Source of the DNA: Desulfobacteraceae bacterium
GTDB taxonomy: Bacteria; Desulfobacterota; Desulfobacteria; Desulfobacterales; Desulfobacteraceae
Assembly (NCBI GenBank): GCA_041685935.1
Contig: JAWLES010000001.1
Span: 1 to 62,291, forward strand
Direction: 5' to 3'
Length of the DNA stretch: 62,291 bases
The notes beneath the pieces were generated by a model. The model was not told where the DNA came from, searched no databases, and saw only the letters and a list, made by a program, of their open reading frames with translations. The position numbers and the translations under genes are program-made. Every line of letters starts with the position of its first letter. The stretch's first letter is position 1. Of the stretch, positions 1 through 62,291 are shown in pieces.

Positions 1-151
1 AGGTCAGTACAACTGGAATGATACATTTTCCGTGTGGTGTTGACCGGTGGAAAGGGGACCGCCCCGGCTCTTCAGAAACCGGGGCGGCAGGGGGTGGTGG
101 TGTTTTAACCGGCGCAATCAGGCCGGGTGGCTGTTGACCGGGGTTTGACTG

Positions 152-949
152 CTATATGAACCGGCTGACCATATCTTCCGGGACATCATCCTTTTTTTCA
201 GCCACTACCGCATAGTAATTCAGCGGTGTGCCGTCCTGGCAGAGCCTGTGCCTGTAGAGGTGCTTGTCCTTGATGTCGATCAGGTTGTCGTTCATCATCT
301 CGTTGATCAGTTTTGAAAAACCGGATGAATCCGTCTTGTTCTCCAGAAAATCCTCCTTGATGTTAAAAGCGAACCATCCGGGTGAATCGATAAAGTTGTA
401 TCCGGCTGAAAAAGCATGTGGCGGGATATCTTCAAATCCCAGTGCCGCAACAACAGTCAGGCAGTTGAAATAGGTATTTGTGAGCTCATGCTTTTCCTTC
501 GGGGTGAGCCGGGTCAGGTCAGCGGTGTAATACCTCTGATATATGTCGGGTCTGTCCCTCCATGCGGCTTCTTCGGCCTCTTCGAGAATATCGAGTCCTA
601 CAATCGTCTCTGCCCCTAATTTTTTGAGAACTTCTCCTACAATTCCGTTGCCTGCGCCTATGTCGAGTACGCTCAGCTCGGATGAATCAAGATCTGCCGA
701 TTCGAGATTCTTTTCCAGAAGTGAACATACAACTTCAGGGGAATTGCATTTGTATCGGTCATAGAAGAGTTTTTCATAAAGCCCGGGGATGGAGTAAATC
801 TTGTCGTAGTCATGGAAGGAGACTTTTTCCGTCTGTCCGTTCACGGTTAAAAAGAAATGTTCTCCTTGCCCCTGCTCAGCGGATGATCTGTCTGGTATCC
901 GGACATTGATGGTTTCGTTTGTCATGATTTGGTCCTCCTTGTGTGCCAA
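152..949 (-). CDS. Class I SAM-dependent methyltransferase
   Basis: 265-aa ORF with SAM-binding motif I (VLDIGAGNGIVGE) followed by an acidic loop (VGLDILEE). Confidence 0.7.
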   Translation of the reverse strand: MAHKEDQIMTNETINVRIPDRSSAEQGQGEHFFLTVNGQTEKVSFHDYDKIYSIPGLYEKLFYDRYKCNSPEVVCSLLEKNLESADLDSSELSVLDIGAGNGIVGEVLKKLGAETIVGLDILEEAEEAAWRDRPDIYQRYYTADLTRLTPKEKHELTNTYFNCLTVVAALGFEDIPPHAFSAGYNFIDSPGWFAFNIKEDFLENKTDSSGFSKLINEMMNDNLIDIKDKHLYRHRLCQDGTPLNYYAVVAEKKDDVPEDMVSRFI

Positions 950-1250
950 TATTAAATTGTTTGCAAAATATTAGCGTTCAAAGCAAAAAATACGAGAAAA
1001 AAGTGATGAAGGGCTGATGTCTCTCAGCGATATACCCATAAAATCCCTTTGTTTCAGCGATTTTCAAGTATTTCAAAAGGGCTGATCAATCAGAACTTGC
1101 TTTTACACCTTATTTGTTGACTGATTTCTAAGTAATATAGCAGGTAAAATATATTGTGTCAAATATATTTTTAAAAAAACAGGGCTTTTTTTAAAAAAAA
1201 CATTGACATGCTGGGAACAGGTGTTTCAGGGTTCAGTCCGGGGGTGTTTG

Positions 1251-2000
1251 TCAGTAAAGAATAAGGAAAACCGCCAGAAGTCCGGCTGAAAAAAGGTAGC
1301 CCGCGTCAAGGCGTGACGGGCTGAATAACGTATCGGTGCGGTCTTCTGTAAAGCCCCTTGACTCCATTGCAAGGGCTGCATGGTCTGCGGACCGGAATGA
1401 TTTTTTCACCAGTCCGATGGAAAGTTCTGACATCCTTTTCACCGGATTTTTCCTGAAGTCACCACCTCTTGCCTTCCGGGCCAGGGAGAGCTCCTGTGCC
1501 TGGTTGAGGATAAGGGGCAGAAAACGTATTGCAAGGCCGATCATCACTGCGGCCCGGTTTTCCGGAACAAAAGGCACCGGTTTTAAAAACCACCGGGCCG
1601 CACTTTTTACTTCGGACGGTTTTGTGGATCTGGAAAAAATCATTCCGGCGATCATTACAGTAAAAAACCGCCATGCAGTGAGCCCCCCTTCACTGAGTCC
1701 GCCTGTAGTGACTTCTGTTTGGAAAAGTCTGAACAAAAGGGTGCCGGATTCATCAGAAACCGCCCTTGCCGTGAAAATGAACAAAAGAAGGATAAAGAAC
1801 AGTTTTAAATGCTTGATCGCATTCGGTATATTAATGCCTGTTTTTTTTATCCCCCATATGAGCAGCAAAGAGGTAACACATAGTGAAATATACCCTGCCT
1901 TGAGTACTGATATGCTGACAAGAGCAAGTATGATCAGCTTGTATCTCGGATCGAGTCTGTGGAAGTGGGAGTTTCCGCTCAGGTACATAAACGGGGTCAT
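1251..2000 (-). CDS. bioN: ECF transporter transmembrane (T) component, BioN/EcfT (CbiQ family)
   Basis: 249-aa polytopic membrane ORF. It overlaps the upstream ATPase gene by 4 nt and is the last gene of the birA-bioY-ATPase-T string. Confidence 0.7.
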   Translation of the reverse strand: MTPFMYLSGNSHFHRLDPRYKLIILALVSISVLKAGYISLCVTSLLLIWGIKKTGINIPNAIKHLKLFFILLLFIFTARAVSDESGTLLFRLFQTEVTTGGLSEGGLTAWRFFTVMIAGMIFSRSTKPSEVKSAARWFLKPVPFVPENRAAVMIGLAIRFLPLILNQAQELSLARKARGGDFRKNPVKRMSELSIGLVKKSFRSADHAALAMESRGFTEDRTDTLFSPSRLDAGYLFSAGLLAVFLILY

Positions 2001-2785
2001 GGCAGGCTCCGCCCGAGGGTCCAGTCTGCGAGCCCCAATCCGAATCTGGAGGAACAGGGCTCCCGGATACCGTATTTTTCCAGGGATTGTACAAGCTGCT
2101 CCGGAGGTGCGTCTTCTGCAATTCCGCCGTTTTCCATGATGATCATGCGGTCTGCTTTGGAAACCACCTTTTCCACATCATGGGTGGCTGCAATCATTGT
2201 AATCCCTCTGCGGTTAAGGGATTGAAGCAGTTGCAGAAGGCTGGATGCTCCTGGATAGTCAAGGTTGGAAAAGGGTTCGTCCAGAAGTATGATCCCGGGA
2301 TCCATCACCAGGATTCCGGCTAAGGCAAGGCGCCGCTTTTCACCCCCGGAAAGGGTGGAGGGACAACGGTCTTTCAAATCCAGAAGCCCGAGGCTCTCAA
2401 GGGTTGAGGTTACAGTCAGGTTGATTTCTTCCCTTGGAAGTTTAAAGTTCTCAGGGCCGAAAGCAGTATCATCAAATACGGTTTCGCCCACGATCTGGGT
2501 GTCAGGGTCCTGAAAAACCATTCCGATATTTTTCCGGGTTTTGACAAGATTTTTTTGTATGGGCTCTCCAAGAAAGCGGATTTCCCCGGCTGACGGCATC
2601 AAAAGCCCGTTTAGAAGCCTTAAGAGCGTTGTTTTGCCTGAGCCGTTGGCTCCGGCCAGAAGGATGAACTCCCCTTTGTTTACATTGAAGGAAATATCCG
2701 ACAGGGTGGGGCCGCTGTCAGGATATTCAAAAAAAATGTTTTCCACCTGTAAAAAACAGGGAGGGTGAGCTTTGGATGCTTCCAT
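1997..2785 (-). CDS. bioM: ECF transporter ATP-binding protein, BioM/EcfA (CbiO family)
   Basis: Walker A GANGSGKTT, ABC signature LSGGEKRRL and Walker B ILLDEP. It lies immediately downstream of bioY. Confidence 0.8.
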   Translation of the reverse strand: MEASKAHPPCFLQVENIFFEYPDSGPTLSDISFNVNKGEFILLAGANGSGKTTLLRLLNGLLMPSAGEIRFLGEPIQKNLVKTRKNIGMVFQDPDTQIVGETVFDDTAFGPENFKLPREEINLTVTSTLESLGLLDLKDRCPSTLSGGEKRRLALAGILVMDPGIILLDEPFSNLDYPGASSLLQLLQSLNRRGITMIAATHDVEKVVSKADRMIIMENGGIAEDAPPEQLVQSLEKYGIREPCSSRFGLGLADWTLGRSLP

Positions 2786-2788
2786 CTG

Positions 2789-3319
2789 TTATCCCCGCAT
2801 CAGTGGCCTTGCATGCCTGGCAATAAAAGCGGCTGCGGCGATTTTAATACAATTTCCCGGAAGAAAAGGATACATCCCTGCTGCAAAGGCTTTGTCCCAG
2901 CCCATGCCCGAGGTAAGCTTGAGCCATGTGACCCCGGCCGCATAAATAATTACAGACCCGGTGATCATGGCGGAAATGTCGACCAGAACACTGTTTTTGT
3001 TTTTCCGGGCAATGATTCCGGTTGCATATACACAGGGCAGGTAACCTACCAGGTAGCCCCCTGTGGGGCCGACGATTCTCCCGAGGCCGCCGGTGCCGCC
3101 GGCAAACACCGGCAGTCCGAATATTCCCAGCAAGAGGTAGATTGCCACGGATGCAAGCCCCCATCGCGGCCCGAGCAGCAGCCCTGCCAAAAGAACGAAC
3201 ATGTTCTGGAGCACAATGGGTACAGGGCCCACTGGAATGGCAATGAACGCCCCTGCGGCTATGAGGGCCACAAAAAGGGAGGAATAGGTCATCATTTTGA
3301 TTCGGTTCATGGTTTTCAT
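2789..3319 (-). CDS. bioY: Biotin transporter S component BioY
   Basis: 176-aa membrane ORF with BioY-typical strings PIVLQNMFVLLAGLLLG, GLPVFAGG and GPTGGYLVGY. Confidence 0.85.
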   Translation of the reverse strand: MKTMNRIKMMTYSSLFVALIAAGAFIAIPVGPVPIVLQNMFVLLAGLLLGPRWGLASVAIYLLLGIFGLPVFAGGTGGLGRIVGPTGGYLVGYLPCVYATGIIARKNKNSVLVDISAMITGSVIIYAAGVTWLKLTSGMGWDKAFAAGMYPFLPGNCIKIAAAAFIARHARPLMRG

Positions 3320-4251
3320 CAGCTGTTCTCCTTGTAAAAGCAGTCTCCGTAAATCACGCGCCTTACCGTTCCGGTATCCGTTCTGAGAATCAGTGCGCCG
3401 GTGCGGTCTATATTCTCCGCAAGACCCTGGAATCTTTCTTCATGGGTTTCAATGACAACGTTTGTTCCTATGGTGGAAGTTCGTGCTTTCCACATTGAAA
3501 TGATGTCTATGCCCGGAATCCGGTTGTAAAGTTTTTCAAACCTGTCAAGAAAACCAGACAGAAGGTTTTGCCTTGAAACCCGTATCCCTGTGAGAGACCG
3601 GATGGATCCGGCATCTTCAACCGTATTCGGAGGGGGATTGTTCACGTTGATCCCGATTCCGATGTTGAGAAAGGAAAGCATTTCTCCCCGGGTCTCCATC
3701 TCCGACAGAAGCCCGGCTATCTTTTTTTGTCCCGCAAGAATGTCGTTGGGCCATTTTACTGTTGCACATAGACCGGTTTTTCCCCGGATTGTTTCGGCAA
3801 GTGCAACAGAGGCTGCGAAATTGAGTTGGAAAATATAGGCAAAGGGGAGGGTGGGGCGCAGGATCAGGGTGCACCAGATACCTCCGTCCTCTGAACACCA
3901 TTGCCGGTTGAGCCGTCCTCTGCCGGATGTCTGCCGCTCCGCAACAACCAGGCTGAAGTGGGGCGCGCCTTTCCGGGCAAGCTCTTTTGCCCTGTCCATG
4001 GTTGAGGCGGTTTCGCTGAAATGGTATACTGAATCCGACCGATCTTTGAAGCAGAAGGGCATAAGAAGATCTTCCGGGTGGCGGAGCATGTACCCGCTCG
4101 GGGTTGAAACAACCGGACAACCTGATTTTTTCAGCCCTTTGATGTGTTTCCAGACCGCGACCCTGGAAATACCGAGGTCTTGGCTTAAGGTGGTTCCGGA
4201 GATAATTTCTCCGTTTTGTCGGTGCAGGAGATCGAGTATTCGTTCTTTCAT
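3319..4251 (-). CDS. birA: Bifunctional biotin-[acetyl-CoA-carboxylase] ligase / biotin operon repressor BirA
   Basis: N-terminal winged HTH (LSQDLGISRVAVWKHIKGLKK), the biotin ligase GRGRxxRxW motif (SGRGRLNRQW) and KWPNDI. Confidence 0.9.
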   Translation of the reverse strand: MKERILDLLHRQNGEIISGTTLSQDLGISRVAVWKHIKGLKKSGCPVVSTPSGYMLRHPEDLLMPFCFKDRSDSVYHFSETASTMDRAKELARKGAPHFSLVVAERQTSGRGRLNRQWCSEDGGIWCTLILRPTLPFAYIFQLNFAASVALAETIRGKTGLCATVKWPNDILAGQKKIAGLLSEMETRGEMLSFLNIGIGINVNNPPPNTVEDAGSIRSLTGIRVSRQNLLSGFLDRFEKLYNRIPGIDIISMWKARTSTIGTNVVIETHEERFQGLAENIDRTGALILRTDTGTVRRVIYGDCFYKENS

Positions 4252-4260
4252 CCGGCTGTT

Positions 4261-4311
4261 TGTTAACCCTTTTTTGTGTTCGTTAACTTGATTTTGACAG
4301 AGTGGTTAACA
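4261..4311. promoter_or_regulatory. Candidate BirA operator (bioO) upstream of birA-bioYMN
   Basis: TGTTAACC at 4261-4268, cGTTAACt at 4281-4288 and GGTTAACA at 4304-4311. The last two are separated by 15 nt, forming an inverted repeat of the TGTTAACC-N-GGTTAACA type. The site lies 10-60 nt upstream of the birA start. Confidence 0.5.
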
Positions 4312-4406
4312 AAAAACAGGGCGGGATGTCAAGACAAATATTGTTTTAACCTGAATTTAAAATGAAATGCAAAATCAAGACTTAATGAACATGAAAGGGG
4401 TTACAT

Positions 4407-4946
4407 ATGCAGGAAAGAAGGTTGATACGGCGAGTGCTGCCCCATGTATATGATTTTAAAACCGTATGGAAAAAAGAGGGCCCTTTCAGGTACGCGCTGA
4501 CAAGCAGTGATTTTCCGTTTGTCCTTCTGGAAGAGGAAGAGTGGATTTTCGCTGATGATCCTGTGGTATTGCTTAAAGAACTGATGCAGTGGGACAGGCG
4601 GAAGATGAAGATGGTCAAGGCGCCGGTGGCCGAAAAGACCAATCAGGCAATCCGGTTTGAGCGCCTGAGCCGGTGGCGGATCAAAAATTTTCCTGAAGAG
4701 TGGGCTCCCTTGATCAATGATATGTTTACCCCCTCGGGCCAGGTGGCTGAAAAGGTGGTTCCTGCAGACGGCATGGAAACACAGGAAAATATGGAGAAGT
4801 CTTTTTTTGACCATCTCGGGCAAAAGATCCATGAAATCGGTTATATATTGCTGGAGCCGGTGGCGGCAATCGATCCGGATGCCGCCCATGTGGAGGATTA
4901 TCTGAAGGAATGGGAAGAGGATGAAAGGGACGCGGGGCTGATATGA
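4407..4946 (+). CDS. Hypothetical protein (acidic C-terminus)
   Basis: 179-aa ORF with an ATG start and AAAGGGG about 7 nt upstream. I recognise no family. Its 3' end overlaps the convergent ogt by 49 nt. Confidence 0.45.
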   Translation: MQERRLIRRVLPHVYDFKTVWKKEGPFRYALTSSDFPFVLLEEEEWIFADDPVVLLKELMQWDRRKMKMVKAPVAEKTNQAIRFERLSRWRIKNFPEEWAPLINDMFTPSGQVAEKVVPADGMETQENMEKSFFDHLGQKIHEIGYILLEPVAAIDPDAAHVEDYLKEWEEDERDAGLI

Positions 4947-5413
4947 TACCGCTCAAGATTGAGAAGATAGGTTTTGATGTCCAGTCCGCTTGAAAATCCG
5001 ACCAGTTTTCCGGATTTTCCTATGACCCTGTGGCAGGGGATGATTATGGGAAGGGGGTTGGCGCCCAGTGCAGCCCCGGCCGCGCGGCAGGCTTTCGGGT
5101 TGCCTGCGGCCCGTGCCACATCTTCGTATGAAACCGTTTGCCCGTAGGGAATTTGCAATGCAGCGCTCCATATCCGCCGATAGAAAGGCGTCCCTTCAGG
5201 AATGGCGGTGCATGAAAACGTTCTTGTTTCTCCTTTAAAGTAGGCTGCGATCTCCCCTGCTTCAGGGGCAGTGTTTTGATCATCCTCCTTCCAGGACTGG
5301 TCCGGGACCGGTGCGGCTTCTCTTCCGGGCAGCAGGACTTTGTAGGGGCGGCCGTCTTTTTTGGCAAAAAGAATTTTCCCTATGGGAGTCGGAATGTAGG
5401 TATAGTAGATCAT
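4898..5413 (-). CDS. ogt: Methylated-DNA-protein-cysteine methyltransferase
   Basis: Active-site motif IIPCHRVIG plus the preceding YGQTVSYEDVA helix-turn-wing region. Confidence 0.85.
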   Translation of the reverse strand: MIYYTYIPTPIGKILFAKKDGRPYKVLLPGREAAPVPDQSWKEDDQNTAPEAGEIAAYFKGETRTFSCTAIPEGTPFYRRIWSAALQIPYGQTVSYEDVARAAGNPKACRAAGAALGANPLPIIIPCHRVIGKSGKLVGFSSGLDIKTYLLNLERYHISPASLSSSSHSFR

Positions 5414-5426
5414 CGGTCCGCCTGTG

Positions 5427-5825
5427 TTATGGAGATTCGATTTTGAAAGTCACCGGTATGGTGTGCAGGTCCGAGCTGATACTCCGGGTGTTGCCGATGC
5501 GCCAGTCAGTACACCTGGCATTGTCCCCCAGAAGCTCGTCTATTTCTTCCGCGATCCCTTTGATGTTGATGATCGGGTGGCGGGAAAAAACTTCCGGCAG
5601 GCCGTAGGTGAGACTGCAGACAAGGCATTTGTCCTTTCTTCTTTTCAGATGAAATTCAAACACCAGTTCGGAGCCTTTCTGTCTGTTGAATTTAAATTCT
5701 ATGTCGTAAGCTCCTTCCCCGGCATCTCCGTAAAGAGCCTCAAAGAAATCATCAGTCTTTTGGGCCGGGAAGAGTGCATCGACTTTTTCCTGTGTGAAAA
5801 TGTGAGATACATCCAGCTGTGTCAT
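5427..5825 (-). CDS. Conserved hypothetical protein
   Basis: 132-aa ORF with TGGAG 6 nt upstream of the ATG. It is tightly packed between the ATP-grasp gene and ogt. I recognise no motif. Confidence 0.5.
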   Translation of the reverse strand: MTQLDVSHIFTQEKVDALFPAQKTDDFFEALYGDAGEGAYDIEFKFNRQKGSELVFEFHLKRRKDKCLVCSLTYGLPEVFSRHPIINIKGIAEEIDELLGDNARCTDWRIGNTRSISSDLHTIPVTFKIESP

Positions 5826-5900
5826 GCTAACTCCAATGTGGTTTCCTGTCTGTTAATATTCCGGATCAGGTTACAATATTCAGGCGCCGCAGGCAAGGGA

Positions 5901-6686
5901 TTAAATTCTGCCGTTGATCAAAAGGCTCTCGAGGAATGTTTTGTAATCGATCAAGGCCTTTTTGAATCCTTTGGTTCCGTATTTCATGTTGGCTTCCAGG
6001 ATATAAAAGGCTCCGTCTTTTTCAATGAGGTCGAGGCCCACGTCATCCCATCCGCATTTGCGGGCCGTATCCAGTGCAAGGCTGCATGCCTCTGGCGGGA
6101 TCGCGTCAAACCTGATCGAGCCCCCCTGGGAGATATTTGTTCTGAATTCCCCCCGGCCGGGAGTTTTCCAGTAGGAAAGAGCCACTTCCCCGCCTATGAT
6201 CACAACTCTCAGGTCCTTTTCAACACGAAAATATTCCTGGATGTAGGCCGGGTTGGTCATGTCAAGGTACCGGCGAAGCTGCCCGGGGTTTTCAATAAGA
6301 AATACGTCACATCCCCTGGAAGAATTCCGCGCCTTTTTGGCGATAAACGGAAAGGAAAAATAATCCAGGATCTGCTTTTTCTGGCGGGTTCCGTAGAAAA
6401 TTCTGGTGAACGGGTGGGGGATTTTGAGCATTTCAAAAACAGCGGTCTGTTTGATTTTGTCCTGAGCAAACTTGTAGGTATGGTAGCTGGGAAATGTCTC
6501 CTTGCCCATGGTGTTGAAGAGATCTGCATAAAAAGAGGTGGGAAAATAGATTTTCGACGCCTTCCGGATAAGTTCCTTCTCCTCTTTGGAGTAATCGCTG
6601 AAGTTAGGTTTAAGGCCCAGGGTAAGGACATGATCGGAATGTTTCAGCCTCGCGCCGATTGCGATATATCCGGGTGAGTGCATCAA
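5901..6686 (-). CDS. ATP-grasp domain protein (RimK-like ligase)
   Basis: RimK-like core: DLRVVIIGGEVALSYWK, FRTNISQGGS, and GLDLIEKDGAFYILEANMKYG (the Mg-ATP E-x-N). Confidence 0.7.
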   Translation of the reverse strand: MMHSPGYIAIGARLKHSDHVLTLGLKPNFSDYSKEEKELIRKASKIYFPTSFYADLFNTMGKETFPSYHTYKFAQDKIKQTAVFEMLKIPHPFTRIFYGTRQKKQILDYFSFPFIAKKARNSSRGCDVFLIENPGQLRRYLDMTNPAYIQEYFRVEKDLRVVIIGGEVALSYWKTPGRGEFRTNISQGGSIRFDAIPPEACSLALDTARKCGWDDVGLDLIEKDGAFYILEANMKYGTKGFKKALIDYKTFLESLLINGRI

Positions 6687-8287
6687 GAGCCGGTCTGTTC
6701 CCTGACAAGATTTTTCATCAGCTCCGGGGCCGGGGGGAAATCCGTAATAAAATGTTCCCTGCCGGAAAGGCTCTTCTGAAGAGTGCAGAGGATCACGGGC
6801 AAGGATCTTTTTGTATAGGTCTGCCGGATCATTTCAGTAAAATCAGTCCCTGTAATATCTTTCAAAAACAGATCCGAGATCACTGCTTGCGGTTTGTTCC
6901 GTATGACCGCCTTGAGGGCATTTTGCCGGGATTGGAAAAGAACCGGACGGTACCCGGCCTGGAAAATGAGTCTGTCATATACGGCAAGCCGGGCTCCGGA
7001 AGGGCTGACAGCAAAGCAAACCGGTCTGTCCGAAAGGTTCTTTTCAGCAAGTATGTCTTTATATTTTTTAACAGTTGATTTCAGGTTCCGTTTGTTCAGA
7101 ACTTTTATATAGGTTTCCAGAGCTGCAAAAGAGGCCCGGTTTGCAAGGTGATTGAAGGCAATGTAGGAAAAGGTATCCGAAATCATCAGGTATTCGATCA
7201 GGTTGCCGGCATGGGCGTCAAGCAGAGTTTCCGCAATCCGGGCACTTTGACGCGTTCCGGATTCGATCAGGTCTTTCACTGCCGCGCCTGTATAGTCGCT
7301 GAGATTTTTGTCCAGGGCTCGGGCGGCAGCCATGCTGACATGGTGCAGGGGCTCTTGTATCCCTTTCAGGGCAAAAGCGGCTGACTCAAGTTCAGGTAAG
7401 GTTTCAAGCGCTTCATACGCTGCGAATTTCACTGACGGGGCTGAACCGTTCCGGCTGACAAGGGTGAAGATATCGTTGACAAGGCCTGAAGGATGCGATT
7501 GTGAAACGATTTCCAGTGCGGTTACAACCAGGTCCGTATCTGTCGAGGCCAGGCATTTTTGTAAAACAGCCCGTGCGTCTTCATCTCCTTTTGAAAGATG
7601 GCAAAATGCACGGAACCGTTCTTTTACGGAGGATGCCTGAAGTTCCAGGATACGGGTATTCACATTGTTTTCATACGACGGGGATGATTTTTCAAAGCCG
7701 GGATCAGGAGAGTTTTTTGATTGAATGTGCCGGATCGCATCCAGGATGTTCCGGTCCCTTTTGCTGGTTGCAGCAGCTTTTTCAAGCCGTTTCAGGGCAA
7801 GCCCGGAACCTGTTTTTTCAAGCGCCTTAACTGCAAGCTCTTTTAAATTTGTGTCGTTGTACAGAATGAAATCGGCTATATCATCCACCAGGGTATCAAC
7901 TGCAAGGTCGCCGGCTGTTTTCAGGGTGGCGGCCAGAATTCGCGAATCGGTTTCATTGGACAGAATGTGACGAATCAGGGGAACAAATTTTTTCAGTTCA
8001 GCCTGTTCAAGATTGTTGAACAGTATTACAGCGAAAGCAAAGTTCATATGAGCCCGGTCGATTATAAGCTGAACGATCCTGCCCTGAATTTCCGGATCAC
8101 GGTTACGCCCGTCCATAAGGAAGGAAAGAGATTCAAATGCGCTTTGGTCGTCTGCAAGGGCAAGGAGCGTCAGCACTTCAAGCCTGGTTTCAAAAGACTG
8201 CTTTTCGAATTCATGCAGCAGTGTTTTGGCGGCATTTATATCTTTTCTCTCCAGGTGGTGTTTGATCCTGTCTGCATATGATTTCAT
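6683..8287 (-). CDS. HEAT/ARM-like repeat protein with C-terminal receiver-like domain
   Basis: 534 aa. The N-terminal ~400 aa are helical and repeat-rich. The C-terminal ~120 aa align by eye to CheY-like receivers: the acceptor Asp is retained in AVISDLFL, but the DD pair is replaced (CFAVSPSG). Confidence 0.55.
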   Translation of the reverse strand: MKSYADRIKHHLERKDINAAKTLLHEFEKQSFETRLEVLTLLALADDQSAFESLSFLMDGRNRDPEIQGRIVQLIIDRAHMNFAFAVILFNNLEQAELKKFVPLIRHILSNETDSRILAATLKTAGDLAVDTLVDDIADFILYNDTNLKELAVKALEKTGSGLALKRLEKAAATSKRDRNILDAIRHIQSKNSPDPGFEKSSPSYENNVNTRILELQASSVKERFRAFCHLSKGDEDARAVLQKCLASTDTDLVVTALEIVSQSHPSGLVNDIFTLVSRNGSAPSVKFAAYEALETLPELESAAFALKGIQEPLHHVSMAAARALDKNLSDYTGAAVKDLIESGTRQSARIAETLLDAHAGNLIEYLMISDTFSYIAFNHLANRASFAALETYIKVLNKRNLKSTVKKYKDILAEKNLSDRPVCFAVSPSGARLAVYDRLIFQAGYRPVLFQSRQNALKAVIRNKPQAVISDLFLKDITGTDFTEMIRQTYTKRSLPVILCTLQKSLSGREHFITDFPPAPELMKNLVREQTGS

Positions 8288-9315
8288 AATACCGGCTGTT
8301 CTTTCGATTTAAAGCCAAACGGGTTGTTCTTCTGCCAGCGCCAGGTGTCCCGGCACATGTCGGTCAGGGATTTTGCCGCTTTCCATCCGAGTTCGTTTTC
8401 CGCCTTTGAAGGATCGGCCCAGCAGGCTGCGATATCACCTGGTCTTCTCGGCGTTATTTTATAGGGTATGGGCCGGCCGCAGGCTTTTTCAAAAGCCCTT
8501 ATCATCTCCAGAACCGAAATTCCCCTGCCGGTGCCGAGGTTGTAGATGACAAGGCCGCATTGCTGGAAAAGCGGATCAAGTACCTTTATGTGGCCGTCCG
8601 CCAGGTCGGTGACATGAATAAAATCCCTGACCCCGGTACCGTCAGGGGTGTCATAGTCATTGCCGAAAACATTCAGATGATCGAGCCGTCCCGCAGCCAC
8701 CCGTGAGATAAAAGGCATCAGATTGTTGGGTATGCCGCCGGGGTCCTCTCCTATCCTGCCGCTTTCATGGGCGCCCACCGGGTTGAAATACCGCAGTATA
8801 GCTATATTCCACCCCGGTTCCGAGTGGTGCAGATCCTTAAGGATTTCTTCGATCATCAATTTGGTTCTGCCGTAAGGATTTGCCGCGGACAGGGGAAAAT
8901 CCTCTTTTATGGGAAGTTCTGACGGGTCTCCGTAAACTGTGGCAGAGGAGCTGAAAACGATGTTTCTGACGTTGTTTCTCTGCATTGCCTCAAGGAGGGT
9001 AAGGGTTCCGGTTATATTGTTTTGAAAGTACTTAAGAGGCGCGTAAACGGATTCGCCCACTGCTTTGAGCCCGGCAAAGTGGATGACGGCGTCAAATGCA
9101 TGTTTTTTGAAAATAAGGTCCAGGGCTTTGGAATCGGCAAGGTCGTTTTCATAAAATTCGATGTGCTTGCCGGTGATTTCCTCCGCAATATCAATGCACC
9201 GCCTGCTGCTGTTGGACAGGTTGTCAACCACTGCCACTTCCAGGTTGTTTTCCAGAAGTTTTATACAAGTGTGGCTGCCGATATAGCCGGCTCCGCCGGT
9301 TACGAGTATTTTCAT
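8284..9315 (-). CDS. galE: UDP-glucose 4-epimerase
   Basis: NAD-binding GGAGYIGSH, catalytic YGRTK (YxxxK), and full-length similarity to GalE. Confidence 0.9.
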   Translation of the reverse strand: MKILVTGGAGYIGSHTCIKLLENNLEVAVVDNLSNSSRRCIDIAEEITGKHIEFYENDLADSKALDLIFKKHAFDAVIHFAGLKAVGESVYAPLKYFQNNITGTLTLLEAMQRNNVRNIVFSSSATVYGDPSELPIKEDFPLSAANPYGRTKLMIEEILKDLHHSEPGWNIAILRYFNPVGAHESGRIGEDPGGIPNNLMPFISRVAAGRLDHLNVFGNDYDTPDGTGVRDFIHVTDLADGHIKVLDPLFQQCGLVIYNLGTGRGISVLEMIRAFEKACGRPIPYKITPRRPGDIAACWADPSKAENELGWKAAKSLTDMCRDTWRWQKNNPFGFKSKEQPVL

Positions 9316-9483
9316 ACACCACCTTTTGAATCATGTTTTAATACATACTACCCTTTTTCACCGGTTTTGTATACCGGTCAATCGGCAATTTGTCACTGCT
9401 TCTTATGGGAGCGGTGAAAATTTGAATACAGATGTTGAGACCCCGGAGAAAATATAGTATAATCAAGGTTATATTATAGTTTC

Positions 9484-9512
9484 TTGACAATATGATCCTC
9501 CGTCATTATTGT
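9484..9512 (+). promoter_or_regulatory. Candidate sigma70-type promoter for the selenoprotein gene
   Basis: TTGACA (9484-9489), 17-nt spacer, TATTGT (9507-9512). Confidence 0.35.
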
Positions 9513-9564
9513 TGAGTATAGAAGGCCCGAGGCCCGATAATAAAAAAAACAAGGAGAGTTTGTA

Positions 9565-9879
9565 ATGATTGAACTGACGGATTCTGCAAAACAGCAGATC
9601 GACGAATACTTTAACGGAAGAGAACCTTCCCCTATCAGAATATTCCTGAATTCCGGCGGCTGAGGCGGCCCATCTCTTGCTATGGCTCTGGATGAGCCTA
9701 GGGGAAACGATGAATCCTATGACATAAAGGGATATAATTTTGTTGTGGACAAAGAGTTCATGACCCAGGCACAGTTTATCAAGATTGATTTCACAGGCAT
9801 GGGATTCCATCTTGATTCAAAAATTGATTTTGGCCAGTCAGCCTGCTCAAGCTGCGGCACAACAGGCTCCTGCTGCTGA
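9565..9879 (+). CDS. HesB/IscA-like selenoprotein (in-frame UGA = Sec at codon 33)
   Basis: ATG at 9565 with AAGGAGAG 6 nt upstream. The reading is MIELTDSAKQQIDEYFNGREPSPIRIFLNSGG-UGA(9661-9663)-GGPSLAMALDE..., in frame with track ORF 9682-9879. The UGA sits where IscA/HesB proteins carry the first cluster-ligand Cys (GGCxG). The C-terminus is Cys-rich (CSSCGTTGSCC). Confidence 0.75.
9667..9698 (+). promoter_or_regulatory. Candidate SECIS hairpin
   Basis: GGCCCATC (9667-9674) pairs with GATGAGCC (9691-9698) with one C-A mismatch. The hairpin starts 4 nt after the UGA. Folded by eye only. Confidence 0.3.
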
Positions 9880-9920
9880 GCAGATAAATTTCTGTATTTT
9901 CTGAATACCCTGTTTTTAAG

Positions 9921-9993
9921 TGTCAGGGAGTGGTTAAAACCATGCCCTGACATATTTTTAAGGTCAACCCCTGACAGGGGTTGACCCTTTTAT
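9921..9993 (+). terminator. Tandem intrinsic terminator hairpins after the selenoprotein gene
   Basis: Hairpin 1: TGTCAGGG (9921-9928) / CCCTGACA (9945-9952), followed by TATTTTTA. Hairpin 2: GGTCAACCCC (9962-9971) / GGGGTTGACC (9977-9986) with a 5-nt loop, followed by CTTTTAT. Confidence 0.65.
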
Positions 9994-10048
9994 CCCCCCA
10001 TGGTAGCTTTCTTTGAAATCTGTCCTTAACAAAAATACCGGCAGGAAA

Positions 10049-10903
10049 ATGGAAAAACGATTTTTACGTACCATCCCGCTTCTGGCTGCCTGCTTTGCAG
10101 CCCTGATTTTTTTCCAGGGTTGCGGAGACAGGGAAAAAACAGATGAAAAGATTCTGGGAGGGTGGATACAAAAGAGCGGGAACAAGTATATTTTTCTGTC
10201 CCTCCAGTCCGGAAACACCTGGTCCGCATCCGTGAAAATTGCTGATGTGACGACCCGGATAATCGAGGTCAGGGGTAAAGCGTCAGGGAACTGGCACCTG
10301 GATGGCGATTCCTTGGTCCTGACGGTTGTGGAGTCCAATATCAGTGATGTTTTTGAAAAGAACAATACCTCCTTTTTTACTATTGTGAATATCACTGATA
10401 CTCAAATGGAGCTGGAAAATTCCGTGGGAAGGGTGGTGACATGGAAATCCTCCTCTTCAGATGCTCAAAAGGGCTCAGGAGAAGGGGTATCCGAGGTCAT
10501 TGAGATGGACCCTGTTGCCGTGAACCTGAACAAAAACCGCTCCCATGACAAGGACCGTTACCTTTGCCTCAACCTGGAGATTGTACTCAAGGAGCTTCTG
10601 CCCGGCACATCGATCCCGGAGATTCACCCCAGGGCCAGGGAAGCGCTTATAATCTATTTGAGTTCCCTTGTATATAATGATGTAAGGAATATGGACAGGG
10701 TGAAGGAGCTGCAGGGGCAGCTGAAGATGATACTTGATCCTTACCTGAACGGATTTGTGGAAGAGGTCAAAATCGACCATGTGATCATCTCTTCCACCAT
10801 GGACAAGGTGGAGGAATTCATCATCGAACATACACTGGGCGAACAGACAGGTGAAGATGAAGAAACGGAAAATGATCAATCAAATGATAAAAAGGGTGAG
10901 TAG
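10049..10903 (+). CDS. Lipoprotein with C-terminal FliL-like region
   Basis: Signal peptide plus lipobox (LIFFQGC). The C-terminal half (VNLNKNRSHDKDRYLCLNLEIVLKE...) resembles FliL-family proteins. The track start at 10013 is a TTG; I prefer the ATG at 10049. Confidence 0.5.
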   Translation: MEKRFLRTIPLLAACFAALIFFQGCGDREKTDEKILGGWIQKSGNKYIFLSLQSGNTWSASVKIADVTTRIIEVRGKASGNWHLDGDSLVLTVVESNISDVFEKNNTSFFTIVNITDTQMELENSVGRVVTWKSSSSDAQKGSGEGVSEVIEMDPVAVNLNKNRSHDKDRYLCLNLEIVLKELLPGTSIPEIHPRAREALIIYLSSLVYNDVRNMDRVKELQGQLKMILDPYLNGFVEEVKIDHVIISSTMDKVEEFIIEHTLGEQTGEDEETENDQSNDKKGE

Positions 10904-10908
10904 CCGGC

Positions 10909-11583
10909 ATGAAAGTAATTGATCCACACTTTGAAATACTGTATATGCCTGACGGCGATGGAATCGTTAAACATCTGGAACTGGCCGCAAGGACATGCTA
11001 CAAATCAGAGGATAAAATCACACCGGATTCAGCTGAAACCTTTTTGGCCCGAATCATCAAAAGCGGACACGAAAGTGTTATTGAGCACGCCTCGGTTTCG
11101 GTGCGGATGGTGTGTGACAGAGGGGTTTCCCATGAACTTGTAAGACACCGCCTTTGCTCGTTCAGCCAGGAAAGCACGCGGTATGCAAATTACTCCAAAG
11201 ATAAATTCGGAAATGAAATAACCGTGATCCGCCCATTCTTTTTTGAAAGAGGCTCCGGTCGTTACAATGAATGGGAAAATGCCATGCAGGCGTGTGAAAA
11301 AGCTTATCTTTCCCTTCTTTCAGCCGGCGCCAAGGCTCAGGAGGCCCGCAGCGTACTGCCCAACAGCCTGAAAACCGATATTGTGGTCACTGCCAATTTA
11401 AGACAGTGGCGCCATATTTTCAAACTGAGGTGCTCCAAGGCTTCTCATCCCCAGATGAGGCAGTTGATGCTCCCTTTGCTGAAAACTTTTCATTCCTGTA
11501 TTCCGGTGATGTTTGATGCGCTTTATGAAAATTTTAAAGAGGATATGGACTCTTTCGGAGACCTTGCAGCCCCGGTTGCCTAG
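10909..11583 (+). CDS. thyX: FAD-dependent thymidylate synthase
   Basis: ThyX signature RHRxxSxxxxSxR is present as RHRLCSFSQESTRY. Confidence 0.9.
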   Translation: MKVIDPHFEILYMPDGDGIVKHLELAARTCYKSEDKITPDSAETFLARIIKSGHESVIEHASVSVRMVCDRGVSHELVRHRLCSFSQESTRYANYSKDKFGNEITVIRPFFFERGSGRYNEWENAMQACEKAYLSLLSAGAKAQEARSVLPNSLKTDIVVTANLRQWRHIFKLRCSKASHPQMRQLMLPLLKTFHSCIPVMFDALYENFKEDMDSFGDLAAPVA

Positions 11584-12215
11584 TCTTTGGATTTTGTGAC
11601 GATCAAAAGTCCCTGCCGGATGGAAATAACCGCACTTTCGGCTGTGAAACGGTTGCTGATGCCCAGGGAGGATCCCATGTATATTTCCTTGTTGTGCAGG
11701 GGAAACTCAAGTCCTTCCAGGGTAACGCCTGATACTTTTTCCGTCAGCGGAATGATCGAGAGAAATTCTCCGGGTGTGCCCCGGAGGGTCAGGTGGTCAT
11801 TGACAAGGTAAATACAGTTGTGATCGTCAATGATACTGCTTTTGATGTTTAAGTCAGCCATTTTTTTTAAAAGCATTATGTTGGCCAGGGTGTGATCGAG
11901 CCTGGAACCGGAAGCTCCTAAAAAAATGATTTCGCAAGCCTTGTGTTCAATCGCCCACATGGCTGCAAGTTCGGTATCTGTGGCATCTTTTTTGACAGAG
12001 TGCTGAATCATTTCAACTGACCGGCCCTTGAAAAACTCCATGTTTTCAGGCCCGATGGAGTCAAAGTCGCCTATGATCACATCCGGTAAAATGCCCATGG
12101 ATTTGAGATGACCGGCTCCTGCGTCCGCGCACACGATTTTGTCAGCCGTTCCGGCCAGCTCCAGAAAACGCTTTTGATTTTTTATGACTCCGCTTGAGAC
12201 AATGATAAACTTCAT
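11580..12215 (-). CDS. thiN: Thiamine pyrophosphokinase
   Basis: TPK motifs GDFDS, KDATDTELA and GSRLDHTLANI. I prefer the ATG at 12215 (MKFIIVSSG); the track ORF extends to 12278. Confidence 0.75.
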   Translation of the reverse strand: MKFIIVSSGVIKNQKRFLELAGTADKIVCADAGAGHLKSMGILPDVIIGDFDSIGPENMEFFKGRSVEMIQHSVKKDATDTELAAMWAIEHKACEIIFLGASGSRLDHTLANIMLLKKMADLNIKSSIIDDHNCIYLVNDHLTLRGTPGEFLSIIPLTEKVSGVTLEGLEFPLHNKEIYMGSSLGISNRFTAESAVISIRQGLLIVTKSKD

Positions 12216-12333
12216 AATTTCTCTTGTTAACATAAATTGGACAGGAACGCACAGCCTTTTTACAGAACAGGTCCGCATCAGGCGGATGCTTTGTTACTTG
12301 ACAGTCTGACCGGATACCTATATTTTCCTTGAG

Positions 12334-13521
12334 ATGAGATTTGCAACCACCATAAACCGCTATATTTTTACCGAACTTATTCCTCCATTCGCCATTTCCC
12401 TTATTTTCCTGACCTTTCTTTTTCTGATGACCAGGATTCCGGATATTACCCATATGGTTGTAAATTATAATACCGGTCTGGGGTCTCTTCTTTTGCTCCT
12501 GGCTTACTCGTTTCCCAGGTTCCTCGAGTTTACCATCCCCATGTCGGTTATGATTTCGGTGCTGCTGACTTTCATGCGTATGGCTGGAGATAACGAGATT
12601 ACCGCACTCAAGGGGGGAGGGGTCTCCATATACAGAATCCTGCCGCCGGTTATGGTGTTCTGTTTTCTGGGGTTTCTGCTCGGTGTCTGGATCACCACAT
12701 GGGCGGTGCCTGAAAGCAGGGTGGCATTCAAGAAAAAGAGTCTTGAAATAGCCAAAACCAATCTGGATGTGGCGCTCCAGGAAAGAAAGTTCAACACCAG
12801 TTTTGATGACGTGATGATCTATGTGAGCAGTGTGGATGTCAATTCAAAAAAGCTTGAGGATGTTTTCATTGAAGACCGGCGTACAAATGGTATGGTGAAT
12901 ATTTCCGTGGCACCGGAAGGGATTCTTGTTTCAGACAAGGAGAAAATGTTTTATACGCTTCGCCTTTATGACGGGAAAATAAACCAGGTGGACCTTCAGG
13001 ACGAAACCGTGAATACGGTTACATTCAAAACTTATGATATTAACCTGGATCTCACAGGTGAAGGCGGCTCCCCCGACCGTATTGACAGGGATCTGGATGA
13101 GATGTCGCTATCCGAGCTGGCCGGGTTTATCAGGAGTGAGCCGGAAGATAAAAAAAAGCTCTATACAGCGCTCATGGAGATGCATGAAAAATTTTCTCTT
13201 CCTTTCGCCTGCATTGCCCTGGGCATTCTTGCCTTTCCCCTGGGTATCCAGTCGGTTTCCCTGAGACGGTCCTCAGGTTTCGGACTCGGGATTTTTTTCT
13301 TTATCGTTTACTATCTGCTTTTGGCGCTCGGATGGGCAGCAGGTGAAACCGGCCGGTATCCGGCCGCGCTCGGCATGTGGCTTCCGGATCTGATCATGGG
13401 GGCTGTCGGGGTATATCTTCTGCACCGGAACGTAAAGGAAAAACCTTTAAAGCTTCCGGCGCTTTTCCCGGGAAAGCTTGTCTTGTTTATCAAAGGCCGG
13501 CGCGGAAACAAGGGGATGTAG
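12334..13521 (+). CDS. lptF: LPS export ABC permease, LptF/LptG family
   Basis: 395-aa YjgP/YjgQ-type architecture: 3 TM, a periplasmic beta-jellyroll, then 3 TM. It is the first gene of a pair. Confidence 0.75.
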   Translation: MRFATTINRYIFTELIPPFAISLIFLTFLFLMTRIPDITHMVVNYNTGLGSLLLLLAYSFPRFLEFTIPMSVMISVLLTFMRMAGDNEITALKGGGVSIYRILPPVMVFCFLGFLLGVWITTWAVPESRVAFKKKSLEIAKTNLDVALQERKFNTSFDDVMIYVSSVDVNSKKLEDVFIEDRRTNGMVNISVAPEGILVSDKEKMFYTLRLYDGKINQVDLQDETVNTVTFKTYDINLDLTGEGGSPDRIDRDLDEMSLSELAGFIRSEPEDKKKLYTALMEMHEKFSLPFACIALGILAFPLGIQSVSLRRSSGFGLGIFFFIVYYLLLALGWAAGETGRYPAALGMWLPDLIMGAVGVYLLHRNVKEKPLKLPALFPGKLVLFIKGRRGNKGM

Positions 13522-13522
13522 A

Positions 13523-14602
13523 ATGACGATTCTTCACAGATACTGGCTCAAGGAATTTGCCAAATACTTTTTCATCATTCATCTGATAGTTCAGTTTATC
13601 TTTGTGGCAGTGGATTACCTGTCAAGGATGGATCACTTTCTGGAATCCAGGATTACCCTTCTCCAGGCGCTTGGATATGTACTTTTAAAAGTTCCTTTCA
13701 TGTTTGTGGAGTTGACGCCGGCGGTGGTAATGCTTTCGGTTATAGTGGTTTTCGGGCTCATGAACAGGAACAATGAACTGATTGCCGTTAAATCGAGCGG
13801 GGTCTCCATTTACCATCTGGTCAAACCTGCTGCATTTGCTGGCATTGTCCTCTCTTTCGGCATGATTTTCCTCGGCGAGACCATCGTTCCTGTGACCATG
13901 TCTAAAGCCAACTACATCAAGTACGTCGTGATAAAGGGGGATCACTCTGTTCACAGGTCAAGGAAGGATATATGGATGAAACAGGACAGGAATATTATCC
14001 ATGTAAATTATTACAACCCTTCGGATAATACGATTTCAGGCCTGACTCTTACCAGGATGGATGATACTTTCGGAATGACCAAGAGAATTGATGCTGAAAG
14101 CGGGGAATTCAAAAACGGAAGCTGGCACCTTTCAAATGTGATTGAGCAGGATTACGTGAAAAAGCTCGACGAGTATGAAGTCCGCAGCCATGGGAGCATG
14201 ATTCATGACATCGGCATTGAGCCGGACAACCTCAAAAAGATCGCCAAAAAATCGGAAGAAATGAGTCTTGCAGAGCTTTCAGATTATATCGGCAAAGTTG
14301 AGGCGGAAGGATACGATGCCGGCAAGTATCGCGTGGATTTCCATGCCAAAATCGCTTTTCCCTTTATCTGTTTTTTAATGGCCTTGACCGGAACGGCCGC
14401 GGGGATGAGGCCCATGGCCAGAAACCATTTGCCGCTGGCGGTCGCCACAGGTGTTTTGATTTCATTTGTATACTGGGTCATGTACAGTTTCTGTATTTCA
14501 CTTGGCTACGGCAAAATGCTCCCTCCCTTAATCAGCGCCTGGCTGACCAATCTGGTATTTTTATGTTTCAGTGTGTGGTTTTTAATAACGGTTGATGACT
14601 GA
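13523..14602 (+). CDS. lptG: LPS export ABC permease, LptF/LptG family
   Basis: Same architecture as lptF and second gene of the pair. I prefer the ATG at 13523 (MTILHRYWLKEF). Confidence 0.75.
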   Translation: MTILHRYWLKEFAKYFFIIHLIVQFIFVAVDYLSRMDHFLESRITLLQALGYVLLKVPFMFVELTPAVVMLSVIVVFGLMNRNNELIAVKSSGVSIYHLVKPAAFAGIVLSFGMIFLGETIVPVTMSKANYIKYVVIKGDHSVHRSRKDIWMKQDRNIIHVNYYNPSDNTISGLTLTRMDDTFGMTKRIDAESGEFKNGSWHLSNVIEQDYVKKLDEYEVRSHGSMIHDIGIEPDNLKKIAKKSEEMSLAELSDYIGKVEAEGYDAGKYRVDFHAKIAFPFICFLMALTGTAAGMRPMARNHLPLAVATGVLISFVYWVMYSFCISLGYGKMLPPLISAWLTNLVFLCFSVWFLITVDD

Positions 14603-15744
14603 TGAGAGATGCAATCGAAAACATTATAAAACAGCCTTTGTCATCTGACCGGGACAGGCCCAAGCAGCGCTTGCTAAAATTCGCCCTGCAGGTTTTATCC
14701 GGATTGTATCTTGCCGCAGTATGCTGCCGCCGTCTTTTGTATCGCTCAGGGCTGCTGAAATCAAGGAGGCTTTCCTGTTTTGTTTTCTCCATCGGGAATA
14801 TCACCGCAGGAGGGACCGGAAAAACGCCAATGACAATCCATGTTGCGGATATGCTGCTGAAGGCGGGATACAAAGTGGTGATCATCAGCAGGGGGTATAA
14901 AAGAAAATCCGGAAAAGCCGTTCTTGTGGTCAGTGACGGAGAGAATATCCTATGCGGTGTGAGCGAAGCAGGAGACGAGGCCTACATGATGGCGACGGCT
15001 CTCGGCTGCCCCCTGATTGTGGGAAAAAGCCGTTATTCTGCGGGCAGACTGGCGATTGAGAAATTCAATCCGGATGTGATCCTTCTGGATGATGCATTTC
15101 AGCACCTTGCACTTCACAAGGATTTGAACCTGCTTCTTTTGGATTCGAAAAATCCTTTCGGGAACGGTGCTTTACTGCCGAGGGGTCCGTTGCGGGAGCC
15201 TCCCGCATCTGTTGAAAGAGCGGATGCCATTGTAATGACAAGAGGGTCCGAAGAGGAGGGGGAAACCGTGCCGGCACCTCCCTTTTCAAGGGAGATGGAT
15301 GTGCCGGTTTTTAAAACTTCCCATGTGCCCAGGGTTTCAAGGGTTGTGGTAGATGGAGCTGAATCCGGCAGAAAAGATCATGATGTCTTGCCCGGAAACA
15401 AGATTTTTCTCTTTTCCGCCATTGCTAACAATGACCTTTTCATCCATTCGTGCCGAAATCTGGGATTTAGCATATGCGGGTATCTTGAATTTCCGGATCA
15501 TTTTTGGTATACAGAGCGCGACCTTGAACGGATAAAGCACAGATTCAGGGAAACACGAGCCGATTGCATCGGTACAACGCAAAAGGATTTTGTTAAAATT
15601 CAAAACCGCATTTGCGGTCTGTCCGCACTGATAGTTTTTGATATCGAAATCTGTTTTAAAAACGAGGACGGCGAGGCTTTCAGAAGGCTAGTCCATAACC
15701 GTGTTACAGCATATCAGGCAAAGTCATATGGATCTGAAGGATAA
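14602..15744 (+). CDS. lpxK: Tetraacyldisaccharide 4'-kinase
   Basis: P-loop GNITAGGTGKTP, followed by ISRGY and DDAFQH. Confidence 0.85.
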   Translation: MRDAIENIIKQPLSSDRDRPKQRLLKFALQVLSGLYLAAVCCRRLLYRSGLLKSRRLSCFVFSIGNITAGGTGKTPMTIHVADMLLKAGYKVVIISRGYKRKSGKAVLVVSDGENILCGVSEAGDEAYMMATALGCPLIVGKSRYSAGRLAIEKFNPDVILLDDAFQHLALHKDLNLLLLDSKNPFGNGALLPRGPLREPPASVERADAIVMTRGSEEEGETVPAPPFSREMDVPVFKTSHVPRVSRVVVDGAESGRKDHDVLPGNKIFLFSAIANNDLFIHSCRNLGFSICGYLEFPDHFWYTERDLERIKHRFRETRADCIGTTQKDFVKIQNRICGLSALIVFDIEICFKNEDGEAFRRLVHNRVTAYQAKSYGSEG

Positions 15745-16639
15745 AATTTTATACTGCGGAGTTTCAGGAGGGGTCAGGCTGCTGGGACTCATCCCTTTTT
15801 CCTGGCATGAACCCCTGGGAAGGATCCTCGGCAGGACCTGGTACAGAATGGATAAAAGGCACAGAAACCTTGCGGTCAATAATATTCGTTATGCATACGG
15901 GGATTCGGTTACGGAAGACCGGGCTGAAAAACTTGCCGGAAAAGTGTTTGAAAATTTTGCAAGAATGGTATTTGAGCATGCCTGGTTCAACCGGCTGCCC
16001 AGGCGGGAGTATCACAGGTATTTCAGGGTTAAGGGGCTTCATCATCTTCATAAAGCCCATGCCAAAGGCAGGGGCGTTATAGGCATATCCGCCCATATGG
16101 GGAACTGGGAACTGGGGCTGGCGATGTACCATTTGTTCGGGGTGCCTTTTTGTGTGGTTTACAAACCGATTAAAAACAGCGGTGTCAACAGATACATACT
16201 TGAAAAACGAACGATTGAGGGCTTTGAGATGGTGGAGAAGGACGGAGCCTCTAAAAACGTGCAGAAAATGCTTGAAAAAGGATACGCAGCCGCCCTGCTG
16301 ATCGATCAGAACACAAGAAGGAAATACGGAGTGTTCATAGACTTTTTCGGGAAAAAAGCCTGCACAAACAAAAATGTGGCAAAGCTTGCATTGAGGACGT
16401 CCGCACCTGTCATCCCTCTTTTTATTCACCGGGAAAGAGGTTTTTTTGTGTTCGAGATACTGCCTGAAGTGCGGTTGACAAGAACCAGTGACCCTGAATA
16501 CGATATTGTTGAAAACACACAGAAGTTTGCCGATATTGTGGAGCATTTTGTCCGAAAGTACCCTGACCAGTGGTTCTGGGTTCACAACAGGTGGCGGACA
16601 AGGCCGGGGGGCGGCAAAAGGGCTGGAAAGCAAAAATGA
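15701..16639 (+). CDS. Lipid A biosynthesis (Kdo2-lipid IVA) acyltransferase, LpxL/HtrB family
   Basis: Acyltransferase H(x)4E motif SAHMGNWE and family-length similarity. The start is uncertain; an alternative ATG lies at 15728. Confidence 0.7.
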   Translation: MLQHIRQSHMDLKDKILYCGVSGGVRLLGLIPFSWHEPLGRILGRTWYRMDKRHRNLAVNNIRYAYGDSVTEDRAEKLAGKVFENFARMVFEHAWFNRLPRREYHRYFRVKGLHHLHKAHAKGRGVIGISAHMGNWELGLAMYHLFGVPFCVVYKPIKNSGVNRYILEKRTIEGFEMVEKDGASKNVQKMLEKGYAAALLIDQNTRRKYGVFIDFFGKKACTNKNVAKLALRTSAPVIPLFIHRERGFFVFEILPEVRLTRTSDPEYDIVENTQKFADIVEHFVRKYPDQWFWVHNRWRTRPGGGKRAGKQK

Positions 16640-17751
16640 AGCTGGCATTCTGCCTTTTTAAATATTTTCCTTTCGGGGGGCTCCAGAAAGATTTCATGAA
16701 TATCGTGAATGAATGCCTGGCCCGGGGGTATGAAGTACACGCCTACGTCATCACATGGGAGGGGGAAATTCCTGAAGGGCTTCGTGTTACACGTGTCCCG
16801 GTTTCCGGGCTTTCCAACCACAAACGGTACGCCTCTTTTGCCAGAAGGACCATCGAACATGTAAAAGAGGAAGGATATGATGCAGTGGTGGGGTTTAACA
16901 AGATTCCCGGCCTGGATGTCTACTTTGCTGCGGATATGTCGTTTGCCGCCAAGATGAAGGACCGGAATTTTCTTTATCGCCTTACAGACCGGTACCGCAC
17001 CTGTATGCGGCTTGAAAGGTCTGTTTTTGATAAGGATCTTAATACGCAGATTCTGCTGTTGACCGAGAAGGAAAAATCATTCTACATGAAGTACTATGGC
17101 ACCTCACCCGACCGTTTTCATCTGATTCCCCCGGGAATTTCAAAGGCGTGTCTTCCGCCTGAGGAGCCTTGCAAAGTCAGGGCGGAAAAGCGGCTGGAGC
17201 TGGGTATTCACCCGGAAGCATATGTTTTGCTGATGGTCTGCACCAATTTTAAAATAAAGGGGGTGGCGCGCGCTATCCGGGCCCTGTCCGCCCTTCCTTC
17301 GGCGATACGGTCCGGATCTCTGCTTATTGTTGCGGGCATGGACAATCCGGCTCCATACAGGAAACTTGCAGCCGGACTTAATGTTGCGGAAAATGTCCGT
17401 TTTCTCGGTGCCCGCAGGGATATTCCCGAACTTTTGACCGCTTCGGACCTGTTGCTGCATCCTGCCTCCATAGAGAATACCGGAACTGTTCTTGTGGAGG
17501 CTATTGTGGCTGAGCTGCCGGTACTTACGACTGAAACATGCGGGTACAGCTTCCATGTCATCCGTTCAGATTCAGGGGTTGTTGTACCGGAGCCTTTTGA
17601 TCAACAGGATCTGAACAGAAGCCTCCTTTATATGATCGAATCGGAAAACCGAATCCAGTGGAGGGAAAACTGCAGGAAGTATATAGCTGAAACGGATGTT
17701 TTCAGCAGTGCCCAAAGGGTTGTGGATATTATCGAAAAAGTGGCTGTATGA
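16636..17751 (+). CDS. waaG: LPS core glycosyltransferase family 4, WaaG/RfaG-like
   Basis: N-terminus MKLAFCLFKYFPFGGLQKDF closely resembles the E. coli WaaG N-terminus (from memory). GT4 C-terminal region LHPASIENTGTVLVEA. I prefer the ATG at 16636. Confidence 0.75.
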   Translation: MKLAFCLFKYFPFGGLQKDFMNIVNECLARGYEVHAYVITWEGEIPEGLRVTRVPVSGLSNHKRYASFARRTIEHVKEEGYDAVVGFNKIPGLDVYFAADMSFAAKMKDRNFLYRLTDRYRTCMRLERSVFDKDLNTQILLLTEKEKSFYMKYYGTSPDRFHLIPPGISKACLPPEEPCKVRAEKRLELGIHPEAYVLLMVCTNFKIKGVARAIRALSALPSAIRSGSLLIVAGMDNPAPYRKLAAGLNVAENVRFLGARRDIPELLTASDLLLHPASIENTGTVLVEAIVAELPVLTTETCGYSFHVIRSDSGVVVPEPFDQQDLNRSLLYMIESENRIQWRENCRKYIAETDVFSSAQRVVDIIEKVAV

Positions 17752-18569
17752 TTCATTTGCCGGAGAACTGGAAAAAATTCTGGAAGATCACTGAAGAGGA
17801 CTTTGAAGGGCTGTTCAGCGCTGAGGGCACTGTTTACAGAAATATAGACGGCAGACGGACGGTCCGTTTCAGGTTCGGTGAAAAACACTATTTCGGGAAA
17901 TTTCACAGGGGTGTGGGATGGAAGAAAATCATTAAAAACATTTTACAGTTAAGAAGACCACCTGTGTTGAGCGCTGCAAATGAATGGCGTGCCATACAGA
18001 AGCTCAATAGCCTTGATATCGGAACCACCCCACTTGTGGGCTACGGCAGAAAAGGACTCAACCCGGGTAAAATTCAGTCTTTTGTAGTCACCGAAGAAAT
18101 CCGGAATGCAATCAGCCTGGAAGATTATTGTAAGGACTGGTGTGATAATCCCCCCCCGTATGCCATTAAAAAAGCGCTTTTAACAGAAGTTGCCAGGATT
18201 GCAAGGGTCATGCATGAAAATGGAATGAATCACAGGGATTTTTATATATGCCATTTTCTTATGGATATTTCACAGGGAAAAGAGAGTATCACCCCGGATT
18301 CCGTCCGATTATCCGTGATTGATCTGCACCGGGTTCAGATCCGTGCTGCAATTCCCTGGCGCTGGCGGGTCAAAGATATATCCGGGCTTTTGTTTTCAAG
18401 TCTTGATGCAGGGCTTACAAAACGGGATCTTGTGCGGTTCGCCAGGGAATACGAGAATGCATCGGCCGAAAAGGCGGTTGGGGAAAGACGCTTTTTCTGG
18501 TGGATCGTGAGAAAACGGGCTGCAAGACTTTATAAAAAAGCATTCGGAAAGAAACCCCCGGCTGCCTGA
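17748..18569 (+). CDS. waaP: LPS core heptose(I) kinase
   Basis: Kinase HRD (MNHRDFYICHF) and VIDLHR. The N-terminal region is similar to RfaP. There is an ATGA overlap with waaG. Confidence 0.8.
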   Translation: MIHLPENWKKFWKITEEDFEGLFSAEGTVYRNIDGRRTVRFRFGEKHYFGKFHRGVGWKKIIKNILQLRRPPVLSAANEWRAIQKLNSLDIGTTPLVGYGRKGLNPGKIQSFVVTEEIRNAISLEDYCKDWCDNPPPYAIKKALLTEVARIARVMHENGMNHRDFYICHFLMDISQGKESITPDSVRLSVIDLHRVQIRAAIPWRWRVKDISGLLFSSLDAGLTKRDLVRFAREYENASAEKAVGERRFFWWIVRKRAARLYKKAFGKKPPAA

Positions 18570-18651
18570 AGGAAGCGTAATATGAACGGTTTGGCCCGGG
18601 ACGGGTTTTTGGATTTGCTTTTGAACGGGAAAAGGGAGAAGCTTTATTCTG

Positions 18652-19320
18652 TTGAGAAATTGTGAAAAACTTGATCATGAATCATTCAAGGACCTTACCA
18701 AAGGTGGGCAGGTTTTAACAAAGGATTATTACGGAGATAAAGTTATAAAACTTGAAGACGGGCGTATCGTTAAACTCTTCAGGTTGAAAAGATTTTTTTC
18801 CTCCGCCCTTGTCCGGCCTTATGCCGGAAGGTTTGTCCGGGCAGCGGCGTTGCTGGAAAAAAAGGGAATCCCCACAGTCAAAGTGGAAGGGGTATACAGG
18901 GTTCCGTCCATCAAGCGGGATATGGTTTTATACCATCCCCTGGAAGGGACTCTCTTGAGGGAGGCTTTTCAGAACACAGGTGAGAAGACTGATCTTGTAA
19001 AGCAGTTTGCCGCCTTCCTGGCGGATCTGCATGCCAAAGGAATTTATTTTAGGTCAATTCATCTGAACAATGTGATCCTTACCCCTGAAGGCGGCTTCGG
19101 ACTGATCGATATCTCCGATCTGCACTATTGGGGGCTTCCTTTGACGATTTCAAAAAGAGTCAGGAATTTCAGACCGATATTCAAATGCGACCAGGACAGG
19201 AAAATTTTTGAGGGCGTTTCTATAAAATTTTTTTTAGATTGCTATGTAGAAAATGCAGGCTTCAAATCCAAACGGAAGGGTGAGTTAATGAGCCGTAATA
19301 TTTTGAACCAGTATTTTTAA
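18652..19320 (+). CDS. Lipopolysaccharide kinase (Kdo/WaaP) family protein, possibly catalytically divergent
   Basis: Kinase-like fold signals: KLFRLKRF, GIP, LIDISD. The catalytic-loop position reads SIHLNNVIL, giving H-L-N where WaaP and KdkA in this window have H-x-D. TTG start at 18652 is uncertain. Confidence 0.55.
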   Translation: MRNCEKLDHESFKDLTKGGQVLTKDYYGDKVIKLEDGRIVKLFRLKRFFSSALVRPYAGRFVRAAALLEKKGIPTVKVEGVYRVPSIKRDMVLYHPLEGTLLREAFQNTGEKTDLVKQFAAFLADLHAKGIYFRSIHLNNVILTPEGGFGLIDISDLHYWGLPLTISKRVRNFRPIFKCDQDRKIFEGVSIKFFLDCYVENAGFKSKRKGELMSRNILNQYF

Positions 19321-19379
19321 ATTGACCGGTTTATATTTCAGCAGATTATATTTTTATTGTTTTATTAGAGGATACTGAT

Positions 19380-20288
19380 ATGCCATTGATAACAATTATC
19401 ATACCAGCTTACAACTACGCCCACCTGCTCCCAAGGGCGGTCGACTCAATCATGGCACAGATTGAAGATGCAGATGTTGAAGTTCTGATTATAGATGATG
19501 GATCAACCGATGAAACTCCTGCAACTATACATACTTTATCAAAGAAATATCCAGAAGCCTTTCGTGCATTACGCAAAGAGAATGGTGGTTTGGCCTCTGT
19601 ACGTAATCGGGGGATAAGGGAAGCGAGAGGCAACTATTTGATTTTTCTGGATGCGGATGATGAAATGGCCCCAAATGGGTTAAAATCAATTAATCAACAT
19701 CTTAAGAACCACCCTGAAAGCCAGATGATAATATGTGGTCATATTTCTATTGAAGAGAATGGGAAATCCCGTAAACATCTACCCAACAACTTATCTGATG
19801 ACCCGGTTACAAGACTATCTGATTATCTTCTAAGCAAGAAAACGAAACTGGTTAATGGAGCTTGTGTGATGCACCGGAAAGTGTTTGAAAGAGGAAATTA
19901 TCCAGAACTATTTCGTAACTCAGAAGACATCCCGGTTTTTTCTCAGGTTCTTGCCAACTATTCATGCTCAATACTCAAACAACCGGTGGTCAAAATATAC
20001 AAACATCATGACAGCCTAAGACACAACATAAATTACGCAAAGGCGACAGGATTAAAACTTATTGAAGAAGTCTTTTCACCGCAACGTCTCGATGAAAAGT
20101 TTTTTGAACTCAGAAACGCATATAAAGTGCAACGTTGTATGTCTTTATTCCGTACCGCTTACCTTGTAGAGGATATTGATACCGCAAAATATTATTTTAA
20201 AAAGGCCTTGAAAAATGATTATCGAGTCTTGTTCAAGTTCACCTATGTGAGAAAAGCTCTCCGAATGTGGATCAAATCTATAGGTTAA
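19380..20288 (+). CDS. Glycosyltransferase family 2
   Basis: GT-A N-terminus IIIPAYNYA, DDGSTDET and the DxD motif FLDADDE. The DNA is AT-richer than its flanks. Confidence 0.8.
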   Translation: MPLITIIIPAYNYAHLLPRAVDSIMAQIEDADVEVLIIDDGSTDETPATIHTLSKKYPEAFRALRKENGGLASVRNRGIREARGNYLIFLDADDEMAPNGLKSINQHLKNHPESQMIICGHISIEENGKSRKHLPNNLSDDPVTRLSDYLLSKKTKLVNGACVMHRKVFERGNYPELFRNSEDIPVFSQVLANYSCSILKQPVVKIYKHHDSLRHNINYAKATGLKLIEEVFSPQRLDEKFFELRNAYKVQRCMSLFRTAYLVEDIDTAKYYFKKALKNDYRVLFKFTYVRKALRMWIKSIG

Positions 20289-20311
20289 AAATAGTTACAT
20301 CAAAATCATTT

Positions 20312-20920
20312 CTAATTCATTTTAAGTGGTTTGCAAATCGCCATTTGAGTATATTGGCCTAAGTTAGTTACCCTATGATCTATCACATTGAAATGTAACG
20401 AAAGATACTTATTGAATTCATGGAATGTCCATTCTCTGATATGTGCTTTATTTTTAGGGGGGCCGTAGTATTTTACCTTCCAAGGCTTATGTATAAGGGA
20501 TCTGTCCGGAGTGGAAATTACAAGATACTTAAAATCTATAGTTTTAATAAAAGTGATTAGCTCATCGGGGTCAACCAAATGCTCAATAACATCTGAACAG
20601 ATAACAACATCGGTAGATAACTCAGGATCTTTTGTAAGGTTGCATACTTCCCATCTCTTTTCTGGATATCTTTCTTTTAAAATTTCTACATTTACAGGAA
20701 GCTCCAAACCAACAGTCTGATATTCTTCGAAGTATGTTATTAATTTATAGGCTGAGCCACAACCAATGTCGATAACACTTTTAAAATTATGCTTTTTCAT
20801 CAAGCCCAGTGCATGCAAATAAACCTCCAACTGCCATTGGTCTTCTTTTGATGAATCATCGTAATGACAATATTCTTTTCTCGATCTATAGAGTTTATTT
20901 ATACAATATCGATTTGACAT
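20312..20920 (-). CDS. Class I SAM-dependent methyltransferase
   Basis: Motif I VIDIGCGSAY and motif post-I VGLE. The DNA is AT-rich. Confidence 0.7.
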   Translation of the reverse strand: MSNRYCINKLYRSRKEYCHYDDSSKEDQWQLEVYLHALGLMKKHNFKSVIDIGCGSAYKLITYFEEYQTVGLELPVNVEILKERYPEKRWEVCNLTKDPELSTDVVICSDVIEHLVDPDELITFIKTIDFKYLVISTPDRSLIHKPWKVKYYGPPKNKAHIREWTFHEFNKYLSLHFNVIDHRVTNLGQYTQMAICKPLKMN

Positions 20921-21145
20921 ATTCCCACCTGATACAAAACTTTTCTTGTGAATTAAAGAGTTATTAATTTTTGTTTTTCATCGACTGATTCTAAAAAGGG
21001 TTTTGAAAAAGAACCTTAATGTTTTACACTATTTCAAATCAATTCAATGCTTTGTATTGAAAAGCCTCTGTTTTGGTATATAGTCTTTTAAAAAAACACC
21101 AATTACAACAGAGGGTGTTATTCAAAACCTGATTCCTTGACCATG

Positions 21146-22744
21146 TTAGGGACTAACATTTCTTTGATAAAGCACCACCTTATTTCTCCCGTCATGAATT
21201 GTTTTCATGACTTTGTATTTTTTTATTTGCGGTGATTGTAATGTTTTTTTTAATTTGAATATGAAGATATCCGGTTTTGTTTTGCGAAGGTTTTTTTGAA
21301 TGTTATTTTTTTTTGTGTTGTTTAGGTGAGAAATTTTTAAGTCTTTTTTGAAATTATCTTTACAATATAACTTATAGTAAAATACAGCGGTTTTGTCTGT
21401 AGTGAGTACTCTGTTTCCACGATCCGTTTTGTTTCGGGTCAGCCATTTTACGGCCTTTGGAACGGCGTCATCCCTTTCTATAACCGGCTCGAAGCTTTTT
21501 AATGCAGGTGCTGTAATCAAGGCGGCCATCAACAAAAGAATCATTTTTTTACGGCTGCCATGAAAGGCTTTGAACCACAATCTCTCTGCCCCGGCGCCAA
21601 TCCAGGGCAGCATAATAAAAGAGGGAATCAGCAGAAATCGTGTGGACAGAAAATCTTTTGCCAACAGAAAGTTATAGGCGAGTGCAATGAACAGCAGCCA
21701 CAGCCAGAGAAAAAATTTGCCGTGGGATACTGTTTTTGATTTGATTCCGAAATAAAGGGGGATACAGGATAAAACGAAAATGTTTTTGATCAGTATTTCA
21801 ACAATTCCGGCAGTGTATAGTAAAAATATGTAATGCCGGGACAGAGCTGCAAGGTTAAAGTGCAACCCTGAGAAAGGCGGATGGTTTTCCGCGGCTCTAA
21901 AGAAATGATAAATATCATGATATTGTTGAAGGAATTGGCCGGTGAAAATATTTGTCAGTTTGCCCCATATGGAGCTGAAACGATTAACCGAGAGGCTTTC
22001 CGGCCCGAAAAAATACAACAGAAAACCTGCGGCGGCAGCAGGTATGGCAGCCCATAGAAAAGCCCTCCAAAGATACAGCTTTTTTCCTTCTTTCCTGATA
22101 ATTCCAAGGCTTACCAGCACGGTGAAATAGAAAAAAAGAAGAATGCACCCTTCCACACGGAAGAGTATGGAGAGCCAAGCCAGGATGAAAGTGTATATAA
22201 ACAGCCTGTTGCAGGTCTGCCGGATTGACATCAGTGCAAAGCAGAGAAACCAGGCAGCGGTTAAAAGGAAAATAGGATCCCTGCTGACATAGAAGGACCA
22301 CTCATTTATTTGAGGCAGTGCGGCAAAAACAAGGCATGCCCAGAAAGCCGGACGTGTTCCTGCGGCAATCCTGGTGATATGGAACAGAGGAATCGTTGCA
22401 AGGACCATGCTGGTAATGGAAACAAAATAGCTCGCCATGATCCAGTCGGGAATGATTTTATGAACAGCCGTGAGAATAAGAGGATACAACGGCATGGGAT
22501 AAAGCTCTATGCCTTTTGCAAAGTTCCCTGCTGCATATTCCATTGCGGATCTGATGTAAAGGGTCCCGTCCATATTGATGGCTGCATCGTGCAGCATGAT
22601 CAAAAGAACTGTTTTGATAAAAAGGGAAACGGCCAGGGCAAAGGCAAGATAGATCCGGCTCTTTTTCTTTTCCGGGAGTCGGGAGAAAGACTCGCAGCCT
22701 CTTTTAAACAATGATTCAGCCGTGTTATTTGTCAAGGTCAGCAT
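21146..22744 (-). CDS. Polytopic GT-C glycosyltransferase (ArnT/PMT, GT39/GT83-like)
   Basis: 532 aa with more than 10 predicted TM segments, followed by a soluble Lys-rich C-terminal domain. The N-terminal loop and TM pattern are typical of ArnT-like undecaprenyl-phosphate-sugar transferases. Confidence 0.55.
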   Translation of the reverse strand: MLTLTNNTAESLFKRGCESFSRLPEKKKSRIYLAFALAVSLFIKTVLLIMLHDAAINMDGTLYIRSAMEYAAGNFAKGIELYPMPLYPLILTAVHKIIPDWIMASYFVSITSMVLATIPLFHITRIAAGTRPAFWACLVFAALPQINEWSFYVSRDPIFLLTAAWFLCFALMSIRQTCNRLFIYTFILAWLSILFRVEGCILLFFYFTVLVSLGIIRKEGKKLYLWRAFLWAAIPAAAAGFLLYFFGPESLSVNRFSSIWGKLTNIFTGQFLQQYHDIYHFFRAAENHPPFSGLHFNLAALSRHYIFLLYTAGIVEILIKNIFVLSCIPLYFGIKSKTVSHGKFFLWLWLLFIALAYNFLLAKDFLSTRFLLIPSFIMLPWIGAGAERLWFKAFHGSRKKMILLLMAALITAPALKSFEPVIERDDAVPKAVKWLTRNKTDRGNRVLTTDKTAVFYYKLYCKDNFKKDLKISHLNNTKKNNIQKNLRKTKPDIFIFKLKKTLQSPQIKKYKVMKTIHDGRNKVVLYQRNVSP

Positions 22745-23046
22745 CTTTCAGAGTCAGCCTGAGGCAGAGCCCGGTCAGTTCAGGGTTTATATGGTTGGGG
22801 ACCGGTATGGTAACTTTTGGTTGAGCCATTTGCTGTATATTTTTGGATACTCTGCGTTCAAAAATAATTTTAAGTTTTAAGACGGGGATAATACCAGACC
22901 GCTTCCGGTTGCACAAGCTTTAAATGAACCCGCCAGTCAAGATCATCATCCTTGTGTTTTATTTTTCCGTAAATTGAATTGTATTTGCGGATCAGATGAA
23001 GATCTGTGTTGCCAATGTTTTGCCGCATGTGGTATATATTTTTGCT

Positions 23047-23787
23047 ATGACAACCGCGATTATACCATCCAGGTTCGGCTCCAAAAGATTCGAAGGCAAG
23101 GCGCTGGCCAATATCAGAGGGCTGCCCATGATTCTTCATGTATACAGGCGGGCGAAACTTGCAGAGAATATTTCCAGGGTCGTCGTGGCCACTGATGATA
23201 CACGTATATCAGAGGTGGTCAAATCATACGGAGGGGAGGCGGTCATGACCTCGCCTGTCATGAGAAGCGGTACGGATAGAGTGGCACAGGCTGCTGAAAT
23301 GCTGGATTTGCCGGATCAGGAGGTTGTGGTAAACATCCAGGGGGATCAGCCGGTGTTCCGGCCTGAATGTCTGGACAGCCTTGTTTCTCCTTTCAAGGAG
23401 GACAGTGATATGTATATGGCGACCCTTGCATGCAGGATTTCCGGAGAAGAGCAAATGGAAGATCCGAACTGTGTAAAAGTCGTTTTCAACCATTACGGAG
23501 ACGCCCTCTATTTTTCAAGGGCCGGGATTCCCTTTTCAAGGGATGATAAGGCGCTTGTCCAGGGTTATAAACATCTTGGATTTTATGCATATACAAACAG
23601 TTTTCTGCAAAAGGCGGCCAATCTTCCGTCCGGAGTTTTTGAGCCTGTTGAAAAACTTGAACAGCTGAGGGTTCTTGAGTTCGGGTACAAAATCAGGGTT
23701 GTGGTAACACGGTACGATTCTCCCGGAGTCGACCAGCCCCCGGACATAAGGAAAATTGAAAAGCTTCTGCCGGAATCGTGCGTCTGA
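23047..23787 (+). CDS. kdsB: 3-deoxy-manno-octulosonate cytidylyltransferase (CMP-Kdo synthetase)
   Basis: MTTAIIPSRFGSKRFEGKALANIRGLPMILHV parallels the E. coli KdsB N-terminus, and IQGDQP is present. I prefer the ATG at 23047. Confidence 0.85.
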   Translation: MTTAIIPSRFGSKRFEGKALANIRGLPMILHVYRRAKLAENISRVVVATDDTRISEVVKSYGGEAVMTSPVMRSGTDRVAQAAEMLDLPDQEVVVNIQGDQPVFRPECLDSLVSPFKEDSDMYMATLACRISGEEQMEDPNCVKVVFNHYGDALYFSRAGIPFSRDDKALVQGYKHLGFYAYTNSFLQKAANLPSGVFEPVEKLEQLRVLEFGYKIRVVVTRYDSPGVDQPPDIRKIEKLLPESCV

Positions 23788-24483
23788 ATGTATTATACTG
23801 AATACAGATCATACATATTCAGATCATCCGTTCCCCTTGAACCGGAAACCCTTGATAGGTTTGTCAGGATTTTCAGAGGTGACGAGAGCTCTTGCGCCCG
23901 GACAGGTTTGTCCGATTCCGGCACGGTGCTGGGGGGAAGGACATCCTCCCGTTTCACGGAAATACCTGAAACCGGGCCTGTGGCAGTTAAATTTTATTCA
24001 AGAGGGGGGCTGATAAGGCATATCTCCAGTGACCGGTACTTTTATACCGGAAGTATCAGGTCCGGTGTTGAATTCAGTTTTTTATCTCATGCCAGGAAAG
24101 CGGGGGTCAGTGTCCCGTTCCCCCTTGCCTATGCAAGCAAAGGGCGTGTTTTTTACAGGGCTTGGCTGATCACCCGCCGGATACAGGCGCATACAAGCTT
24201 TGCCGAACTCTGTCTGAATGATCCGGAACGGGCGTTCCGCCTGGTTCCGTCAATCAGCCGGAGTGTAAGGAGACTGGTGGAAAAGGGGATATGCCATGTT
24301 GACCTTCATCCGGGGAATGTTCTCATAGACTGGAATGATGTCAACTATATTATAGATTTTGACAAGGCGTTTTTTTATTCAAAAAGCCGTGCAAAACTTG
24401 CGGAAAAATACCGGAACAGGTGGGCGAGGGCAGTGAGAAAGCACGGGCTGCCTGAATCTTTTGCCGTACTTGATATCGAATGA
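23788..24483 (+). CDS. kdkA: Kdo kinase-like LPS kinase
   Basis: HVDLHPGNVLI, IIDFDKA and a C-terminal RWARAVRK, matching the KdkA-family layout. It lies immediately downstream of kdsB. Confidence 0.6.
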   Translation: MYYTEYRSYIFRSSVPLEPETLDRFVRIFRGDESSCARTGLSDSGTVLGGRTSSRFTEIPETGPVAVKFYSRGGLIRHISSDRYFYTGSIRSGVEFSFLSHARKAGVSVPFPLAYASKGRVFYRAWLITRRIQAHTSFAELCLNDPERAFRLVPSISRSVRRLVEKGICHVDLHPGNVLIDWNDVNYIIDFDKAFFYSKSRAKLAEKYRNRWARAVRKHGLPESFAVLDIE

Positions 24484-24521
24484 TTTTTTAAAACGGATTT
24501 ACCCTTATCTCAAACAGCTGC

Positions 24522-25493
24522 ATGGATATGAAGATTCTGGTGATTAAACTCGGCGCGCTCGGGGATGTGATCAATACGTTTCCGGTGGTTGTAAATATAC
24601 AAAAGCATTTCAGCGCTGAAATACACTGGCTTGTGGCGCCGCTCAGCCGCCCCCTGGTATCGGCGCACCATGCGGTCACAAGGACCATTGTATTTGACAA
24701 AACCCGGTTGAAGGAAAACCTGCCTGAATTGCTCAGGAATCTCAGGGAGACGGATTATGATGTCATAATCGATTTCCAGAGGATCCTGAAATCAGGACTT
24801 TTCTGCCTTGCGGCAAAGGGAAAAAGGCGTATCGGGTTTGACAGGAAACGGTGCAAGGAGATGACATCTCTGCTTCCCTTTGAGCGGATACCTCCCGGCG
24901 ACCCTGGGTCGCATATGCTGATGCAGTACATGGAGTTCGGCAGATACCTGGGGGTCCCCTGCGAACATACTGCCTGGGAGATACCCCGTTTTAAAAACAA
25001 TGTGTCCGGCCTTCCGCCCCGGTATGCAGTATTGAACATCGGGGCCACCAAAGCCCCGAACCAATGGCCGCCCCACAGTTTTGCCGAACTTGCCGACCTT
25101 ATTTACAAGGCTTTTCATATCCCCTGCGTTATTACGGGCGGCCCTGGAGATCAGGACCGTGCCGCAGTGGTGAAAAATCTTGCACAAACCGAGGTCCTTG
25201 ACCTGGCAGGCAGGACAACTGTTTCGGATCTGGTGGAAGTTATTGCACGGGCCGAATGTGTCATAACTTCGGACACAGGCCCTATGCACCTGGCTTCAGC
25301 TTTAGGGACCCGTCTTGTCGCACTTTTCGGACCGTCGGACCCTTCAAGGACCGGACCTTTCAGGGGAGAGGTTTTGCAGAGGCATGTGCCGTGCGGCCCG
25401 TGCAATAAAAAAAAATGCAGCAACCCGGTATGCATGGATCAAATCAGACCGGGTGATGTGATGGACCGCCTGTCGGAGATGCTCAGGGTGTGA
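24522..25493 (+). CDS. Glycosyltransferase family 9 (LPS heptosyltransferase)
   Basis: N-terminus KILVIKLGALGDVINTFP and C-terminal SDTGPMHLASALG. Confidence 0.8.
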   Translation: MDMKILVIKLGALGDVINTFPVVVNIQKHFSAEIHWLVAPLSRPLVSAHHAVTRTIVFDKTRLKENLPELLRNLRETDYDVIIDFQRILKSGLFCLAAKGKRRIGFDRKRCKEMTSLLPFERIPPGDPGSHMLMQYMEFGRYLGVPCEHTAWEIPRFKNNVSGLPPRYAVLNIGATKAPNQWPPHSFAELADLIYKAFHIPCVITGGPGDQDRAAVVKNLAQTEVLDLAGRTTVSDLVEVIARAECVITSDTGPMHLASALGTRLVALFGPSDPSRTGPFRGEVLQRHVPCGPCNKKKCSNPVCMDQIRPGDVMDRLSEMLRV

Positions 25494-25545
25494 TGAAAGA
25501 GCGGGTGTCGCCGGCAAGCAGCCCCGGCTGCTAAGCCTGAAACTG

Positions 25546-26547
25546 CTAAAGAAGTTCCTCTGCCGCTTTTATGACTCTTTCAGCAGGCAGGTTCATGCAG
25601 GCTTCGGTGTTGTTCGGACACCTGTTGCTGCCGTGCCGCCTGCACGGTTTGCACTCAAGGGTCTCATCCTGAACCACAACCGCATCAGGGTTTTGCCAGG
25701 GGCCGAATCCGAACTCAGGAGAAGTGGCGCAGAAGATCGCCACAGTGGGTTTTTTAAATGCCGAGGCCATGTGAAGCGGCATGCTGTCGTTGCAGATCAC
25801 AAGCCTTGATCCGGCAATCACATACATGGTTTCCGAAAGGGATATCCTTCCTGAAAAATCAATGACTTCAAGCCCTTCAGCAATTTTCCGGCAGATTCCA
25901 GTATCATCTTTGCCCCCCACCAGGACAACCTGTAAGCCCTGTTTTAAGAAATATTCACAGGTTTTCCTGTATTCCGTAAAAGACCACTGTTTTGTTTTCC
26001 AGGCGCTTCCAGGAGCCATTGCAATGTAGCCGGCGGATTCAGGCAGCGAGTTTGCGGTTTGAGGGGAGATGCTTTCCCGGGAAGGTGGATGGAGCCTCAG
26101 GCGCTTATCCAGTTTTTCACTGTCCATTTCCTTGTAAAGGAGAGACAGGTTTCTTGTGGCTGCGTGGCCCTGCAGGTCCTTTTCTCTTTTTTCGGTATAC
26201 AGGAAGTTCATTTTTGCATCACGAAACCCGATCCGCTCCGGGATTCCTGAAAGATAAAGCAGCATTGCGGTTCGGTGGGATCTGTGCAGCGAATAGACCC
26301 TGTCAAAGGACTGCGCCTTAAGTGCCCTTGCTTTATGCAGAAGGCCGCTCATGCTTTTTTCTTTGCCCCTTTTGTCAAAAACAACCAGGCTGTCAACAAG
26401 CGGGTCGCTTTGAAACAGGCCGGAAGCGGCAGGTGTGGTCATGAGAGTTATTCCGGACTGCGGATGAATCTGTTTTATGCCTGAAACAACAGGTGTTGAA
26501 AGGATGGTGTCTCCAAGAAAGCTCAACTGCACCAGAAGGATTTTCAT
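25546..26547 (-). CDS. Glycosyltransferase family 9 (LPS heptosyltransferase)
   Basis: MKILLVQLSFLGDTILSTP and NDSMPLHMASAF. Confidence 0.8.
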   Translation of the reverse strand: MKILLVQLSFLGDTILSTPVVSGIKQIHPQSGITLMTTPAASGLFQSDPLVDSLVVFDKRGKEKSMSGLLHKARALKAQSFDRVYSLHRSHRTAMLLYLSGIPERIGFRDAKMNFLYTEKREKDLQGHAATRNLSLLYKEMDSEKLDKRLRLHPPSRESISPQTANSLPESAGYIAMAPGSAWKTKQWSFTEYRKTCEYFLKQGLQVVLVGGKDDTGICRKIAEGLEVIDFSGRISLSETMYVIAGSRLVICNDSMPLHMASAFKKPTVAIFCATSPEFGFGPWQNPDAVVVQDETLECKPCRRHGSNRCPNNTEACMNLPAERVIKAAEELL

Positions 26548-26904
26548 AGCTCTATCATGCGTTTGTTTGGATCACTGCACACGCAAACTTTATGCAGTAT
26601 TGGGAATATGTTATACTTTAAAGTGTCAATAGGTTGAATATGGCCCCGTGTAAACCGCACAGAGTTTAGAACAGGGAAGGGAAAATTTCAAGGCATTTCT
26701 TCCGGCACTTTGTCATGAACGGTTTTTCCGGAATCTTCCGAGTACTGATATCTGATATATTTATGATCCGGAAAACAAGGGAGGATAAATGATTGATAAT
26801 TTGCCGGTTTTTATGTATAGTTCAAAGATTTTCGATCGACTTGACTTGAGTTGACCGCTGATCGTGGTCTGCTGTAATTATGGTTTTGGGAGTATAAGAA
26901 AAAC

Positions 26905-27936
26905 ATGACTGATATGAAGGATAAGAAAATCGGTGTTGTCGGTGCGGGCAGCTGGGGTACCGCCCTTGCCAAACATCTTGCCGGAAAAGGGTTTGAAATC
27001 GATTTGTGGGCCTTTGAAAAAGAGGTCAAAGAGCAGATTCAAAAGACAAGGGAAAATCAGTATTTCCTTGAAGGAGTCACACTTCCTGAAAATATCCATC
27101 CTTCCAACGATCTTGAAAAGGTTGTAAGCGGAAAAGATCTGGTTCTTGTGGTGGTCCCTTCCCATTGCATGAGGGAGGTCGCCCAAAACATGAAGGGTTT
27201 CATGCGCCCTGAAAGTATTGTGGTGTCCGCTTCAAAGGGAATAGAGAATAAAACTCATTTGACAATGACTGATATCCTCAGGGAAAAGTTCGATTTTATG
27301 GACAGCGGAAATTTTGCCGTGCTTTCCGGCCCCAGCTTTGCCAAAGAGGTAGCGGACAATTCCCCCACGGTAGTGGCGGCGGCATCATCGGATTTGAAAA
27401 CGGCCGAATTCGTGCAGAAAGTTTTTTCCGGCCCCGCTTTCAGGGTATATGTAAACACCGATACCGTGGGTGTTGAAATCGGAGGGGCTGTGAAAAATGT
27501 GATCGCCATTGCAGCAGGCATATGTGATGGTATGGCCCTGGGATACAATGCAAGAGCGGCTCTCATTACCAGGGGACTTGCCGAAATGAAGCGTCTTGGG
27601 ACCAGGCTGGGCGCGGATCCGTTAACCCTTGCAGGTCTTGCCGGAGTCGGAGACCTCATGCTGACCTGCACAGGAGAGTTGAGCAGGAACTACACCGTGG
27701 GGAAAAAGATCGGCAAGGGCCAGAAAATAGAGGATATTATTTCCGAGATGAGGATGGTGGCAGAGGGAGTGAAGACCACAAAATCCGTTTATAATCTTTC
27801 CCGCAAACTGGGAGTTGAGCTGCCGATATGCAACGAAGTCTATTATGTTCTGTTTGAAGATCTTGACGTGAACCAGACCATAAAAAGACTCATGAACAGG
27901 GATTTGAAACACGAACTGGACGGGGTTGTATTCTAG
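26905..27936 (+). CDS. gpsA: NAD(P)H-dependent glycerol-3-phosphate dehydrogenase
   Basis: IGVVGAGSWGTALA, GPSFAKEV and KNVIAIAAG. Confidence 0.9.
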   Translation: MTDMKDKKIGVVGAGSWGTALAKHLAGKGFEIDLWAFEKEVKEQIQKTRENQYFLEGVTLPENIHPSNDLEKVVSGKDLVLVVVPSHCMREVAQNMKGFMRPESIVVSASKGIENKTHLTMTDILREKFDFMDSGNFAVLSGPSFAKEVADNSPTVVAAASSDLKTAEFVQKVFSGPAFRVYVNTDTVGVEIGGAVKNVIAIAAGICDGMALGYNARAALITRGLAEMKRLGTRLGADPLTLAGLAGVGDLMLTCTGELSRNYTVGKKIGKGQKIEDIISEMRMVAEGVKTTKSVYNLSRKLGVELPICNEVYYVLFEDLDVNQTIKRLMNRDLKHELDGVVF

Positions 27937-29243
27937 GGGGTTTTCCCGGGAAGATAACGTTCGATTTCGGCTGCAGCCTGTTTTGTCCCCCCTTGACGGC
28001 TGAGAATGTACCTGATTGCGGATTCTGTTTTCACTTCCCTTTCCCCTGGATTTTTTATTTCGTAAATAAGGCGGTCAGCTGCATCTTTCCAGTTTTCCGT
28101 CTTGAAAACAATACCGGTTTCGAATATCTCGGAGCCCACCCATTTGAAATTGTCAAGATAAGGGCCTGTGACTGTGGAGACGCCTTTAACTGCAGGTTCA
28201 ATAAAGTTTTGGCCGCCCAGGGGCTTGAAGCTGCCCCCGACAAGGGCTGCATCCGCATATGCATAAGCTTTTTTGAGTTCGCCGAATGTGTCCCACAGCA
28301 CAACTGTCCCTGCTTTTGGAGGTTCGGACATACCGGACCTCAGTATCCATTCTGCATTTAAACGGCCAAGGCGTTTTTCCCATGCAGTGATCCGGTGCAT
28401 GTGCCTGGGGAAAATTCCGATGATGCAGCCGGGCAGAGCGGAACCGAGATAATTCAATATTTTTTCCATGTCCTTTTCCTCCTCCTTTCTGACGGACGCG
28501 AAAACCAGAAAACACGAGCCGCTTTCCGGGGAATTGTCAAGGGCCGCCTCCGGCTGTCCGGAGGTTGCAAAGTCATCAAACTTGATGTTGGGCATGAATT
28601 GAACACTGGAATCGGGAAACAGGAATTTGAACCTTTTTTTGTCCGGGTCCGAAGTTGCATATATCCTGTCGGGATAAAGGGGCTTCCATAAAAGCCCGGT
28701 TTGCCGGTATCGTTTAAAGCTTTTTCCGGAAAGCCTCCCGTTGATGATGAAAATCCGGGATCTGTTTCTTTTTAAGTAAAAGAGCAGGGCGGGCCAAAGT
28801 TCGGTCTCGAGCAGGACCATTATCTCGGGGTTGATTTGCTTTATTGCTTTGTCAATGATTTCCGGCATGTCAAAGGGCGACCATTCCACTTGAACCCTCA
28901 GGCGCGAAGGGGGCGGGTTGTGCTTTAATTCCCTGTTTAGTATATCCATGCCCTGGGATGTGGTTGAGGTTAGAAGAACCCGTATCGGCTCTGCCGGATT
29001 GACAGCCCTGATCAGCTGAGCTCCAAGATAGGCTTCTCCGGCTGATGCGGCCTGAATCCAGATGTCGGCCTTTTTAAAATGAGAGGCTGAAATCCTTTTG
29101 GGAAAGCCGGATTTCAATCTGGCGTTTCTTTTCATGAACGGCAATGCCAGCCGCCATACTGTATTGTAAATCATGAGAAAATATATTATAAACTTGTTTC
29201 TTTTCATGAGGCGCATGATCTCATGATTTTTATTTATTGACAA
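27933..29243 (-). CDS. waaA: 3-deoxy-D-manno-octulosonic acid transferase
   Basis: IWIQAASAGE motif and GGSF...GGQNFIEP. The N-terminal start is uncertain. Confidence 0.85.
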   Translation of the reverse strand: MSINKNHEIMRLMKRNKFIIYFLMIYNTVWRLALPFMKRNARLKSGFPKRISASHFKKADIWIQAASAGEAYLGAQLIRAVNPAEPIRVLLTSTTSQGMDILNRELKHNPPPSRLRVQVEWSPFDMPEIIDKAIKQINPEIMVLLETELWPALLFYLKRNRSRIFIINGRLSGKSFKRYRQTGLLWKPLYPDRIYATSDPDKKRFKFLFPDSSVQFMPNIKFDDFATSGQPEAALDNSPESGSCFLVFASVRKEEEKDMEKILNYLGSALPGCIIGIFPRHMHRITAWEKRLGRLNAEWILRSGMSEPPKAGTVVLWDTFGELKKAYAYADAALVGGSFKPLGGQNFIEPAVKGVSTVTGPYLDNFKWVGSEIFETGIVFKTENWKDAADRLIYEIKNPGEREVKTESAIRYILSRQGGTKQAAAEIERYLPGKTP

Positions 29244-29274
29244 TACTTTTGATGATGCCTGATAATGCAGGATT

Positions 29275-31083
29275 ATGATAAAAAAGATATGGAATAAACT
29301 CGGCCCCAGGCAGCAGGAAGTTCTGCAGGTTATCCTCTCTTACTGGAGACTGCTTCTTGTGGCGGTATTCTGCATGATTGTAGTTGCAGCGTGCACATCT
29401 CTTTCCGCCTATCTGGTCAAACCCATGCTGGATGATATCTTTATCAAACAGGACAGGGACATGCTTTTGCTGCTTCCCGGAATGGCAATCGCTGTTTTTC
29501 TGCTCAAGGGCCTGGGAACATACGGTCAGCATTACCTGATGAGTTATGTGGGTGAAAGTGTTATTAAATACTATCGAAACATCCTGTATCATCGCATAAT
29601 AGATCTTCCCATCTCCTTTTTCCAGAAGGAAAAAACCGGTGTCCTCATGTCCCGGATCACCAATGATGTGAATATACTCAAGGGAATGGTTTCAAACGCA
29701 GTAACCAATGTGCTCAAGGACTTGTTTACCATAGTCGGTCTTGTCTGCGTGATTTTTTACATGGACTGGAAACTGGCTGCAGGGGCGTTTCTGGTCCTGC
29801 CCGCGGCATTTTACCCCATTGTGGCGTTCGGCAGGAAAGTCAGGCGTTTCAGTACCGGCACACAGGAAGCCATGGCTGACATAAACGCGTTTCTTCACGA
29901 GACCTTTTCAGGCAGCAAAATCGTCAAGATTTTTACCATGGAGGATCTTGAAAAGGAGAGATTTGAAGGGAAAACGGAAAAGCTTTTTAAGGTGGAAATG
30001 AAGAAAGTGAAGTTCAAGGCGCTTTCTTCCCCTGTCATGGAGTTCCTCGGAGGAATCGGAATCGCTTTTATTATCTGGTTCGGCGGCTCGCGGGTGATTT
30101 CAGGGGAATCCACACCAGGCACGTTCTTTTCCTTTCTCACCGCGGTAATGATGCTGTATGACCCGATAAAGAAGCTCAGTAAACTGAACAATACAGTCCA
30201 GGAGGGTCTGGCTGCTGTCACAAGGATATATGACATCCTTGAACAGCCTCCTGAAATCACGGAAAAAGAGGCGCCTGAGCATCTTGACGGCTCCGCTTTT
30301 AATGTCCGGTTTGAACAGGTGGTGTTTTCCTACAACAGGGAAGACCCGCCTGTACTGAAAGATATTGACATTCATGCGGAGCCGGGAGATATACTGGCCC
30401 TTGTGGGAATGAGCGGCGGCGGAAAAACCTCCCTTGTCAACCTGATTCCCAGGTTTCATGAAGCCACCGGGGGCAGGGTTCTTGTGGGAGGCAAAGATGT
30501 CAGGGATCTTTCGGTGAAATCGCTCAGGAAGCATATATCCATCGTTACCCAGGAGCCGATCCTGTTTAATGAGACCGTCAGGGACAATATCAGGTACGGA
30601 AGGCTGGACGCAAGTGACCAGGAGATCGAGGACGCTGCCGGGGCGGCCTATGCCTACGATTTTATCACCGGCTTTCCCAAGGGGTTTGATACGGTGATCG
30701 GAGAGTTGGGCAATCGGCTTTCAGGCGGGGAGAAACAGCGGATATGCATTGCACGGGCACTTGTTAAGGATGCTCCGGTTCTCATCCTGGACGAGGCCAC
30801 CTCAGCCCTGGATACGGAATCCGAGAACGTGGTCCAGAAAGCACTGGCTAATCTGATGAAAGGGCGGACCACTTTTGTAATCGCTCACAGGCTGTCCACA
30901 ATTGCCCATGCCAACAGGGTGATTCTTCTTAAAAACGGAAGAATCGCGGAGCAGGGCAGCCATGATGAACTAATGGACAAAAGGGGGGAGTATTATAAAC
31001 TCCAGAAAATGCAGACATCAAACAATATAATAGACTCACGGTTTAAAGGAGATGAGTATGACTATATCCAGGGAACTGCTTGA
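29275..31083 (+). CDS. msbA: Lipid A export ABC transporter (permease + ATPase)
   Basis: Six-TM exporter domain followed by an NBD with Walker A GMSGGGKTS, LSGGEKQR and ILDEATSALD. Confidence 0.85.
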   Translation: MIKKIWNKLGPRQQEVLQVILSYWRLLLVAVFCMIVVAACTSLSAYLVKPMLDDIFIKQDRDMLLLLPGMAIAVFLLKGLGTYGQHYLMSYVGESVIKYYRNILYHRIIDLPISFFQKEKTGVLMSRITNDVNILKGMVSNAVTNVLKDLFTIVGLVCVIFYMDWKLAAGAFLVLPAAFYPIVAFGRKVRRFSTGTQEAMADINAFLHETFSGSKIVKIFTMEDLEKERFEGKTEKLFKVEMKKVKFKALSSPVMEFLGGIGIAFIIWFGGSRVISGESTPGTFFSFLTAVMMLYDPIKKLSKLNNTVQEGLAAVTRIYDILEQPPEITEKEAPEHLDGSAFNVRFEQVVFSYNREDPPVLKDIDIHAEPGDILALVGMSGGGKTSLVNLIPRFHEATGGRVLVGGKDVRDLSVKSLRKHISIVTQEPILFNETVRDNIRYGRLDASDQEIEDAAGAAYAYDFITGFPKGFDTVIGELGNRLSGGEKQRICIARALVKDAPVLILDEATSALDTESENVVQKALANLMKGRTTFVIAHRLSTIAHANRVILLKNGRIAEQGSHDELMDKRGEYYKLQKMQTSNNIIDSRFKGDEYDYIQGTA

Positions 31084-31231
31084 AATCCTTGCCTGCCCGA
31101 AGTGCAAGGGAGAAATTGCACCAAACGGAGACCACACCGGTCTTGTGTGTGAAACTTGTCGGCTGGAGTATCCGGTGAAGGATGATATCCCGATAATGCT
31201 TGTGGACGAGGCTGAGCCGCTTGACAGATGA
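31052..31231 (+). CDS. Trm112/YcaR (UPF0434) family small zinc-ribbon protein
   Basis: 59-codon ORF below the track size cut-off: MSMTISRELLEILACPKCKGEI...LVCETCRLEYPVKDDIPIMLVDEA. This is the classic Trm112 pattern. It overlaps the msbA 3' end by 32 nt and the next gene by 4 nt. Confidence 0.75.
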   Translation: MSMTISRELLEILACPKCKGEIAPNGDHTGLVCETCRLEYPVKDDIPIMLVDEAEPLDR

Positions 31232-31776
31232 GTGTGCTTAAAGAACCGGAACCGGCCAAATTGATCACCAGCCTTTTCATGAAAGACACAACGCTTTTGG
31301 CGGATATTTTTTCCCTTCTGGAGGAAAAGTTCGGCCGGGCGGACATGGTCAGCAGGTGGTTTGACTTCGATTTTACCTCCTATTACCACCGGGAAATGGG
31401 AACTCCTCTTTTCAGGAGGATGGTGGTTTTCGAGCCCCTGGTCGGACAGGCGGACCTTGCCGGGATAAAGCAGGAGTGCATGCGCATGGAAACCCTTTAT
31501 CAAAGGGGTGAAAACAGGAGGATCAACATTGACCCGGGATATCTGGTTCCTTCACGGTTCATTCTTGCCACGGGCAAGGATTATGCCCACAGAATCTGTA
31601 TCGGTAAACACGTTTACGCAGACCTGACGCTGATTTACAAAAACCATGATTTTGCTCCGCTGGAATGGACCTATCCGGATTATGCAGACCGGCGCATGCG
31701 GGATTTTCTTTTGAAGGTCAGGGCAAAGTATCTGATGGATAAAAAGCGGAGCACACCGGAGAATTTTTATGATTAA
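31228..31776 (+). CDS. Conserved hypothetical protein (DUF4416-like, from memory)
   Basis: 182-aa ORF translationally coupled on both sides. The family assignment is a recollection, not a search result. Confidence 0.45.
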   Translation: MSVLKEPEPAKLITSLFMKDTTLLADIFSLLEEKFGRADMVSRWFDFDFTSYYHREMGTPLFRRMVVFEPLVGQADLAGIKQECMRMETLYQRGENRRINIDPGYLVPSRFILATGKDYAHRICIGKHVYADLTLIYKNHDFAPLEWTYPDYADRRMRDFLLKVRAKYLMDKKRSTPENFYD

Positions 31777-32653
31777 AAGCATGACCGCCTTTGCGGAGGT
31801 TGAGCACACAATTGAAGAAATCCGGGTCGCCGCATCGATCCGGACGTATAACAGCCGGCACCTGGACACAGTGGTATTTATTCCGGATTCTCTGAGATTT
31901 CTGGAAGATAAAGTTAAAAAAAGTGCGGCAGAAAGGCTGGACAGGGGCAGGGTTGAGATCCGGCTTTCCATTGAGAATACGGCTTCGGACTCCATTCTTT
32001 TCAGTGTTGATGAAAAGCGTGCCGAGGCATACCTTCAGGCGCTGAAGCACCTGAAGGATAAATGCGGCATAACATCCGACATCACCCTTGATCTTCTTTT
32101 GTCAGGAAGGGATATGATTGTTTCAAAACAGGCGGATCAGGATGGAACATCAGTTCGGCAGGCTGTTTTTGAAACCCTTGATAAGGCTCTGGACCGGATT
32201 GAGGAAATGAGGGAACGGGAGGGAAGATCCCTTGCCGCCGATCTGGAGTATCGTTTAAACACGATGGAAAACGGGCTTGAACTGATCGCGGAAAAAGCGG
32301 AAAATGTTCCAGCCGCCTATAAAGAAAGGCTGCAGGAAAGAATCGAATCCCTTGCCGGAGGTTCGGCAGAGGGGCTTGATCCCGTGCGCATAGCTCAGGA
32401 GGCGGCAATTCTGGCTGACAAGAGTGATATTTCAGAGGAGCTTGTCAGGTCTGAAAGCCATATCAAGCAGGCAAGGCGGATGATCGCCTCTGATGACCCC
32501 GGAGGCAGGAAACTCAATTTCCTTGCCCAGGAGCTGAACCGGGAATTCAATACAATGGGTGCGAAATCCCCGTCTGTGGATATTTCCCAGGCTGTTGTCG
32601 AATTGAAATCCGAACTGGAAAAAGTAAGGGAGCAGGTGCAGAACATTGAATAA
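31769..32653 (+). CDS. yicC: YicC/YloC family stress-induced protein
   Basis: [10 protein letters not shown]-terminus and C-terminal [13 protein letters not shown]. Confidence 0.85.
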
Positions 32654-32960
32654 GTCAAAACTGGTTAAAACGGACCCGGTCATGGAACAGGTAATGCTGA
32701 ATATCGGCTTCGGCAACACTGTGGTTGCCGAAAGGGTGGTGACGATACTTGCGCCGAATTCTTCTCCAATGCGGCGGCTGAAGGATGAAGCAAAGGAGCA
32801 CAACCGGCTGGTGGACGCCACCCACGGAAGGAAGACAAGAGCCATAGTTCTTACGGACAGCAATCATGTGATCCTTTCCGCGATTCAGGCGGAAACCCTG
32901 TCCCAGAGATATGCAGCCCTTCACCGGACAAGGGAAACACAGGACGGGGAGCAGCAATGA
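32646..32960 (+). CDS. remA: RemA/YlzA (DUF370) family protein
   Basis: [26 protein letters not shown]...[25 protein letters not shown]. It sits between yicC and gmk, as in Firmicutes. The start is probably at an internal Met. Confidence 0.8.
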
Positions 32961-33535
32961 CTGAAAATACACAAACCGGCAGGGGGAGAATATTCGTGGT
33001 TTCAGCACCCAGCGGAGCAGGCAAGACAACCCTGTGCAGGTCCGTTATCAGTGAGTTTGACCGGCTTTTCTATTCGGTCTCTCACACCACCCGAAAGGCA
33101 AGGGTGGATGAGACGGATTCCGTTGACTACTTTTTTATCAGCAAAAAGGAGTTCGAGGACAGGATCGCTGAAAACTACTGGGCTGAATGGGCAAGGGTCC
33201 ATGACAATTACTACGGCACCTCAAAGGATTTTCTCAATGAGAAAATCAGTTCCGGAAATAGTGTCCTGCTGGATATCGATGTTCAGGGCGCAGGTCTGAT
33301 CAAGAAAGCGTTTCCCGAGGCCGTTACCATATTTGTCATGCCGCCCTCTTTTGAGGTCCTGGAAGAGCGGCTCCGCAAAAGGGGGACCGACTCCGAGGGA
33401 GTCATCCTGAACCGGCTTGAAAACGCAGGCAGGGAGATGGACAGAAAAGGGTGGTATGATTTTATTGTCATCAATGATGATTTTGAAAAGGCCCGCAGGA
33501 AAATGATCGACATTATAAGCGAGCATATAAGGTGA
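32957..33535 (+). CDS. gmk: Guanylate kinase
   Basis: P-loop [10 protein letters not shown] and SHTTRKAR. Confidence 0.9.
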
Positions 33536-34305
33536 GTTCCGGGCCGGGGAAAAAGGAGGTACTGTACGGTATCCATCCGATTTTTGAGGCTTTGAAGGCC
33601 GGCAGAAGGCGGTTTGAAAAAGTATTCGCCGTTAAGGGGGTGGAAAAGTCAAGACCGGGGAAGGTCGTTGAAAAAGCCCTTCAAAAGGGGATCGAGGTGG
33701 AGTATGTGAATTCTGAGATCATGGATAGGATCACCAGGGGCGCCCGGCATCAGGGGGTTGCCGCAAAGGTATCTCCCTTTCCGGTCAAGCCGGCTTCCAG
33801 GGCCCTGGAAAAGCTGGATAAAAGGAGCTCTTTCTGCCTTGTTCTAATTCTGGAAAACCTTGAAGATCCACATAACTTCGGTGCTCTTATACGTACCGCA
33901 CTCTGTGCCGGGGTGAATTATATCCTGATTCCCAAGGATCGGTCGGTTTCCCCCTTACCTTCGGTGTCGGTCAGCTCGGCCGGTGCCATGGAGCATTCCG
34001 ACATATACCTTGTCACCAACACCGCTTCTTTAATCAAGTCCTTAAAGGAGAGGGGGATATGGGTTGCAGGTCTTGATGCAGGCGGAGAGACCCGGCTTTA
34101 TGACGCCGATTTCGGCGGTGACCTGGCCGTTGTGGTGGGCGGGGAACACAAAGGAATCCGCCCTCTTGTCAGACGGAGCTGTGATTACCTTGTTTATATC
34201 CCTGCCGCCGGCGGGGTCAGTTCGCTGAACGCGTCCGTAGCCGGTGGAATAGCGCTTTACGAGGCTTACCGCCAGAGAACCTTAAAACTTACAGGAGAGA
34301 GTTGA
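33532..34305 (+). CDS. rlmB: 23S rRNA (guanosine-2'-O)-methyltransferase, SpoU/TrmH family (RlmB-like)
   Basis: SpoU motifs LENLEDPHNFGALIRT, VVGGEHKGI and SLNASVAGGIALYE. Confidence 0.8.
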   Translation: MSSGPGKKEVLYGIHPIFEALKAGRRRFEKVFAVKGVEKSRPGKVVEKALQKGIEVEYVNSEIMDRITRGARHQGVAAKVSPFPVKPASRALEKLDKRSSFCLVLILENLEDPHNFGALIRTALCAGVNYILIPKDRSVSPLPSVSVSSAGAMEHSDIYLVTNTASLIKSLKERGIWVAGLDAGGETRLYDADFGGDLAVVVGGEHKGIRPLVRRSCDYLVYIPAAGGVSSLNASVAGGIALYEAYRQRTLKLTGES

Positions 34306-35532
34306 ATGTCTCAGAAAATAACCCTTGATGAACACCTGAAACCTGCTGTCCCGGACAGGCCGGTTATTCCGTATATCGAGGGAGACGGTATCGGGGCGGA
34401 TATATGGAAGGCTGCCATGCCTGTCCTGGATGCTGCTGTGAAAAAGGCATACCATGGCAGGCGAGCCATTGAGTGGATGGAGATTTATGCAGGTGAAAAA
34501 GGGTTTCAAAGGGATGGGGAGTGGCTTTCCGGTTCCTCTGTTGAAACCATCCGGCTGCACGGGGTTGCCATAAAAGGGCCGCTGGCAACTCCTGTTGGTG
34601 AAGGGATGCGGAGCCTTAATGTAAGAATCCGTCAGGATCTTGACCTTTATGCATGTATCCGCCCGGTACGGTATTACCCGCCTGTTCCGAACCCTGTAAA
34701 GCACCCGGAGAGAGTGAATATTACAGTTTTCAGGGAGAACACCGAAGATCTGTATGCCGGAATCGAGTGTGATTCAGCCTCGGACAATGCTGCAAGGCTG
34801 ATCAGGTTTATTAAGGATGAGCTGAAGTGCACCATTCCGGAAGATTCCTCCATCGGCATTAAACCCATCTCCCCGGGAAGGACCAAGCGCCTTGTGGCAC
34901 GGGCTGTGGAATATGCAAAAGCCAAGGGCCTCAGGAGTGTCACTTTGATGCACAAGGGAAATATCATGAAGTTTACCGAGGGGTATTTCCGGAAATGGGG
35001 GTATGAGGAGGCGTTTGAGAATTATGCAGATGATGTGATCACAGAGGACGAAGTGTTTGAAAAATACGGAGGCAAAGTACCCGGTTCCAGAATTATGATC
35101 AGGGATCGAATTGCGGACATGGTTTTTGCGGAAGTGCTTCTGCGGCCGGAAAACTTTGATGTAATCGCATGTCCCAACCTGAACGGAGATTTTATTTCAG
35201 ATGCCCTTGCCGCACAGGTGGGAGGGCTGGGAATCGCTCCGGGAGCCAATGTGGGAGACGAATGCGCCGTATTCGAGGCCACCCACGGCACTGCGCCGGA
35301 TATTGCAGGAAAGGATAAGGCCAATCCCTGCTCTTTGATTCTTTCCGGGGCTTTGATGTTTGATCATATGGGATGGGACGGGGCTGCGGATCTCGTGCGT
35401 AAAGGGGTGAGCCGCGCCCTCGCCTCAAGACGGGTGACTGCGGATCTCGCCTCCGGCATACGGGATGGACACGAGGTGACATGCTCGGAATTCGGGAAAA
35501 TTGTAGCAAAAGAGATATCTCAGAGGTCATAA
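34306..35532 (+). CDS. icd: NADP-dependent isocitrate dehydrogenase
   Basis: SLNVRIRQDLDLYACIRPVRY, NGDFISDALAAQVGGLG and ATHGTAPDIAGK. Confidence 0.9.
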   Translation: MSQKITLDEHLKPAVPDRPVIPYIEGDGIGADIWKAAMPVLDAAVKKAYHGRRAIEWMEIYAGEKGFQRDGEWLSGSSVETIRLHGVAIKGPLATPVGEGMRSLNVRIRQDLDLYACIRPVRYYPPVPNPVKHPERVNITVFRENTEDLYAGIECDSASDNAARLIRFIKDELKCTIPEDSSIGIKPISPGRTKRLVARAVEYAKAKGLRSVTLMHKGNIMKFTEGYFRKWGYEEAFENYADDVITEDEVFEKYGGKVPGSRIMIRDRIADMVFAEVLLRPENFDVIACPNLNGDFISDALAAQVGGLGIAPGANVGDECAVFEATHGTAPDIAGKDKANPCSLILSGALMFDHMGWDGAADLVRKGVSRALASRRVTADLASGIRDGHEVTCSEFGKIVAKEISQRS

Positions 35533-36311
35533 ACCGTTCTCTGGAAAGATTGTCCGGAATCCTGTTTCCGCAAAAGTGTATGAAATGCAGCGGGTTTATT
35601 GACGGGCAGCCCCTGTCAAAGAGCGCTTCCGGGCCTGAAGTGTTTCAGCCGTATTTCTGTTCCGGGTGTCAAATGGCCGGGTATGACCCCTTTGAACCAC
35701 CGTTCTGCAATGCTTGCGGAATGAAGTTTAATACTGAAGCCTCCCGGCTCCATCTCTGCGGAAGCTGCCTGGCCGGGCGCCCTCACGCAGGACGGGTCAG
35801 GGCCGGCGGAATGTATTCAGGTATTCTGAAGGATGCGGTGCACCTTTTGAAGTACAGCAGCAGGCTGTCCCTTGCCCGTCCCATGGGATATCTGCTGTTT
35901 TCCGCCTATGTACAGTATTTTTCCGACATCAGCCGGCCTTTGCTTGTGCCGATTCCGCTTCATGTCTCCAAGCTGAAACACAGGGGATTCAATCAGTCTT
36001 TTCTTATTGCAAGGGCCCTCAGCAAGCGAACATCGGCAAACCCGTTCAGGCCGGGCGGATTGGAAATCGATGCGCACTCAATGATTCGCAAGCGTAAGAC
36101 CCCTTCACAGACGGATTTTTCAGTCGAACAGAGGCTGCGGAATGTAAAAGATGCATTCACGGTGGTAAAACCGGGAAAAATTGAGGGAAGGCGGATTGTT
36201 CTGGTGGATGATGTCTATACCACGGGAGCCACCTGCAATGAGGCTGCAAATACTCTTTTGAACGCCGGGGCGCGGTCCGTGGATACTCTTGTGGCTGCAA
36301 GGGCTTTTTGA
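35481..36311 (+). CDS. comF: ComF family protein (phosphoribosyltransferase-like)
   Basis: N-terminal Cys-rich finger (CMKCSG...CSGC...CNACG...CGSC) and PRT motif VLVDDVYTTGAT. The start is uncertain; the track start overlaps icd. Confidence 0.7.
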   Translation: MLGIRENCSKRDISEVINRSLERLSGILFPQKCMKCSGFIDGQPLSKSASGPEVFQPYFCSGCQMAGYDPFEPPFCNACGMKFNTEASRLHLCGSCLAGRPHAGRVRAGGMYSGILKDAVHLLKYSSRLSLARPMGYLLFSAYVQYFSDISRPLLVPIPLHVSKLKHRGFNQSFLIARALSKRTSANPFRPGGLEIDAHSMIRKRKTPSQTDFSVEQRLRNVKDAFTVVKPGKIEGRRIVLVDDVYTTGATCNEAANTLLNAGARSVDTLVAARAF

Positions 36312-36461
36312 AAAACATTGACAGGAGAGCTGTTTTGAACTAACGTAACCTCAATAAGCGGAGAATGAGTTATCATTCGCTTGAGACGGGCATGAAACTG
36401 CTGTTTTTTTTAGTCCGCCGATGCTGTTTCATCACCAAAACCTTTACAGGGGAATAACAGT

Positions 36462-36929
36462 ATGGCTGAGAAGGTGTTTGTGAACGGGAACAACGTTGCA
36501 ACATTCGTATGCCCTGAATGCGGGAAGGCCAGGCGCAAAGAGGTCTCCAGGTTTGCAGGCCTGGACGGGGAAGTCAAGCTCAAAGCCAGATGCGGTTGCG
36601 GCCACGCCTACCCGGCGGTATTGGAAAGAAGGAAGCAGGCAAGAAAAGAGGTGAACCTGAGAGGGGCTGTGTATGATCAGGGCAAACGGGTGCCGGTGAA
36701 AGTGGAAAATCTTTCCAGAAAGGGACTGAAATTGAAGCTCATAAACCGTACCGAGTTTAAAGTCGGCGAAAGGGTCAGGGTTGAATTCACCCTTGATGAT
36801 GCATCCGCTTCAAAAGTGATCAGAGACGCGGTTGTAAGGAAAAAATGTCCCGGTACCGCCGGGGTTGAGTTTGTGAACTCCGAGCATTATGACAAGTTCG
36901 GTGCCTACCTTTTGTTTCACCTGAGTTAA
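36462..36929 (+). CDS. PilZ domain protein with N-terminal zinc ribbon
   Basis: CPECG...CGCGH ribbon. PilZ motifs RRKQAR (RxxxR) and NLSRKG (D/NxSxxG). Confidence 0.65.
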   Translation: MAEKVFVNGNNVATFVCPECGKARRKEVSRFAGLDGEVKLKARCGCGHAYPAVLERRKQARKEVNLRGAVYDQGKRVPVKVENLSRKGLKLKLINRTEFKVGERVRVEFTLDDASASKVIRDAVVRKKCPGTAGVEFVNSEHYDKFGAYLLFHLS

Positions 36930-37004
36930 CCTCTATCGTTTTTTCCTTGATCTTGCAAGGCGGCGGTGGATGATGCAATCATTTTTGATCTTACAAGGTA
37001 AGTT

Positions 37005-40000
37005 ATGAAAATATTCAGATCCCTGAAAGCTGCTACGCTTCTGACATCATTTGTCGTTCTTGTGTTTCTCGGTATCTCCCTTTTCGGCTCATGGTATTTT
37101 CTTGCCATGAAAGACCATGAAAAAGAAATTCAAAGCTTCAGGCAGGACTATCTTGAGCAGGAAAAACGTAATTTGAGAAGGGAGGTTGACCGGGTAATCA
37201 ACTATATCCGGTACAAGCATGAGGATGTTTTAAAAGAGACCAGGGCCGAGATTCAGTCAAGGGTTGAGAAGGGATTTGATATAACGGAAGGCATTTATGA
37301 GGCCAGCAGGGGTAAGTTCCCGCAACACAGGATAAAGGGGTTTGTGAAAGATGCTTTACGGCCGGTGCGCTTTGACCGGGGCAAAGGATACTATTTTATC
37401 CTGGACACCGAAGGAACGGAGATTCTTTATCCCACTGAGCCCGGACACGAAGGAAAGAAAATGCTTGACCTCCGGGATGCCGAAGGCAGTTATGTGATCC
37501 GCGAGGAAATAAGGAAGGCAAAGGAACAAGGCAGCGGATTTGTCAGAGCCTACTGGAAAAAGCCTGGCGGCCCCGATCAGATGATTTATCCCAAAATATC
37601 CTATGTGAAACTTTTCAAACCGCTGGACTGGATTATAGGTACGGGCGTATACTTGGACGATAAGGAAAAGGCGGCTCGAAACAAGATCTTGAAAAGAATC
37701 GAAAGCATCAACTACGGCAGGGATGATTACGTGTATGTGCTTGGTACGGACGGCAGGCTTTTAAGCCATCCCATTGACTCTCTTGTCAACAAAGCTCTTT
37801 CCGATATTAAAAATCCTGAACGGGTAAAGGTGATCAAGGATCAGCTTGCCCTGTGTGAAAAAAACGGGGAAGGATTCCTCAGGTACAGGTGGATGAAACC
37901 AAGCCTGGACCGGAGGGCGGAAAAGCTTACGTTTGTGAAATCCTACCCCAGGTGGGGCTGGATTATCGGAACCGGAGTTTATATTGATGATGTGGAAACC
38001 AAGGTTGCCAAGGCGAATTCCAGTTTCAGGGAAAAATTCAAAAGCCGGCTTATTTTGGCATTTTGTTTTTTTGCCTTTTTCATCATAGCCTCATTGTTTC
38101 TGAGCGCTTTTTTGTGGCGGAAGGTAAAGTCCGGGCTTGACAGTTTCAGGGAGTTTTTTATCCAGTCCGCTGCAGAGCATACAGTGATTGATGAGAGTGC
38201 GCTTGCATTTTCCGAATTTTCCGAGATCGCCTCGTACGCAAACCGTATGAACTTCGAGCGTATGACAGCGGAAAACCGTTTGAAAAGCAGTGAACAAAAA
38301 TACCGAAACATCCTGGAGAGCATCGAAGAAGGATATTACGAGGTGGATCTGACAGGCAGGCTTACCTTCTGCAATCAGGCCCTGTGCGACATTCTCGGGT
38401 ATGACATGACTGAGCTTAAATTAATGGAATACAAGGACTACATGGATGTTGACAACTCAAGGGCGATATACCGGACTTTTAACAAAGTATACCGGACCGG
38501 TGTTTCTGAAAAAGTATTTGACTGGAAGGTCGTCCGAAGGGATGGAGAAAGAAGGTATCTTCAGACTTCGGTTGCCCTGTTGAAGGATAATGACGGAAAC
38601 CGGACCGGATTCAGGGGAATGGCAAGGGACATAACCGAAAAAAAACAGGTGGAAGAGGAGCTGACCGGGACCAGAAAATTTCTCGAGGACATACTTGAAA
38701 GTGCGGTGGACGGGATCACCACCACTGACCTTAAAGGCAACATCGGCTATTTTTCCACAAAGATGCTGCACCTTTTGGGGTATGAGAAAAACGAGCTTAT
38801 CGGGAAAAAGGTGTACACCATTTATGAGAACGGGATTGAAGATGCCCGGTATATCATGAGGGAGCTCAATGAAAAGGGGGATCTCAAGGATCACGAGATG
38901 CGGCTTGTTACCAGTGACGGGGAGTTGATAGACATTATCGTTTCAGCCTCTTTCCTTAGGAATCACAAGGATGAAGTTACCGGGACCATGGGGGTGTTCA
39001 AGGATATGACGGAAAAGAAAAGTCTTGAATACCAGCTCAGGCAGGCACAGAAAATGGAGGCAATCGGAACCCTTGCCGGAGGAGTAGCCCATGATTTCAA
39101 CAATATTCTCCAGGCCATCAGCGGGTATACAACCATCATGTCAATGGACAAAGGCAGGGAAGATCCGGATTACAAGAGTCTCAACGCCATAAAAAAATCT
39201 GCTGAAAGGGCGGCGGAGCTTGTCAAGAAACTGCTGGTTTTCAGCCGGAAAATGGATACGGAGAAATCACCTCTGAACATCAACCAGGAGGTGGAACAGG
39301 CCAACAGCATCCTTAAGAGAACTATTCCGAAAATGATTGATATCGAGGTGGAGCTTGAAAAGGAGCCAGGCATAATTCACGCGGACCCGGTTCAGATAGA
39401 GCAGGTTATTCTGAATCTCGGCAGCAATGCTGCCGATGCTATGCCGGATGGGGGCAAAATCACAATAAAAACCCGGAACGTCTCTCTGGACCGGGAGTTC
39501 GTCCGGGCGCACATGGGTTCGGCATCCGGCAATTATGTAATGCTGACGGTGTCGGATACAGGTACCGGCATTGATCCGGAAACAAAAGAGCACATCTTTG
39601 AACCCTTTTTCACCACAAAGGAGCTTGGCAGGGGCACAGGTCTCGGACTCGCATCCGTATACGGGATTGTGAAAAATCACGGAGGATATATCACCTGTGA
39701 CAGCGAGGTGGGTGAGGGCACGCGGTTTACAATCTATTTTCCGGTGTTTAAGAAAGGGTCGGGCCGGCTGGACCGGGAGATGGGCAACAATACCCCCAAG
39801 GGCGGAACGGAAACGATCCTGGTGGTTGATGACGAGAAGGCCATACTCGATTTCTGCGGCTCTGCGCTCGGGCGTTTCGGATATGAAGTGATCACCGCAT
39901 CAAGCGGAGAAGAGGCCATTGAGTTGTATAAAGAGCGGCAGGACACCATTGACCTGGTGATTATGGATCTGAGTATGCCGGGCATGGGGGGACAAAGGTG

Positions 40001-40181
40001 TCTGAGGGAAATCAAGGGGCTGGACCCGGAAGCCCTTGCAATCGTTGCAAGCGGATACTCCCCTGATGTACAGGCAAACGTCCTGAAGGAGGCCGGGGCG
40101 GAAGGCTACATTGCCAAACCGTATCAGCTTGAGGACCTGCTTTATGCAATTCGCAGGATTGTTGATACAAAGGTGGTTTGA
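37005..40181 (+). CDS. Hybrid sensor histidine kinase (Cache-type periplasmic sensor, PAS repeats, HisKA-HATPase, receiver)
   Basis: Two TM segments flank a ~330-aa double-Cache-like region. PAS-like repeats follow. H-box GGVAHDFNNILQAI, N-box LNLGSNAADA, G-boxes DTGTGI and GTGLGL. The C-terminal receiver has VVDDE and LVIMDLSMPGMGG. Confidence 0.85.
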   Translation: MKIFRSLKAATLLTSFVVLVFLGISLFGSWYFLAMKDHEKEIQSFRQDYLEQEKRNLRREVDRVINYIRYKHEDVLKETRAEIQSRVEKGFDITEGIYEASRGKFPQHRIKGFVKDALRPVRFDRGKGYYFILDTEGTEILYPTEPGHEGKKMLDLRDAEGSYVIREEIRKAKEQGSGFVRAYWKKPGGPDQMIYPKISYVKLFKPLDWIIGTGVYLDDKEKAARNKILKRIESINYGRDDYVYVLGTDGRLLSHPIDSLVNKALSDIKNPERVKVIKDQLALCEKNGEGFLRYRWMKPSLDRRAEKLTFVKSYPRWGWIIGTGVYIDDVETKVAKANSSFREKFKSRLILAFCFFAFFIIASLFLSAFLWRKVKSGLDSFREFFIQSAAEHTVIDESALAFSEFSEIASYANRMNFERMTAENRLKSSEQKYRNILESIEEGYYEVDLTGRLTFCNQALCDILGYDMTELKLMEYKDYMDVDNSRAIYRTFNKVYRTGVSEKVFDWKVVRRDGERRYLQTSVALLKDNDGNRTGFRGMARDITEKKQVEEELTGTRKFLEDILESAVDGITTTDLKGNIGYFSTKMLHLLGYEKNELIGKKVYTIYENGIEDARYIMRELNEKGDLKDHEMRLVTSDGELIDIIVSASFLRNHKDEVTGTMGVFKDMTEKKSLEYQLRQAQKMEAIGTLAGGVAHDFNNILQAISGYTTIMSMDKGREDPDYKSLNAIKKSAERAAELVKKLLVFSRKMDTEKSPLNINQEVEQANSILKRTIPKMIDIEVELEKEPGIIHADPVQIEQVILNLGSNAADAMPDGGKITIKTRNVSLDREFVRAHMGSASGNYVMLTVSDTGTGIDPETKEHIFEPFFTTKELGRGTGLGLASVYGIVKNHGGYITCDSEVGEGTRFTIYFPVFKKGSGRLDREMGNNTPKGGTETILVVDDEKAILDFCGSALGRFGYEVITASSGEEAIELYKERQDTIDLVIMDLSMPGMGGQRCLREIKGLDPEALAIVASGYSPDVQANVLKEAGAEGYIAKPYQLEDLLYAIRRIVDTKVV

Positions 40182-40667
40182 ATGGCGGCTGACAAGGTGG
40201 CAAAAGCAGCGGAGATTGAACGAATTGCCTCAGAGTACAGGCGGAGCGGAGAAAAGGTTGTTTTTACCAACGGGTGTTTTGATATTCTTCATGCAGGGCA
40301 TGTTATGTACCTGGAGAAGGCGGCCGCTTTCGGGAATATCCTGATTGTCGGCCTTAACTCGGATGCCTCGGTGAAACTTATTAAAGGGCCCCAAAGACCT
40401 ATAATTTCTGAAAACGAAAGGGCGCTTGTGCTTTCGGCCCTGTATTTTGTGAATCATGTGGTACTGTTTGATGAACCTGATCCAGGGGAGCTGATCCGTA
40501 AGATCCGGCCCGCTGTTCTTGTCAAGGGGGCTGACTGGGAGGAAGACAGCATTGTCGGGGCCCAATTCGTCAAGGAGCACGGCGGGCGCGTCCAGCGCAT
40601 ATCTTTTGAATACCAGGTCTCAACCTCTGAAATCATAGAGCGGATCAAGAGGGGGAATCATGCCTGA
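40182..40667 (+). CDS. hldC: D-glycero-beta-D-manno-heptose 1-phosphate adenylyltransferase (RfaE domain II type)
   Basis: Cytidylyltransferase-fold HxGH motif in VFTNGCFDILHAGHVMYL, with the size and layout of HldE domain II. Confidence 0.85.
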   Translation: MAADKVAKAAEIERIASEYRRSGEKVVFTNGCFDILHAGHVMYLEKAAAFGNILIVGLNSDASVKLIKGPQRPIISENERALVLSALYFVNHVVLFDEPDPGELIRKIRPAVLVKGADWEEDSIVGAQFVKEHGGRVQRISFEYQVSTSEIIERIKRGNHA

Positions 40668-41436
40668 TGAAACAGTTTCCAACGGTATCCGGTTTTTCGA
40701 ATTCGAGGTCTTAAAACGGTATCCGGAAATCGTACACGGTGTGTTCACGCGCCAGGGGGGTGTGAGCATCACCCCGTTCGATTCCCTGAATGTCTCTTTT
40801 TCAGCCGGAGACGTACCTGAACGTGTAACAGAAAACCGGGCGAGGATACAGCACGCCCTTGACTCAGACAGCGTACCCGTGTATATCCGTCAGGTCCACG
40901 GGGACCGCACCGTCGAGGTGGATGCCGGAGCCAATGACGGAGGATCCGGGCCGCCGGAGGCGGACGGCATGGTTACCGACCGCCTGCAAAGACTGCTTGT
41001 TATACAGGTTGCGGACTGCCAGTCGGTGCTGATGTTTGACCCGGAGAAAAAAGCGGCAGCCAATGTTCATTCAGGCTGGCGCGGGAGTGTCTGCAATATT
41101 ATCGGCAAATGCATAGATTTTATGGCAGCCCGTTTCGGAACCCGGCCCAAGGATATTGTCGCCGGGGTGGGGCCTTCACTGGGACCCTGCTGTGCGGAAT
41201 TCATCAATTTCCAAAGGGAGATTCCGGTGCATCTTCACGGGTACAGAACCGAAAGAGAAGGGGTTTTTTTCGATTTCAGGAAGATGAGTGCGGATCAGAT
41301 GGTTCAAAAAGGTGTAAAAGCAGCTAATATTGAACTCATGGATATCTGCACCAAGTGCCGTCCGGACCTGTTTTACTCCTACAGGCGGGACCGGGTAACG
41401 GGCCGGTTTGCTTCGGCGATCGGGATTGTGAAATGA
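40660..41436 (+). CDS. pgeF: Peptidoglycan editing factor PgeF (YfiH / laccase-domain family)
   Basis: QVHG, VADCQSV, HSGWRG, and the CC...F and YSYRRD tail. Confidence 0.85.
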   Translation: MPDETVSNGIRFFEFEVLKRYPEIVHGVFTRQGGVSITPFDSLNVSFSAGDVPERVTENRARIQHALDSDSVPVYIRQVHGDRTVEVDAGANDGGSGPPEADGMVTDRLQRLLVIQVADCQSVLMFDPEKKAAANVHSGWRGSVCNIIGKCIDFMAARFGTRPKDIVAGVGPSLGPCCAEFINFQREIPVHLHGYRTEREGVFFDFRKMSADQMVQKGVKAANIELMDICTKCRPDLFYSYRRDRVTGRFASAIGIVK

Positions 41437-41456
41437 ATGGCCTGACAGGGAAAAAA

Positions 41457-42500
41457 ATGAACAAGGAAATATTTCTGACACAGACGGTAAGCGCAGCCGG
41501 TTGAGCTGCCAAACTCGATCCCGGGGTCCTGGATCGCATTGTATCAAGGCTTGAAGTGAAAGGTAGCGATAACCTGCTTGTCGGACTTGATACCTCGGAT
41601 GACGCAGGAGTGTACAAAATCAATGCTGATACCGCCCTGATTCAGACACTTGATTTTTTAACGCCTGTGACTGATGATCCGTATCAATTCGGACAGATTG
41701 CCGCTGCCAATTCATTGAGTGATATTTACGCCATGGGCGGAGTTCCGATAACAGCCATGAATATTGTCTGCTTCCCCGGAGAAACCCTCTCGGAAGAGGT
41801 TCTTGAAAAAACGCTTCAGGGAGGGCTTGAGAAAATTAATGAGTCCGGAGCCACCCTTGTCGGAGGCCATAGTGTGGAAGACGCCGAATTCAAGTACGGA
41901 CTCTCTGTCACAGGTATCGCACACCCGGACAGGATTCTCACCAACAAGGGGGCGTGCGAGGGCCAGCAGCTGATTCTCACCAAACCCCTGGGAACGGGGA
42001 TTGCCGCCACTGCACTGAAAGCGGATCTGGCCGGCGGAAAAACATCCCGCAGAATTGTTTCCGTGATGGCCCAGTTGAACCGGTATGCTGCTGAAATCAT
42101 GAGCAAATACCATGTAGGGGCTGTAACCGATGTGACCGGATTCGGCCTTGCAGGACACCTTCTGGAGATGGCCAGGGCGAGTGGCAAGGACATGACGGTG
42201 TTCTCCGGTAAAATCCCGGTTATTGAAGGGGTGGAAGAGTTCGCCTCAATGGGGCTGGTCCCGGCAGGGGCCCACAAAAACAGAAATTTTTTCGGATCAA
42301 GGGTTCGGTTCGGGCCGGATGTCGGCCGGTTTCTTCAGGATATCGTTTTCGATCCCCAGACTTCGGGCGGCCTTGTGATCAGTATTGACAACCGGGATGC
42401 AAAAGATTGTGTCACTGAAATGGAAACATCCGGAATCGAGGCGCGGATTATCGGGGAAGTCAAGGCGGCGGAGAGCTGCGGTGCGCTTTTGGTGGAATGA
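41457..42500 (+). CDS. selD: Selenide, water dikinase (selenophosphate synthetase), Sec-containing form
   Basis: ATG at 41457 reads MNKEIFLTQTVSAAG-UGA(41502-41504)-AAKLDPGVLDRIV..., in frame with track ORF 41556-42500. The UGA aligns with Cys17 of E. coli SelD (GAGCGCK). The body has GLDTSDDAGVYK and DDPYQFGQIAAANSLSDIYAMGG. Confidence 0.85.
41516..41536 (+). promoter_or_regulatory. Candidate SECIS hairpin in selD
   Basis: CGATCC (41516-41521) pairs with GGATCG (41531-41536). The 9-nt loop CGGGGUCCU contains GGUC. The hairpin starts 12 nt after the UGA. Confidence 0.4.
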
Positions 42501-42511
42501 ATAATTTCAGA

Positions 42512-42540
42512 TTGACTTATGTGAATTCATGTGCTATTTG
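42512..42540 (+). promoter_or_regulatory. Candidate sigma70-type promoter for the atpZ-I-B-E operon
   Basis: TTGACT (42512-42517), 17-nt spacer, TATTTG (42535-42540). Confidence 0.35.
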
Positions 42541-42586
42541 CTCGTGAGATAATTTGATCTTTGAGTATAAAAACAGGGAACACCTG

Positions 42587-42808
42587 ATGGGAGAGAAGGA
42601 TAAATACCGGAACCTGAAAGATCTTGCCTACTACAGCAGTCTCGGGCTTTCCGTGGCTCTTTCGATATTTATCGGGCTCTTTTTAGGTGTGTGGCTTGAT
42701 AAAAAGTTTGAGACAACGCCGGTTTTGACCCTGGTAGGGCTTGGAATGGGCATTGTGGCGGGTTTCCGGAACCTTGCCAGGGCGGCTAAAAAGAGCAGGA
42801 GAATGTAA
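42587..42808 (+). CDS. atpZ: AtpZ/ATPase_gene1-like small membrane protein
   Basis: Two-TM small protein: GLSVALSIFIGLFLGVWLDKKFETTPVLTLVGLGMGIVAG. It is the first gene before atpI-atpB-atpE. I prefer the ATG at 42587; the track start at 42554 is a TTG. Confidence 0.55.
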   Translation: MGEKDKYRNLKDLAYYSSLGLSVALSIFIGLFLGVWLDKKFETTPVLTLVGLGMGIVAGFRNLARAAKKSRRM

Positions 42809-42823
42809 AAGAGGGTGGATTCA

Positions 42824-43225
42824 ATGGAGATACCAAAACGGATCATTGATTTTGTGACTGCATCAAACTGGTTTTTGTTTGTTGTGGTGACCCTTTTCAG
42901 TTTTATCAATACACCGTTCCGTTTTGCATGCGGTTTCATGCTTGGAGCGTTTATCGTTACGGTCAATTTTCACTTTCTTAAAACAACGTTGAAAAAAACA
43001 TTCAACCCTTCCCGGGTCATATACGACGGGCGAATGATTTTAACCGGCGTTCTGGTTAAGTACTACATCAGATTTATAGTAAGCGGGCTTGTGATCTTCC
43101 TGCTTATATCAAAGGATATTGTGAACCCGTTGGGTCTTCTGGCAGGCCTTTCGGTGGTGGTTGCAAGCATGTTTTCAGCAACCATTATTGAGTTAACAAA
43201 ACTTATTTTCAGGGAGGCGGTTTAA
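42824..43225 (+). CDS. atpI: ATP synthase protein I
   Basis: ~133-aa four-TM protein directly upstream of atpB. GAGGGTGG precedes the ATG at 42824; the track start at 42815 is a GTG. Confidence 0.6.
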   Translation: MEIPKRIIDFVTASNWFLFVVVTLFSFINTPFRFACGFMLGAFIVTVNFHFLKTTLKKTFNPSRVIYDGRMILTGVLVKYYIRFIVSGLVIFLLISKDIVNPLGLLAGLSVVVASMFSATIIELTKLIFREAV

Positions 43226-43226
43226 G

Positions 43227-43916
43227 GTGGAACATCCATATCTTGTTTTTGTTAAATTCTTCGAATTGATCGGACTGGGGCATTGGGCCCATAATAACCC
43301 CCATGTGATTTACATGTGGATCGCCATGATTCTTTTAATCGTTTTCGGGTGGCTTGCCGGGAAAAATACACAACTTGTTCCGAAGCCGTTGCAGAATATT
43401 TTTGAAGTACTGGTGTCCGGGCTTGAAGAGTTTATGGTCGATATGACGGGAGAAGATGGAAGATGGCTTTTTCCTCTTTGCGCAACCATTTTTCTGTTTA
43501 TTCTGATTAGTAATCTGATGGGACTTGTTCCCGGGTTTTATCCGGCCACGGCAAGTATAAATACAACCCTGGCATGCGCTCTTGTGGTCGTTCCCTTCAG
43601 CTGGATGGTGGGAATCAAATACCATGGCCCGAAATACATCAAGCACTTCCTGGGTCCTGTCTGGTGGATGGCGCCTTTCATGCTGGTTATCGAGCTCATC
43701 GGCCATTTGGCCAGAATTCTGTCCCTGTCTTTCCGTCTTTTCGGTAATATAACCGGGCATGAGCTTGTGGTCACGATTCTCCTGGTGCTGGCCGGACTGT
43801 TTCTGGCACCGCTGCCGATTATGGCGCTGGGTATATTTATCTCTCTGCTACAGGCTTTTGTTTTTTTTCTGCTGTCCGTCATGTACTTTGCAGAGGCCAT
43901 TGAAGAGGCGCACTGA
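43227..43916 (+). CDS. atpB: F0F1 ATP synthase subunit a
   Basis: The conserved Arg helix is present in LARILSLSFRLFGNITGHE. GTG start. Confidence 0.9.
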   Translation: MEHPYLVFVKFFELIGLGHWAHNNPHVIYMWIAMILLIVFGWLAGKNTQLVPKPLQNIFEVLVSGLEEFMVDMTGEDGRWLFPLCATIFLFILISNLMGLVPGFYPATASINTTLACALVVVPFSWMVGIKYHGPKYIKHFLGPVWWMAPFMLVIELIGHLARILSLSFRLFGNITGHELVVTILLVLAGLFLAPLPIMALGIFISLLQAFVFFLLSVMYFAEAIEEAH

Positions 43917-44051
43917 TTATCAGATATATCATCCGGCCGGACCTACCCTGGCTTAAGCTTTGTTCAGGCCGGAGACAATACGGTTTTTGTACGGGAAATG
44001 GAAGAAGCCCGTTGTTTAGTATAACTGTAACTTTAATTTGAAAAGGAGTAG

Positions 44052-44321
<270 letters not shown>

Positions 44322-44372
44322 TATTAGGATTTCAGCCGGTAATGCACGGCTGGATCATGATAGTTGTTAGTT

Positions 44373-44414
44373 AAAAGGGTGTCTGATCCTCCGCGGGTCA
44401 GATACCCTTTTTTA
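44373..44414. terminator. Bidirectional intrinsic terminator between atpE and the convergent NUDIX gene
   Basis: AAGGGTGTCTGA...TCAGATACCCTT stem with one G-U pair. It is flanked by an A-run (5') and TTTTTTATTT (3'). Confidence 0.7.
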
Positions 44415-44940
44415 TTTCTCCGATCCTGAAGGGAAACCCTCCTTTGCGTCTGTCTTCAAAGTATCGTATCAACGTCTGTTCTATTACAGGGAAGGCAAGC
44501 AGGTCCCAGGGGATGTTATCTTCCCTGAAAAGTCTAACCTCACTGCTTTCAGGGGTAGGGCCGAAGGATTTGTCTTTGAGCTGTGCCCTGAACAGTAAAT
44601 ATATCTGATTGACGAACACTATGTTGTACATGATAAACGGGTCGATCAGGTCCACCGTTGCGCCTGTCTCCTCTTGTGTTTCTCTCAGTGCGCCCTGCTG
44701 GACCGTCTCTCCGTTTTCCAGGTAGCCCGCCGGGAGTGTCCATTTCCCGGTGCACGGCTCTATGTTGCGCCTGCAAAGGAGAATTTCCCGGCCCCATTCA
44801 GGGATGCATCCCACCACCATTTTGGGGTTCAGGTAATGAATAAACCCGCATACCGGGCATACCGGCCGTGGTTGATCATCTGATTCAGGGATTCTGTTTT
44901 CCATTCCGGCGCCGCATTGGCAACAATACTTGATATTCAT
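44398..44940 (-). CDS. NUDIX hydrolase with N-terminal zinc ribbon
   Basis: CCQCG...CPVCG ribbon. Nudix box GYLENGETVQQGALRETQEETG. Confidence 0.8.
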   Translation of the reverse strand: MNIKYCCQCGAGMENRIPESDDQPRPVCPVCGFIHYLNPKMVVGCIPEWGREILLCRRNIEPCTGKWTLPAGYLENGETVQQGALRETQEETGATVDLIDPFIMYNIVFVNQIYLLFRAQLKDKSFGPTPESSEVRLFREDNIPWDLLAFPVIEQTLIRYFEDRRKGGFPFRIGEIKKGI

Positions 44941-45185
44941 GAAATGTCCTTTTTGCCCCGTCCGGCAGCTATTTCAGATCCTTCACCATCCCGGGACCAA
45001 TACTCTGTCGCGGCAGCCGGCCTGTGGAGCCTGGTATGAAAATCCACAACAATCTTGCCGGTAATAATTTGAAGCTGATGCATGCGTCTCTTCGGGTTGT
45101 CGTTTTTTGCTTGCTTGTTAATTTATTATGGTATATTTTGAAAGTCAAAGAAATGTTTGCCAAAATTTGAAAACAGGGTTGAAAC

Positions 45186-45662
45186 ATGGCTGAAGAGCTT
45201 GGAAATCAATCGGCGGAGAACCCCGGGGAAGACGCGGAGGAATCCCTTGAACTGGAGGCTGTTGAAGAGAATAAGGATTTTGATCGACAGCTTCGCAAGT
45301 CCTATCGTGTTCATGTAAAAGACAGGCAGGACTGCACTGTGACCATGGAGAACAACACCTATCCACTGAAAGATTTCAGCCTGACAGGCCTTGGCGTGAG
45401 AATTGAAGCCGAGGTGGTTTTTCAGCTGGGCGAGTTTCTGGGGGATGCGATTTCCGGTGTTCGGCTCGATCTCGTTGATGAAATTATCGAGGATCTTGAA
45501 TACAAGATCGTTCACATCTCTCCTGACACGGATAACCATATGGTGTGCGGAATGGTCTGGCTGAACCCTTCACATGAAAACGAAGATAAACTCTATGGTG
45601 TTTTGAAATCGCTGAAGGATGGATCACTTAACCCCGATGATATGGATGAAAACCAGGAATAG
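45186..45662 (+). CDS. PilZ domain protein (paralog A)
   Basis: Acidic N-terminus. RKSYR (RxxxR) and DFSLTG (DxSxxG). Confidence 0.6.
   Translation: MAEELGNQSAENPGEDAEESLELEAVEENKDFDRQLRKSYRVHVKDRQDCTVTMENNTYPLKDFSLTGLGVRIEAEVVFQLGEFLGDAISGVRLDLVDEIIEDLEYKIVHISPDTDNHMVCGMVWLNPSHENEDKLYGVLKSLKDGSLNPDDMDENQE
45294..45620 (+). repeat. Diverged tandem duplication, copy 1 (PilZ module)
   Basis: Encodes CTVTMENNTYPLKDFSLTGLGVRIEAEVVFQLGEFLGD...LEYKIVHISPDTDNHMVCGMVWLNP. This is collinear with copy 2 at 45907-46233. Confidence 0.7.
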
Positions 45663-45675
45663 GTGTTGTGCCTGA

Positions 45676-46251
45676 ATGAATGATGCACGGAAAAAAGATG
45701 TAATGACGGATCTTCTGTCAGGCGAGGATGAAATACCCTCGGGTGACCGGGATCTGGATTGCTACATCTACAGGTCGGGCGGTTCTCCTTCTGGCAGGAG
45801 TATCAAGCCGGATCCCCTGACGGAATCTGTTTCAGAAGGTTCCCCGGGATCGTTATCGGACGGGATTGAGATGGTAGCGGATGATCCTGCCGGGGACAGG
45901 CCTTCCAGAAGAGCGGCCCGCATTTACGTTAAAGAAAGGCCGGACTGCACCGTGACGATAGAGAACAATACCTACCCCCTGAAAGATATCAGCATGACCG
46001 GACTCGGCGTCAGTATCGAGACGGAGTTCGTTTTTCAGCTCGGTGAATTTCTCGGTGATGTGATTAAAGACATCCGGGTCGATCTTATGGACGAATGTCT
46101 GGATCAGCTTGAGTATAAGATTGTGCATATCTCCCCTGATACCCGGAACAATCTGGTGTGCGGTATGGTCTGGCTCAACCCCACGCAGGAAAAGGTGGAA
46201 AAGCTGTTTCATATTCTAAAAAGGCTGAAGGGTGAAAAAGCTGATGACTGA
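45676..46251 (+). CDS. PilZ domain protein (paralog B) with N-terminal MND..KKDVM module
   Basis: RRAAR (RxxxR) and DISMTG (DxSxxG). The N-terminal ~35 aa are shared with the next ORF. Confidence 0.6.
   Translation: MNDARKKDVMTDLLSGEDEIPSGDRDLDCYIYRSGGSPSGRSIKPDPLTESVSEGSPGSLSDGIEMVADDPAGDRPSRRAARIYVKERPDCTVTIENNTYPLKDISMTGLGVSIETEFVFQLGEFLGDVIKDIRVDLMDECLDQLEYKIVHISPDTRNNLVCGMVWLNPTQEKVEKLFHILKRLKGEKADD
45907..46233 (+). repeat. Diverged tandem duplication, copy 2 (PilZ module)
   Basis: Encodes CTVTIENNTYPLKDISMTGLGVSIETEFVFQLGEFLGD...LEYKIVHISPDTRNNLVCGMVWLNP. Confidence 0.7.
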
Positions 46252-46299
46252 TGAGGACGGTGTAGCTAATTACATATACAGAGCGAACATAATGTTCAA

Positions 46300-46638
46300 A
46301 TGAATGATGAAGATAAAAAAGATGTAATGGACAATATCCTCGCAGGGCGGGATGACCTTTCCCCCAGGCACGAGGAACTGGACTGCTTTATATACAGGAC
46401 TGATGAAAGCGGCAGTGTGAAAGAGATCCATCCGTATGAAAGCGGACGGGCCCCGATTGAAGAGGAACGGAAATGGGAATTCACCAAGGACAACGTGACC
46501 ATTCAGGTCTGGCCGGCCAAAGCCAGGATCAGGTTTAAAATCGCAGCCGGGGAGAAAAAGCGTAATGTGTCCCTGAAACAGCTGGCAAATGTGGCGGTGG
46601 AGGCTATTATAAAAGAACTACAAAAGGAGGATAAGTGA
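46300..46638 (+). CDS. Hypothetical protein sharing the N-terminal module of paralog B
   Basis: Compare MNDEDKKDVMDNILAGRDDLSPRHEELDCFIYRT here with MNDARKKDVMTDLLSGEDEIPSGDRDLDCYIYRS in ORF 45676. There is a GTGA overlap with the downstream ParA-like gene. Confidence 0.5.
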   Translation: MNDEDKKDVMDNILAGRDDLSPRHEELDCFIYRTDESGSVKEIHPYESGRAPIEEERKWEFTKDNVTIQVWPAKARIRFKIAAGEKKRNVSLKQLANVAVEAIIKELQKEDK

Positions 46639-47591
46639 CTGTTATTGTCTGTCCTAAGTGCGCCAAGAAGCACAATATATCCGCGGATGCCGTCAAGAAG
46701 AAACTCCCCTCTGCAAAGAGTTTCATTGCCAAATGCAAAGCCTGTCATAACAGGTTCCCGGTTTCCATAGACCAGATTCTGGATGATGAGAAAAGCAAAA
46801 AGGTCGAGCCGGATCGGAAAATAAAAAATCAGCCCGCCAGGAAGCTTTGCATCGCCCTGAGCAAGGGCGGTGTAGGGAAGACCACAACCTCGACCAACCT
46901 TGGCGCATGCCTGGCACTGGCCGGGTACAAGGTTCTGATAGTTGATACCGACACCCAGGGACAGGTGTCATATCTTCTCGGCAAGAAGCCGAAATCAGGG
47001 CTTACCGAACTCTTGACAGCCGAACTGGAGCCTCAGGAGATCCTGATAAAGGCAAGGGAGAACTTGTGGCTCCTTGCCGGCGGCAAGTCCCTTGCCGGTG
47101 TGAAGCGGATCATTGACAGGAAAAGTTTCGGTGCCGAATGGACACTGCATGAGGCAATGAAACCGTTTGAGTACCAGTACGATTTTATTATCATTGATAC
47201 TGCACCCGGATGGGATCAGCTGAGTGTCAATGTTTTCTTTTATGCCACCGAAGTCCTTGTGCCTGTTGCTCTTGAGTTTATGCCGCTTCAGGGGCTTTCC
47301 GAATTTTTAAAGAGCCTGGGTTCCATACAGCGGTACAGGCGGGACGTGGAGCTGAAGTACATTCTTCCCACTTTCATGGACGCAAGGATTAAAGGCCCCC
47401 AGGAGATTTTCGCAAAGCTCAAGCAGCTTTATCCCGAGTATATTTGCAAGCCCATCAGATACAGTGAGAGCCTCAGTGAAGCACCTTCTTTCGGAAAGAC
47501 CATTTTCGAGTTCGCACCCGGATGCAATGCTTCAGCAGATTACAGGGAGCTTGCCAGAAAAGTGACCCTGGATGATTCACTTCTCCTGTAG
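46635..47591 (+). CDS. ParA/MinD-family ATPase with N-terminal zinc ribbon
   Basis: CPKC...CKAC ribbon (MJ0042-like). Deviant Walker A LSKGGVGKTTT and Walker B FIIIDTAPG. Confidence 0.8.
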   Translation: MTVIVCPKCAKKHNISADAVKKKLPSAKSFIAKCKACHNRFPVSIDQILDDEKSKKVEPDRKIKNQPARKLCIALSKGGVGKTTTSTNLGACLALAGYKVLIVDTDTQGQVSYLLGKKPKSGLTELLTAELEPQEILIKARENLWLLAGGKSLAGVKRIIDRKSFGAEWTLHEAMKPFEYQYDFIIIDTAPGWDQLSVNVFFYATEVLVPVALEFMPLQGLSEFLKSLGSIQRYRRDVELKYILPTFMDARIKGPQEIFAKLKQLYPEYICKPIRYSESLSEAPSFGKTIFEFAPGCNASADYRELARKVTLDDSLLL

Positions 47592-47605
47592 CTGCCAGAC
47601 TTCTT

Positions 47606-47635
47606 CCGGTCCTCAGAATAAGATATGAGGACCGG
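47606..47635. terminator. Hairpin between convergent ParA-like and rpiR genes
   Basis: Perfect 10-bp stem CCGGTCCTCA / TGAGGACCGG with a 10-nt loop. There is no clear U-tract on either strand. Confidence 0.45.
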
Positions 47636-47637
47636 GC

Positions 47638-48501
47638 TCAATCGAGATTGAACAGGATGTCGTTCTCCCTGTAGGCTTTTTCCAGCTTCTCCTGGTGTTC
47701 AGTGACGTCGTCTCCCTTTGTTTTGATCACTTCGTTTAAAAGATGGATGATCAGGCAGAGCATGGAAGAAGAGCTTTCATAAAACGGAATGGTTTTGGGC
47801 CGGGTGATAAGGTGGTGATGAGAGAACTGGATCAGCGGGCAGGCGATGCTGTCTGCAATCACAACGAGCTTCATTCCCAGCTGTTTGGCGTACTTTCCCA
47901 CCCGGATCAGCTCATTGGGATACCTTGAAATGGCCACAATCACAACCACGGAATCTTCACGCGCAACAGTCAGCCAGTCAAGTGAAGTCCTGTCACTTCC
48001 CTTAAGAATGTTTACATCCTTCCTGATTTTGGTCATGGCCCATCCCATGTAGTAGGCCGCATGATAGGAGAGTCTGGAGCCGACAATGTATACCGAGGAG
48101 CGGCTGCATAAAAGCGAAACGATTTTTTCTGCTTCGTCTCTGTCAATGGACTCGAGTAAAGCCTTCAGGTTGTCGATTTCCCTGGCAACCGTCAGTTCAA
48201 GCCCGTTTTCCCCGGTGTCGGCAATGCTCATCTCTTTTCGCTCAAGCAGGGTCAGTTCCGAGTCAATGAATTTTCTCAATTCGTTTTTAAACTCGGAGTA
48301 GGTGGAATAGCCGATTTGCCGGACGAACCTGACAACGGTGGCCTCACTTACACCTGCCTTGTCCGCAAGGTCTCTGGTGGCCAGAAAAACCGCCTTGGTG
48401 GGGTTCTCCAGAATAAACCGGGCCAGTTTTCTCCCTTTCGGGGTAAGCTCCTTCTCTTTTGCTTGTATGGCAAGGCTGAAAGATTTTTCTGAAAAGTTCA
48501 T
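47638..48501 (-). CDS. MurR/RpiR family transcriptional regulator (HTH + SIS)
   Basis: N-terminal HTH_6-type region (LATRDLADKAGVSEATVVRFVRQIGY). The C-terminal SIS domain has VYIVGSRLSY and VVVIVAISRYPNE. Confidence 0.85.
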   Translation of the reverse strand: MNFSEKSFSLAIQAKEKELTPKGRKLARFILENPTKAVFLATRDLADKAGVSEATVVRFVRQIGYSTYSEFKNELRKFIDSELTLLERKEMSIADTGENGLELTVAREIDNLKALLESIDRDEAEKIVSLLCSRSSVYIVGSRLSYHAAYYMGWAMTKIRKDVNILKGSDRTSLDWLTVAREDSVVVIVAISRYPNELIRVGKYAKQLGMKLVVIADSIACPLIQFSHHHLITRPKTIPFYESSSSMLCLIIHLLNEVIKTKGDDVTEHQEKLEKAYRENDILFNLD

Positions 48502-48531
48502 GGGATACCTGTGAAATTTTGGTACGATTTA

Positions 48532-48556
48532 TTTGTTGACAAGTTTTGTTACATAT
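48532..48556. promoter_or_regulatory. Shared 25-nt motif, copy 1 (rpiR / aor intergenic region)
   Basis: TTTGTTGACAAGTTTTGTTACATAT. It matches copy 2 at 51610-51634 at every position except one A/G. A degenerate third copy, AGTTTTGTTTTAACA, lies at 48575-48589. Confidence 0.6.
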
Positions 48557-48606
48557 GAAAGAAAAAAAGTCAATAGTTTTGTTTTAACAGCCCGAAAGGA
48601 GTTTTC

Positions 48607-50427
48607 ATGCAGTGTATTGATGTGGATCTTTCAGCAGGGACGGTGTCCCTGCATTCGCTGGATGACCGAATCCTGGAAAATTTTGTCGGAGGAAGCGGAA
48701 TCGGAGCCTGTATCGCCTGCCGGGAAAAACTCTGGAAGTATGACCCCTTATCAGCCGGAAACGTTCTTGTCTTTGCCGCAGGTCCGTTTACAGGTACGAA
48801 AATTCCATGTTCCGGAAGGCATTCTTTAACTGCCAGGTCTCCGCTCACCGGCCTTTTTGCCGAAAGCGACGTCGGCGGAAGATGGGGGACCGCGCTTGTG
48901 AAATGCGGATTTCATGTCATAACTGTAAGAGGTGCCTGTGACAGGCCTGTTTATCTGGAAGTTTCCCCTTCCGGGTGCAGGATACTCAATGCCGGTGAAA
49001 TATGGGGCATGGATACCTTTGATACCTCGGGCAGGCTTCAGGAAGTACACGGGGAAAAAACCGCTGTTTCGTGCATCGGACCTGCAGGGGAAAGGCTTGT
49101 GCGGTTAGCGTCAGTGATGCATGACGGCAGTGATGCCAGGGCTGCGGGAAGGTGCGGGCTCGGCGCTGTTATGGGGTCGAAAAAGCTGAAGGCGGTTGCA
49201 GTGGTTCGGGCAGGCAAAACAGTGGCAGGCAGGAACAGGGATCTGGAAAGAATGATACCGGCAATGCATCGGAAGGTTATGGACGCCGGAAAAGGATTGA
49301 GAAGCTGCGGGACCGCCGGAGGTTTTGTACAGCTTGAAAAAAGCGGGGATCTGCCGGTGAAAAACTTCACCGAAGGTGAATTCAGCTCGGCCGATCGCCT
49401 GGATGGTTCCGTGGTGTCTGAAAAGTACCTTAAAAAGAAGTACTCCTGCGGAGCCTGCCCTGTGGGATGCGGCCGTGTTGTTGAAATGAATGATGAACAA
49501 TTCGGAAGTGTGAAGGGAGCAGGGCCTGAATATGAAAGCACGGCATCACTTGGGAGTTACTGCATGGTGGATGACCTTGAGGCCGTGATAAAGGCGAATG
49601 ATCTTTGCAACCGGTACGGTATGGATACCATTTCCGCGGGTGCGGCGGTTTCCTTTGCCATGGAGGCGTTTGAAAAGGGATTGCTGACACCGGCTGATCT
49701 CGGAGGCGGGGACCTTCAATGGGGGGATGCCGGAAAAATGGTTCAGGTGGTTGAATCCATAGGCACGGCTGAAGGTATCGGCCGACTTCTCGGCATGGGG
49801 GTCAGGCATGCCGCGGAACGGCTTGGCAGCGGAGCGGACCGGTTCGCCATGCATGTCAAGGGACTTGAGCTTCCCGCCCATGACCCGAGGGCGTATTTCA
49901 GCACTGCGGTTTCCTATGCCACATCGAGCCGGGGGGCCTGCCACCTGGCCGGCATGACCCATGTCATTGAAGACGCAGTCACCGTGCCTGAAATCGGGAT
50001 CAGTGAGACCCTGCCACGCTTTTCCAACGAGGGGAAAGGGAGGGCCGCAGCCCGAATGCAGGACATGATGGGGATATACGATTCTCTGAAGATCTGCAAG
50101 TTCGTCACCGGTACCTTAACCTTATCAGAGCTTGCCGAATGCCATACCGCAGTGACCGGCATAAAATCAACTGCCGATTCCCTGATGAAAGCGGGCGAGC
50201 GGATATTCAACATCAAGCGGCTGTTTAATTTCAAGTGCGGCATGCCCGGGGCGCAGGACACACTCCCGGACCGGATTCTTTCCGAACCCAGGCCCGCCGG
50301 AAGCGCAGCCGGGAAATTGCCTGACCTTTCAAAGATGCTGAAAGAGTATTACAAGGCAAGGCAGTGGGATGAAAACGGCAATCCACTTGAATCCACGTTA
50401 AAAAGACTGGAGCTTGACAGGTTATGA
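48607..50427 (+). CDS. aor: Aldehyde:ferredoxin oxidoreductase family (tungstopterin enzyme)
   Basis: AOR N-terminal domain (VGGSGIGA, FAAGPFTG, GLGAVMGSKKLKAV), the [4Fe-4S] Cys motif CGACPVGCGR, and a family-typical length of 606 aa. Confidence 0.85.
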   Translation: MQCIDVDLSAGTVSLHSLDDRILENFVGGSGIGACIACREKLWKYDPLSAGNVLVFAAGPFTGTKIPCSGRHSLTARSPLTGLFAESDVGGRWGTALVKCGFHVITVRGACDRPVYLEVSPSGCRILNAGEIWGMDTFDTSGRLQEVHGEKTAVSCIGPAGERLVRLASVMHDGSDARAAGRCGLGAVMGSKKLKAVAVVRAGKTVAGRNRDLERMIPAMHRKVMDAGKGLRSCGTAGGFVQLEKSGDLPVKNFTEGEFSSADRLDGSVVSEKYLKKKYSCGACPVGCGRVVEMNDEQFGSVKGAGPEYESTASLGSYCMVDDLEAVIKANDLCNRYGMDTISAGAAVSFAMEAFEKGLLTPADLGGGDLQWGDAGKMVQVVESIGTAEGIGRLLGMGVRHAAERLGSGADRFAMHVKGLELPAHDPRAYFSTAVSYATSSRGACHLAGMTHVIEDAVTVPEIGISETLPRFSNEGKGRAAARMQDMMGIYDSLKICKFVTGTLTLSELAECHTAVTGIKSTADSLMKAGERIFNIKRLFNFKCGMPGAQDTLPDRILSEPRPAGSAAGKLPDLSKMLKEYYKARQWDENGNPLESTLKRLELDRL

Positions 50428-51608
50428 CACGATTCAGACCAAGAATTAAGCTTTCCGAAACAAGAGCGGACTGGCACCACCCTACATCCATCAGGTTCGG
50501 AGCAGGGCGTATAAAGGAAATTCCTCACGTATGCTGGAGTTCCGGAATTTCGTCACCGTTGATTATAACCGATCACGGGGTTGCAAAACTGCCCTTTGTT
50601 AAAAAAATCATTGAACTGAATCAAAAAGAGAGTATTTTTACATCAGTATTTTCCGAAATTTATTCAGAGCCGGATTTTGATACGGTGAAAGCCGGAGCGG
50701 AAAGACTCAGGACGGGAGGTCATGACGGCGTCATAGCCCTGGGGGGCGGAAGCGCCCTTGACGCGGCCAAGGCTGTTGTACTGGCTGCGTCAGCCGGTCC
50801 TTCCAGGATATGGGAGTTTTCAGCATGCATTTCCGGTACACCGCATGTAAAGAAGAACATCCTGCCGATCATAGCCGTTCCCACCACAGCCGGAACCGGT
50901 TCGGAGGTGGATGCCAACGCAGTGATCACCGACAACGTACAGGGAAGAAAAACCAGTATCGCCCATTCGGAACTTTTGCCGAAAATGGTCATCGCAGACC
51001 CGGAGCTTACCCGGGGGCTCATTCCGTATCTTACTGCAGCCACCGGCATGGACGCGCTTTCACACAATATCGAAGCATTGAGCTGTCCGGTTTTTCACCC
51101 GGTACTGGACGGGGTTTCCCTGCAGGGTATTCGGTACATCAAAGAGGGGCTTGTTCCAGCCTTTCACAGCGGTCGAAGCATCAAGGCGAGAACTTATACC
51201 ATGGCTGCTTCCATAATGGGAGCCATTGCATTTGAAAAGGGCCTTGGTGTGGGACATGCGGTTTCCCATGCCATTGGCGGCATGTTCAAGGTCCATCACG
51301 GAAGAGCTATTGGAACCCTGCTTCCCTTTGTTCTGATACTGAACCGGTCCAGGATAAAAGAGAAAATAGAGGATGCGGCACGATACCTTGATCTTCCGGG
51401 CCATGACTTTGATGCATTTGTGGATTGGGTGGCGGCGTTGAAGCTTGAATTCGGTATGCCGGCTAATCTCAGGGAGCTCGGTATCCGGGAGAGCCATATC
51501 CCGAAAATTGCCGAGAAGGCCCTTTCCGACGCCAATATTTTTACAAACCCGGTGTGCATGGATCAAAAGCGGCTTGAAGAATTTCTTTCGGGAGCGCTTA
51601 ACGGATAA
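50424..51608 (+). CDS. Iron-containing (type III) alcohol dehydrogenase
   Basis: GGGSALDAAKAV, PTTAGTGSEV and metal-binding His residues (ALSHNIEAL, HAVSHAIG). ATGA overlap with aor. Confidence 0.85.
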   Translation: MTRFRPRIKLSETRADWHHPTSIRFGAGRIKEIPHVCWSSGISSPLIITDHGVAKLPFVKKIIELNQKESIFTSVFSEIYSEPDFDTVKAGAERLRTGGHDGVIALGGGSALDAAKAVVLAASAGPSRIWEFSACISGTPHVKKNILPIIAVPTTAGTGSEVDANAVITDNVQGRKTSIAHSELLPKMVIADPELTRGLIPYLTAATGMDALSHNIEALSCPVFHPVLDGVSLQGIRYIKEGLVPAFHSGRSIKARTYTMAASIMGAIAFEKGLGVGHAVSHAIGGMFKVHHGRAIGTLLPFVLILNRSRIKEKIEDAARYLDLPGHDFDAFVDWVAALKLEFGMPANLRELGIRESHIPKIAEKALSDANIFTNPVCMDQKRLEEFLSGALNG

Positions 51609-51642
51609 AGTTGTTGACAGGTTTTGTTACATATTGTATTAA
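51609..51642 (+). promoter_or_regulatory. Shared motif copy 2, overlapping a candidate promoter for the mttB-like/opu unit
   Basis: AGTTGTTGACAGGTTTTGTTACATAT at 51609-51634, containing TTGACA (51614-51619), a 17-nt spacer and TATTAA (51637-51642). It begins 1 nt after the ADH stop. Confidence 0.5.
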
Positions 51643-51714
51643 AAACTGTCAGAGTCGAAAATCAAATTGTTTTCGGTGATCCGCCTTTTTTAATTTTCCA
51701 TACTGGAGGACGAT

Positions 51715-52929
51715 ATGGACAAAAAGCAGATTGAAACGTCAACATCACTTCTGGGGAAAAATACGGTAGAGATGCTGCTGCAGACCCACAAGGATTCCCT
51801 GTGGATGCTTGAAAATCTGGGCGTGGGGTGTGAACAGCCCGATATCATGGAAGCGTTCCGGGTGTATGAGGAAGACGGCAGGGCGATTGTATATGACGGC
51901 CGAGTATATATTACTGAAAGCCTTGTGTCTGAACTGATTGACAGAGCACCGGGCATAGATGAGTTTTTTGTTCCCAGAAACAGTTTTCTGATCGGCGGAA
52001 CAGCGCCGTACCTGTATGATGATGAAAAAAAGCAGGGCGGTAAAATGCCCACGGCAGAAGATGTTGCGACTATCGCGCGTATCGCGGAGAAAAGCGGTAT
52101 GGTCGCCGGAATGGGAAGAGGGGTAAAGCTCAAGGACGAGGTCGAGCAGATCAACCTGATGGCCGAGAACTGCACCAAGCCGCTGTATTTCGCTGCAACC
52201 AACGATAAGGCCATTGCCCGGGCCAAGGAACTGCATGCCGTCCGGAAAAACCTGATGGTGGTTTTCTGTCTGACCAGGCCGCCGCTCCAGGTGAACGAGA
52301 ATTTTTCCCAGGCGTTTGTGGACGTGGTGAAAAATGATCTGCCTGTGTTTATATCCGCCATGCCCCTTGCAGGCATCAGTGCGCCTTATTCCTACAACGG
52401 CGTGCTTTCCATGACCCATGCCGAAGTGCTGTTCGGTATATGCGCGGCCCAGCTCATCAACCCGGGATCCACGGTCATCCACGCGGGATTTCCCACGGTG
52501 GCCGACCCGAAGCATGAGTACAACCCGGATTACGGCTTGAAAAGTCATCAATTGTTGAATATACTGATGGCACACTTGAACATGATGCTTGATCTGCCCT
52601 CCATTCAGAGCGGGGGGACGACGAATGAAGAGCATCCCACGGAAAGGGCGTTTGAAGACGCCAGAAACGGGCAGGCACTTGCACTGAAATACGGGTTTCA
52701 TATGATTCGGCACCCGTTCGCTTTTCTCAAGCAGCTTGTGGATTTTTCCATTTACAAGCTTGAAAAGGCGATCGAAATCGCTGAAAACGTAAAACCGGAA
52801 GATGCTCCGGAGGTTGATATGCCCGAGTACGACGAGCGGGGGTTTCAATCCATACAGGAGCGACAGCTGCGGATGTACATGGATGATCCGCTGACCACTT
52901 CCAACATGAGCAAAATATTCATGTACTGA
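51715..52929 (+). CDS. MttB-superfamily methyltransferase, non-pyrrolysine type (possible quaternary-amine:corrinoid methyltransferase)
   Basis: By-eye alignment to M. barkeri MttB (recalled): PVFISAMPLAGISAPYSYNGVLSMTHAEVLFGICAAQLINPGSTV aligns with [45 protein letters not shown]. The Pyl position reads SGGTTNE with no in-frame TAG. At 404 aa it is shorter than typical MttB. Confidence 0.6.
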   Translation: MDKKQIETSTSLLGKNTVEMLLQTHKDSLWMLENLGVGCEQPDIMEAFRVYEEDGRAIVYDGRVYITESLVSELIDRAPGIDEFFVPRNSFLIGGTAPYLYDDEKKQGGKMPTAEDVATIARIAEKSGMVAGMGRGVKLKDEVEQINLMAENCTKPLYFAATNDKAIARAKELHAVRKNLMVVFCLTRPPLQVNENFSQAFVDVVKNDLPVFISAMPLAGISAPYSYNGVLSMTHAEVLFGICAAQLINPGSTVIHAGFPTVADPKHEYNPDYGLKSHQLLNILMAHLNMMLDLPSIQSGGTTNEEHPTERAFEDARNGQALALKYGFHMIRHPFAFLKQLVDFSIYKLEKAIEIAENVKPEDAPEVDMPEYDERGFQSIQERQLRMYMDDPLTTSNMSKIFMY

Positions 52930-53032
52930 TTTCTCCCGGATTTTTCAGGGGAAATCGGCCGGAAAAAATCTTTTCAGGAGAATCGCCACTGGTTTACTAA
53001 ATATACGGTAACTTTTTCAAAGGAGGTGGGAA

Positions 53033-54517
53033 ATGAAAACCAAGGTTCCGATTTGCCCTGCATGCAAAAAGGAATTACCTGAAGATGCAACCCAGTGTAC
53101 CTTTTGCTCGACAGAGGTGACAAAGCCGAAGTTCAGGGAGATTTTTTCCTGGAAGCTCTCTGACCGTTTTTTTCTGTTTTCCGTAATGCTGCTGTTTACG
53201 ACGTTTTTTCTTCCGTGGTTTCCCGGCCAGTTCCTTTACAGGGACGAACCCTTTTCCGCCTTTCAAATGCTTTTGAATCTATATGACCTGGAGGTGGGAT
53301 TTCTTGAATCTTTCAACATTCTCCGAATGTCCCAGATGGTTCCGCTTTTCGCCATCGTGGTCTTCTTTTTGATCTATATCGGGGATTATCTTAGAACCAC
53401 GCCGTATCCGGGCATTTTCATGTTTGTGATTATTCTGTACGGCGCAATCTCCTTCTTTTTTGACAATTTTTCAACGATAAATGCCTGGGTTGCCACGGCG
53501 GCATTGTTCGTGGTTGTTTTTTATTATTACAAATCCGGTATAAAAAAGGGAACAATCGGCAGGACATCGTATTACATGTTTTTTGTGCTGTTTCTGATAT
53601 CCTTGTTCCTGTATCTTTTCCATCTTTCCCAGACCTTTTATACAAGACTGGAAACCATTAATATAAACGAAACATACGGTTTTTTCAGTGCATGGATCAT
53701 TGTAAGCGCCATGATTGTTGTTGCCTTTTTCCGGTACATGGTGTCAACCGAGGATTTCTGGTGTCTTCTGGGAGTTTTCATATTTTCCCTGCTTGCATAT
53801 TCCAGTGTGGTCGAGCCCATTTTTGTGTCCGGTCCGTTACGGTTCTTTGCGGACAATTTCAGTAAAACCGGAATTCAGACGCTGGTGCACCTGAAAATCG
53901 TGGGAATTGCCCTTGCCATCGCCATTGTGGCCGGTGTCCCCCTAGGGGTTTACATTACCCGGCACCCTTTGGCCGCCAAAACCATTCTGTACATTTCAAG
54001 TGTCCTGATTACGATTCCCAGTATCGCCATGTTCGGTTTCATGATGCCTATCCTGTCGTCCATAGACAAGAACCTGGATATGGTCCAGGGGATCGGAATC
54101 GGTACGGTTCCGGCGGTGACGGCGCTGGCGCTGTATTCTCTTCTGCCGATTATACGGAACACGTACATTGCCCTGCAGAGTGTGGATACATCGATGATTG
54201 AAGCCGGAATCGGCATGGGGATGACCAGTTTCCAGCTTCTCGTCCGGGTGGAGCTGCCGCTGGCCGCTCCGATCATTATGGCCGGCGTACGGACATCTGT
54301 CGTCATGGGCGTTGCTATAGCGGCACTGGCGGCATATATCGGAGCCGGCGGCCTTGGCGACTTCGTTGTGCAGGGACTGCAGCGCTCAACCAATGCGTCG
54401 GTGCTGGCAGGCGCCATCAGCATGGGCCTTTTGGCCATCATCTGTGATATATTTCTGGAAAAGGCGGAGGACTGGGTAACCCCCACGGGATTAAAAGTGA
54501 AACAGGCAATGGAATAA
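53033..54517 (+). CDS. ABC permease (OpuCB/ProW-like BPD domain) fused to an N-terminal zinc-ribbon plus polytopic extension
   Basis: The C-terminal ~215 aa form a typical glycine betaine/choline permease domain (IPSIAMFGFMMPIL...EAGIGMGMTSFQLLVRVELPLA). The N-terminal ~270 aa contain CPAC...CTFC followed by about 7 hydrophobic segments. A strong RBS, AAAGGAGGTGGG, is present. Confidence 0.75.
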   Translation: MKTKVPICPACKKELPEDATQCTFCSTEVTKPKFREIFSWKLSDRFFLFSVMLLFTTFFLPWFPGQFLYRDEPFSAFQMLLNLYDLEVGFLESFNILRMSQMVPLFAIVVFFLIYIGDYLRTTPYPGIFMFVIILYGAISFFFDNFSTINAWVATAALFVVVFYYYKSGIKKGTIGRTSYYMFFVLFLISLFLYLFHLSQTFYTRLETININETYGFFSAWIIVSAMIVVAFFRYMVSTEDFWCLLGVFIFSLLAYSSVVEPIFVSGPLRFFADNFSKTGIQTLVHLKIVGIALAIAIVAGVPLGVYITRHPLAAKTILYISSVLITIPSIAMFGFMMPILSSIDKNLDMVQGIGIGTVPAVTALALYSLLPIIRNTYIALQSVDTSMIEAGIGMGMTSFQLLVRVELPLAAPIIMAGVRTSVVMGVAIAALAAYIGAGGLGDFVVQGLQRSTNASVLAGAISMGLLAIICDIFLEKAEDWVTPTGLKVKQAME

Positions 54518-54536
54518 ACCGGGGAGATAAAGAATT

Positions 54537-55643
54537 ATGGGTACGATGCTAAAACTGGACAAAGTGACAAAAATATATCCGGGAACGGATTTCCGGGCTG
54601 TTGATGAACTCTCGTTCGAGCTTGAAGAGGGAGAAATCTGTATTCTGGTAGGTCCTTCCGGATGCGGCAAAACCACAGCCATGAAGATGATCAACAGGCT
54701 GCATCCCGTTACAAGCGGGAAGATATATATAGACGGCCAGGATGTCTCGAGTATGGATACCATTCAGTTGAGAAGACGGATCGGATACGTGATTCAGAAC
54801 GTGGGGCTGTTTCCCAATATGACCATCGCGGAAAACATCAGTGTAATCCCGAACCTGCTCAAATGGGACAAAAAGAAAATCAACGAAAGGGTGCACAGTC
54901 TTCTGGAAATCGTGAATCTTTCCGCTGAAGAGTACAGGGACCGGTATCCAAGGGAGCTTTCAGGCGGGCAGCAGCAGAGGATAGGTGTTGCGCGCGGAAT
55001 GGCCGGAGATCCGCCCATCATGCTCATGGACGAGCCTTTCGGCGCCATTGATCCCATCAACCGGGAGCATCTGCAGAATGAATTTTTAAAAATTCAGGAA
55101 AAGGTGAAAAAGACCATCGTGTTTGTCACACACGATATCGACGAAGCTATTAAAATGGGTGACAAAATCTGCCTTCTGCAGGACGGAAAACTGGTTCAGT
55201 TCGCTTCCCCCGAGGAGATGCTCACCCACCCGAAAAATGATTTCGTCCGGGATTTTGTGGGCGGCGACCGGACCATAAAACGGCTGAACCTTTTCTCCAT
55301 CAGTAAGGTGATGAGGGATGACCCGCCTTTGGTTCAGGCTTCAGCCGGTCTTGAAGAGGCCAGAAGCAGGTTGTCCGAATACGGGACCGATTATCTCGTG
55401 GTCCTGGATGAGAACGGCAGGCTGGCCGGACTTGCGGCAGACGAAGATCTTCAAAAAAAGGGGGGTGCAGTGGCGGATGTGGTACAGAGCACCAGAGCTT
55501 ATCTTGACGGCACGGCAAGTCTGAAAGAGGCTCTTTCGGGACTTTTCACCCATGACACCGGATTTCTTATCGTGGTGGACGGCGACAAAAAGGTCACGGG
55601 CTGGCTTGATACCAATGATATCAAAAAGGCGCTCAAGGACTGA
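54537..55643 (+). CDS. Glycine betaine/carnitine/choline ABC transporter ATP-binding protein with tandem CBS domains
   Basis: Walker A GPSGCGKTT, LSGGQQQRIGVAR and LMDEPFGAID. The C-terminal ~120 aa are a CBS pair. OpuCA/OsmV-like. Confidence 0.9.
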   Translation: MGTMLKLDKVTKIYPGTDFRAVDELSFELEEGEICILVGPSGCGKTTAMKMINRLHPVTSGKIYIDGQDVSSMDTIQLRRRIGYVIQNVGLFPNMTIAENISVIPNLLKWDKKKINERVHSLLEIVNLSAEEYRDRYPRELSGGQQQRIGVARGMAGDPPIMLMDEPFGAIDPINREHLQNEFLKIQEKVKKTIVFVTHDIDEAIKMGDKICLLQDGKLVQFASPEEMLTHPKNDFVRDFVGGDRTIKRLNLFSISKVMRDDPPLVQASAGLEEARSRLSEYGTDYLVVLDENGRLAGLAADEDLQKKGGAVADVVQSTRAYLDGTASLKEALSGLFTHDTGFLIVVDGDKKVTGWLDTNDIKKALKD

Positions 55644-55699
55644 CGATCAAAGGTTGTTTGCCTTGAAAAAAACAATCAATCAGACAAGGGATTGTAAAA

Positions 55700-56470
55700 A
55701 TGAATTCAAAGGTTTTTTTTCAGATTGCAAGAAAAGGGCTGCCCGCCATTGTTACGGTGGCGGTCATTATCTTCCTTTATAAAACCTACGGGGCCTGGGA
55801 ATACACCGTGGAAAATCTGCCGGAATTTTTCAAGCTGACATACGAACACTTGGTGCTGGTGCTGATCACCATGTGTTTTTCCATAAGTATCGGTGTTACC
55901 CTGGGAACCCTTATGACAAGAGAAGGGTGGGAGAAAATTTCTCCCGTGATCATGGCGGTGGTCAATGTATGGCAGTCGATCCCGTCCCTGGGTGTAATCG
56001 CGCTTGCATACGGTATTCTTCCGATGATCGGTCTTTCGGGAATCGGTTTGATTCCGGCACTCATTGCTATTTTTACTTTTTCCGTGGCTCCGGTGGTGAG
56101 AAATACGTATGCCGGAATCGAGTCGGTGAGTTCGGATATAAAAGAGGCTGCAACAGGTATGGGCATGACCAAACAGCAGATCCTCTTCCGGATCGAGCTG
56201 CCGAACGCGCTTCCAATCATTATGGGCGGTGTCAGAACCTCCACGGCCCTTGTTGTGGGGACGGCCCCGCTGGCCTTCCTTATCGGCGGAGGAGGCCTGG
56301 GGTTCTGGATTTTCACGGGCATAGCCCTTGTGGACATGGGCATCATGACGGCCGGAGCCGTGCCTGTGGCCCTGATCGCCATGCTGTTCGATTTTATTTT
56401 GGAAATTGTGGAAAAAATTATTGTGAGCAGAGGAGTACAGGCGGACGAGGCCCAGCTGGCGGCATTGTAA
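55700..56470 (+). CDS. Glycine betaine/carnitine/choline ABC transporter permease
   Basis: BPD-type permease with EAATGMGMTKQQILFRIELPNALP (EAA loop). Confidence 0.85.
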   Translation: MNSKVFFQIARKGLPAIVTVAVIIFLYKTYGAWEYTVENLPEFFKLTYEHLVLVLITMCFSISIGVTLGTLMTREGWEKISPVIMAVVNVWQSIPSLGVIALAYGILPMIGLSGIGLIPALIAIFTFSVAPVVRNTYAGIESVSSDIKEAATGMGMTKQQILFRIELPNALPIIMGGVRTSTALVVGTAPLAFLIGGGGLGFWIFTGIALVDMGIMTAGAVPVALIAMLFDFILEIVEKIIVSRGVQADEAQLAAL

Positions 56471-56537
56471 GGTGCGCCGGGTTTTGCTGTCTGTTGTGTG
56501 TATATATAAATTTTAAAATTGTAAGGAGGTATGTCAA

Positions 56538-57461
56538 ATGAAAAGGTTGACCTTTATTTTTACCACACTGGCATTTTTGCTGGCATCCACGGTTTCTTTC
56601 GCAGGGCCGGGTGTGAAGGTGGCATCCAAAAATTTTACGGAACAGCTGGTCTTAGGTCAGATCATGGTGCAGCTGCTGAAAGACAGGGATATTCCGGTGG
56701 TGGACAAGACAAACCTGGGCGGCACCCAGGTGAACCGCAATGCCCTGAAAGAGGGACAGATCGATGTGTACATGGAATATACCGGAACCGCATGGATTAC
56801 CCATTTCGGCAAAGAGGAGGTTGTTCGTGATTCAAACGAGCTTTATGAAAAAGTCAAGACCCTTGACCGGGAAAAGAATAATTTGGTCTGGCTTGAACCC
56901 TGTAAGTTCAACAATACTTATGCCATTATCATGAAAGAGGAGACGGCTGCGGAACACAACATCTCCACGCTTTCCGAATGGGCTGAGTTCATCGAGGAAA
57001 ATCCGGGGAAAATGACCGTAGCCGTGGGCCCGGAGTTTTATTCCAGAGTGGATGGGTTTAAAGGTATGATGGGCCATTACAACCTTGAGTTCGGAGAGGA
57101 TATACCGGATTCGGATGTGAGCAAGATGGAAATCGCCCTGACCAAAAAATCTGTAAGGGACGGCAAGGCCATGTGCGGTATGGCGTTTGCCACTGACAGC
57201 GCCATCATCGACTATGGACTTCGGGTTCTCGAGGATGACAAGAATTATTTTCCCATTTACAATCCAGCCCCGGTTGTGCGCAAGGAGGTCCTGGACCAGT
57301 ATCCAAAGCTGGCGTATACCCTGAACCAGATCGGGACTTCCCTGGATACCGCCACCATGCAGCGGCTGAACTACCGGGTTAACGCAAACGGAGAAAAGCC
57401 TTCATCCGTTGCCCAAAGCTGGCTTGAAGGCGTGGGGCTGATAACTAAAAAACGGAAATAA
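56538..57461 (+). CDS. Quaternary-amine (glycine betaine/choline) substrate-binding protein, OpuAC-fold (OpuCC/OsmX-like)
   Basis: Signal peptide. VASKNFTEQLVLGQIM, DVYMEYTGTAW and YAIIM are typical of OpuCC-type binding proteins. Confidence 0.85.
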   Translation: MKRLTFIFTTLAFLLASTVSFAGPGVKVASKNFTEQLVLGQIMVQLLKDRDIPVVDKTNLGGTQVNRNALKEGQIDVYMEYTGTAWITHFGKEEVVRDSNELYEKVKTLDREKNNLVWLEPCKFNNTYAIIMKEETAAEHNISTLSEWAEFIEENPGKMTVAVGPEFYSRVDGFKGMMGHYNLEFGEDIPDSDVSKMEIALTKKSVRDGKAMCGMAFATDSAIIDYGLRVLEDDKNYFPIYNPAPVVRKEVLDQYPKLAYTLNQIGTSLDTATMQRLNYRVNANGEKPSSVAQSWLEGVGLITKKRK

Positions 57462-57498
57462 CAGCAATGCCCTTTTGGCTGAAGTAATTGTAAAAAAA

Positions 57499-57537
57499 AC
57501 AAACCCGGAGAAGTTACAGCCTCCGGGTTTGTTTTTT
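57499..57537. terminator. Bidirectional intrinsic terminator
   Basis: Perfect 10-bp stem AAACCCGGAG / CTCCGGGTTT with a 10-nt loop. An A-run lies 5' and a T-run 3'. It sits between the opu operon end and the convergent ParB-like gene. Confidence 0.8.
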
Positions 57538-58472
57538 CAGTATCTGACAAGTCCGAATAGCCGCCTGATCAATCCAAGGGTCCTTCGAGCCGGGCTTTTA
57601 AAAATCCTGGTGTACTCGGCCACGATACTTTCGGCTTCGTAGCTGTCGAACTGCTCCATGTCCTTTTCAGTGAGCTTTTCCCTGAACCGCATCACCCAGA
57701 TATAAAAGTCGGTGGCGGTCCTGTGTGGAAAGTATTCCATGATCCGGTATTTTTTAATGATTTCCACAAACGGCATGTAAACGGTATCATACCAGGAGAT
57801 TGCAGCCTCTTGGACGGAAACCTCCTTGCCGTCCCGATTCTCTAAATAATGCCGGTGAATCTGGATCTGTTTCATCAAAAAGGGGTATCCCCCGATCCGG
57901 GTCAATGTCAGATCCGGGTTCCGGGCGGTTTTCAGACCTGTTTCCTTTAAAAACTTGTGATATGTTTCCAGGATGGCAAGCTCCTCAATATCAGTATCCG
58001 TGTTTAAAGAGACGTCACAGTCGTATTCAAACACCCGCGCTTCAACTGATAGGATGTTCCGTGCTCTTGCCACTGAAATCCGGTGGTGGCCGTCTTTTAC
58101 AAAATACACATTGCAGACCTTGTACAGTTCAACCGGCGGCAGGTCCCGTTTTGCGTCAATAGCCCTTTCCACGTTTTTCCACCGTTCCCTGAGACTTTCA
58201 TCGAGCGGAAAAAAATGGCGGGTGAATCCCTTGTACCTGCCCTGGCTTCCGATAATCGAATCAAGGCGCACGGATTTAATTCCGATATCTTTAACCAGCA
58301 GAAGTTCCAGCCGTTCTTTGACATCGTCGAACGGCAGAAGCTGCTTGGTCTTCCGAAAGGGGAATCCCTTGATTTCTTCTATGAAGGCTTTGGTCATGGC
58401 GTTTGAAAAATTGGAATCAAGGCGCTCAGCCATGTTCGCCCGGCTTTCGGCTCTGCTTTTGAAAAGTGGCAT
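57537..58472 (-). CDS. ParB/Srx-fold domain protein (DGHHR motif), function unknown
   Basis: 311 aa. The central region VELYKVCNVYFVKDGHHRISVARA resembles the ParB N-terminal/sulfiredoxin-fold nucleotide-binding motif. The rest is unrecognised. Confidence 0.45.
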   Translation of the reverse strand: MPLFKSRAESRANMAERLDSNFSNAMTKAFIEEIKGFPFRKTKQLLPFDDVKERLELLLVKDIGIKSVRLDSIIGSQGRYKGFTRHFFPLDESLRERWKNVERAIDAKRDLPPVELYKVCNVYFVKDGHHRISVARARNILSVEARVFEYDCDVSLNTDTDIEELAILETYHKFLKETGLKTARNPDLTLTRIGGYPFLMKQIQIHRHYLENRDGKEVSVQEAAISWYDTVYMPFVEIIKKYRIMEYFPHRTATDFYIWVMRFREKLTEKDMEQFDSYEAESIVAEYTRIFKSPARRTLGLIRRLFGLVRY

Positions 58473-58671
58473 TGATTGATATTCTTGTATAGGGTTCGGT
58501 TACCTGATTTTCTATTGCAATTTGTTTTAAGATATAATAGTGAAACAGTTTATTGCAATATAAAAAACAGGTTCCGGGTGATTTTTTATAAATGACATGA
58601 TTTGTTTCATATGTAATCCGAAAACCTGAACCGGTGAAAATAATAGAAAAATAATACATGCGGGGTTACGG

Positions 58672-61600
58672 ATGTGTGGAATCGTGGCTTACTTCGGAAA
58701 TGCACCGAACAGCTTGAGCAGAGTTGTGACGGGGATGTCGGCGATTATATACCGGGCGCCGGACAGCACGGGAATTGCGAAATTCGGGGATATGGCCGAT
58801 CCGATCAGCCTGAGGAAAAATCTCGGCAGCGTGGCCGGGCTTTTTGAAGTTCTGGAAAACAATCCTATCAACAGACCTTGTGACCGGAATGTGTTGTCCA
58901 TATGGCAGTCAGGCGACATGGACCCCCCGAGGATGCAGAAACGCCTGATCGAATATGAAGGGCTTCCCCTGGAGATGTTCAACAATATTCAGTCCGGAAG
59001 GGCATCATGGCCGGTTTTTGAAGACCTTATCTCAAGATATTCAACCAACCAGATGTCGGTTTATCCCGGCTGCCCGGGAAATCCCTATTCTCTTCAAAGA
59101 TTCACGGTAAGGTCCAGAAATGATTTGCGAAGAGTCGTGGAAACCATGCTGAAAACCTACGACCTTTCCTTTGTGGCAATTAAATCCATTTTCCGGGCTC
59201 ATCTGGAAAAAGGGATCAACGCCCTTGGAAAAGCAAAGCCGGTCAAGGCGAGCGTGGCTGATATTTACAACGCTTTTGATCACCTGTTCCAGTTGATTTT
59301 TGAAGAGTACCGGCCTGTTGAGTTTACCCGGCAGAGTTATAAACGGGTGCATATGAACCCGTTTGCCAAAAAGTATATCTGGCAGCTGATATCCGGAATT
59401 CCTGTTAAAATCCCGGAAGATTTTGATAATGACGGAATCAAAAACCTTTTCCGCCTGCTGGATGAAGCGCTTCTGTCCAGAATCCATACCGATTCCGGAA
59501 TATCCGAAGAGATTCAGAAAAACCTGAACTATTCCCTGAAAGGGGATTATGAATCAGCCTCCATCGGGTGGTCCACGCTTTATCATGCGGAAAAAGGGGT
59601 GAATGTATACGGAAGAGCCTCAGCAGCCGTGCTGGAATGGATGCAGAAAAACGAAATATTGCAATCCATGTCCATGAGTATTTCTTCGGGAAGCAGCGCA
59701 GCTTTGTCAGCCCCCATGGGCGTTACCGGTCCAAAGTGCCTGAATTACCTGGTACAGCCGGTTCTCACACAGGGAAGATGGGCGCTTCAGTCTGAAGTGA
59801 CCTTGAAAAACGCTCATCCTTTTGTGGATGAAAACCGGAATCGGAGCATTGTATTGAACGGACAGTTTGCCGCTTCAGTGGAGGACGAGATGCGGGATTT
59901 TCTTTCCGGCGTGGTCAGGGTGCCGTTCAGGAGCGACAATTCGTCCGAATACTTCGCCCTTTTGTGGGGGTACTACTTTGATGTGCTTAAAAATGAAAAA
60001 CGGCAGTTTCAGCAGGTCAAGGACCAGGTTGAGAATGGACTTGAAGAGTATGCAGTCGGCAGCAACACCATAAACTACCAGATCTTCAAGCATATAAAAG
60101 ACAAGGAAGACACGGAACTTGATGAAGTTGCCTTTATAGAGGCTGCCAGGCGTTTTACAAAAAACGGGGGCCAGATTGCCGTGGCCGGAATCAGTGTGGA
60201 ATCCCCCCGCACCATTTATGCGGTATCCAACAACAGGCCCCTTTTCATCGTCAGGCGGAGAGAAACCCACGACTATATGGTGGTGTCGGATATAAACGCC
60301 TCTTTGGGACTGTTTTCCCAGCTGGAAATCATGGAGGTAACCAAGGCATACGAGAGTCTTTTAAAACAGAGGGACCTGGAAATAAAGCAGCTGAACCGGC
60401 AGCAGGCACCCAAGGAGGAAATAGAAAAGTGCAGGCAGGACCGGGATGCGGAAATCGACAGTGTGCTGACACGGTTTGCGGTGGATGTGTATGCCCTGGA
60501 AGGGGAAAACCTGTTTGCCAGGATCGCCACCGAATTCAAAAACAGCAGCGTGGAGCGTACAGTGGAGATTACCGATTTTGAGGGAAAGGTTCTTCATGAT
60601 ATCGAGCCCTACCGGATTAACCTGACTCCACCCCATGTGCACAAGGACCTGGACAAGTCGTTTTACAAGACCCATTTGGAGGAGGTTCCCGAACTCCTTG
60701 AAAATATGGTGGAAAATGTGCTCAACTCGGGTTCCAACATCAACGGTTTCAGCATCAATGAAAAATATCTCAAAAGACGGTTCGGCGAGAACCTGGGCGG
60801 AATCAAGAGGATTTTCATTGCAGGAATGGGCACTTCGTACCACGCCGCGCTCGGGGTTTCCGGTTTTTTCAGGAGCATGTTCCCTGATACAAGGGTGATT
60901 GTGCTTCAGCCGGTGGAAATCGATCTTATGAAAGGAATGTTTGTCCCGGAAGAGGATCTTGTACTTCTTTTAAGCTGGAGCTCCACCACCGCTGAAATGG
61001 TAAAGCTTTCCAAGGAGCTTTCCAAAACAAATGTACTGTTTATCGGGGTAACTGAAAAAATTTTCGGGGATATGGCGCTTGTGGCTCGGAAAAGCTGCGG
61101 CGTGGTATACGTTATGAGTGGCGAGGAAGTTACCGTTTCAGCTGTTAAAAGTACATTCTGCTGCATGATGAGTCTTGTCCTGTTCAGCCTTTATGTATGC
61201 AGGGACATGATACGTCAGCAGGTGGACTGGAGTGTCACCGGCGGGATCATGCAGGTTTCCCACTATCTGAAATCCATGGCTGATGACGGGGATCTTGAAG
61301 ACAGGGCGGCCAAGCTGGCCTCTCAGTATGCAGACTCGGACGGGTTTATCCTGATTGATGCGGTTCACTCCACCGGAGCGGCCCGCGAGGCGGTTTTGAA
61401 AATGGAGGAGATGACCTGGTCCCTGGTCGGCAGAGCAATTGATTACGATGATGTGAATCTCGGTCTTTTAAAAGATGCAGGCAGGCGGAGCTTTCTTGTG
61501 ATAAACGCAACCTGTTCCAAAAGGTTCTCCAGCGCACTGGAGCTGATGAAAACGCTGCACATGGAGGATATACCGTTTTGCGCAGTTGCCTTTGACGGAA

Positions 61601-62291
61601 CGGAAACCGACAGAATCAGAGAGTATTCAGCCGGAAACCTTGTTCTCCTGCCCAAGGTGGAGGACAATCTGCAGCCGTTTGTGGACCTTATGTTTTATTA
61701 CATCCTGGCATTCCATTTCGGCAGGGCTGCAGGCAGAAAAGCTGATGATTATCCGCGAAACCGGGCCAAATCCGTTACTACCTCCCGATCTGTCGGGTAT
61801 GAACAATCAAGCTCCCAGGGTGAGTTCTTTCTTCTGCGGCACAAGGAGCAGCTTTTCGGAGAGATCGGGCTGGATTCTCAGGATATGGCAATGACAACAC
61901 ACCTGGAGAAGGTGATTCGCAACGAGCCCTTTGCAGGCCGGATACAAGAGATTAAAAAGCTGGCATCCGTTATCAGGGAGGAGGATGCCTTTGAAAGGCT
62001 TGTGAGCTTTGACGGCAAATTCCATCAGGATTTTGCCCGAACCGTTTTTTCAGAAGGGCGGGAGACCAGGGTCAAGTTCGTACCGCTTGATGCAAAGGCG
62101 GAGGCTGCAGTCCGGAATGCAGCGGCAAGATTGAAAAGGTTCGTACCCTTTCAGGTCGGGATAGTTGACCGTTCCGAGACATTGCCCGTTTCAGACGGTG
62201 ATACCGTCAATATCGCAGTATCTTCATCCGGGTTTACCGGTAAACCGGAGCGGCTCCAAAGACTTGATGGTGACAGGACATTTTATTTCGG
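58672..62291 (+). CDS. Giant GlmS-like protein (class-II Ntn glutamine amidotransferase + two SIS domains, with large insertions and a C-terminal extension); 3' partial
   Basis: I checked the frame codon by codon from the ATG at 58672 to the window end and found no stop (1,206 codons plus 2 nt). It is absent from the ORF track. N-terminus MCGIVAYFG...YRAPDSTGIA. Then GRWAL...NAHPF...LNGQ...SDNSSEY; SIS1 IFIAGMGTSYH and LSWSSTT; SIS2 ILIDAVHSTGAAREAVLKMEE; GlmS-type tail PRNRAKSVTT at ~aa 1030-1036. At least 170 further residues follow. Confidence 0.75.
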   Translation, partial: MCGIVAYFGNAPNSLSRVVTGMSAIIYRAPDSTGIAKFGDMADPISLRKNLGSVAGLFEVLENNPINRPCDRNVLSIWQSGDMDPPRMQKRLIEYEGLPLEMFNNIQSGRASWPVFEDLISRYSTNQMSVYPGCPGNPYSLQRFTVRSRNDLRRVVETMLKTYDLSFVAIKSIFRAHLEKGINALGKAKPVKASVADIYNAFDHLFQLIFEEYRPVEFTRQSYKRVHMNPFAKKYIWQLISGIPVKIPEDFDNDGIKNLFRLLDEALLSRIHTDSGISEEIQKNLNYSLKGDYESASIGWSTLYHAEKGVNVYGRASAAVLEWMQKNEILQSMSMSISSGSSAALSAPMGVTGPKCLNYLVQPVLTQGRWALQSEVTLKNAHPFVDENRNRSIVLNGQFAASVEDEMRDFLSGVVRVPFRSDNSSEYFALLWGYYFDVLKNEKRQFQQVKDQVENGLEEYAVGSNTINYQIFKHIKDKEDTELDEVAFIEAARRFTKNGGQIAVAGISVESPRTIYAVSNNRPLFIVRRRETHDYMVVSDINASLGLFSQLEIMEVTKAYESLLKQRDLEIKQLNRQQAPKEEIEKCRQDRDAEIDSVLTRFAVDVYALEGENLFARIATEFKNSSVERTVEITDFEGKVLHDIEPYRINLTPPHVHKDLDKSFYKTHLEEVPELLENMVENVLNSGSNINGFSINEKYLKRRFGENLGGIKRIFIAGMGTSYHAALGVSGFFRSMFPDTRVIVLQPVEIDLMKGMFVPEEDLVLLLSWSSTTAEMVKLSKELSKTNVLFIGVTEKIFGDMALVARKSCGVVYVMSGEEVTVSAVKSTFCCMMSLVLFSLYVCRDMIRQQVDWSVTGGIMQVSHYLKSMADDGDLEDRAAKLASQYADSDGFILIDAVHSTGAAREAVLKMEEMTWSLVGRAIDYDDVNLGLLKDAGRRSFLVINATCSKRFSSALELMKTLHMEDIPFCAVAFDGTETDRIREYSAGNLVLLPKVEDNLQPFVDLMFYYILAFHFGRAAGRKADDYPRNRAKSVTTSRSVGYEQSSSQGEFFLLRHKEQLFGEIGLDSQDMAMTTHLEKVIRNEPFAGRIQEIKKLASVIREEDAFERLVSFDGKFHQDFARTVFSEGRETRVKFVPLDAKAEAAVRNAAARLKRFVPFQVGIVDRSETLPVSDGDTVNIAVSSSGFTGKPERLQRLDGDRTFYF

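Follow-up and report, generated by a model that had tools for sequence, protein, structure and literature searches.

A candidate RpiR-controlled regulon joining quaternary-amine import, an MttB-family methyltransferase and an aldehyde:ferredoxin oxidoreductase in an uncultured Desulfobacterales-like bacterium

Introduction

In saline sediments much carbon, nitrogen and methyl groups is supplied by choline, glycine betaine and osmolytes related to them. There they may be oxidised by sulfate reducers or turned into methane precursors, and which of these happens bears on methane emission. Among the described systems closest to the locus reported here are MtgB/MtgC/MtgA of Desulfitobacterium hafniense and MtpB, MtcB, MtyB and MthB of Eubacterium limosum, with which it shares a TIM-barrel protein of the non-pyrrolysine MttB superfamily and, in related loci, a corrinoid protein (DxHxxG...SxL...GG) adjoining MttB. 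Substrates are known for only a few enzymes of the MttB family, most of them from gut acetogens, and in MtgB the residues that bind glycine betaine are Y97, R312, H348 and F356 (PMC13080624); Arg312 is reported to be shared by every characterised member. In E. limosum the choline skeleton is known to be demethylated directly under anaerobic conditions; the substrate of the enzyme is phosphocholine and a LicA-like kinase is required, the choline kinase MthK being of this type (PMC12155760).

A further comparison is offered by Bacillus subtilis, in which GbsB and GbsA work with the OpuB/OpuC importers. As in that system, the locus has a type III iron alcohol dehydrogenase (Fe-ADH) beside a four-gene OpuC-type importer with a CBS-domain ATPase and an OpuAC binding protein, but a presumably ferredoxin-linked aldehyde:ferredoxin oxidoreductase (AOR) is found where GbsA or BetB would stand, the ADH fails the GbsB model, and the purpose is likely to be catabolism in an anaerobe instead of osmoprotectant synthesis. 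The AOR resembles that of Pyrococcus furiosus (1AOR) in its two-domain architecture, its iron-sulfur cysteines and its catalytic Glu and His, with 386-413 bits to solved AORs; unlike canonical AORs it is operon-coupled to an Fe-ADH in a putative regulon for amine import and demethylation. A very large protein encoded nearby, here called Giant, shares with GlmS an N-terminal Cys1 amidotransferase start and SIS isomerase modules, and differs from it in its length (about 1500 aa), an insert in the amidotransferase, a second fused isomerase module, scores far below the glmS cut-offs and its invariable occurrence in amine/MttB contexts.

The window, by which we mean the whole stretch of DNA analysed (62,291 nucleotides), comes from an uncultured, Desulfobacterales-like member of the Thermodesulfobacteriota, and it was compared with about 170 related loci. 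A first-pass annotation had proposed that it holds a choline/betaine catabolic locus using an AOR. In the literature searched (AOR with betaine aldehyde, MttB with RpiR, MttB with glucosamine-6-phosphate, Desulfonema limicola with betaine) we found no description of the system or of a role of AOR in choline catabolism; betaine aldehyde was mentioned only in one review, in its account of WOR5/ASOR.

Results

Gene order, transcription and the shared motif

The regulator gene rpiR (47638..48501, minus strand) is divergent from aor (48607..50427, plus strand), after which follow, also on the plus strand, adh (50424..51608), a gene for a non-pyrrolysine MttB homolog, mttBs (51715..52929), and the four genes of an OpuC-type importer. 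The open reading frames, Pfam and NCBIfam all agree with the gene order first annotated. The end of the locus, earlier set at 57461, was placed too early, the regulon extending beyond it with a third copy of the shared motif upstream of Giant, which starts at 58672. The aor stop and the adh start overlap by ATGA at 50424-50427, as read directly. RNA contigs from salt-lake metatranscriptomes, which are assembled contigs and may include DNA, cover the locus: one of them crosses the aor/adh junction, one joins mttBs and permease 1, and coverage is deepest over the gene of the binding protein (56538-57461). Between this gene and the convergent gene of a 311-aa protein lies a perfect terminator-like inverted repeat of 17 bp (57494..57537, 100% complementary), likely a bidirectional terminator. 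The regulon most likely consists of three transcription units, namely aor-adh, mttB with the four importer genes, and Giant.

The rpiR product has the N-terminal HTH_6 domain (61 bits) and SIS sensor domain (55 bits, both Pfam) of the RpiR/MurR family, and homologs with 44-54% identity hold the same position in related loci. The operator-like motif that had been proposed to link the units is real: the 20-bp pattern TGACANGWTTTGTTWCATAT is matched three times in 62 kb, at 48537, 51615 and 58593, against 0.00 matches expected from 100 shuffles. Copy 1 (TGACAAGTTTTGTTACATAT, 48537..48556, plus strand) lies in the rpiR-aor intergenic region and is kept in the related loci L006, L007, L008 and L088; copy 2 (TGACAGGTTTTGTTACATAT, 51615..51634, plus strand) lies upstream of the MttB gene, and copy 3 (TGACATGATTTGTTTCATAT, 58593..58612, plus strand) upstream of Giant, with counterparts in L007 and L088. 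This conservation at the same places in orthologous loci speaks for the co-regulation of the units through the motif, which also occurs in distant loci of RpiR type, where it precedes sox-like, mttB or rpiR genes. From this co-occurrence we infer that RpiR is the protein that binds the motif. RpiR regulators normally respond to phosphosugars and not to amines. A reading of the motif as a sigma-70 promoter was rejected: it contains TTGACA, yet none of its three copies was called as a promoter in a consensus scan.

AOR, alcohol dehydrogenase and importer

The AOR (606 aa) matches Pfam AFOR_N with 441 bits and AFOR_C with 224 bits, and the solved structures nearest to it, 9g7j (413 bits) and 1aor (386 bits), are canonical AORs. 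When it is aligned with 1AOR, the iron-sulfur cysteines (CxxCxxxC and a further C), the GPEYES glutamate and the C-H histidine all coincide, as expected of the AOR clade, and the residues for cofactor and catalysis are intact, as in the broad-specificity clade. Family membership suggests a tungsten and not a molybdenum cofactor, and ferredoxin as the partner. On the model of GAPOR, the family member acting on a phosphorylated aldehyde, the protein reaches only 37 bits.

The ADH (394 aa; Pfam Fe-ADH and ADH_Fe_C) is of the iron-dependent type III. It had been likened to GbsB; on the GbsB model (NF053866) it scores 229 bits against a cut-off of 550, ranking fourth after 4-hydroxybutyrate dehydrogenase (306 bits), ErcA (244) and lactaldehyde reductase (233), and it reaches no NCBIfam equivalog cut-off. 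The Pfam-annotated genes of the 62-kb window include no Aldedh domain of a classical aldehyde dehydrogenase, a crude motif scan found no Glu/Cys aldehyde dehydrogenase signature in the window or the approximately 170 related loci, and by both approaches the locus has no gene for a betaine aldehyde dehydrogenase of GbsA/BetB type.

The importer is made up, as in OpuC/OpuB-type systems, of four separate genes, all on the plus strand: permease 1 (53033..54517, 494 aa, BPD_transp_1 at residues 301-476), an ATPase with a CBS domain of the ProV/OpuCA type (54537..55643, TIGR01186 with 352 bits, above the cut-off of 327), permease 2 (55700..56470, 256 aa, BPD_transp_1) and an OpuAC-family substrate-binding protein (56538..57461, 307 aa, Pfam OpuAC with 218 bits). 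Among solved structures the last comes closest to the binding proteins of acetylcholine/nicotine sensors, to OsmF and to OpuCC/OpuBC, and by this likeness it appears to resemble choline/betaine binders. Permease 1 begins, on reading its sequence, with a cysteine-rich start and a long hydrophobic extension; this extended form also occurs in L091, L107, L124 and L167.

The short MttB homolog and its possible corrinoid partners

The mttBs product (404 aa) belongs to the MttB superfamily (PF06253, 82.7 bits against a cut-off of 25, with only residues 177-353 aligned) and matches the MtgB structure with 67 bits over residues 19-356. It is non-pyrrolysine because its reading frame is uninterrupted, with no in-frame UAG, and on the pyrrolysine MttB model TIGR02369 it scores 73 bits against a cut-off of 525. 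With about 24% identity to MtgB, a protein of about 480 residues, and 65-70% identity within its own family across the Desulfobacterota, it is, judged by sequence comparison, a divergent short subfamily of MttB. Of the four residues binding betaine in MtgB it keeps H348 alone, as HMMER and MAFFT alignments agree: Y97 falls in a deleted loop, R312 is replaced by Ile or Phe and F356 by Leu. At R332-H333 an arginine adjoins the conserved His. The protein had been taken for a glycine betaine demethylase; its place in the non-pyrrolysine superfamily stands, and the assignment of the substrate is weakened by the residues lost, above all Arg312.

Unlike the loci of MtgB/MtgC/MtgA, the window encodes no corrinoid protein, pterin-binding methyltransferase, methyl-THF methyltransferase or activase, so that the absence of the first and third of these, noted earlier for the locus, holds across all 62 kb, and the MttB is partnered with Giant. 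The caution once attached to this absence is eased because some orthologs of the short MttB do adjoin a corrinoid protein: a motif scan found a true one beside six of them. The idea that the family acts without such a protein was dropped, since the scan found true corrinoid proteins by the orthologs and Giant. The corrinoid protein is not linked in the window, the D. limicola locus or L003. Short-MttB orthologs are followed by a second MttB and by DAO or SoxBDAG-like (sarcosine-oxidase-like) genes, a neighbourhood that fits the series betaine, dimethylglycine, sarcosine, glycine.

Giant and the 311-aa protein

Giant (58672..62291, plus strand) is a GlmS-like glutamine amidotransferase that starts with MCGIVAYFG and is cut by the end of the window. 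On the NCBIfam glmS models it scores 123-155 bits against cut-offs of 381-418 (123-140 against 418 for the equivalog TIGR01135, which describes two-domain proteins of roughly 600 aa), and on PDB GFAT1 63 bits. Its amidotransferase domain carries a large insert, and its isomerase part is made up of two GlmS-type modules in tandem; in a homolog the last 470 aa are predicted to adopt the fold of the second of these (pLDDT 84.6, Foldseek E 1e-8). The SIS isomerase modules have a Ser/Thr-rich loop and a PRNRAKSVT motif, in which we see a likeness to E. coli GlmS, with its phosphate loop and its catalytic lysine motif at the C-terminus. A suggestion that Giant acts on an acyclic ketose phosphate, made on the absence of the 'KHGP' histidine from the first module, was withdrawn when 'AHGP' was seen in the second. 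The literature searched contains no description of Giant, and the MttB literature searched makes no mention of a giant GlmS-like enzyme.

Between importer and Giant lies h311 (57537..58472, minus strand), a conserved 311-aa protein with a KDGHHR motif, whose homologs (50-58% identity) adjoin the importer in about 10 distant loci. It gives weak matches to DUF4032 and ParB_N, none above threshold in Pfam or NCBIfam, and no PDB sequence match; its single-sequence structure prediction has a pLDDT of 44. As a homolog of MthK it was rejected, MthK being LicA-like.

Discussion

The reading we prefer, to which we give a probability of about 0.35, is that of an RpiR-controlled regulon by which a quaternary-ammonium osmolyte is taken up and degraded anaerobically, with the ADH and the AOR acting as oxidising enzymes on an alcohol or aldehyde intermediate. 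The importer would bring in a compound of choline or betaine type, choline being the simplest candidate; the Fe-ADH and AOR would convert an alcohol function to the aldehyde and then to the carboxylate, with electrons passing to ferredoxin and an NAD-dependent betaine aldehyde dehydrogenase thereby replaced; and the short MttB would pass a methyl group to a corrinoid protein encoded elsewhere and so to the methyl branch of C1 metabolism, before or after the oxidation. RpiR would bind the 20-bp operator and respond to some phosphorylated compound, perhaps one that Giant makes. The co-regulated set for amine import and demethylation upholds in part the first-pass annotation, which had left Giant out; its choline route for AOR and ADH is no more than plausible. 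Counted against the preferred reading were Giant, which it leaves unexplained and which is the most constant partner of aor-adh; a related locus (L174) with neither importer nor MttB; the short MttB, which lacks Tyr97, Arg312 and Phe356; an ADH nearer to other models than to GbsB; a further locus (L008) with adh and no aor; a single MttB, and no corrinoid protein or methyl-THF methyltransferase in the window; and a regulator family whose effectors are usually phosphosugars.

The exact route proposed earlier, in which the Fe-ADH turns choline into betaine aldehyde, the AOR converts this to glycine betaine, and the MttB homolog demethylates glycine betaine to dimethylglycine, is a serious contender that we nevertheless hold to be doubtful. 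An importer of choline/betaine type and the failure to find an aldehyde dehydrogenase signature agree with it, as do short-MttB orthologs (65-70% identical) in loci with neither adh nor aor, where a second MttB and sarcosine-oxidase-like genes lie alongside; this setting points to a series of acidic N-methyl amino acids that begins with glycine betaine. It has to contend with the loss of three of the four MtgB betaine-binding residues, Arg312 included, with an ADH that is not GbsB-like and with Giant, for which it has no place.

The comparison with related loci brings Giant to the fore. The genes found beside it most frequently are those for MttB, in many cases together with a corrinoid protein, and those for OpuC-type importers, and aor-adh adjoins it in at least four lineages, with AOR identity down to 52%. 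Where AOR identity is 52-64% (L089, L090, L123), the pair once more keeps company with OpuC-type importers and MttB genes, against the refuting condition named in the first-pass annotation, under which such pairs would never be linked to mttB/opu genes; taken with L174, these loci also bring in a corrinoid protein and Giant. AOR-ADH-Giant is the arrangement in L089, L090, L123 and L174; only 12 bases separate the end of adh from the start of Giant in L089 and L090 (ADH identity to the L089 pair is 57%), and in L174 the order is PrpD-AOR-ADH-Giant, with no importer or MttB in view within 15 kb. These arrangements, together with a regulator of phosphosugar-sensing type and with P-II, ammonium-transporter and GlnD genes beside several related loci, are what would be expected if ADH and AOR were partners of Giant and did not serve choline: Giant would aminate a ketose phosphate with glutamine, the AOR would oxidise, or the ADH reduce, the 2-amino-aldose phosphate or a related aldehyde, and importer and MttB would feed that regulon with nitrogen or methyl groups. 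We consider this unlikely, since the AOR falls in the canonical clade with its low GAPOR score, about 80 of the 86 Giant loci lack aor-adh, and we know of no described pathway with an AOR or ADH step on an amino-sugar product of this type. The pair is an accessory module, its position being filled elsewhere by sarcosine-oxidase-like genes or an asparagine-synthetase cluster.

Demethylation might also come first, the short MttB acting on a non-acidic donor such as choline, after which ADH and AOR would convert dimethylaminoethanol to dimethylglycine. The missing carboxylate-binding Arg312 and the precedent in E. limosum on the choline skeleton (PMC12155760) lend this some support; but the E. 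limosum enzyme needs a LicA-like kinase and no such domain was found among the locus proteins scanned with Pfam and NCBIfam, short-MttB orthologs in loci without ADH argue for a substrate needing no oxidation, and the arginine of R332-H333 could replace Arg312, all of which makes this order improbable. That aor-adh is a general pair for aldehyde/alcohol detoxification or redox balancing, merely lying beside amine genes, as the broad specificity of canonical AORs, the lack of a specific family for the ADH and the absence of aor from the close relative L008 might suggest, seems very improbable, since the pair shares its operator with the other two units and, in at least four lineages and at AOR identities as low as 52%, is found linked to genes of Giant, importer or MttB.

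Returning to the preferred regulon for osmolyte breakdown, it is tempting, if distinctly speculative, to see in Giant an unrecognised core part of corrinoid-dependent quaternary-amine catabolism in the Desulfobacterota, one that would link demethylation to sugar-phosphate amination, could supply the RpiR effector, and would work with a ferredoxin-linked AOR and Fe-ADH module replacing NAD-dependent aldehyde dehydrogenases in anaerobic choline-type oxidation. In this locus a tungsten AOR may have taken on a new physiological role, and the short MttB, Giant and the 311-aa protein each represent an uncharacterised family. Its three units, with a single operator and a single regulator, amount to a defined, testable regulon in a group that is abundant in the environment. 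D. limicola is cultured and carries the sarcosine-oxidase-like version of the system, and experiments are therefore feasible. MttB is accompanied by a corrinoid protein in about 22 of the Giant loci, and one Giant locus carries cobalt-uptake genes.

Genes and common control of the locus

There is firm support for a co-regulated system serving a quaternary-amine-type substrate, in which aor-adh is an integrated accessory module. The gene order proposed in the first-pass annotation was borne out by an ORF map together with Pfam and NCBIfam scans: rpiR (47638-48501, minus strand; HTH_6 and SIS domains), the aldehyde:ferredoxin oxidoreductase gene aor (48607-50427, plus), the iron-type alcohol dehydrogenase gene adh (50424-51608, plus), whose claimed ATGA coupling to aor was seen as an overlap by direct sequence reading, a gene for a 404-aa MttB-family protein (short MttB; 51715-52929, plus), and four OpuC-type ABC importer genes (53033-57461), encoding in turn a permease of 494 aa, the CBS-ATPase, another permease and the OpuAC binding protein. 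The CBS-ATPase scores above the ProV-type cut-off of NCBIfam, and the nearest matches of the binding protein are choline, acetylcholine and betaine binders. At its N-terminus the first permease is extended by ~290 aa (53033-53930, plus), a stretch that opens with a CPAC...CTFC zinc-ribbon-like motif and continues in hydrophobic segments; the extended form is also kept in the distant related loci L091, L107, L124 and L167.

The operator-like motif said to link these units is real, TGACANGWTTTGTTWCATAT being found three times in 62 kb versus zero times in 100 shuffles, at 48537 before aor, at 51615 before the MttB gene and at 58593. The locus is larger than first described: the third copy precedes a further ORF, here called Giant (58672-62291, plus, off the window end). 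The motif is also present in distant RpiR-type loci (L016, L042, L056, L020, L091, L092), where the gene that it precedes is sox-like, mttB or rpiR.

Between importer and Giant sits a 311-aa gene (57537-58472, minus), separated from the convergent importer gene by a perfect 17-bp inverted repeat or hairpin at 57494-57537 (AAAAAACAAACCCGGAG / CTCCGGGTTTGTTTTTT), which probably acts as a terminator in both directions; two RNA contigs stop at 57455, just short of it. The Pfam and NCBIfam scans assigned the 311-aa protein to no family, with weak DUF4032/ParB_N similarity, and its single-sequence fold reached a pLDDT of only 44. It has an invariant LPPV.LYKV...YFVKDGHHR motif, and homologs of 50–58% identity adjoin the importer in ~10 distant loci.

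The giant amidotransferase and the loci around it

Giant starts with MCGIVAYFG, of the type found in class-II (N-terminal cysteine) glutamine amidotransferases, and scores 123–155 bits against GlmS models, far under the NCBIfam cut-offs, and 63 bits against human GFAT1. Full-length homologs are ~1500 aa long (e.g., L090:11027-15598), and the 470-aa C-terminal extension of one homolog folded with a pLDDT of 84.6, its top structural matches being GlmS/GFAT isomerase domains. On these GlmS-like matches and the isomerase-like fold, Giant is an amidotransferase domain with two tandem GlmS-type isomerase modules behind it. The literature searched held no description of it.

Identity among AOR homologs drops directly from 77–80% in the window's own clade to 55%, where the Fe-ADH overlap and the same system are found again. 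Linkage of aor-adh to mttB and importer genes recurs in L089 (MttB, a ferredoxin-like gene, 2-oxoacid:ferredoxin oxidoreductase subunits, importer, AOR, ADH, Giant) and L123 (MttB, corrinoid protein, importer, AOR, ADH, Giant), and linkage to importer genes in L090 (two importers, AOR, ADH, Giant); in L118, where the contig is cut, the order is adh-Giant, and L174 has PrpD, AOR (52% identity), ADH, a 286-aa gene and Giant. Given the identities between window and L089 (55% for AOR, 57% for ADH), the pair has diverged as a unit.

A Giant-centred metagenome scan gave 80 further loci, and typing took in 86. An MttB-family gene was found in 55 of these, mostly directly upstream of Giant, an MmgE/PrpD-family gene in 30, the importer in ~25–33, rpiR in 15, the 311-aa gene in 10 and SoxBDAG-like genes in 6–9; a corrinoid protein lies right before Giant in ~22.

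Choline, betaine and alternative substrates

The proposed route, from choline through betaine aldehyde (Fe-ADH) and betaine (AOR) to demethylation by the MttB homolog, is partly supported, and the underlying observation was confirmed and extended. In its favour, sarcosine-oxidase-like and second MttB genes lie beside short-MttB orthologs, and a crude signature scan of the window and every fetched locus detected no NAD-dependent aldehyde dehydrogenase signature. Short MttB belongs to the MttB superfamily (Pfam, 83 bits), but is only ~24% identical to D. hafniense MtgB, whose betaine is bound by Y97, R312, H348 and F356, R312 being reported as conserved across all characterised members (PMC13080624). 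Two independent alignments agree that H348 alone is kept, Y97 falling in a deleted loop, R312 being replaced by Ile/Phe and F356 by Leu, so that betaine demethylation lacks residue-level support; betaine is still a possible substrate, since an invariant Arg adjoining the conserved His (R332-H333) might compensate. The ADH is non-specific, scoring lower against the GbsB model (229 bits) than against that of 4-hydroxybutyrate dehydrogenase (306 bits) and exceeding no NCBIfam equivalog cut-off; among solved structures it is closest to ethanol, methanol and propanediol enzymes. The AOR falls in the canonical broad-specificity clade, with iron-sulfur cysteines and catalytic residues intact. Against the route, beside the missing betaine-binding residues and the non-specific ADH, L008 (MttB 81% identical) has rpiR-adh-mttB without aor, and, as the main point, aor-adh is tied more constantly to Giant than to importer or MttB, as in L174.

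A rival reading is that AOR and ADH work on an aldehyde product of Giant. It arises because Giant's conserved Cys1 and GlmS-like motifs suggest real amination of a ketose phosphate with glutamine as donor, an activity that would fit the phosphosugar-sensing type of the RpiR regulator. In the literature searched, no AOR is described as acting in the catabolism of choline or betaine aldehyde except in a review's account of WOR5/ASOR and betaine aldehyde, and MttB is coupled neither with RpiR nor with a GlmS-like enzyme; the known relatives are the MtgB, MtpB, MtcB, MtyB and MthB systems.

Neither a corrinoid protein nor a pterin-binding methyltransferase is encoded in the 62-kb window. In a DxHxxG...SxL...GG scan, six loci had genuine corrinoid proteins adjoining short MttB or the 392-aa MttB. 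Another known relative is the split MtgBCD system of marine Ruegeria, in which the corrinoid partner can also serve methionine synthesis. In L161, an MttB-Giant-MttB-importer locus is followed at once by the cobalt-uptake genes CbiM and CbiQ (22102-23938), which fits corrinoid dependence of these systems.

Loci around short MttB

The 404-aa family is 65–70% identical among many Desulfobacterota, and tblastn typing of 80 loci from species-representative genomes gave three architectures. The first (~50 loci, e.g., L003:9024-18951, L018, L061, L070 and L093) is a highly conserved cluster of MarR, short MttB, one or two asparagine-synthetase-like genes, DAO, a metallo-beta-lactamase-fold gene, a 392-aa second MttB, sometimes Giant, and CN-hydrolase. 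P-II, ammonium-transporter and GlnD genes are often close by, and the cluster has the look of an amine/amide pathway yet to be characterised. The second (~12 loci, including cultured Desulfonema limicola) comprises rpiR, SoxBDAG-like genes, short MttB, sometimes a second MttB, importer and Giant. The third, with rpiR, aor, adh, short MttB, importer, the 311-aa gene and Giant, is that of the window, L006, L007 and the metagenome contig L088.

In D. limicola, GlpA/B/C-like genes share an operon with rpiR (L001:1-4521, minus), and an FGGY kinase and a GlpD-like gene adjoin the system in L089 (15622-17827, minus); such glycerol-3-phosphate dehydrogenase-like neighbours in two lineages hint at a glycerol-phosphate connection.

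Occurrence in salt lakes and remainder of the window

Among salt-lake metatranscriptome assemblies, up to 54% of the locus's sampled words were present. Salt-lake RNA contigs, which as assembled contigs may include some DNA carry-over, cover every locus gene and bridge both the aor/adh junction and the gap between mttB and the permease gene, with depth greatest over the binding-protein gene. Proteins identical to those of the window are present in a Thermodesulfobacteriota MAG.

Outside the locus, the window carries genes for LPS, ATP synthase and housekeeping functions. At 20001-22000, GC falls from the ~0.48 seen elsewhere to 0.35 across a PMT_2-like glycosyltransferase gene within the LPS/glycosyltransferase region, a pattern typical of a variable surface-polysaccharide island.

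Follow-up and report, generated by a model that had tools for sequence, protein, structure and literature searches.

We analyzed a window of 62,291 nucleotides, positions 1 to 62,291 of Desulfobacteraceae contig JAWLES010000001.1, whose 3' end holds the 5' portion of a giant gene. Table 1 lists the features of this gene and its surroundings. The original prediction of an unlisted open frame running past the window was borne out by translation, which gave 1,206 stop-free codons that begin with MCGIV and exit at the window end; the frame is missing from the ORF list because that list omits ORFs running off an end. Its relatives include P0001, which is 99% identical to the window protein and likewise partial, and P0003, which is 80% identical and 1,505 aa long. 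On the opposite strand lies u311, a gene for a 311-aa conserved orphan protein that recurs beside OpuAC genes. This divergent neighbor had been described as ParB/Srx-like; the gene exists, but the assignment received no HMM support and comes down to a DGHHR-like motif. Further upstream are an RpiR-type regulator gene (minus strand) and genes for an aldehyde:ferredoxin oxidoreductase, an Fe-alcohol dehydrogenase, and an MttB-like protein of 404 aa, along with a betaine ABC transporter of the OpuA type encoded by four genes.

Table 1. Features of the giant GlmS-like gene and its surroundings, in window positions
Feature	Position	Strand	Basis
Upstream context	47638..57461	.	Recurs beside giant gene in other genomes
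u311, divergent gene for a conserved orphan protein of 311 aa	57537..58472	-	Context only, system membership uncertain
Giant GlmS-like gene, 5' 80% (1,206 of ~1,505 codons)	58672..62291	+	Translation; length of relative P0003
Ntn core, first strands; nucleophile Cys codon 2 (58675-58677); YRAPDSTG motif	58672..58824	+	AF2, homologue alignment
Insertion 1, ~310-aa all-helical domain within predicted Ntn fold	58825..59757	+	AF2
Ntn core continued	59758..60318	+	GFAT1 alignment, AF2, homologues
GRWA, Arg73/Trp74 equivalents	59776-59781	+	
LNGQF, Asn98/Gly99 equivalents	59857-59862	+	
NSSEY, Ser replacing Asp123	59941-59943	+	
Insertion 2, charged helical hairpin	60319..60483	+	AF2: H550-576, H581-602
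Last Ntn beta-strands and linker	60484..60648	+	AF2: E603-608, E614-623, E626-635, E647-650
Module 1, GlmS-type isomerase/synthase with two SIS subdomains	60649..61782	+	Pfam SIS, GlmS HMM, GFAT1, Foldseek
Phosphate loop SWSSTT	60973-60990	+	
Lys485/Glu488 equivalents	61399-61410	+	
Asp at His504 position	61450-61452	+	
Tail PRNRAKSVTT with Lys603 equivalent	61753-61782	+	
Linker and start of degenerate isomerase module 2; strand VKFVPLD from 62071	61783..62291	+	AF2, hhalign

HMM searches and structure prediction found amidotransferase and SIS homology, covering both halves of the protein. The NCBIfam GlmS model PRK00331 aligned aa 628 to 1036 with its positions 218 to 599 of 601 (E 2.2e-40), Pfam SIS matched aa 712 to 835, and GFAT1 in the PDB was matched with family member P0010 (E 2.6e-24); the Pfam GATase_6 match was weak (E 0.077). 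Foldseek matched GlmS isomerase domains (E 1e-13, TM to target 0.86) as well as 1xff, the glutaminase domain of GlmS (E 5e-6, TM to target 0.63), and the Ntn domain also matched PurF, EgtC, and AsnB (E 3e-3 to 1e-2). These matches support the proposed giant, insertion-laden GlmS-like Ntn amidotransferase/SIS protein. Its suggested collinearity with GlmS through the C-terminal tail also held in the PRK00331, Pfam SIS, and GFAT1 alignments, the tail lying at aa 1028 to 1037. The SIS-only relatives, namely, FrlB fructoselysine-6-P deglycase, AgaS, and archaeal GlcN-6-P deaminase (PDB 3fj1, 8eol, 2aml, and 3g68), share the tandem-SIS fold and phosphate loop, with weak sequence and Foldseek matches; however, they are homodimers of ~330 to 370 aa per chain, lack an Ntn domain, and are more distant than GlmS or GFAT.

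The scores stayed below the curated GlmS cut-offs (138.7 bits versus 381 for PRK00331 and 123 versus 418 for TIGR01135), and in HMM searches including Pfam and NCBIfam no curated family covering the giant protein reached its cut-off. Our literature search likewise found no paper describing a giant GlmS-like family, in keeping with the prediction that the architecture is uncharacterized. Full-length relatives measure ~1,505 to 1,530 aa, except for one subclass of ~1,820 aa. The family was found in 163 species genomes, all from Desulfobacterota among the matches listed. The carriers include the cultured Desulfospira joergensenii, Desulfacinum hydrothermale, and Desulfacinum infernum, as well as a gutless-worm symbiont. 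Judged by homology, the ORF product probably belongs to an uncharacterized GlmS-derived amidotransferase family that is, as seen here, essentially confined to Desulfobacterota.

The N-terminal domain is predicted to adopt a four-layer class-II Ntn fold with an N-terminal Cys (AF2 model of aa 1 to 665, pLDDT 85.6, pTM 0.88). The insertion of ~300 aa anticipated after the first strands appeared in the model as an all-helical block, with helices at aa ~54 to 360 between strands 45-51 and 364-369. The continued core holds a helical sub-insertion at aa ~426 to 495 and a VVSDINA motif, and the charged "coiled coil" proposed inside the amidotransferase domain was modeled as a helical hairpin. A search of 1.84 billion representatives with insertion 1 retrieved only 43 matches. 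With the single exception of P0158, a 3,083-aa protein matched at aa 458 to 652, these occupied the same position in proteins of ~1,450 to 1,880 aa or fragments thereof. Insertion 1 thus seems, by these searches, to be unique to the giant GlmS-like family. PurF, AsnB, and EgtC have the Ntn fold in common with the giant protein, whereas their acceptor domains differ and none carries the family-specific insertion.

Catalytic positions were surveyed in 65 homologues sharing 33 to 50% identity, with Cys1 counted in the 59 that have an intact N terminus. Cys1 was kept in all 59, and Arg73, Trp74, Asn98, and Gly99 were invariant in all 65. By contrast, Asp123, the ligand of the glutamine alpha-amino group, was replaced by Ser in 65 of 65, a mapping that rests on the HMMER alignment to GFAT1; His77 was fixed as Gln family-wide, and Thr76 was changed as well. 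Of the glutaminase residues reported as retained, therefore, Cys1, RW, and NG stand, while the "SD" belongs to another motif, and the Asp123-to-Ser change makes the glutaminase site not fully canonical. The changes at Asp123, Thr76, and His77 suggest that the donor is not free L-glutamine, which would fit an enzyme working in the deaminase/deglycase direction of FrlB, AgaS, and GlmD. Such an enzyme would split an amine off an amino-sugar phosphate or a phosphate of the Amadori type, while the Ntn domain would hydrolyze a different amide, for example a gamma-glutamyl or N-methylated one from methylamine metabolism. One clade with amide-handling neighbors (an AsnB-like gene, DAO, and a CN_hydrolase gene that overlaps the stop codon), the Sox/Mgd-like genes downstream in other clades, and the name "FrlB-like" given to some fragments by JGI point the same way. 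Nonetheless, the Trp74 gate and the GlmS-type tail are retained, favoring coupled ammonia channeling over two independent activities, and we regard this direction as unlikely.

Module 1 keeps the two-SIS fold. Lys485, Glu488, and Lys603 were invariant in 65 of 65 homologues, as were Ser349 and Thr352, and Ser347 was kept too. In every member Gln348 is Trp, Glu351 is Thr, and Ser401 is Gly or Ala, bearing out the noted change of SQSGET to SWSSTT; the ELKHGP loop is likewise altered, reading DYDDVNLGL here. The His504 position is occupied by Asp, Glu, Asn, or Gln and by His in none of the 65. Together, the invariant catalytic residues and the fixed substitutions at 33 to 50% identity suggest an active enzyme with altered specificity, although the changes at Asp123, Thr76, His77, Gln348, Glu351, and Ser401 could also mean that GlmS-type chemistry has been lost at one or both sites.

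In GlmS and GFAT (EC 2.6.1.16), the tail is the free C terminus that closes the synthase site. The giant protein resembles these enzymes in its Cys Ntn glutaminase domain, its two-SIS domain, and its PRNxAKSVT tail, with Cys1, Arg73, Trp74, Asn98, Gly99, Ser347, Ser349, Thr352, Lys485, Glu488, and Lys603 in common. It differs in being 2.5 times longer, in having an Ntn fold interrupted by a helical domain of 310 aa and by a helical hairpin, in carrying Ser for Asp123 and Trp for Gln348 and no His504 in the catalytic module, and in scoring far under the curated cut-off. Moreover, its tail is internal: full-length homologues continue beyond it for another ~470 aa, and those of the long subclass for ~790 aa, a stretch that includes a degenerate second isomerase module with the His loop. 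The residues noted beyond the tail (at least 170) are indeed present, and can now be read as a linker and the first strand of this module, the rest of which, including the conserved His loop, falls past the window end.

Module 2 aligned collinearly with module 1 in hhalign (E 4e-5 to 6e-5), at a probability of only 65 to 69%, and its profile by itself matched nothing in the PDB. The link to GlmS runs through P0158, a metagenomic fusion protein (locus L090) that is 26% identical to the giant protein over 1,132 aa (E 1e-79) and has the same insertion, hairpin, and module-1/module-2 order. The module-2 profile matched module 2 of P0158 (E 1e-9), and this region in turn matched the E. coli GlmS isomerase domain (E 7.5e-11), where IHAEA...WHGPLAAVD aligned with IHAEA...KHGPLALID, which includes His504. 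These alignments argue that the second module is a previously unrecognized, degenerate GlmS isomerase module. Among the 65 homologues, 64 kept the His loop in module 2, which retains this loop only. The ring-opening His reported as lost is therefore absent from module 1 but kept in module 2, and the same complementary pattern recurs in P0158. An AF2 model of the two modules (866 residues, pLDDT 87) reached a pTM of 0.91, which indicates a defined predicted packing of modules 1 and 2. In GlmS, the His504/His607 of one subunit completes the site of the neighboring subunit (PMC3224219), and the catalytic roles of Cys1, Glu488, His504, and Lys603 have been reviewed (PMC9272926). Because the GlmS His acts across the dimer interface, the giant protein appears, by analogy, to be a pseudo-dimer built from one chain, its two modules sharing a single composite active site.

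P0158 differs from the giant protein in a 340-aa N-terminal extension, so that its Cys is not N-terminal as called, in keeping Asp123, in being fused to a weakly GlmU-like LbH region and a GlmM-like PGM/PMM phosphohexomutase, and in having sugar-kinase fusions rather than MttB genes as neighbors. The fusion indicates amino-sugar chemistry in the wider family and would suit a housekeeping GlmS (Fru-6-P + Gln to GlcN-6-P) that merely carries insertions, as would the collinear homology and the retention of Cys1, Glu488, and Lys603. We consider this very unlikely, given 139 bits against curated cut-offs of 381 to 418, the replacement of Asp123, Gln348, Glu351, and Ser401 in every member, a distribution limited to Desulfobacterota among the matches listed, and genes that lie inside catabolic MttB/OpuA operons rather than in a cell-wall context.

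The neighborhood was scored for MttB, corrinoid-protein, pterin-methyltransferase, OpuAC, MmgE/PrpD, and RpiR or Sox-like genes within 10 kb. Such genes were present in 55 of 80 species-level loci and in 47 of the 63 well-flanked loci (at least six other called genes), often codirectional with the giant gene; MttB alone occurred in 38 of the 63, and about one-quarter of the well-flanked loci lacked methylated-amine genes. In 35 loci, the immediate upstream same-strand gene was a member of this set or Fe-ADH. The gene order MttB, B12-binding, Pterin_bind, (MmgE/PrpD), giant gene was seen at five loci (L015, L016, L043, L074, and L078), and L018, L020, L059, and L085 show it in partial or permuted form. 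The neighboring MttB most resembled MtgB, the glycine betaine methyltransferase (E 2.5e-68). The informative neighbors are the MttB, corrinoid-protein, and OpuA genes rather than the 311-aa gene. Since the giant gene belongs to MttB/corrinoid/pterin-methyltransferase/OpuA clusters, frequently as their final gene, the enzyme most likely takes part in breaking down betaine or choline-type methylated amines under anaerobic conditions. Weighing against the neighborhood argument, Desulfobacterales carry many MttB paralogues. Furthermore, we know of no step in betaine catabolism that would need a ketose-phosphate amidotransferase, which counts against this role, and our literature search found no experimental data tying the family to methylated-amine catabolism.

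An RpiR (HTH + SIS) regulator is often paired with the giant gene, and one clade adjoins PII, Amt, and GlnD genes. Along with the altered ligand-contact residues and the large family-specific helical insertions, this context could fit a noncatalytic sensor or regulator that binds glutamine and/or a phosphosugar and controls methylated-amine or nitrogen metabolism, the insertions serving as protein-interaction surfaces. However, the nucleophile, the Schiff-base Lys, the catalytic Glu, and the residues of the oxyanion hole do not vary across more than 60 sequences at 33 to 50% identity, which is atypical of a pseudoenzyme, and domain HMM searches found no DNA-binding or signaling output domain; such a role is, in our estimate, quite improbable.

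Taken as a whole, a GlmS-derived amidotransferase with a module-2-complemented site and a role in betaine/choline catabolism is the explanation we favor, with some confidence. The analysis shows homology, domain anatomy, the pattern of residues, and the gene neighborhood; the steps are drawn by analogy with GlmS, and catalysis, trans-complementation by module 2, substrate, and physiological role are what we infer. The N-terminal Cys would hydrolyze glutamine or a glutamine-like amide, and the ammonia would travel past the conserved Trp74 gate into module 1, where the retained Ser/Thr phosphate loop would hold a phosphorylated keto substrate. This substrate would be aminated and isomerized through the Lys603, Glu488, and Lys485 equivalents, the missing His being supplied in cis by the fused, otherwise degenerate module 2, so that one chain would mimic the dimer of GlmS and form just one, composite active site. 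More tentatively, the protein might be a hitherto unnoticed enzyme with which sulfate reducers break down quaternary amines (betaine or choline) anaerobically, a single-chain GlmS "heterodimer" whose one composite site would take nitrogen from a noncanonical amide donor and pass it to a phosphorylated acceptor other than Fru-6-P, although we hold this to be doubtful; a trimethylammonium or another nonsugar group might be contacted by the invariant Trp that stands in place of Gln348 next to the phosphate loop.

GlmS is a textbook enzyme and drug target whose active site is incomplete without a His from the partner subunit. The giant family appears to hard-wire this dimer in one chain, with the isomerase module duplicated and the catalytic residues divided between the copies; confirmation would make it a case from nature in which the two halves of a fused pseudo-dimer have degenerated in complementary ways. 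The family is linked to genes of glycine betaine/choline turnover in marine and hypersaline sediments, namely, those for MttB, corrinoid proteins, and OpuA. If the quaternary-amine reading is true, a pathway so far taken to comprise methyltransferases and oxidases only would gain a new reaction. That a protein of ~1,500 aa is conserved yet unexplained in these clusters suggests an unrecognized step or control point in methylated-amine cycling.

Translation of 58672-62291 (+) gave 1,206 codons with zero stops, beginning with MCGIV and open to the window edge, as the original prediction of a long stop-free frame from 58672 to the window end had it; the frame is missing from the ORF list because that list leaves out ORFs running off an end. 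A full-length relative, P0003, is 80% identical and comprises 1,505 aa, and therefore about 300 codons lie past the window. In Pfam, the window protein matched a single SIS domain (aa 712-835, E 3e-7), with a GATase_6 match below threshold, while the NCBIfam GlmS models aligned aa 628-1036 with almost the entire isomerase half of GlmS (E 2e-40). When a family member, P0010, was used as the query, the top PDB sequence match was human GFAT1 (E 3e-24), and an additional weak match spanned the Ntn motifs GRWA...NAHP...LNG. We further built two AlphaFold2 models from 66-sequence alignments, and both were confident: window aa 1-665 (pLDDT 85.6, pTM 0.88) and P0003 aa 640-1505, which covers two modules (pLDDT 87, pTM 0.91). 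In Foldseek, the former matched 1xff, the glutaminase domain of GlmS (E 5e-6, TM to target 0.63), and the latter matched isomerase domains of GlmS/GFAT (E 1e-13; TM to target as high as 0.87). HMM searches and structure prediction thus returned SIS, GlmS and Ntn glutaminase matches, and the reading of the product as a GlmS-like amidotransferase/SIS protein stands. A housekeeping GlmS, which would share this homology, is less well supported; the NCBIfam GlmS score was 139 bits versus a curated cut-off of 381. The domain anatomy is listed in the table together with the window genes. The tail that ends module 1 is the lowest-confidence segment of the P0003 model (pLDDT <50).

Positions of window genes and of domains in the giant protein (domain boundaries from the AlphaFold2 models and sequence positions; aa, window residue numbers)
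Feature	Position	Strand
RpiR-type regulator	47638-48501	-
Aldehyde:ferredoxin oxidoreductase	48607-50427	
Fe-alcohol dehydrogenase	50424-51608	
Short MttB-like protein, 404 aa, only E 4e-14 to MtgB	51715-52929	
OpuA-type ABC transporter, four genes; permease unusually long (494 aa)	53033-57461	
u311, conserved orphan, 311 aa, divergent from giant gene	57537-58472	-
First Ntn strands, with Cys2	aa 1-51	
All-helical insertion	aa 52-362	
Ntn core: GRWA (369-370), LNGQF (396-397), NSSEY; helical sub-insertion at ~aa 426-495	aa 363-549	
Helical hairpin	aa 550-604	
Last Ntn strands	aa 605-650	
Isomerase module 1, ending PRNRAKSVTT	aa ~660-1037	
Linker and first strand of module 2	aa 1038-1206	

The region that follows the PRNxAKSVT tail, module 2, shows the same beta-alpha-beta pattern as module 1 in predicted secondary structure. 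Since a module-2 profile had zero matches among PDB sequences, homology was shown by hhalign and through a bridging protein, P0158, a 3,083-aa fusion. In hhalign, modules 2 and 1 aligned collinearly across 274-331 columns, with E values of 4e-5 to 6e-5 and probabilities of 65-69%. Moreover, the module-2 profile matched P0158 aa 1463-1787 (E 1e-9), and the same residues matched the E. coli GlmS isomerase domain (E 7.5e-11), with IHAEAQLNDSAWHGPLAAVD of P0158 aligned onto the His504 loop. By eye, the module-2 consensus is devoid of the phosphate loop, the LKxxE motif and the PRNxAKSVT tail. Judged from these alignments, module 2 is a second, degenerate GlmS isomerase module.

To delineate the catalytic positions, we surveyed 65 homologues (33-50% identity) in E. 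coli GlmS numbering. Cys1 was present in 59/59 homologues having an N-terminus, and Arg73, Trp74, Asn98 and Gly99 were invariant; Asp123 was Ser and His77 was Gln in all 65. Thus, the claim that the glutaminase residues are retained holds for Cys1, Arg73/Trp74 and Asn98/Gly99 and fails for Asp123. An enzyme that pairs deglycase or deaminase activity with a non-glutamine amidase is less well supported than an amidotransferase. In module 1, Ser349, Thr352, Lys485, Glu488 and Lys603 were invariant, Gln348 was Trp in 65/65, and Glu351 was Thr in 64 and Ala in one. The His504 position of module 1 was occupied by Asp, Glu, Asn or Gln and never by His (0/65), whereas the His504 loop of module 2 carried His in 64/65. 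In P0003, this module-2 residue is His1328, and Glu909 and Lys1029 lie in module 1. Hence the ring-opening His, previously called lost, has moved to the fused module 2. Cys1, Glu488, His504 and Lys603 have catalytic roles (PMC9272926), and the GlmS active site of one subunit is completed by the neighbouring subunit's His (PMC3224219). The split is complementary, with module 1 retaining all but the His and module 2 retaining the His alone, and it is identical in P0158 at 26% identity. From this pattern in both and the confident two-module model, we infer that the giant protein would form a pseudo-dimer within one chain, sharing a single composite active site. A pseudoenzyme sensor is less well supported than a catalytically active enzyme.

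Of the candidates scored in the protein database, 237 matched at E<=1e-3. Among the best 120 of these, full-length members were nearly all 1,483-1,538 aa or ~1,825-1,850 aa long and 38-82% identical to the query, and their names were just "SIS domain-containing protein," "hypothetical protein" or "glucosamine 6-phosphate synthetase-like." One match, P0001, is 99% identical to the window protein, likewise partial, and probably from the same MAG. The contigs L010 and L012 are 80-91% identical. When a single genome per species was scanned, relatives turned up in 163 genomes, and the 80 of these listed among the matches were all Desulfobacterota (Desulfobacterales, Desulfohalobiaceae/Desulfovermiculus and Desulfatiglandales), with Desulfacinum hydrothermale, D. 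infernum, Desulfospira joergensenii and the Olavius algarvensis Delta 3 symbiont as cultured and symbiont members. The 310-aa insertion alone matched just 43 proteins in a search of 1.84 billion representatives; its position was the same in 42, in proteins of ~1,450-1,880 aa or fragments thereof, the exception being P0158. No curated Pfam or NCBIfam family covers the giant protein, PADLOC gave no defence-system match, and we found no description of a giant GlmS-like family in the literature, in agreement with the view that the architecture matches no characterised enzyme. In a long subclass, to which both Desulfacinum isolates belong, the C-terminus is extended by a further ~310-aa domain (aa 1511-1831 of member P0027), which had no Pfam match and was never a stand-alone gene; giant-gene 3' ends of this type, encoding proteins of ~1,820 aa, occur at L024, L031, L032, L033, L039, L041, L080 and L083. 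The 1,077-aa P0075 was considered as a natural split, but its assembly is full of fragmented MttB genes and a frameshift artefact is more likely.

Upstream of the giant gene, the window carries RpiR, aldehyde:ferredoxin oxidoreductase, Fe-alcohol dehydrogenase, MttB-like and OpuA genes followed by the divergent 311-aa orphan, and 47638-57461 is probably a choline/glycine-betaine catabolic island. Similar gene themes, in rearranged order, adjoin orthologues of just 38-56% identity. For the window and 80 species-level loci, we called ORFs and grouped them with BLASTP, annotating cluster representatives. Within 10 kb, MttB occurred at 42 loci, OpuAC at 19, MmgE/PrpD at 17, B12-binding corrinoid protein and RpiR at 11 each, and pterin-binding methyltransferase, DAO and SoxA-like at 10 each. 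At least one such gene was found in 47 of the 63 loci with at least six other called genes, and MttB in 38, an enrichment that is qualitative, being based on raw locus counts. The nearest same-strand upstream gene was MmgE/PrpD at 11 loci, MttB at 9, OpuAC at 5, pterin methyltransferase at 4, Fe-ADH at 3 and B12-binding protein at 2, and MttB > corrinoid protein > pterin methyltransferase > (MmgE/PrpD) > giant gene recurred as an array. MtgB, a glycine betaine methyltransferase, is the nearest match of the adjacent MttB (E 2.5e-68); in Desulfobacterium, MtgAB is reported to carry out the conversion of glycine betaine into dimethylglycine (PMC6716910). On inspection, a missing corrinoid reductive activase was ruled out for the giant protein, the consensus having neither an Fe-S Cys motif nor an ATPase motif and just two conserved Cys.

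In one clade (L034 3524-15501; L006 2701-15501), genes for MttB-like (404 aa), AsnB-like, DAO, metallo-beta-lactamase-fold, a second MttB-like (404 aa), giant and CN_hydrolase proteins are co-directional, and the CN_hydrolase start overlaps the giant-gene stop. No corrinoid protein lies near this operon, which suggests that its short MttB-like proteins could be something other than corrinoid methyltransferases. Elsewhere, a ~255-aa SAM-methyltransferase-like gene follows MttB downstream of the giant gene (L030 5843-6610; equivalents at L072, L082, L085 and L088); in NCBIfam it weakly resembles CpaM, the "corrinoid protein-associated methyltransferase" (E 9e-4).

The divergent neighbour u311 is present as predicted and adjoins OpuAC in 10 other genomes; its ParB/Srx label lacks HMM support and goes back to a VKDGHHRISVAR motif that, by eye only, is reminiscent of ParB/Srx-fold proteins. 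It had no Pfam (best E 0.11, unrelated families), NCBIfam, PADLOC or PDB match. Rfam gave nothing at gathering score across the window and nothing at E<=1 in 58350-58800; therefore, the giant-gene leader contains no known RNA family (glmS ribozyme, riboswitch). Promoter and terminator scans of the intergenic region were at chance level. In this 199-bp AT-rich divergent region, TATTGCAAT, whose core is the palindrome ATTGCAAT, occurs twice without mismatch, at 58513-58521 and 58551-58559, and the two sites, 38 bp apart, may form an operator; window-wide, TATTGCAAT was not enriched (18 found versus 19 expected, <=1 mismatch). Elsewhere in the window, G+C dips sharply at 20001-22000, to 0.354 versus ~0.48 outside it, coinciding with a 532-aa ORF (21146-22744, -), and this segment may be foreign DNA.

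In the metagenomic P0158 (L090 10001-19252), a distant copy of the entire giant-GlmS architecture is fused to an N-terminal extension, to an LbH region and to a GlmM-like PGM/PMM mutase. The genes next to it likewise encode giant fusions (3,848 aa; 2,117 aa with beta-CASP; 1,860 aa with PfkB and GHMP kinase). The mutase/LbH fusion and sugar-kinase neighbours suggest an ancestral role for amino-sugar-phosphate chemistry in the wider family. Altogether, the family derives from GlmS, combines a duplicated isomerase module with a catabolic gene setting and is uncharacterised. The giant protein is most likely an amidotransferase of GlmS descent that is catalytically active, differs from GlmS in donor and acceptor specificity and would work with methylated-amine catabolic genes.
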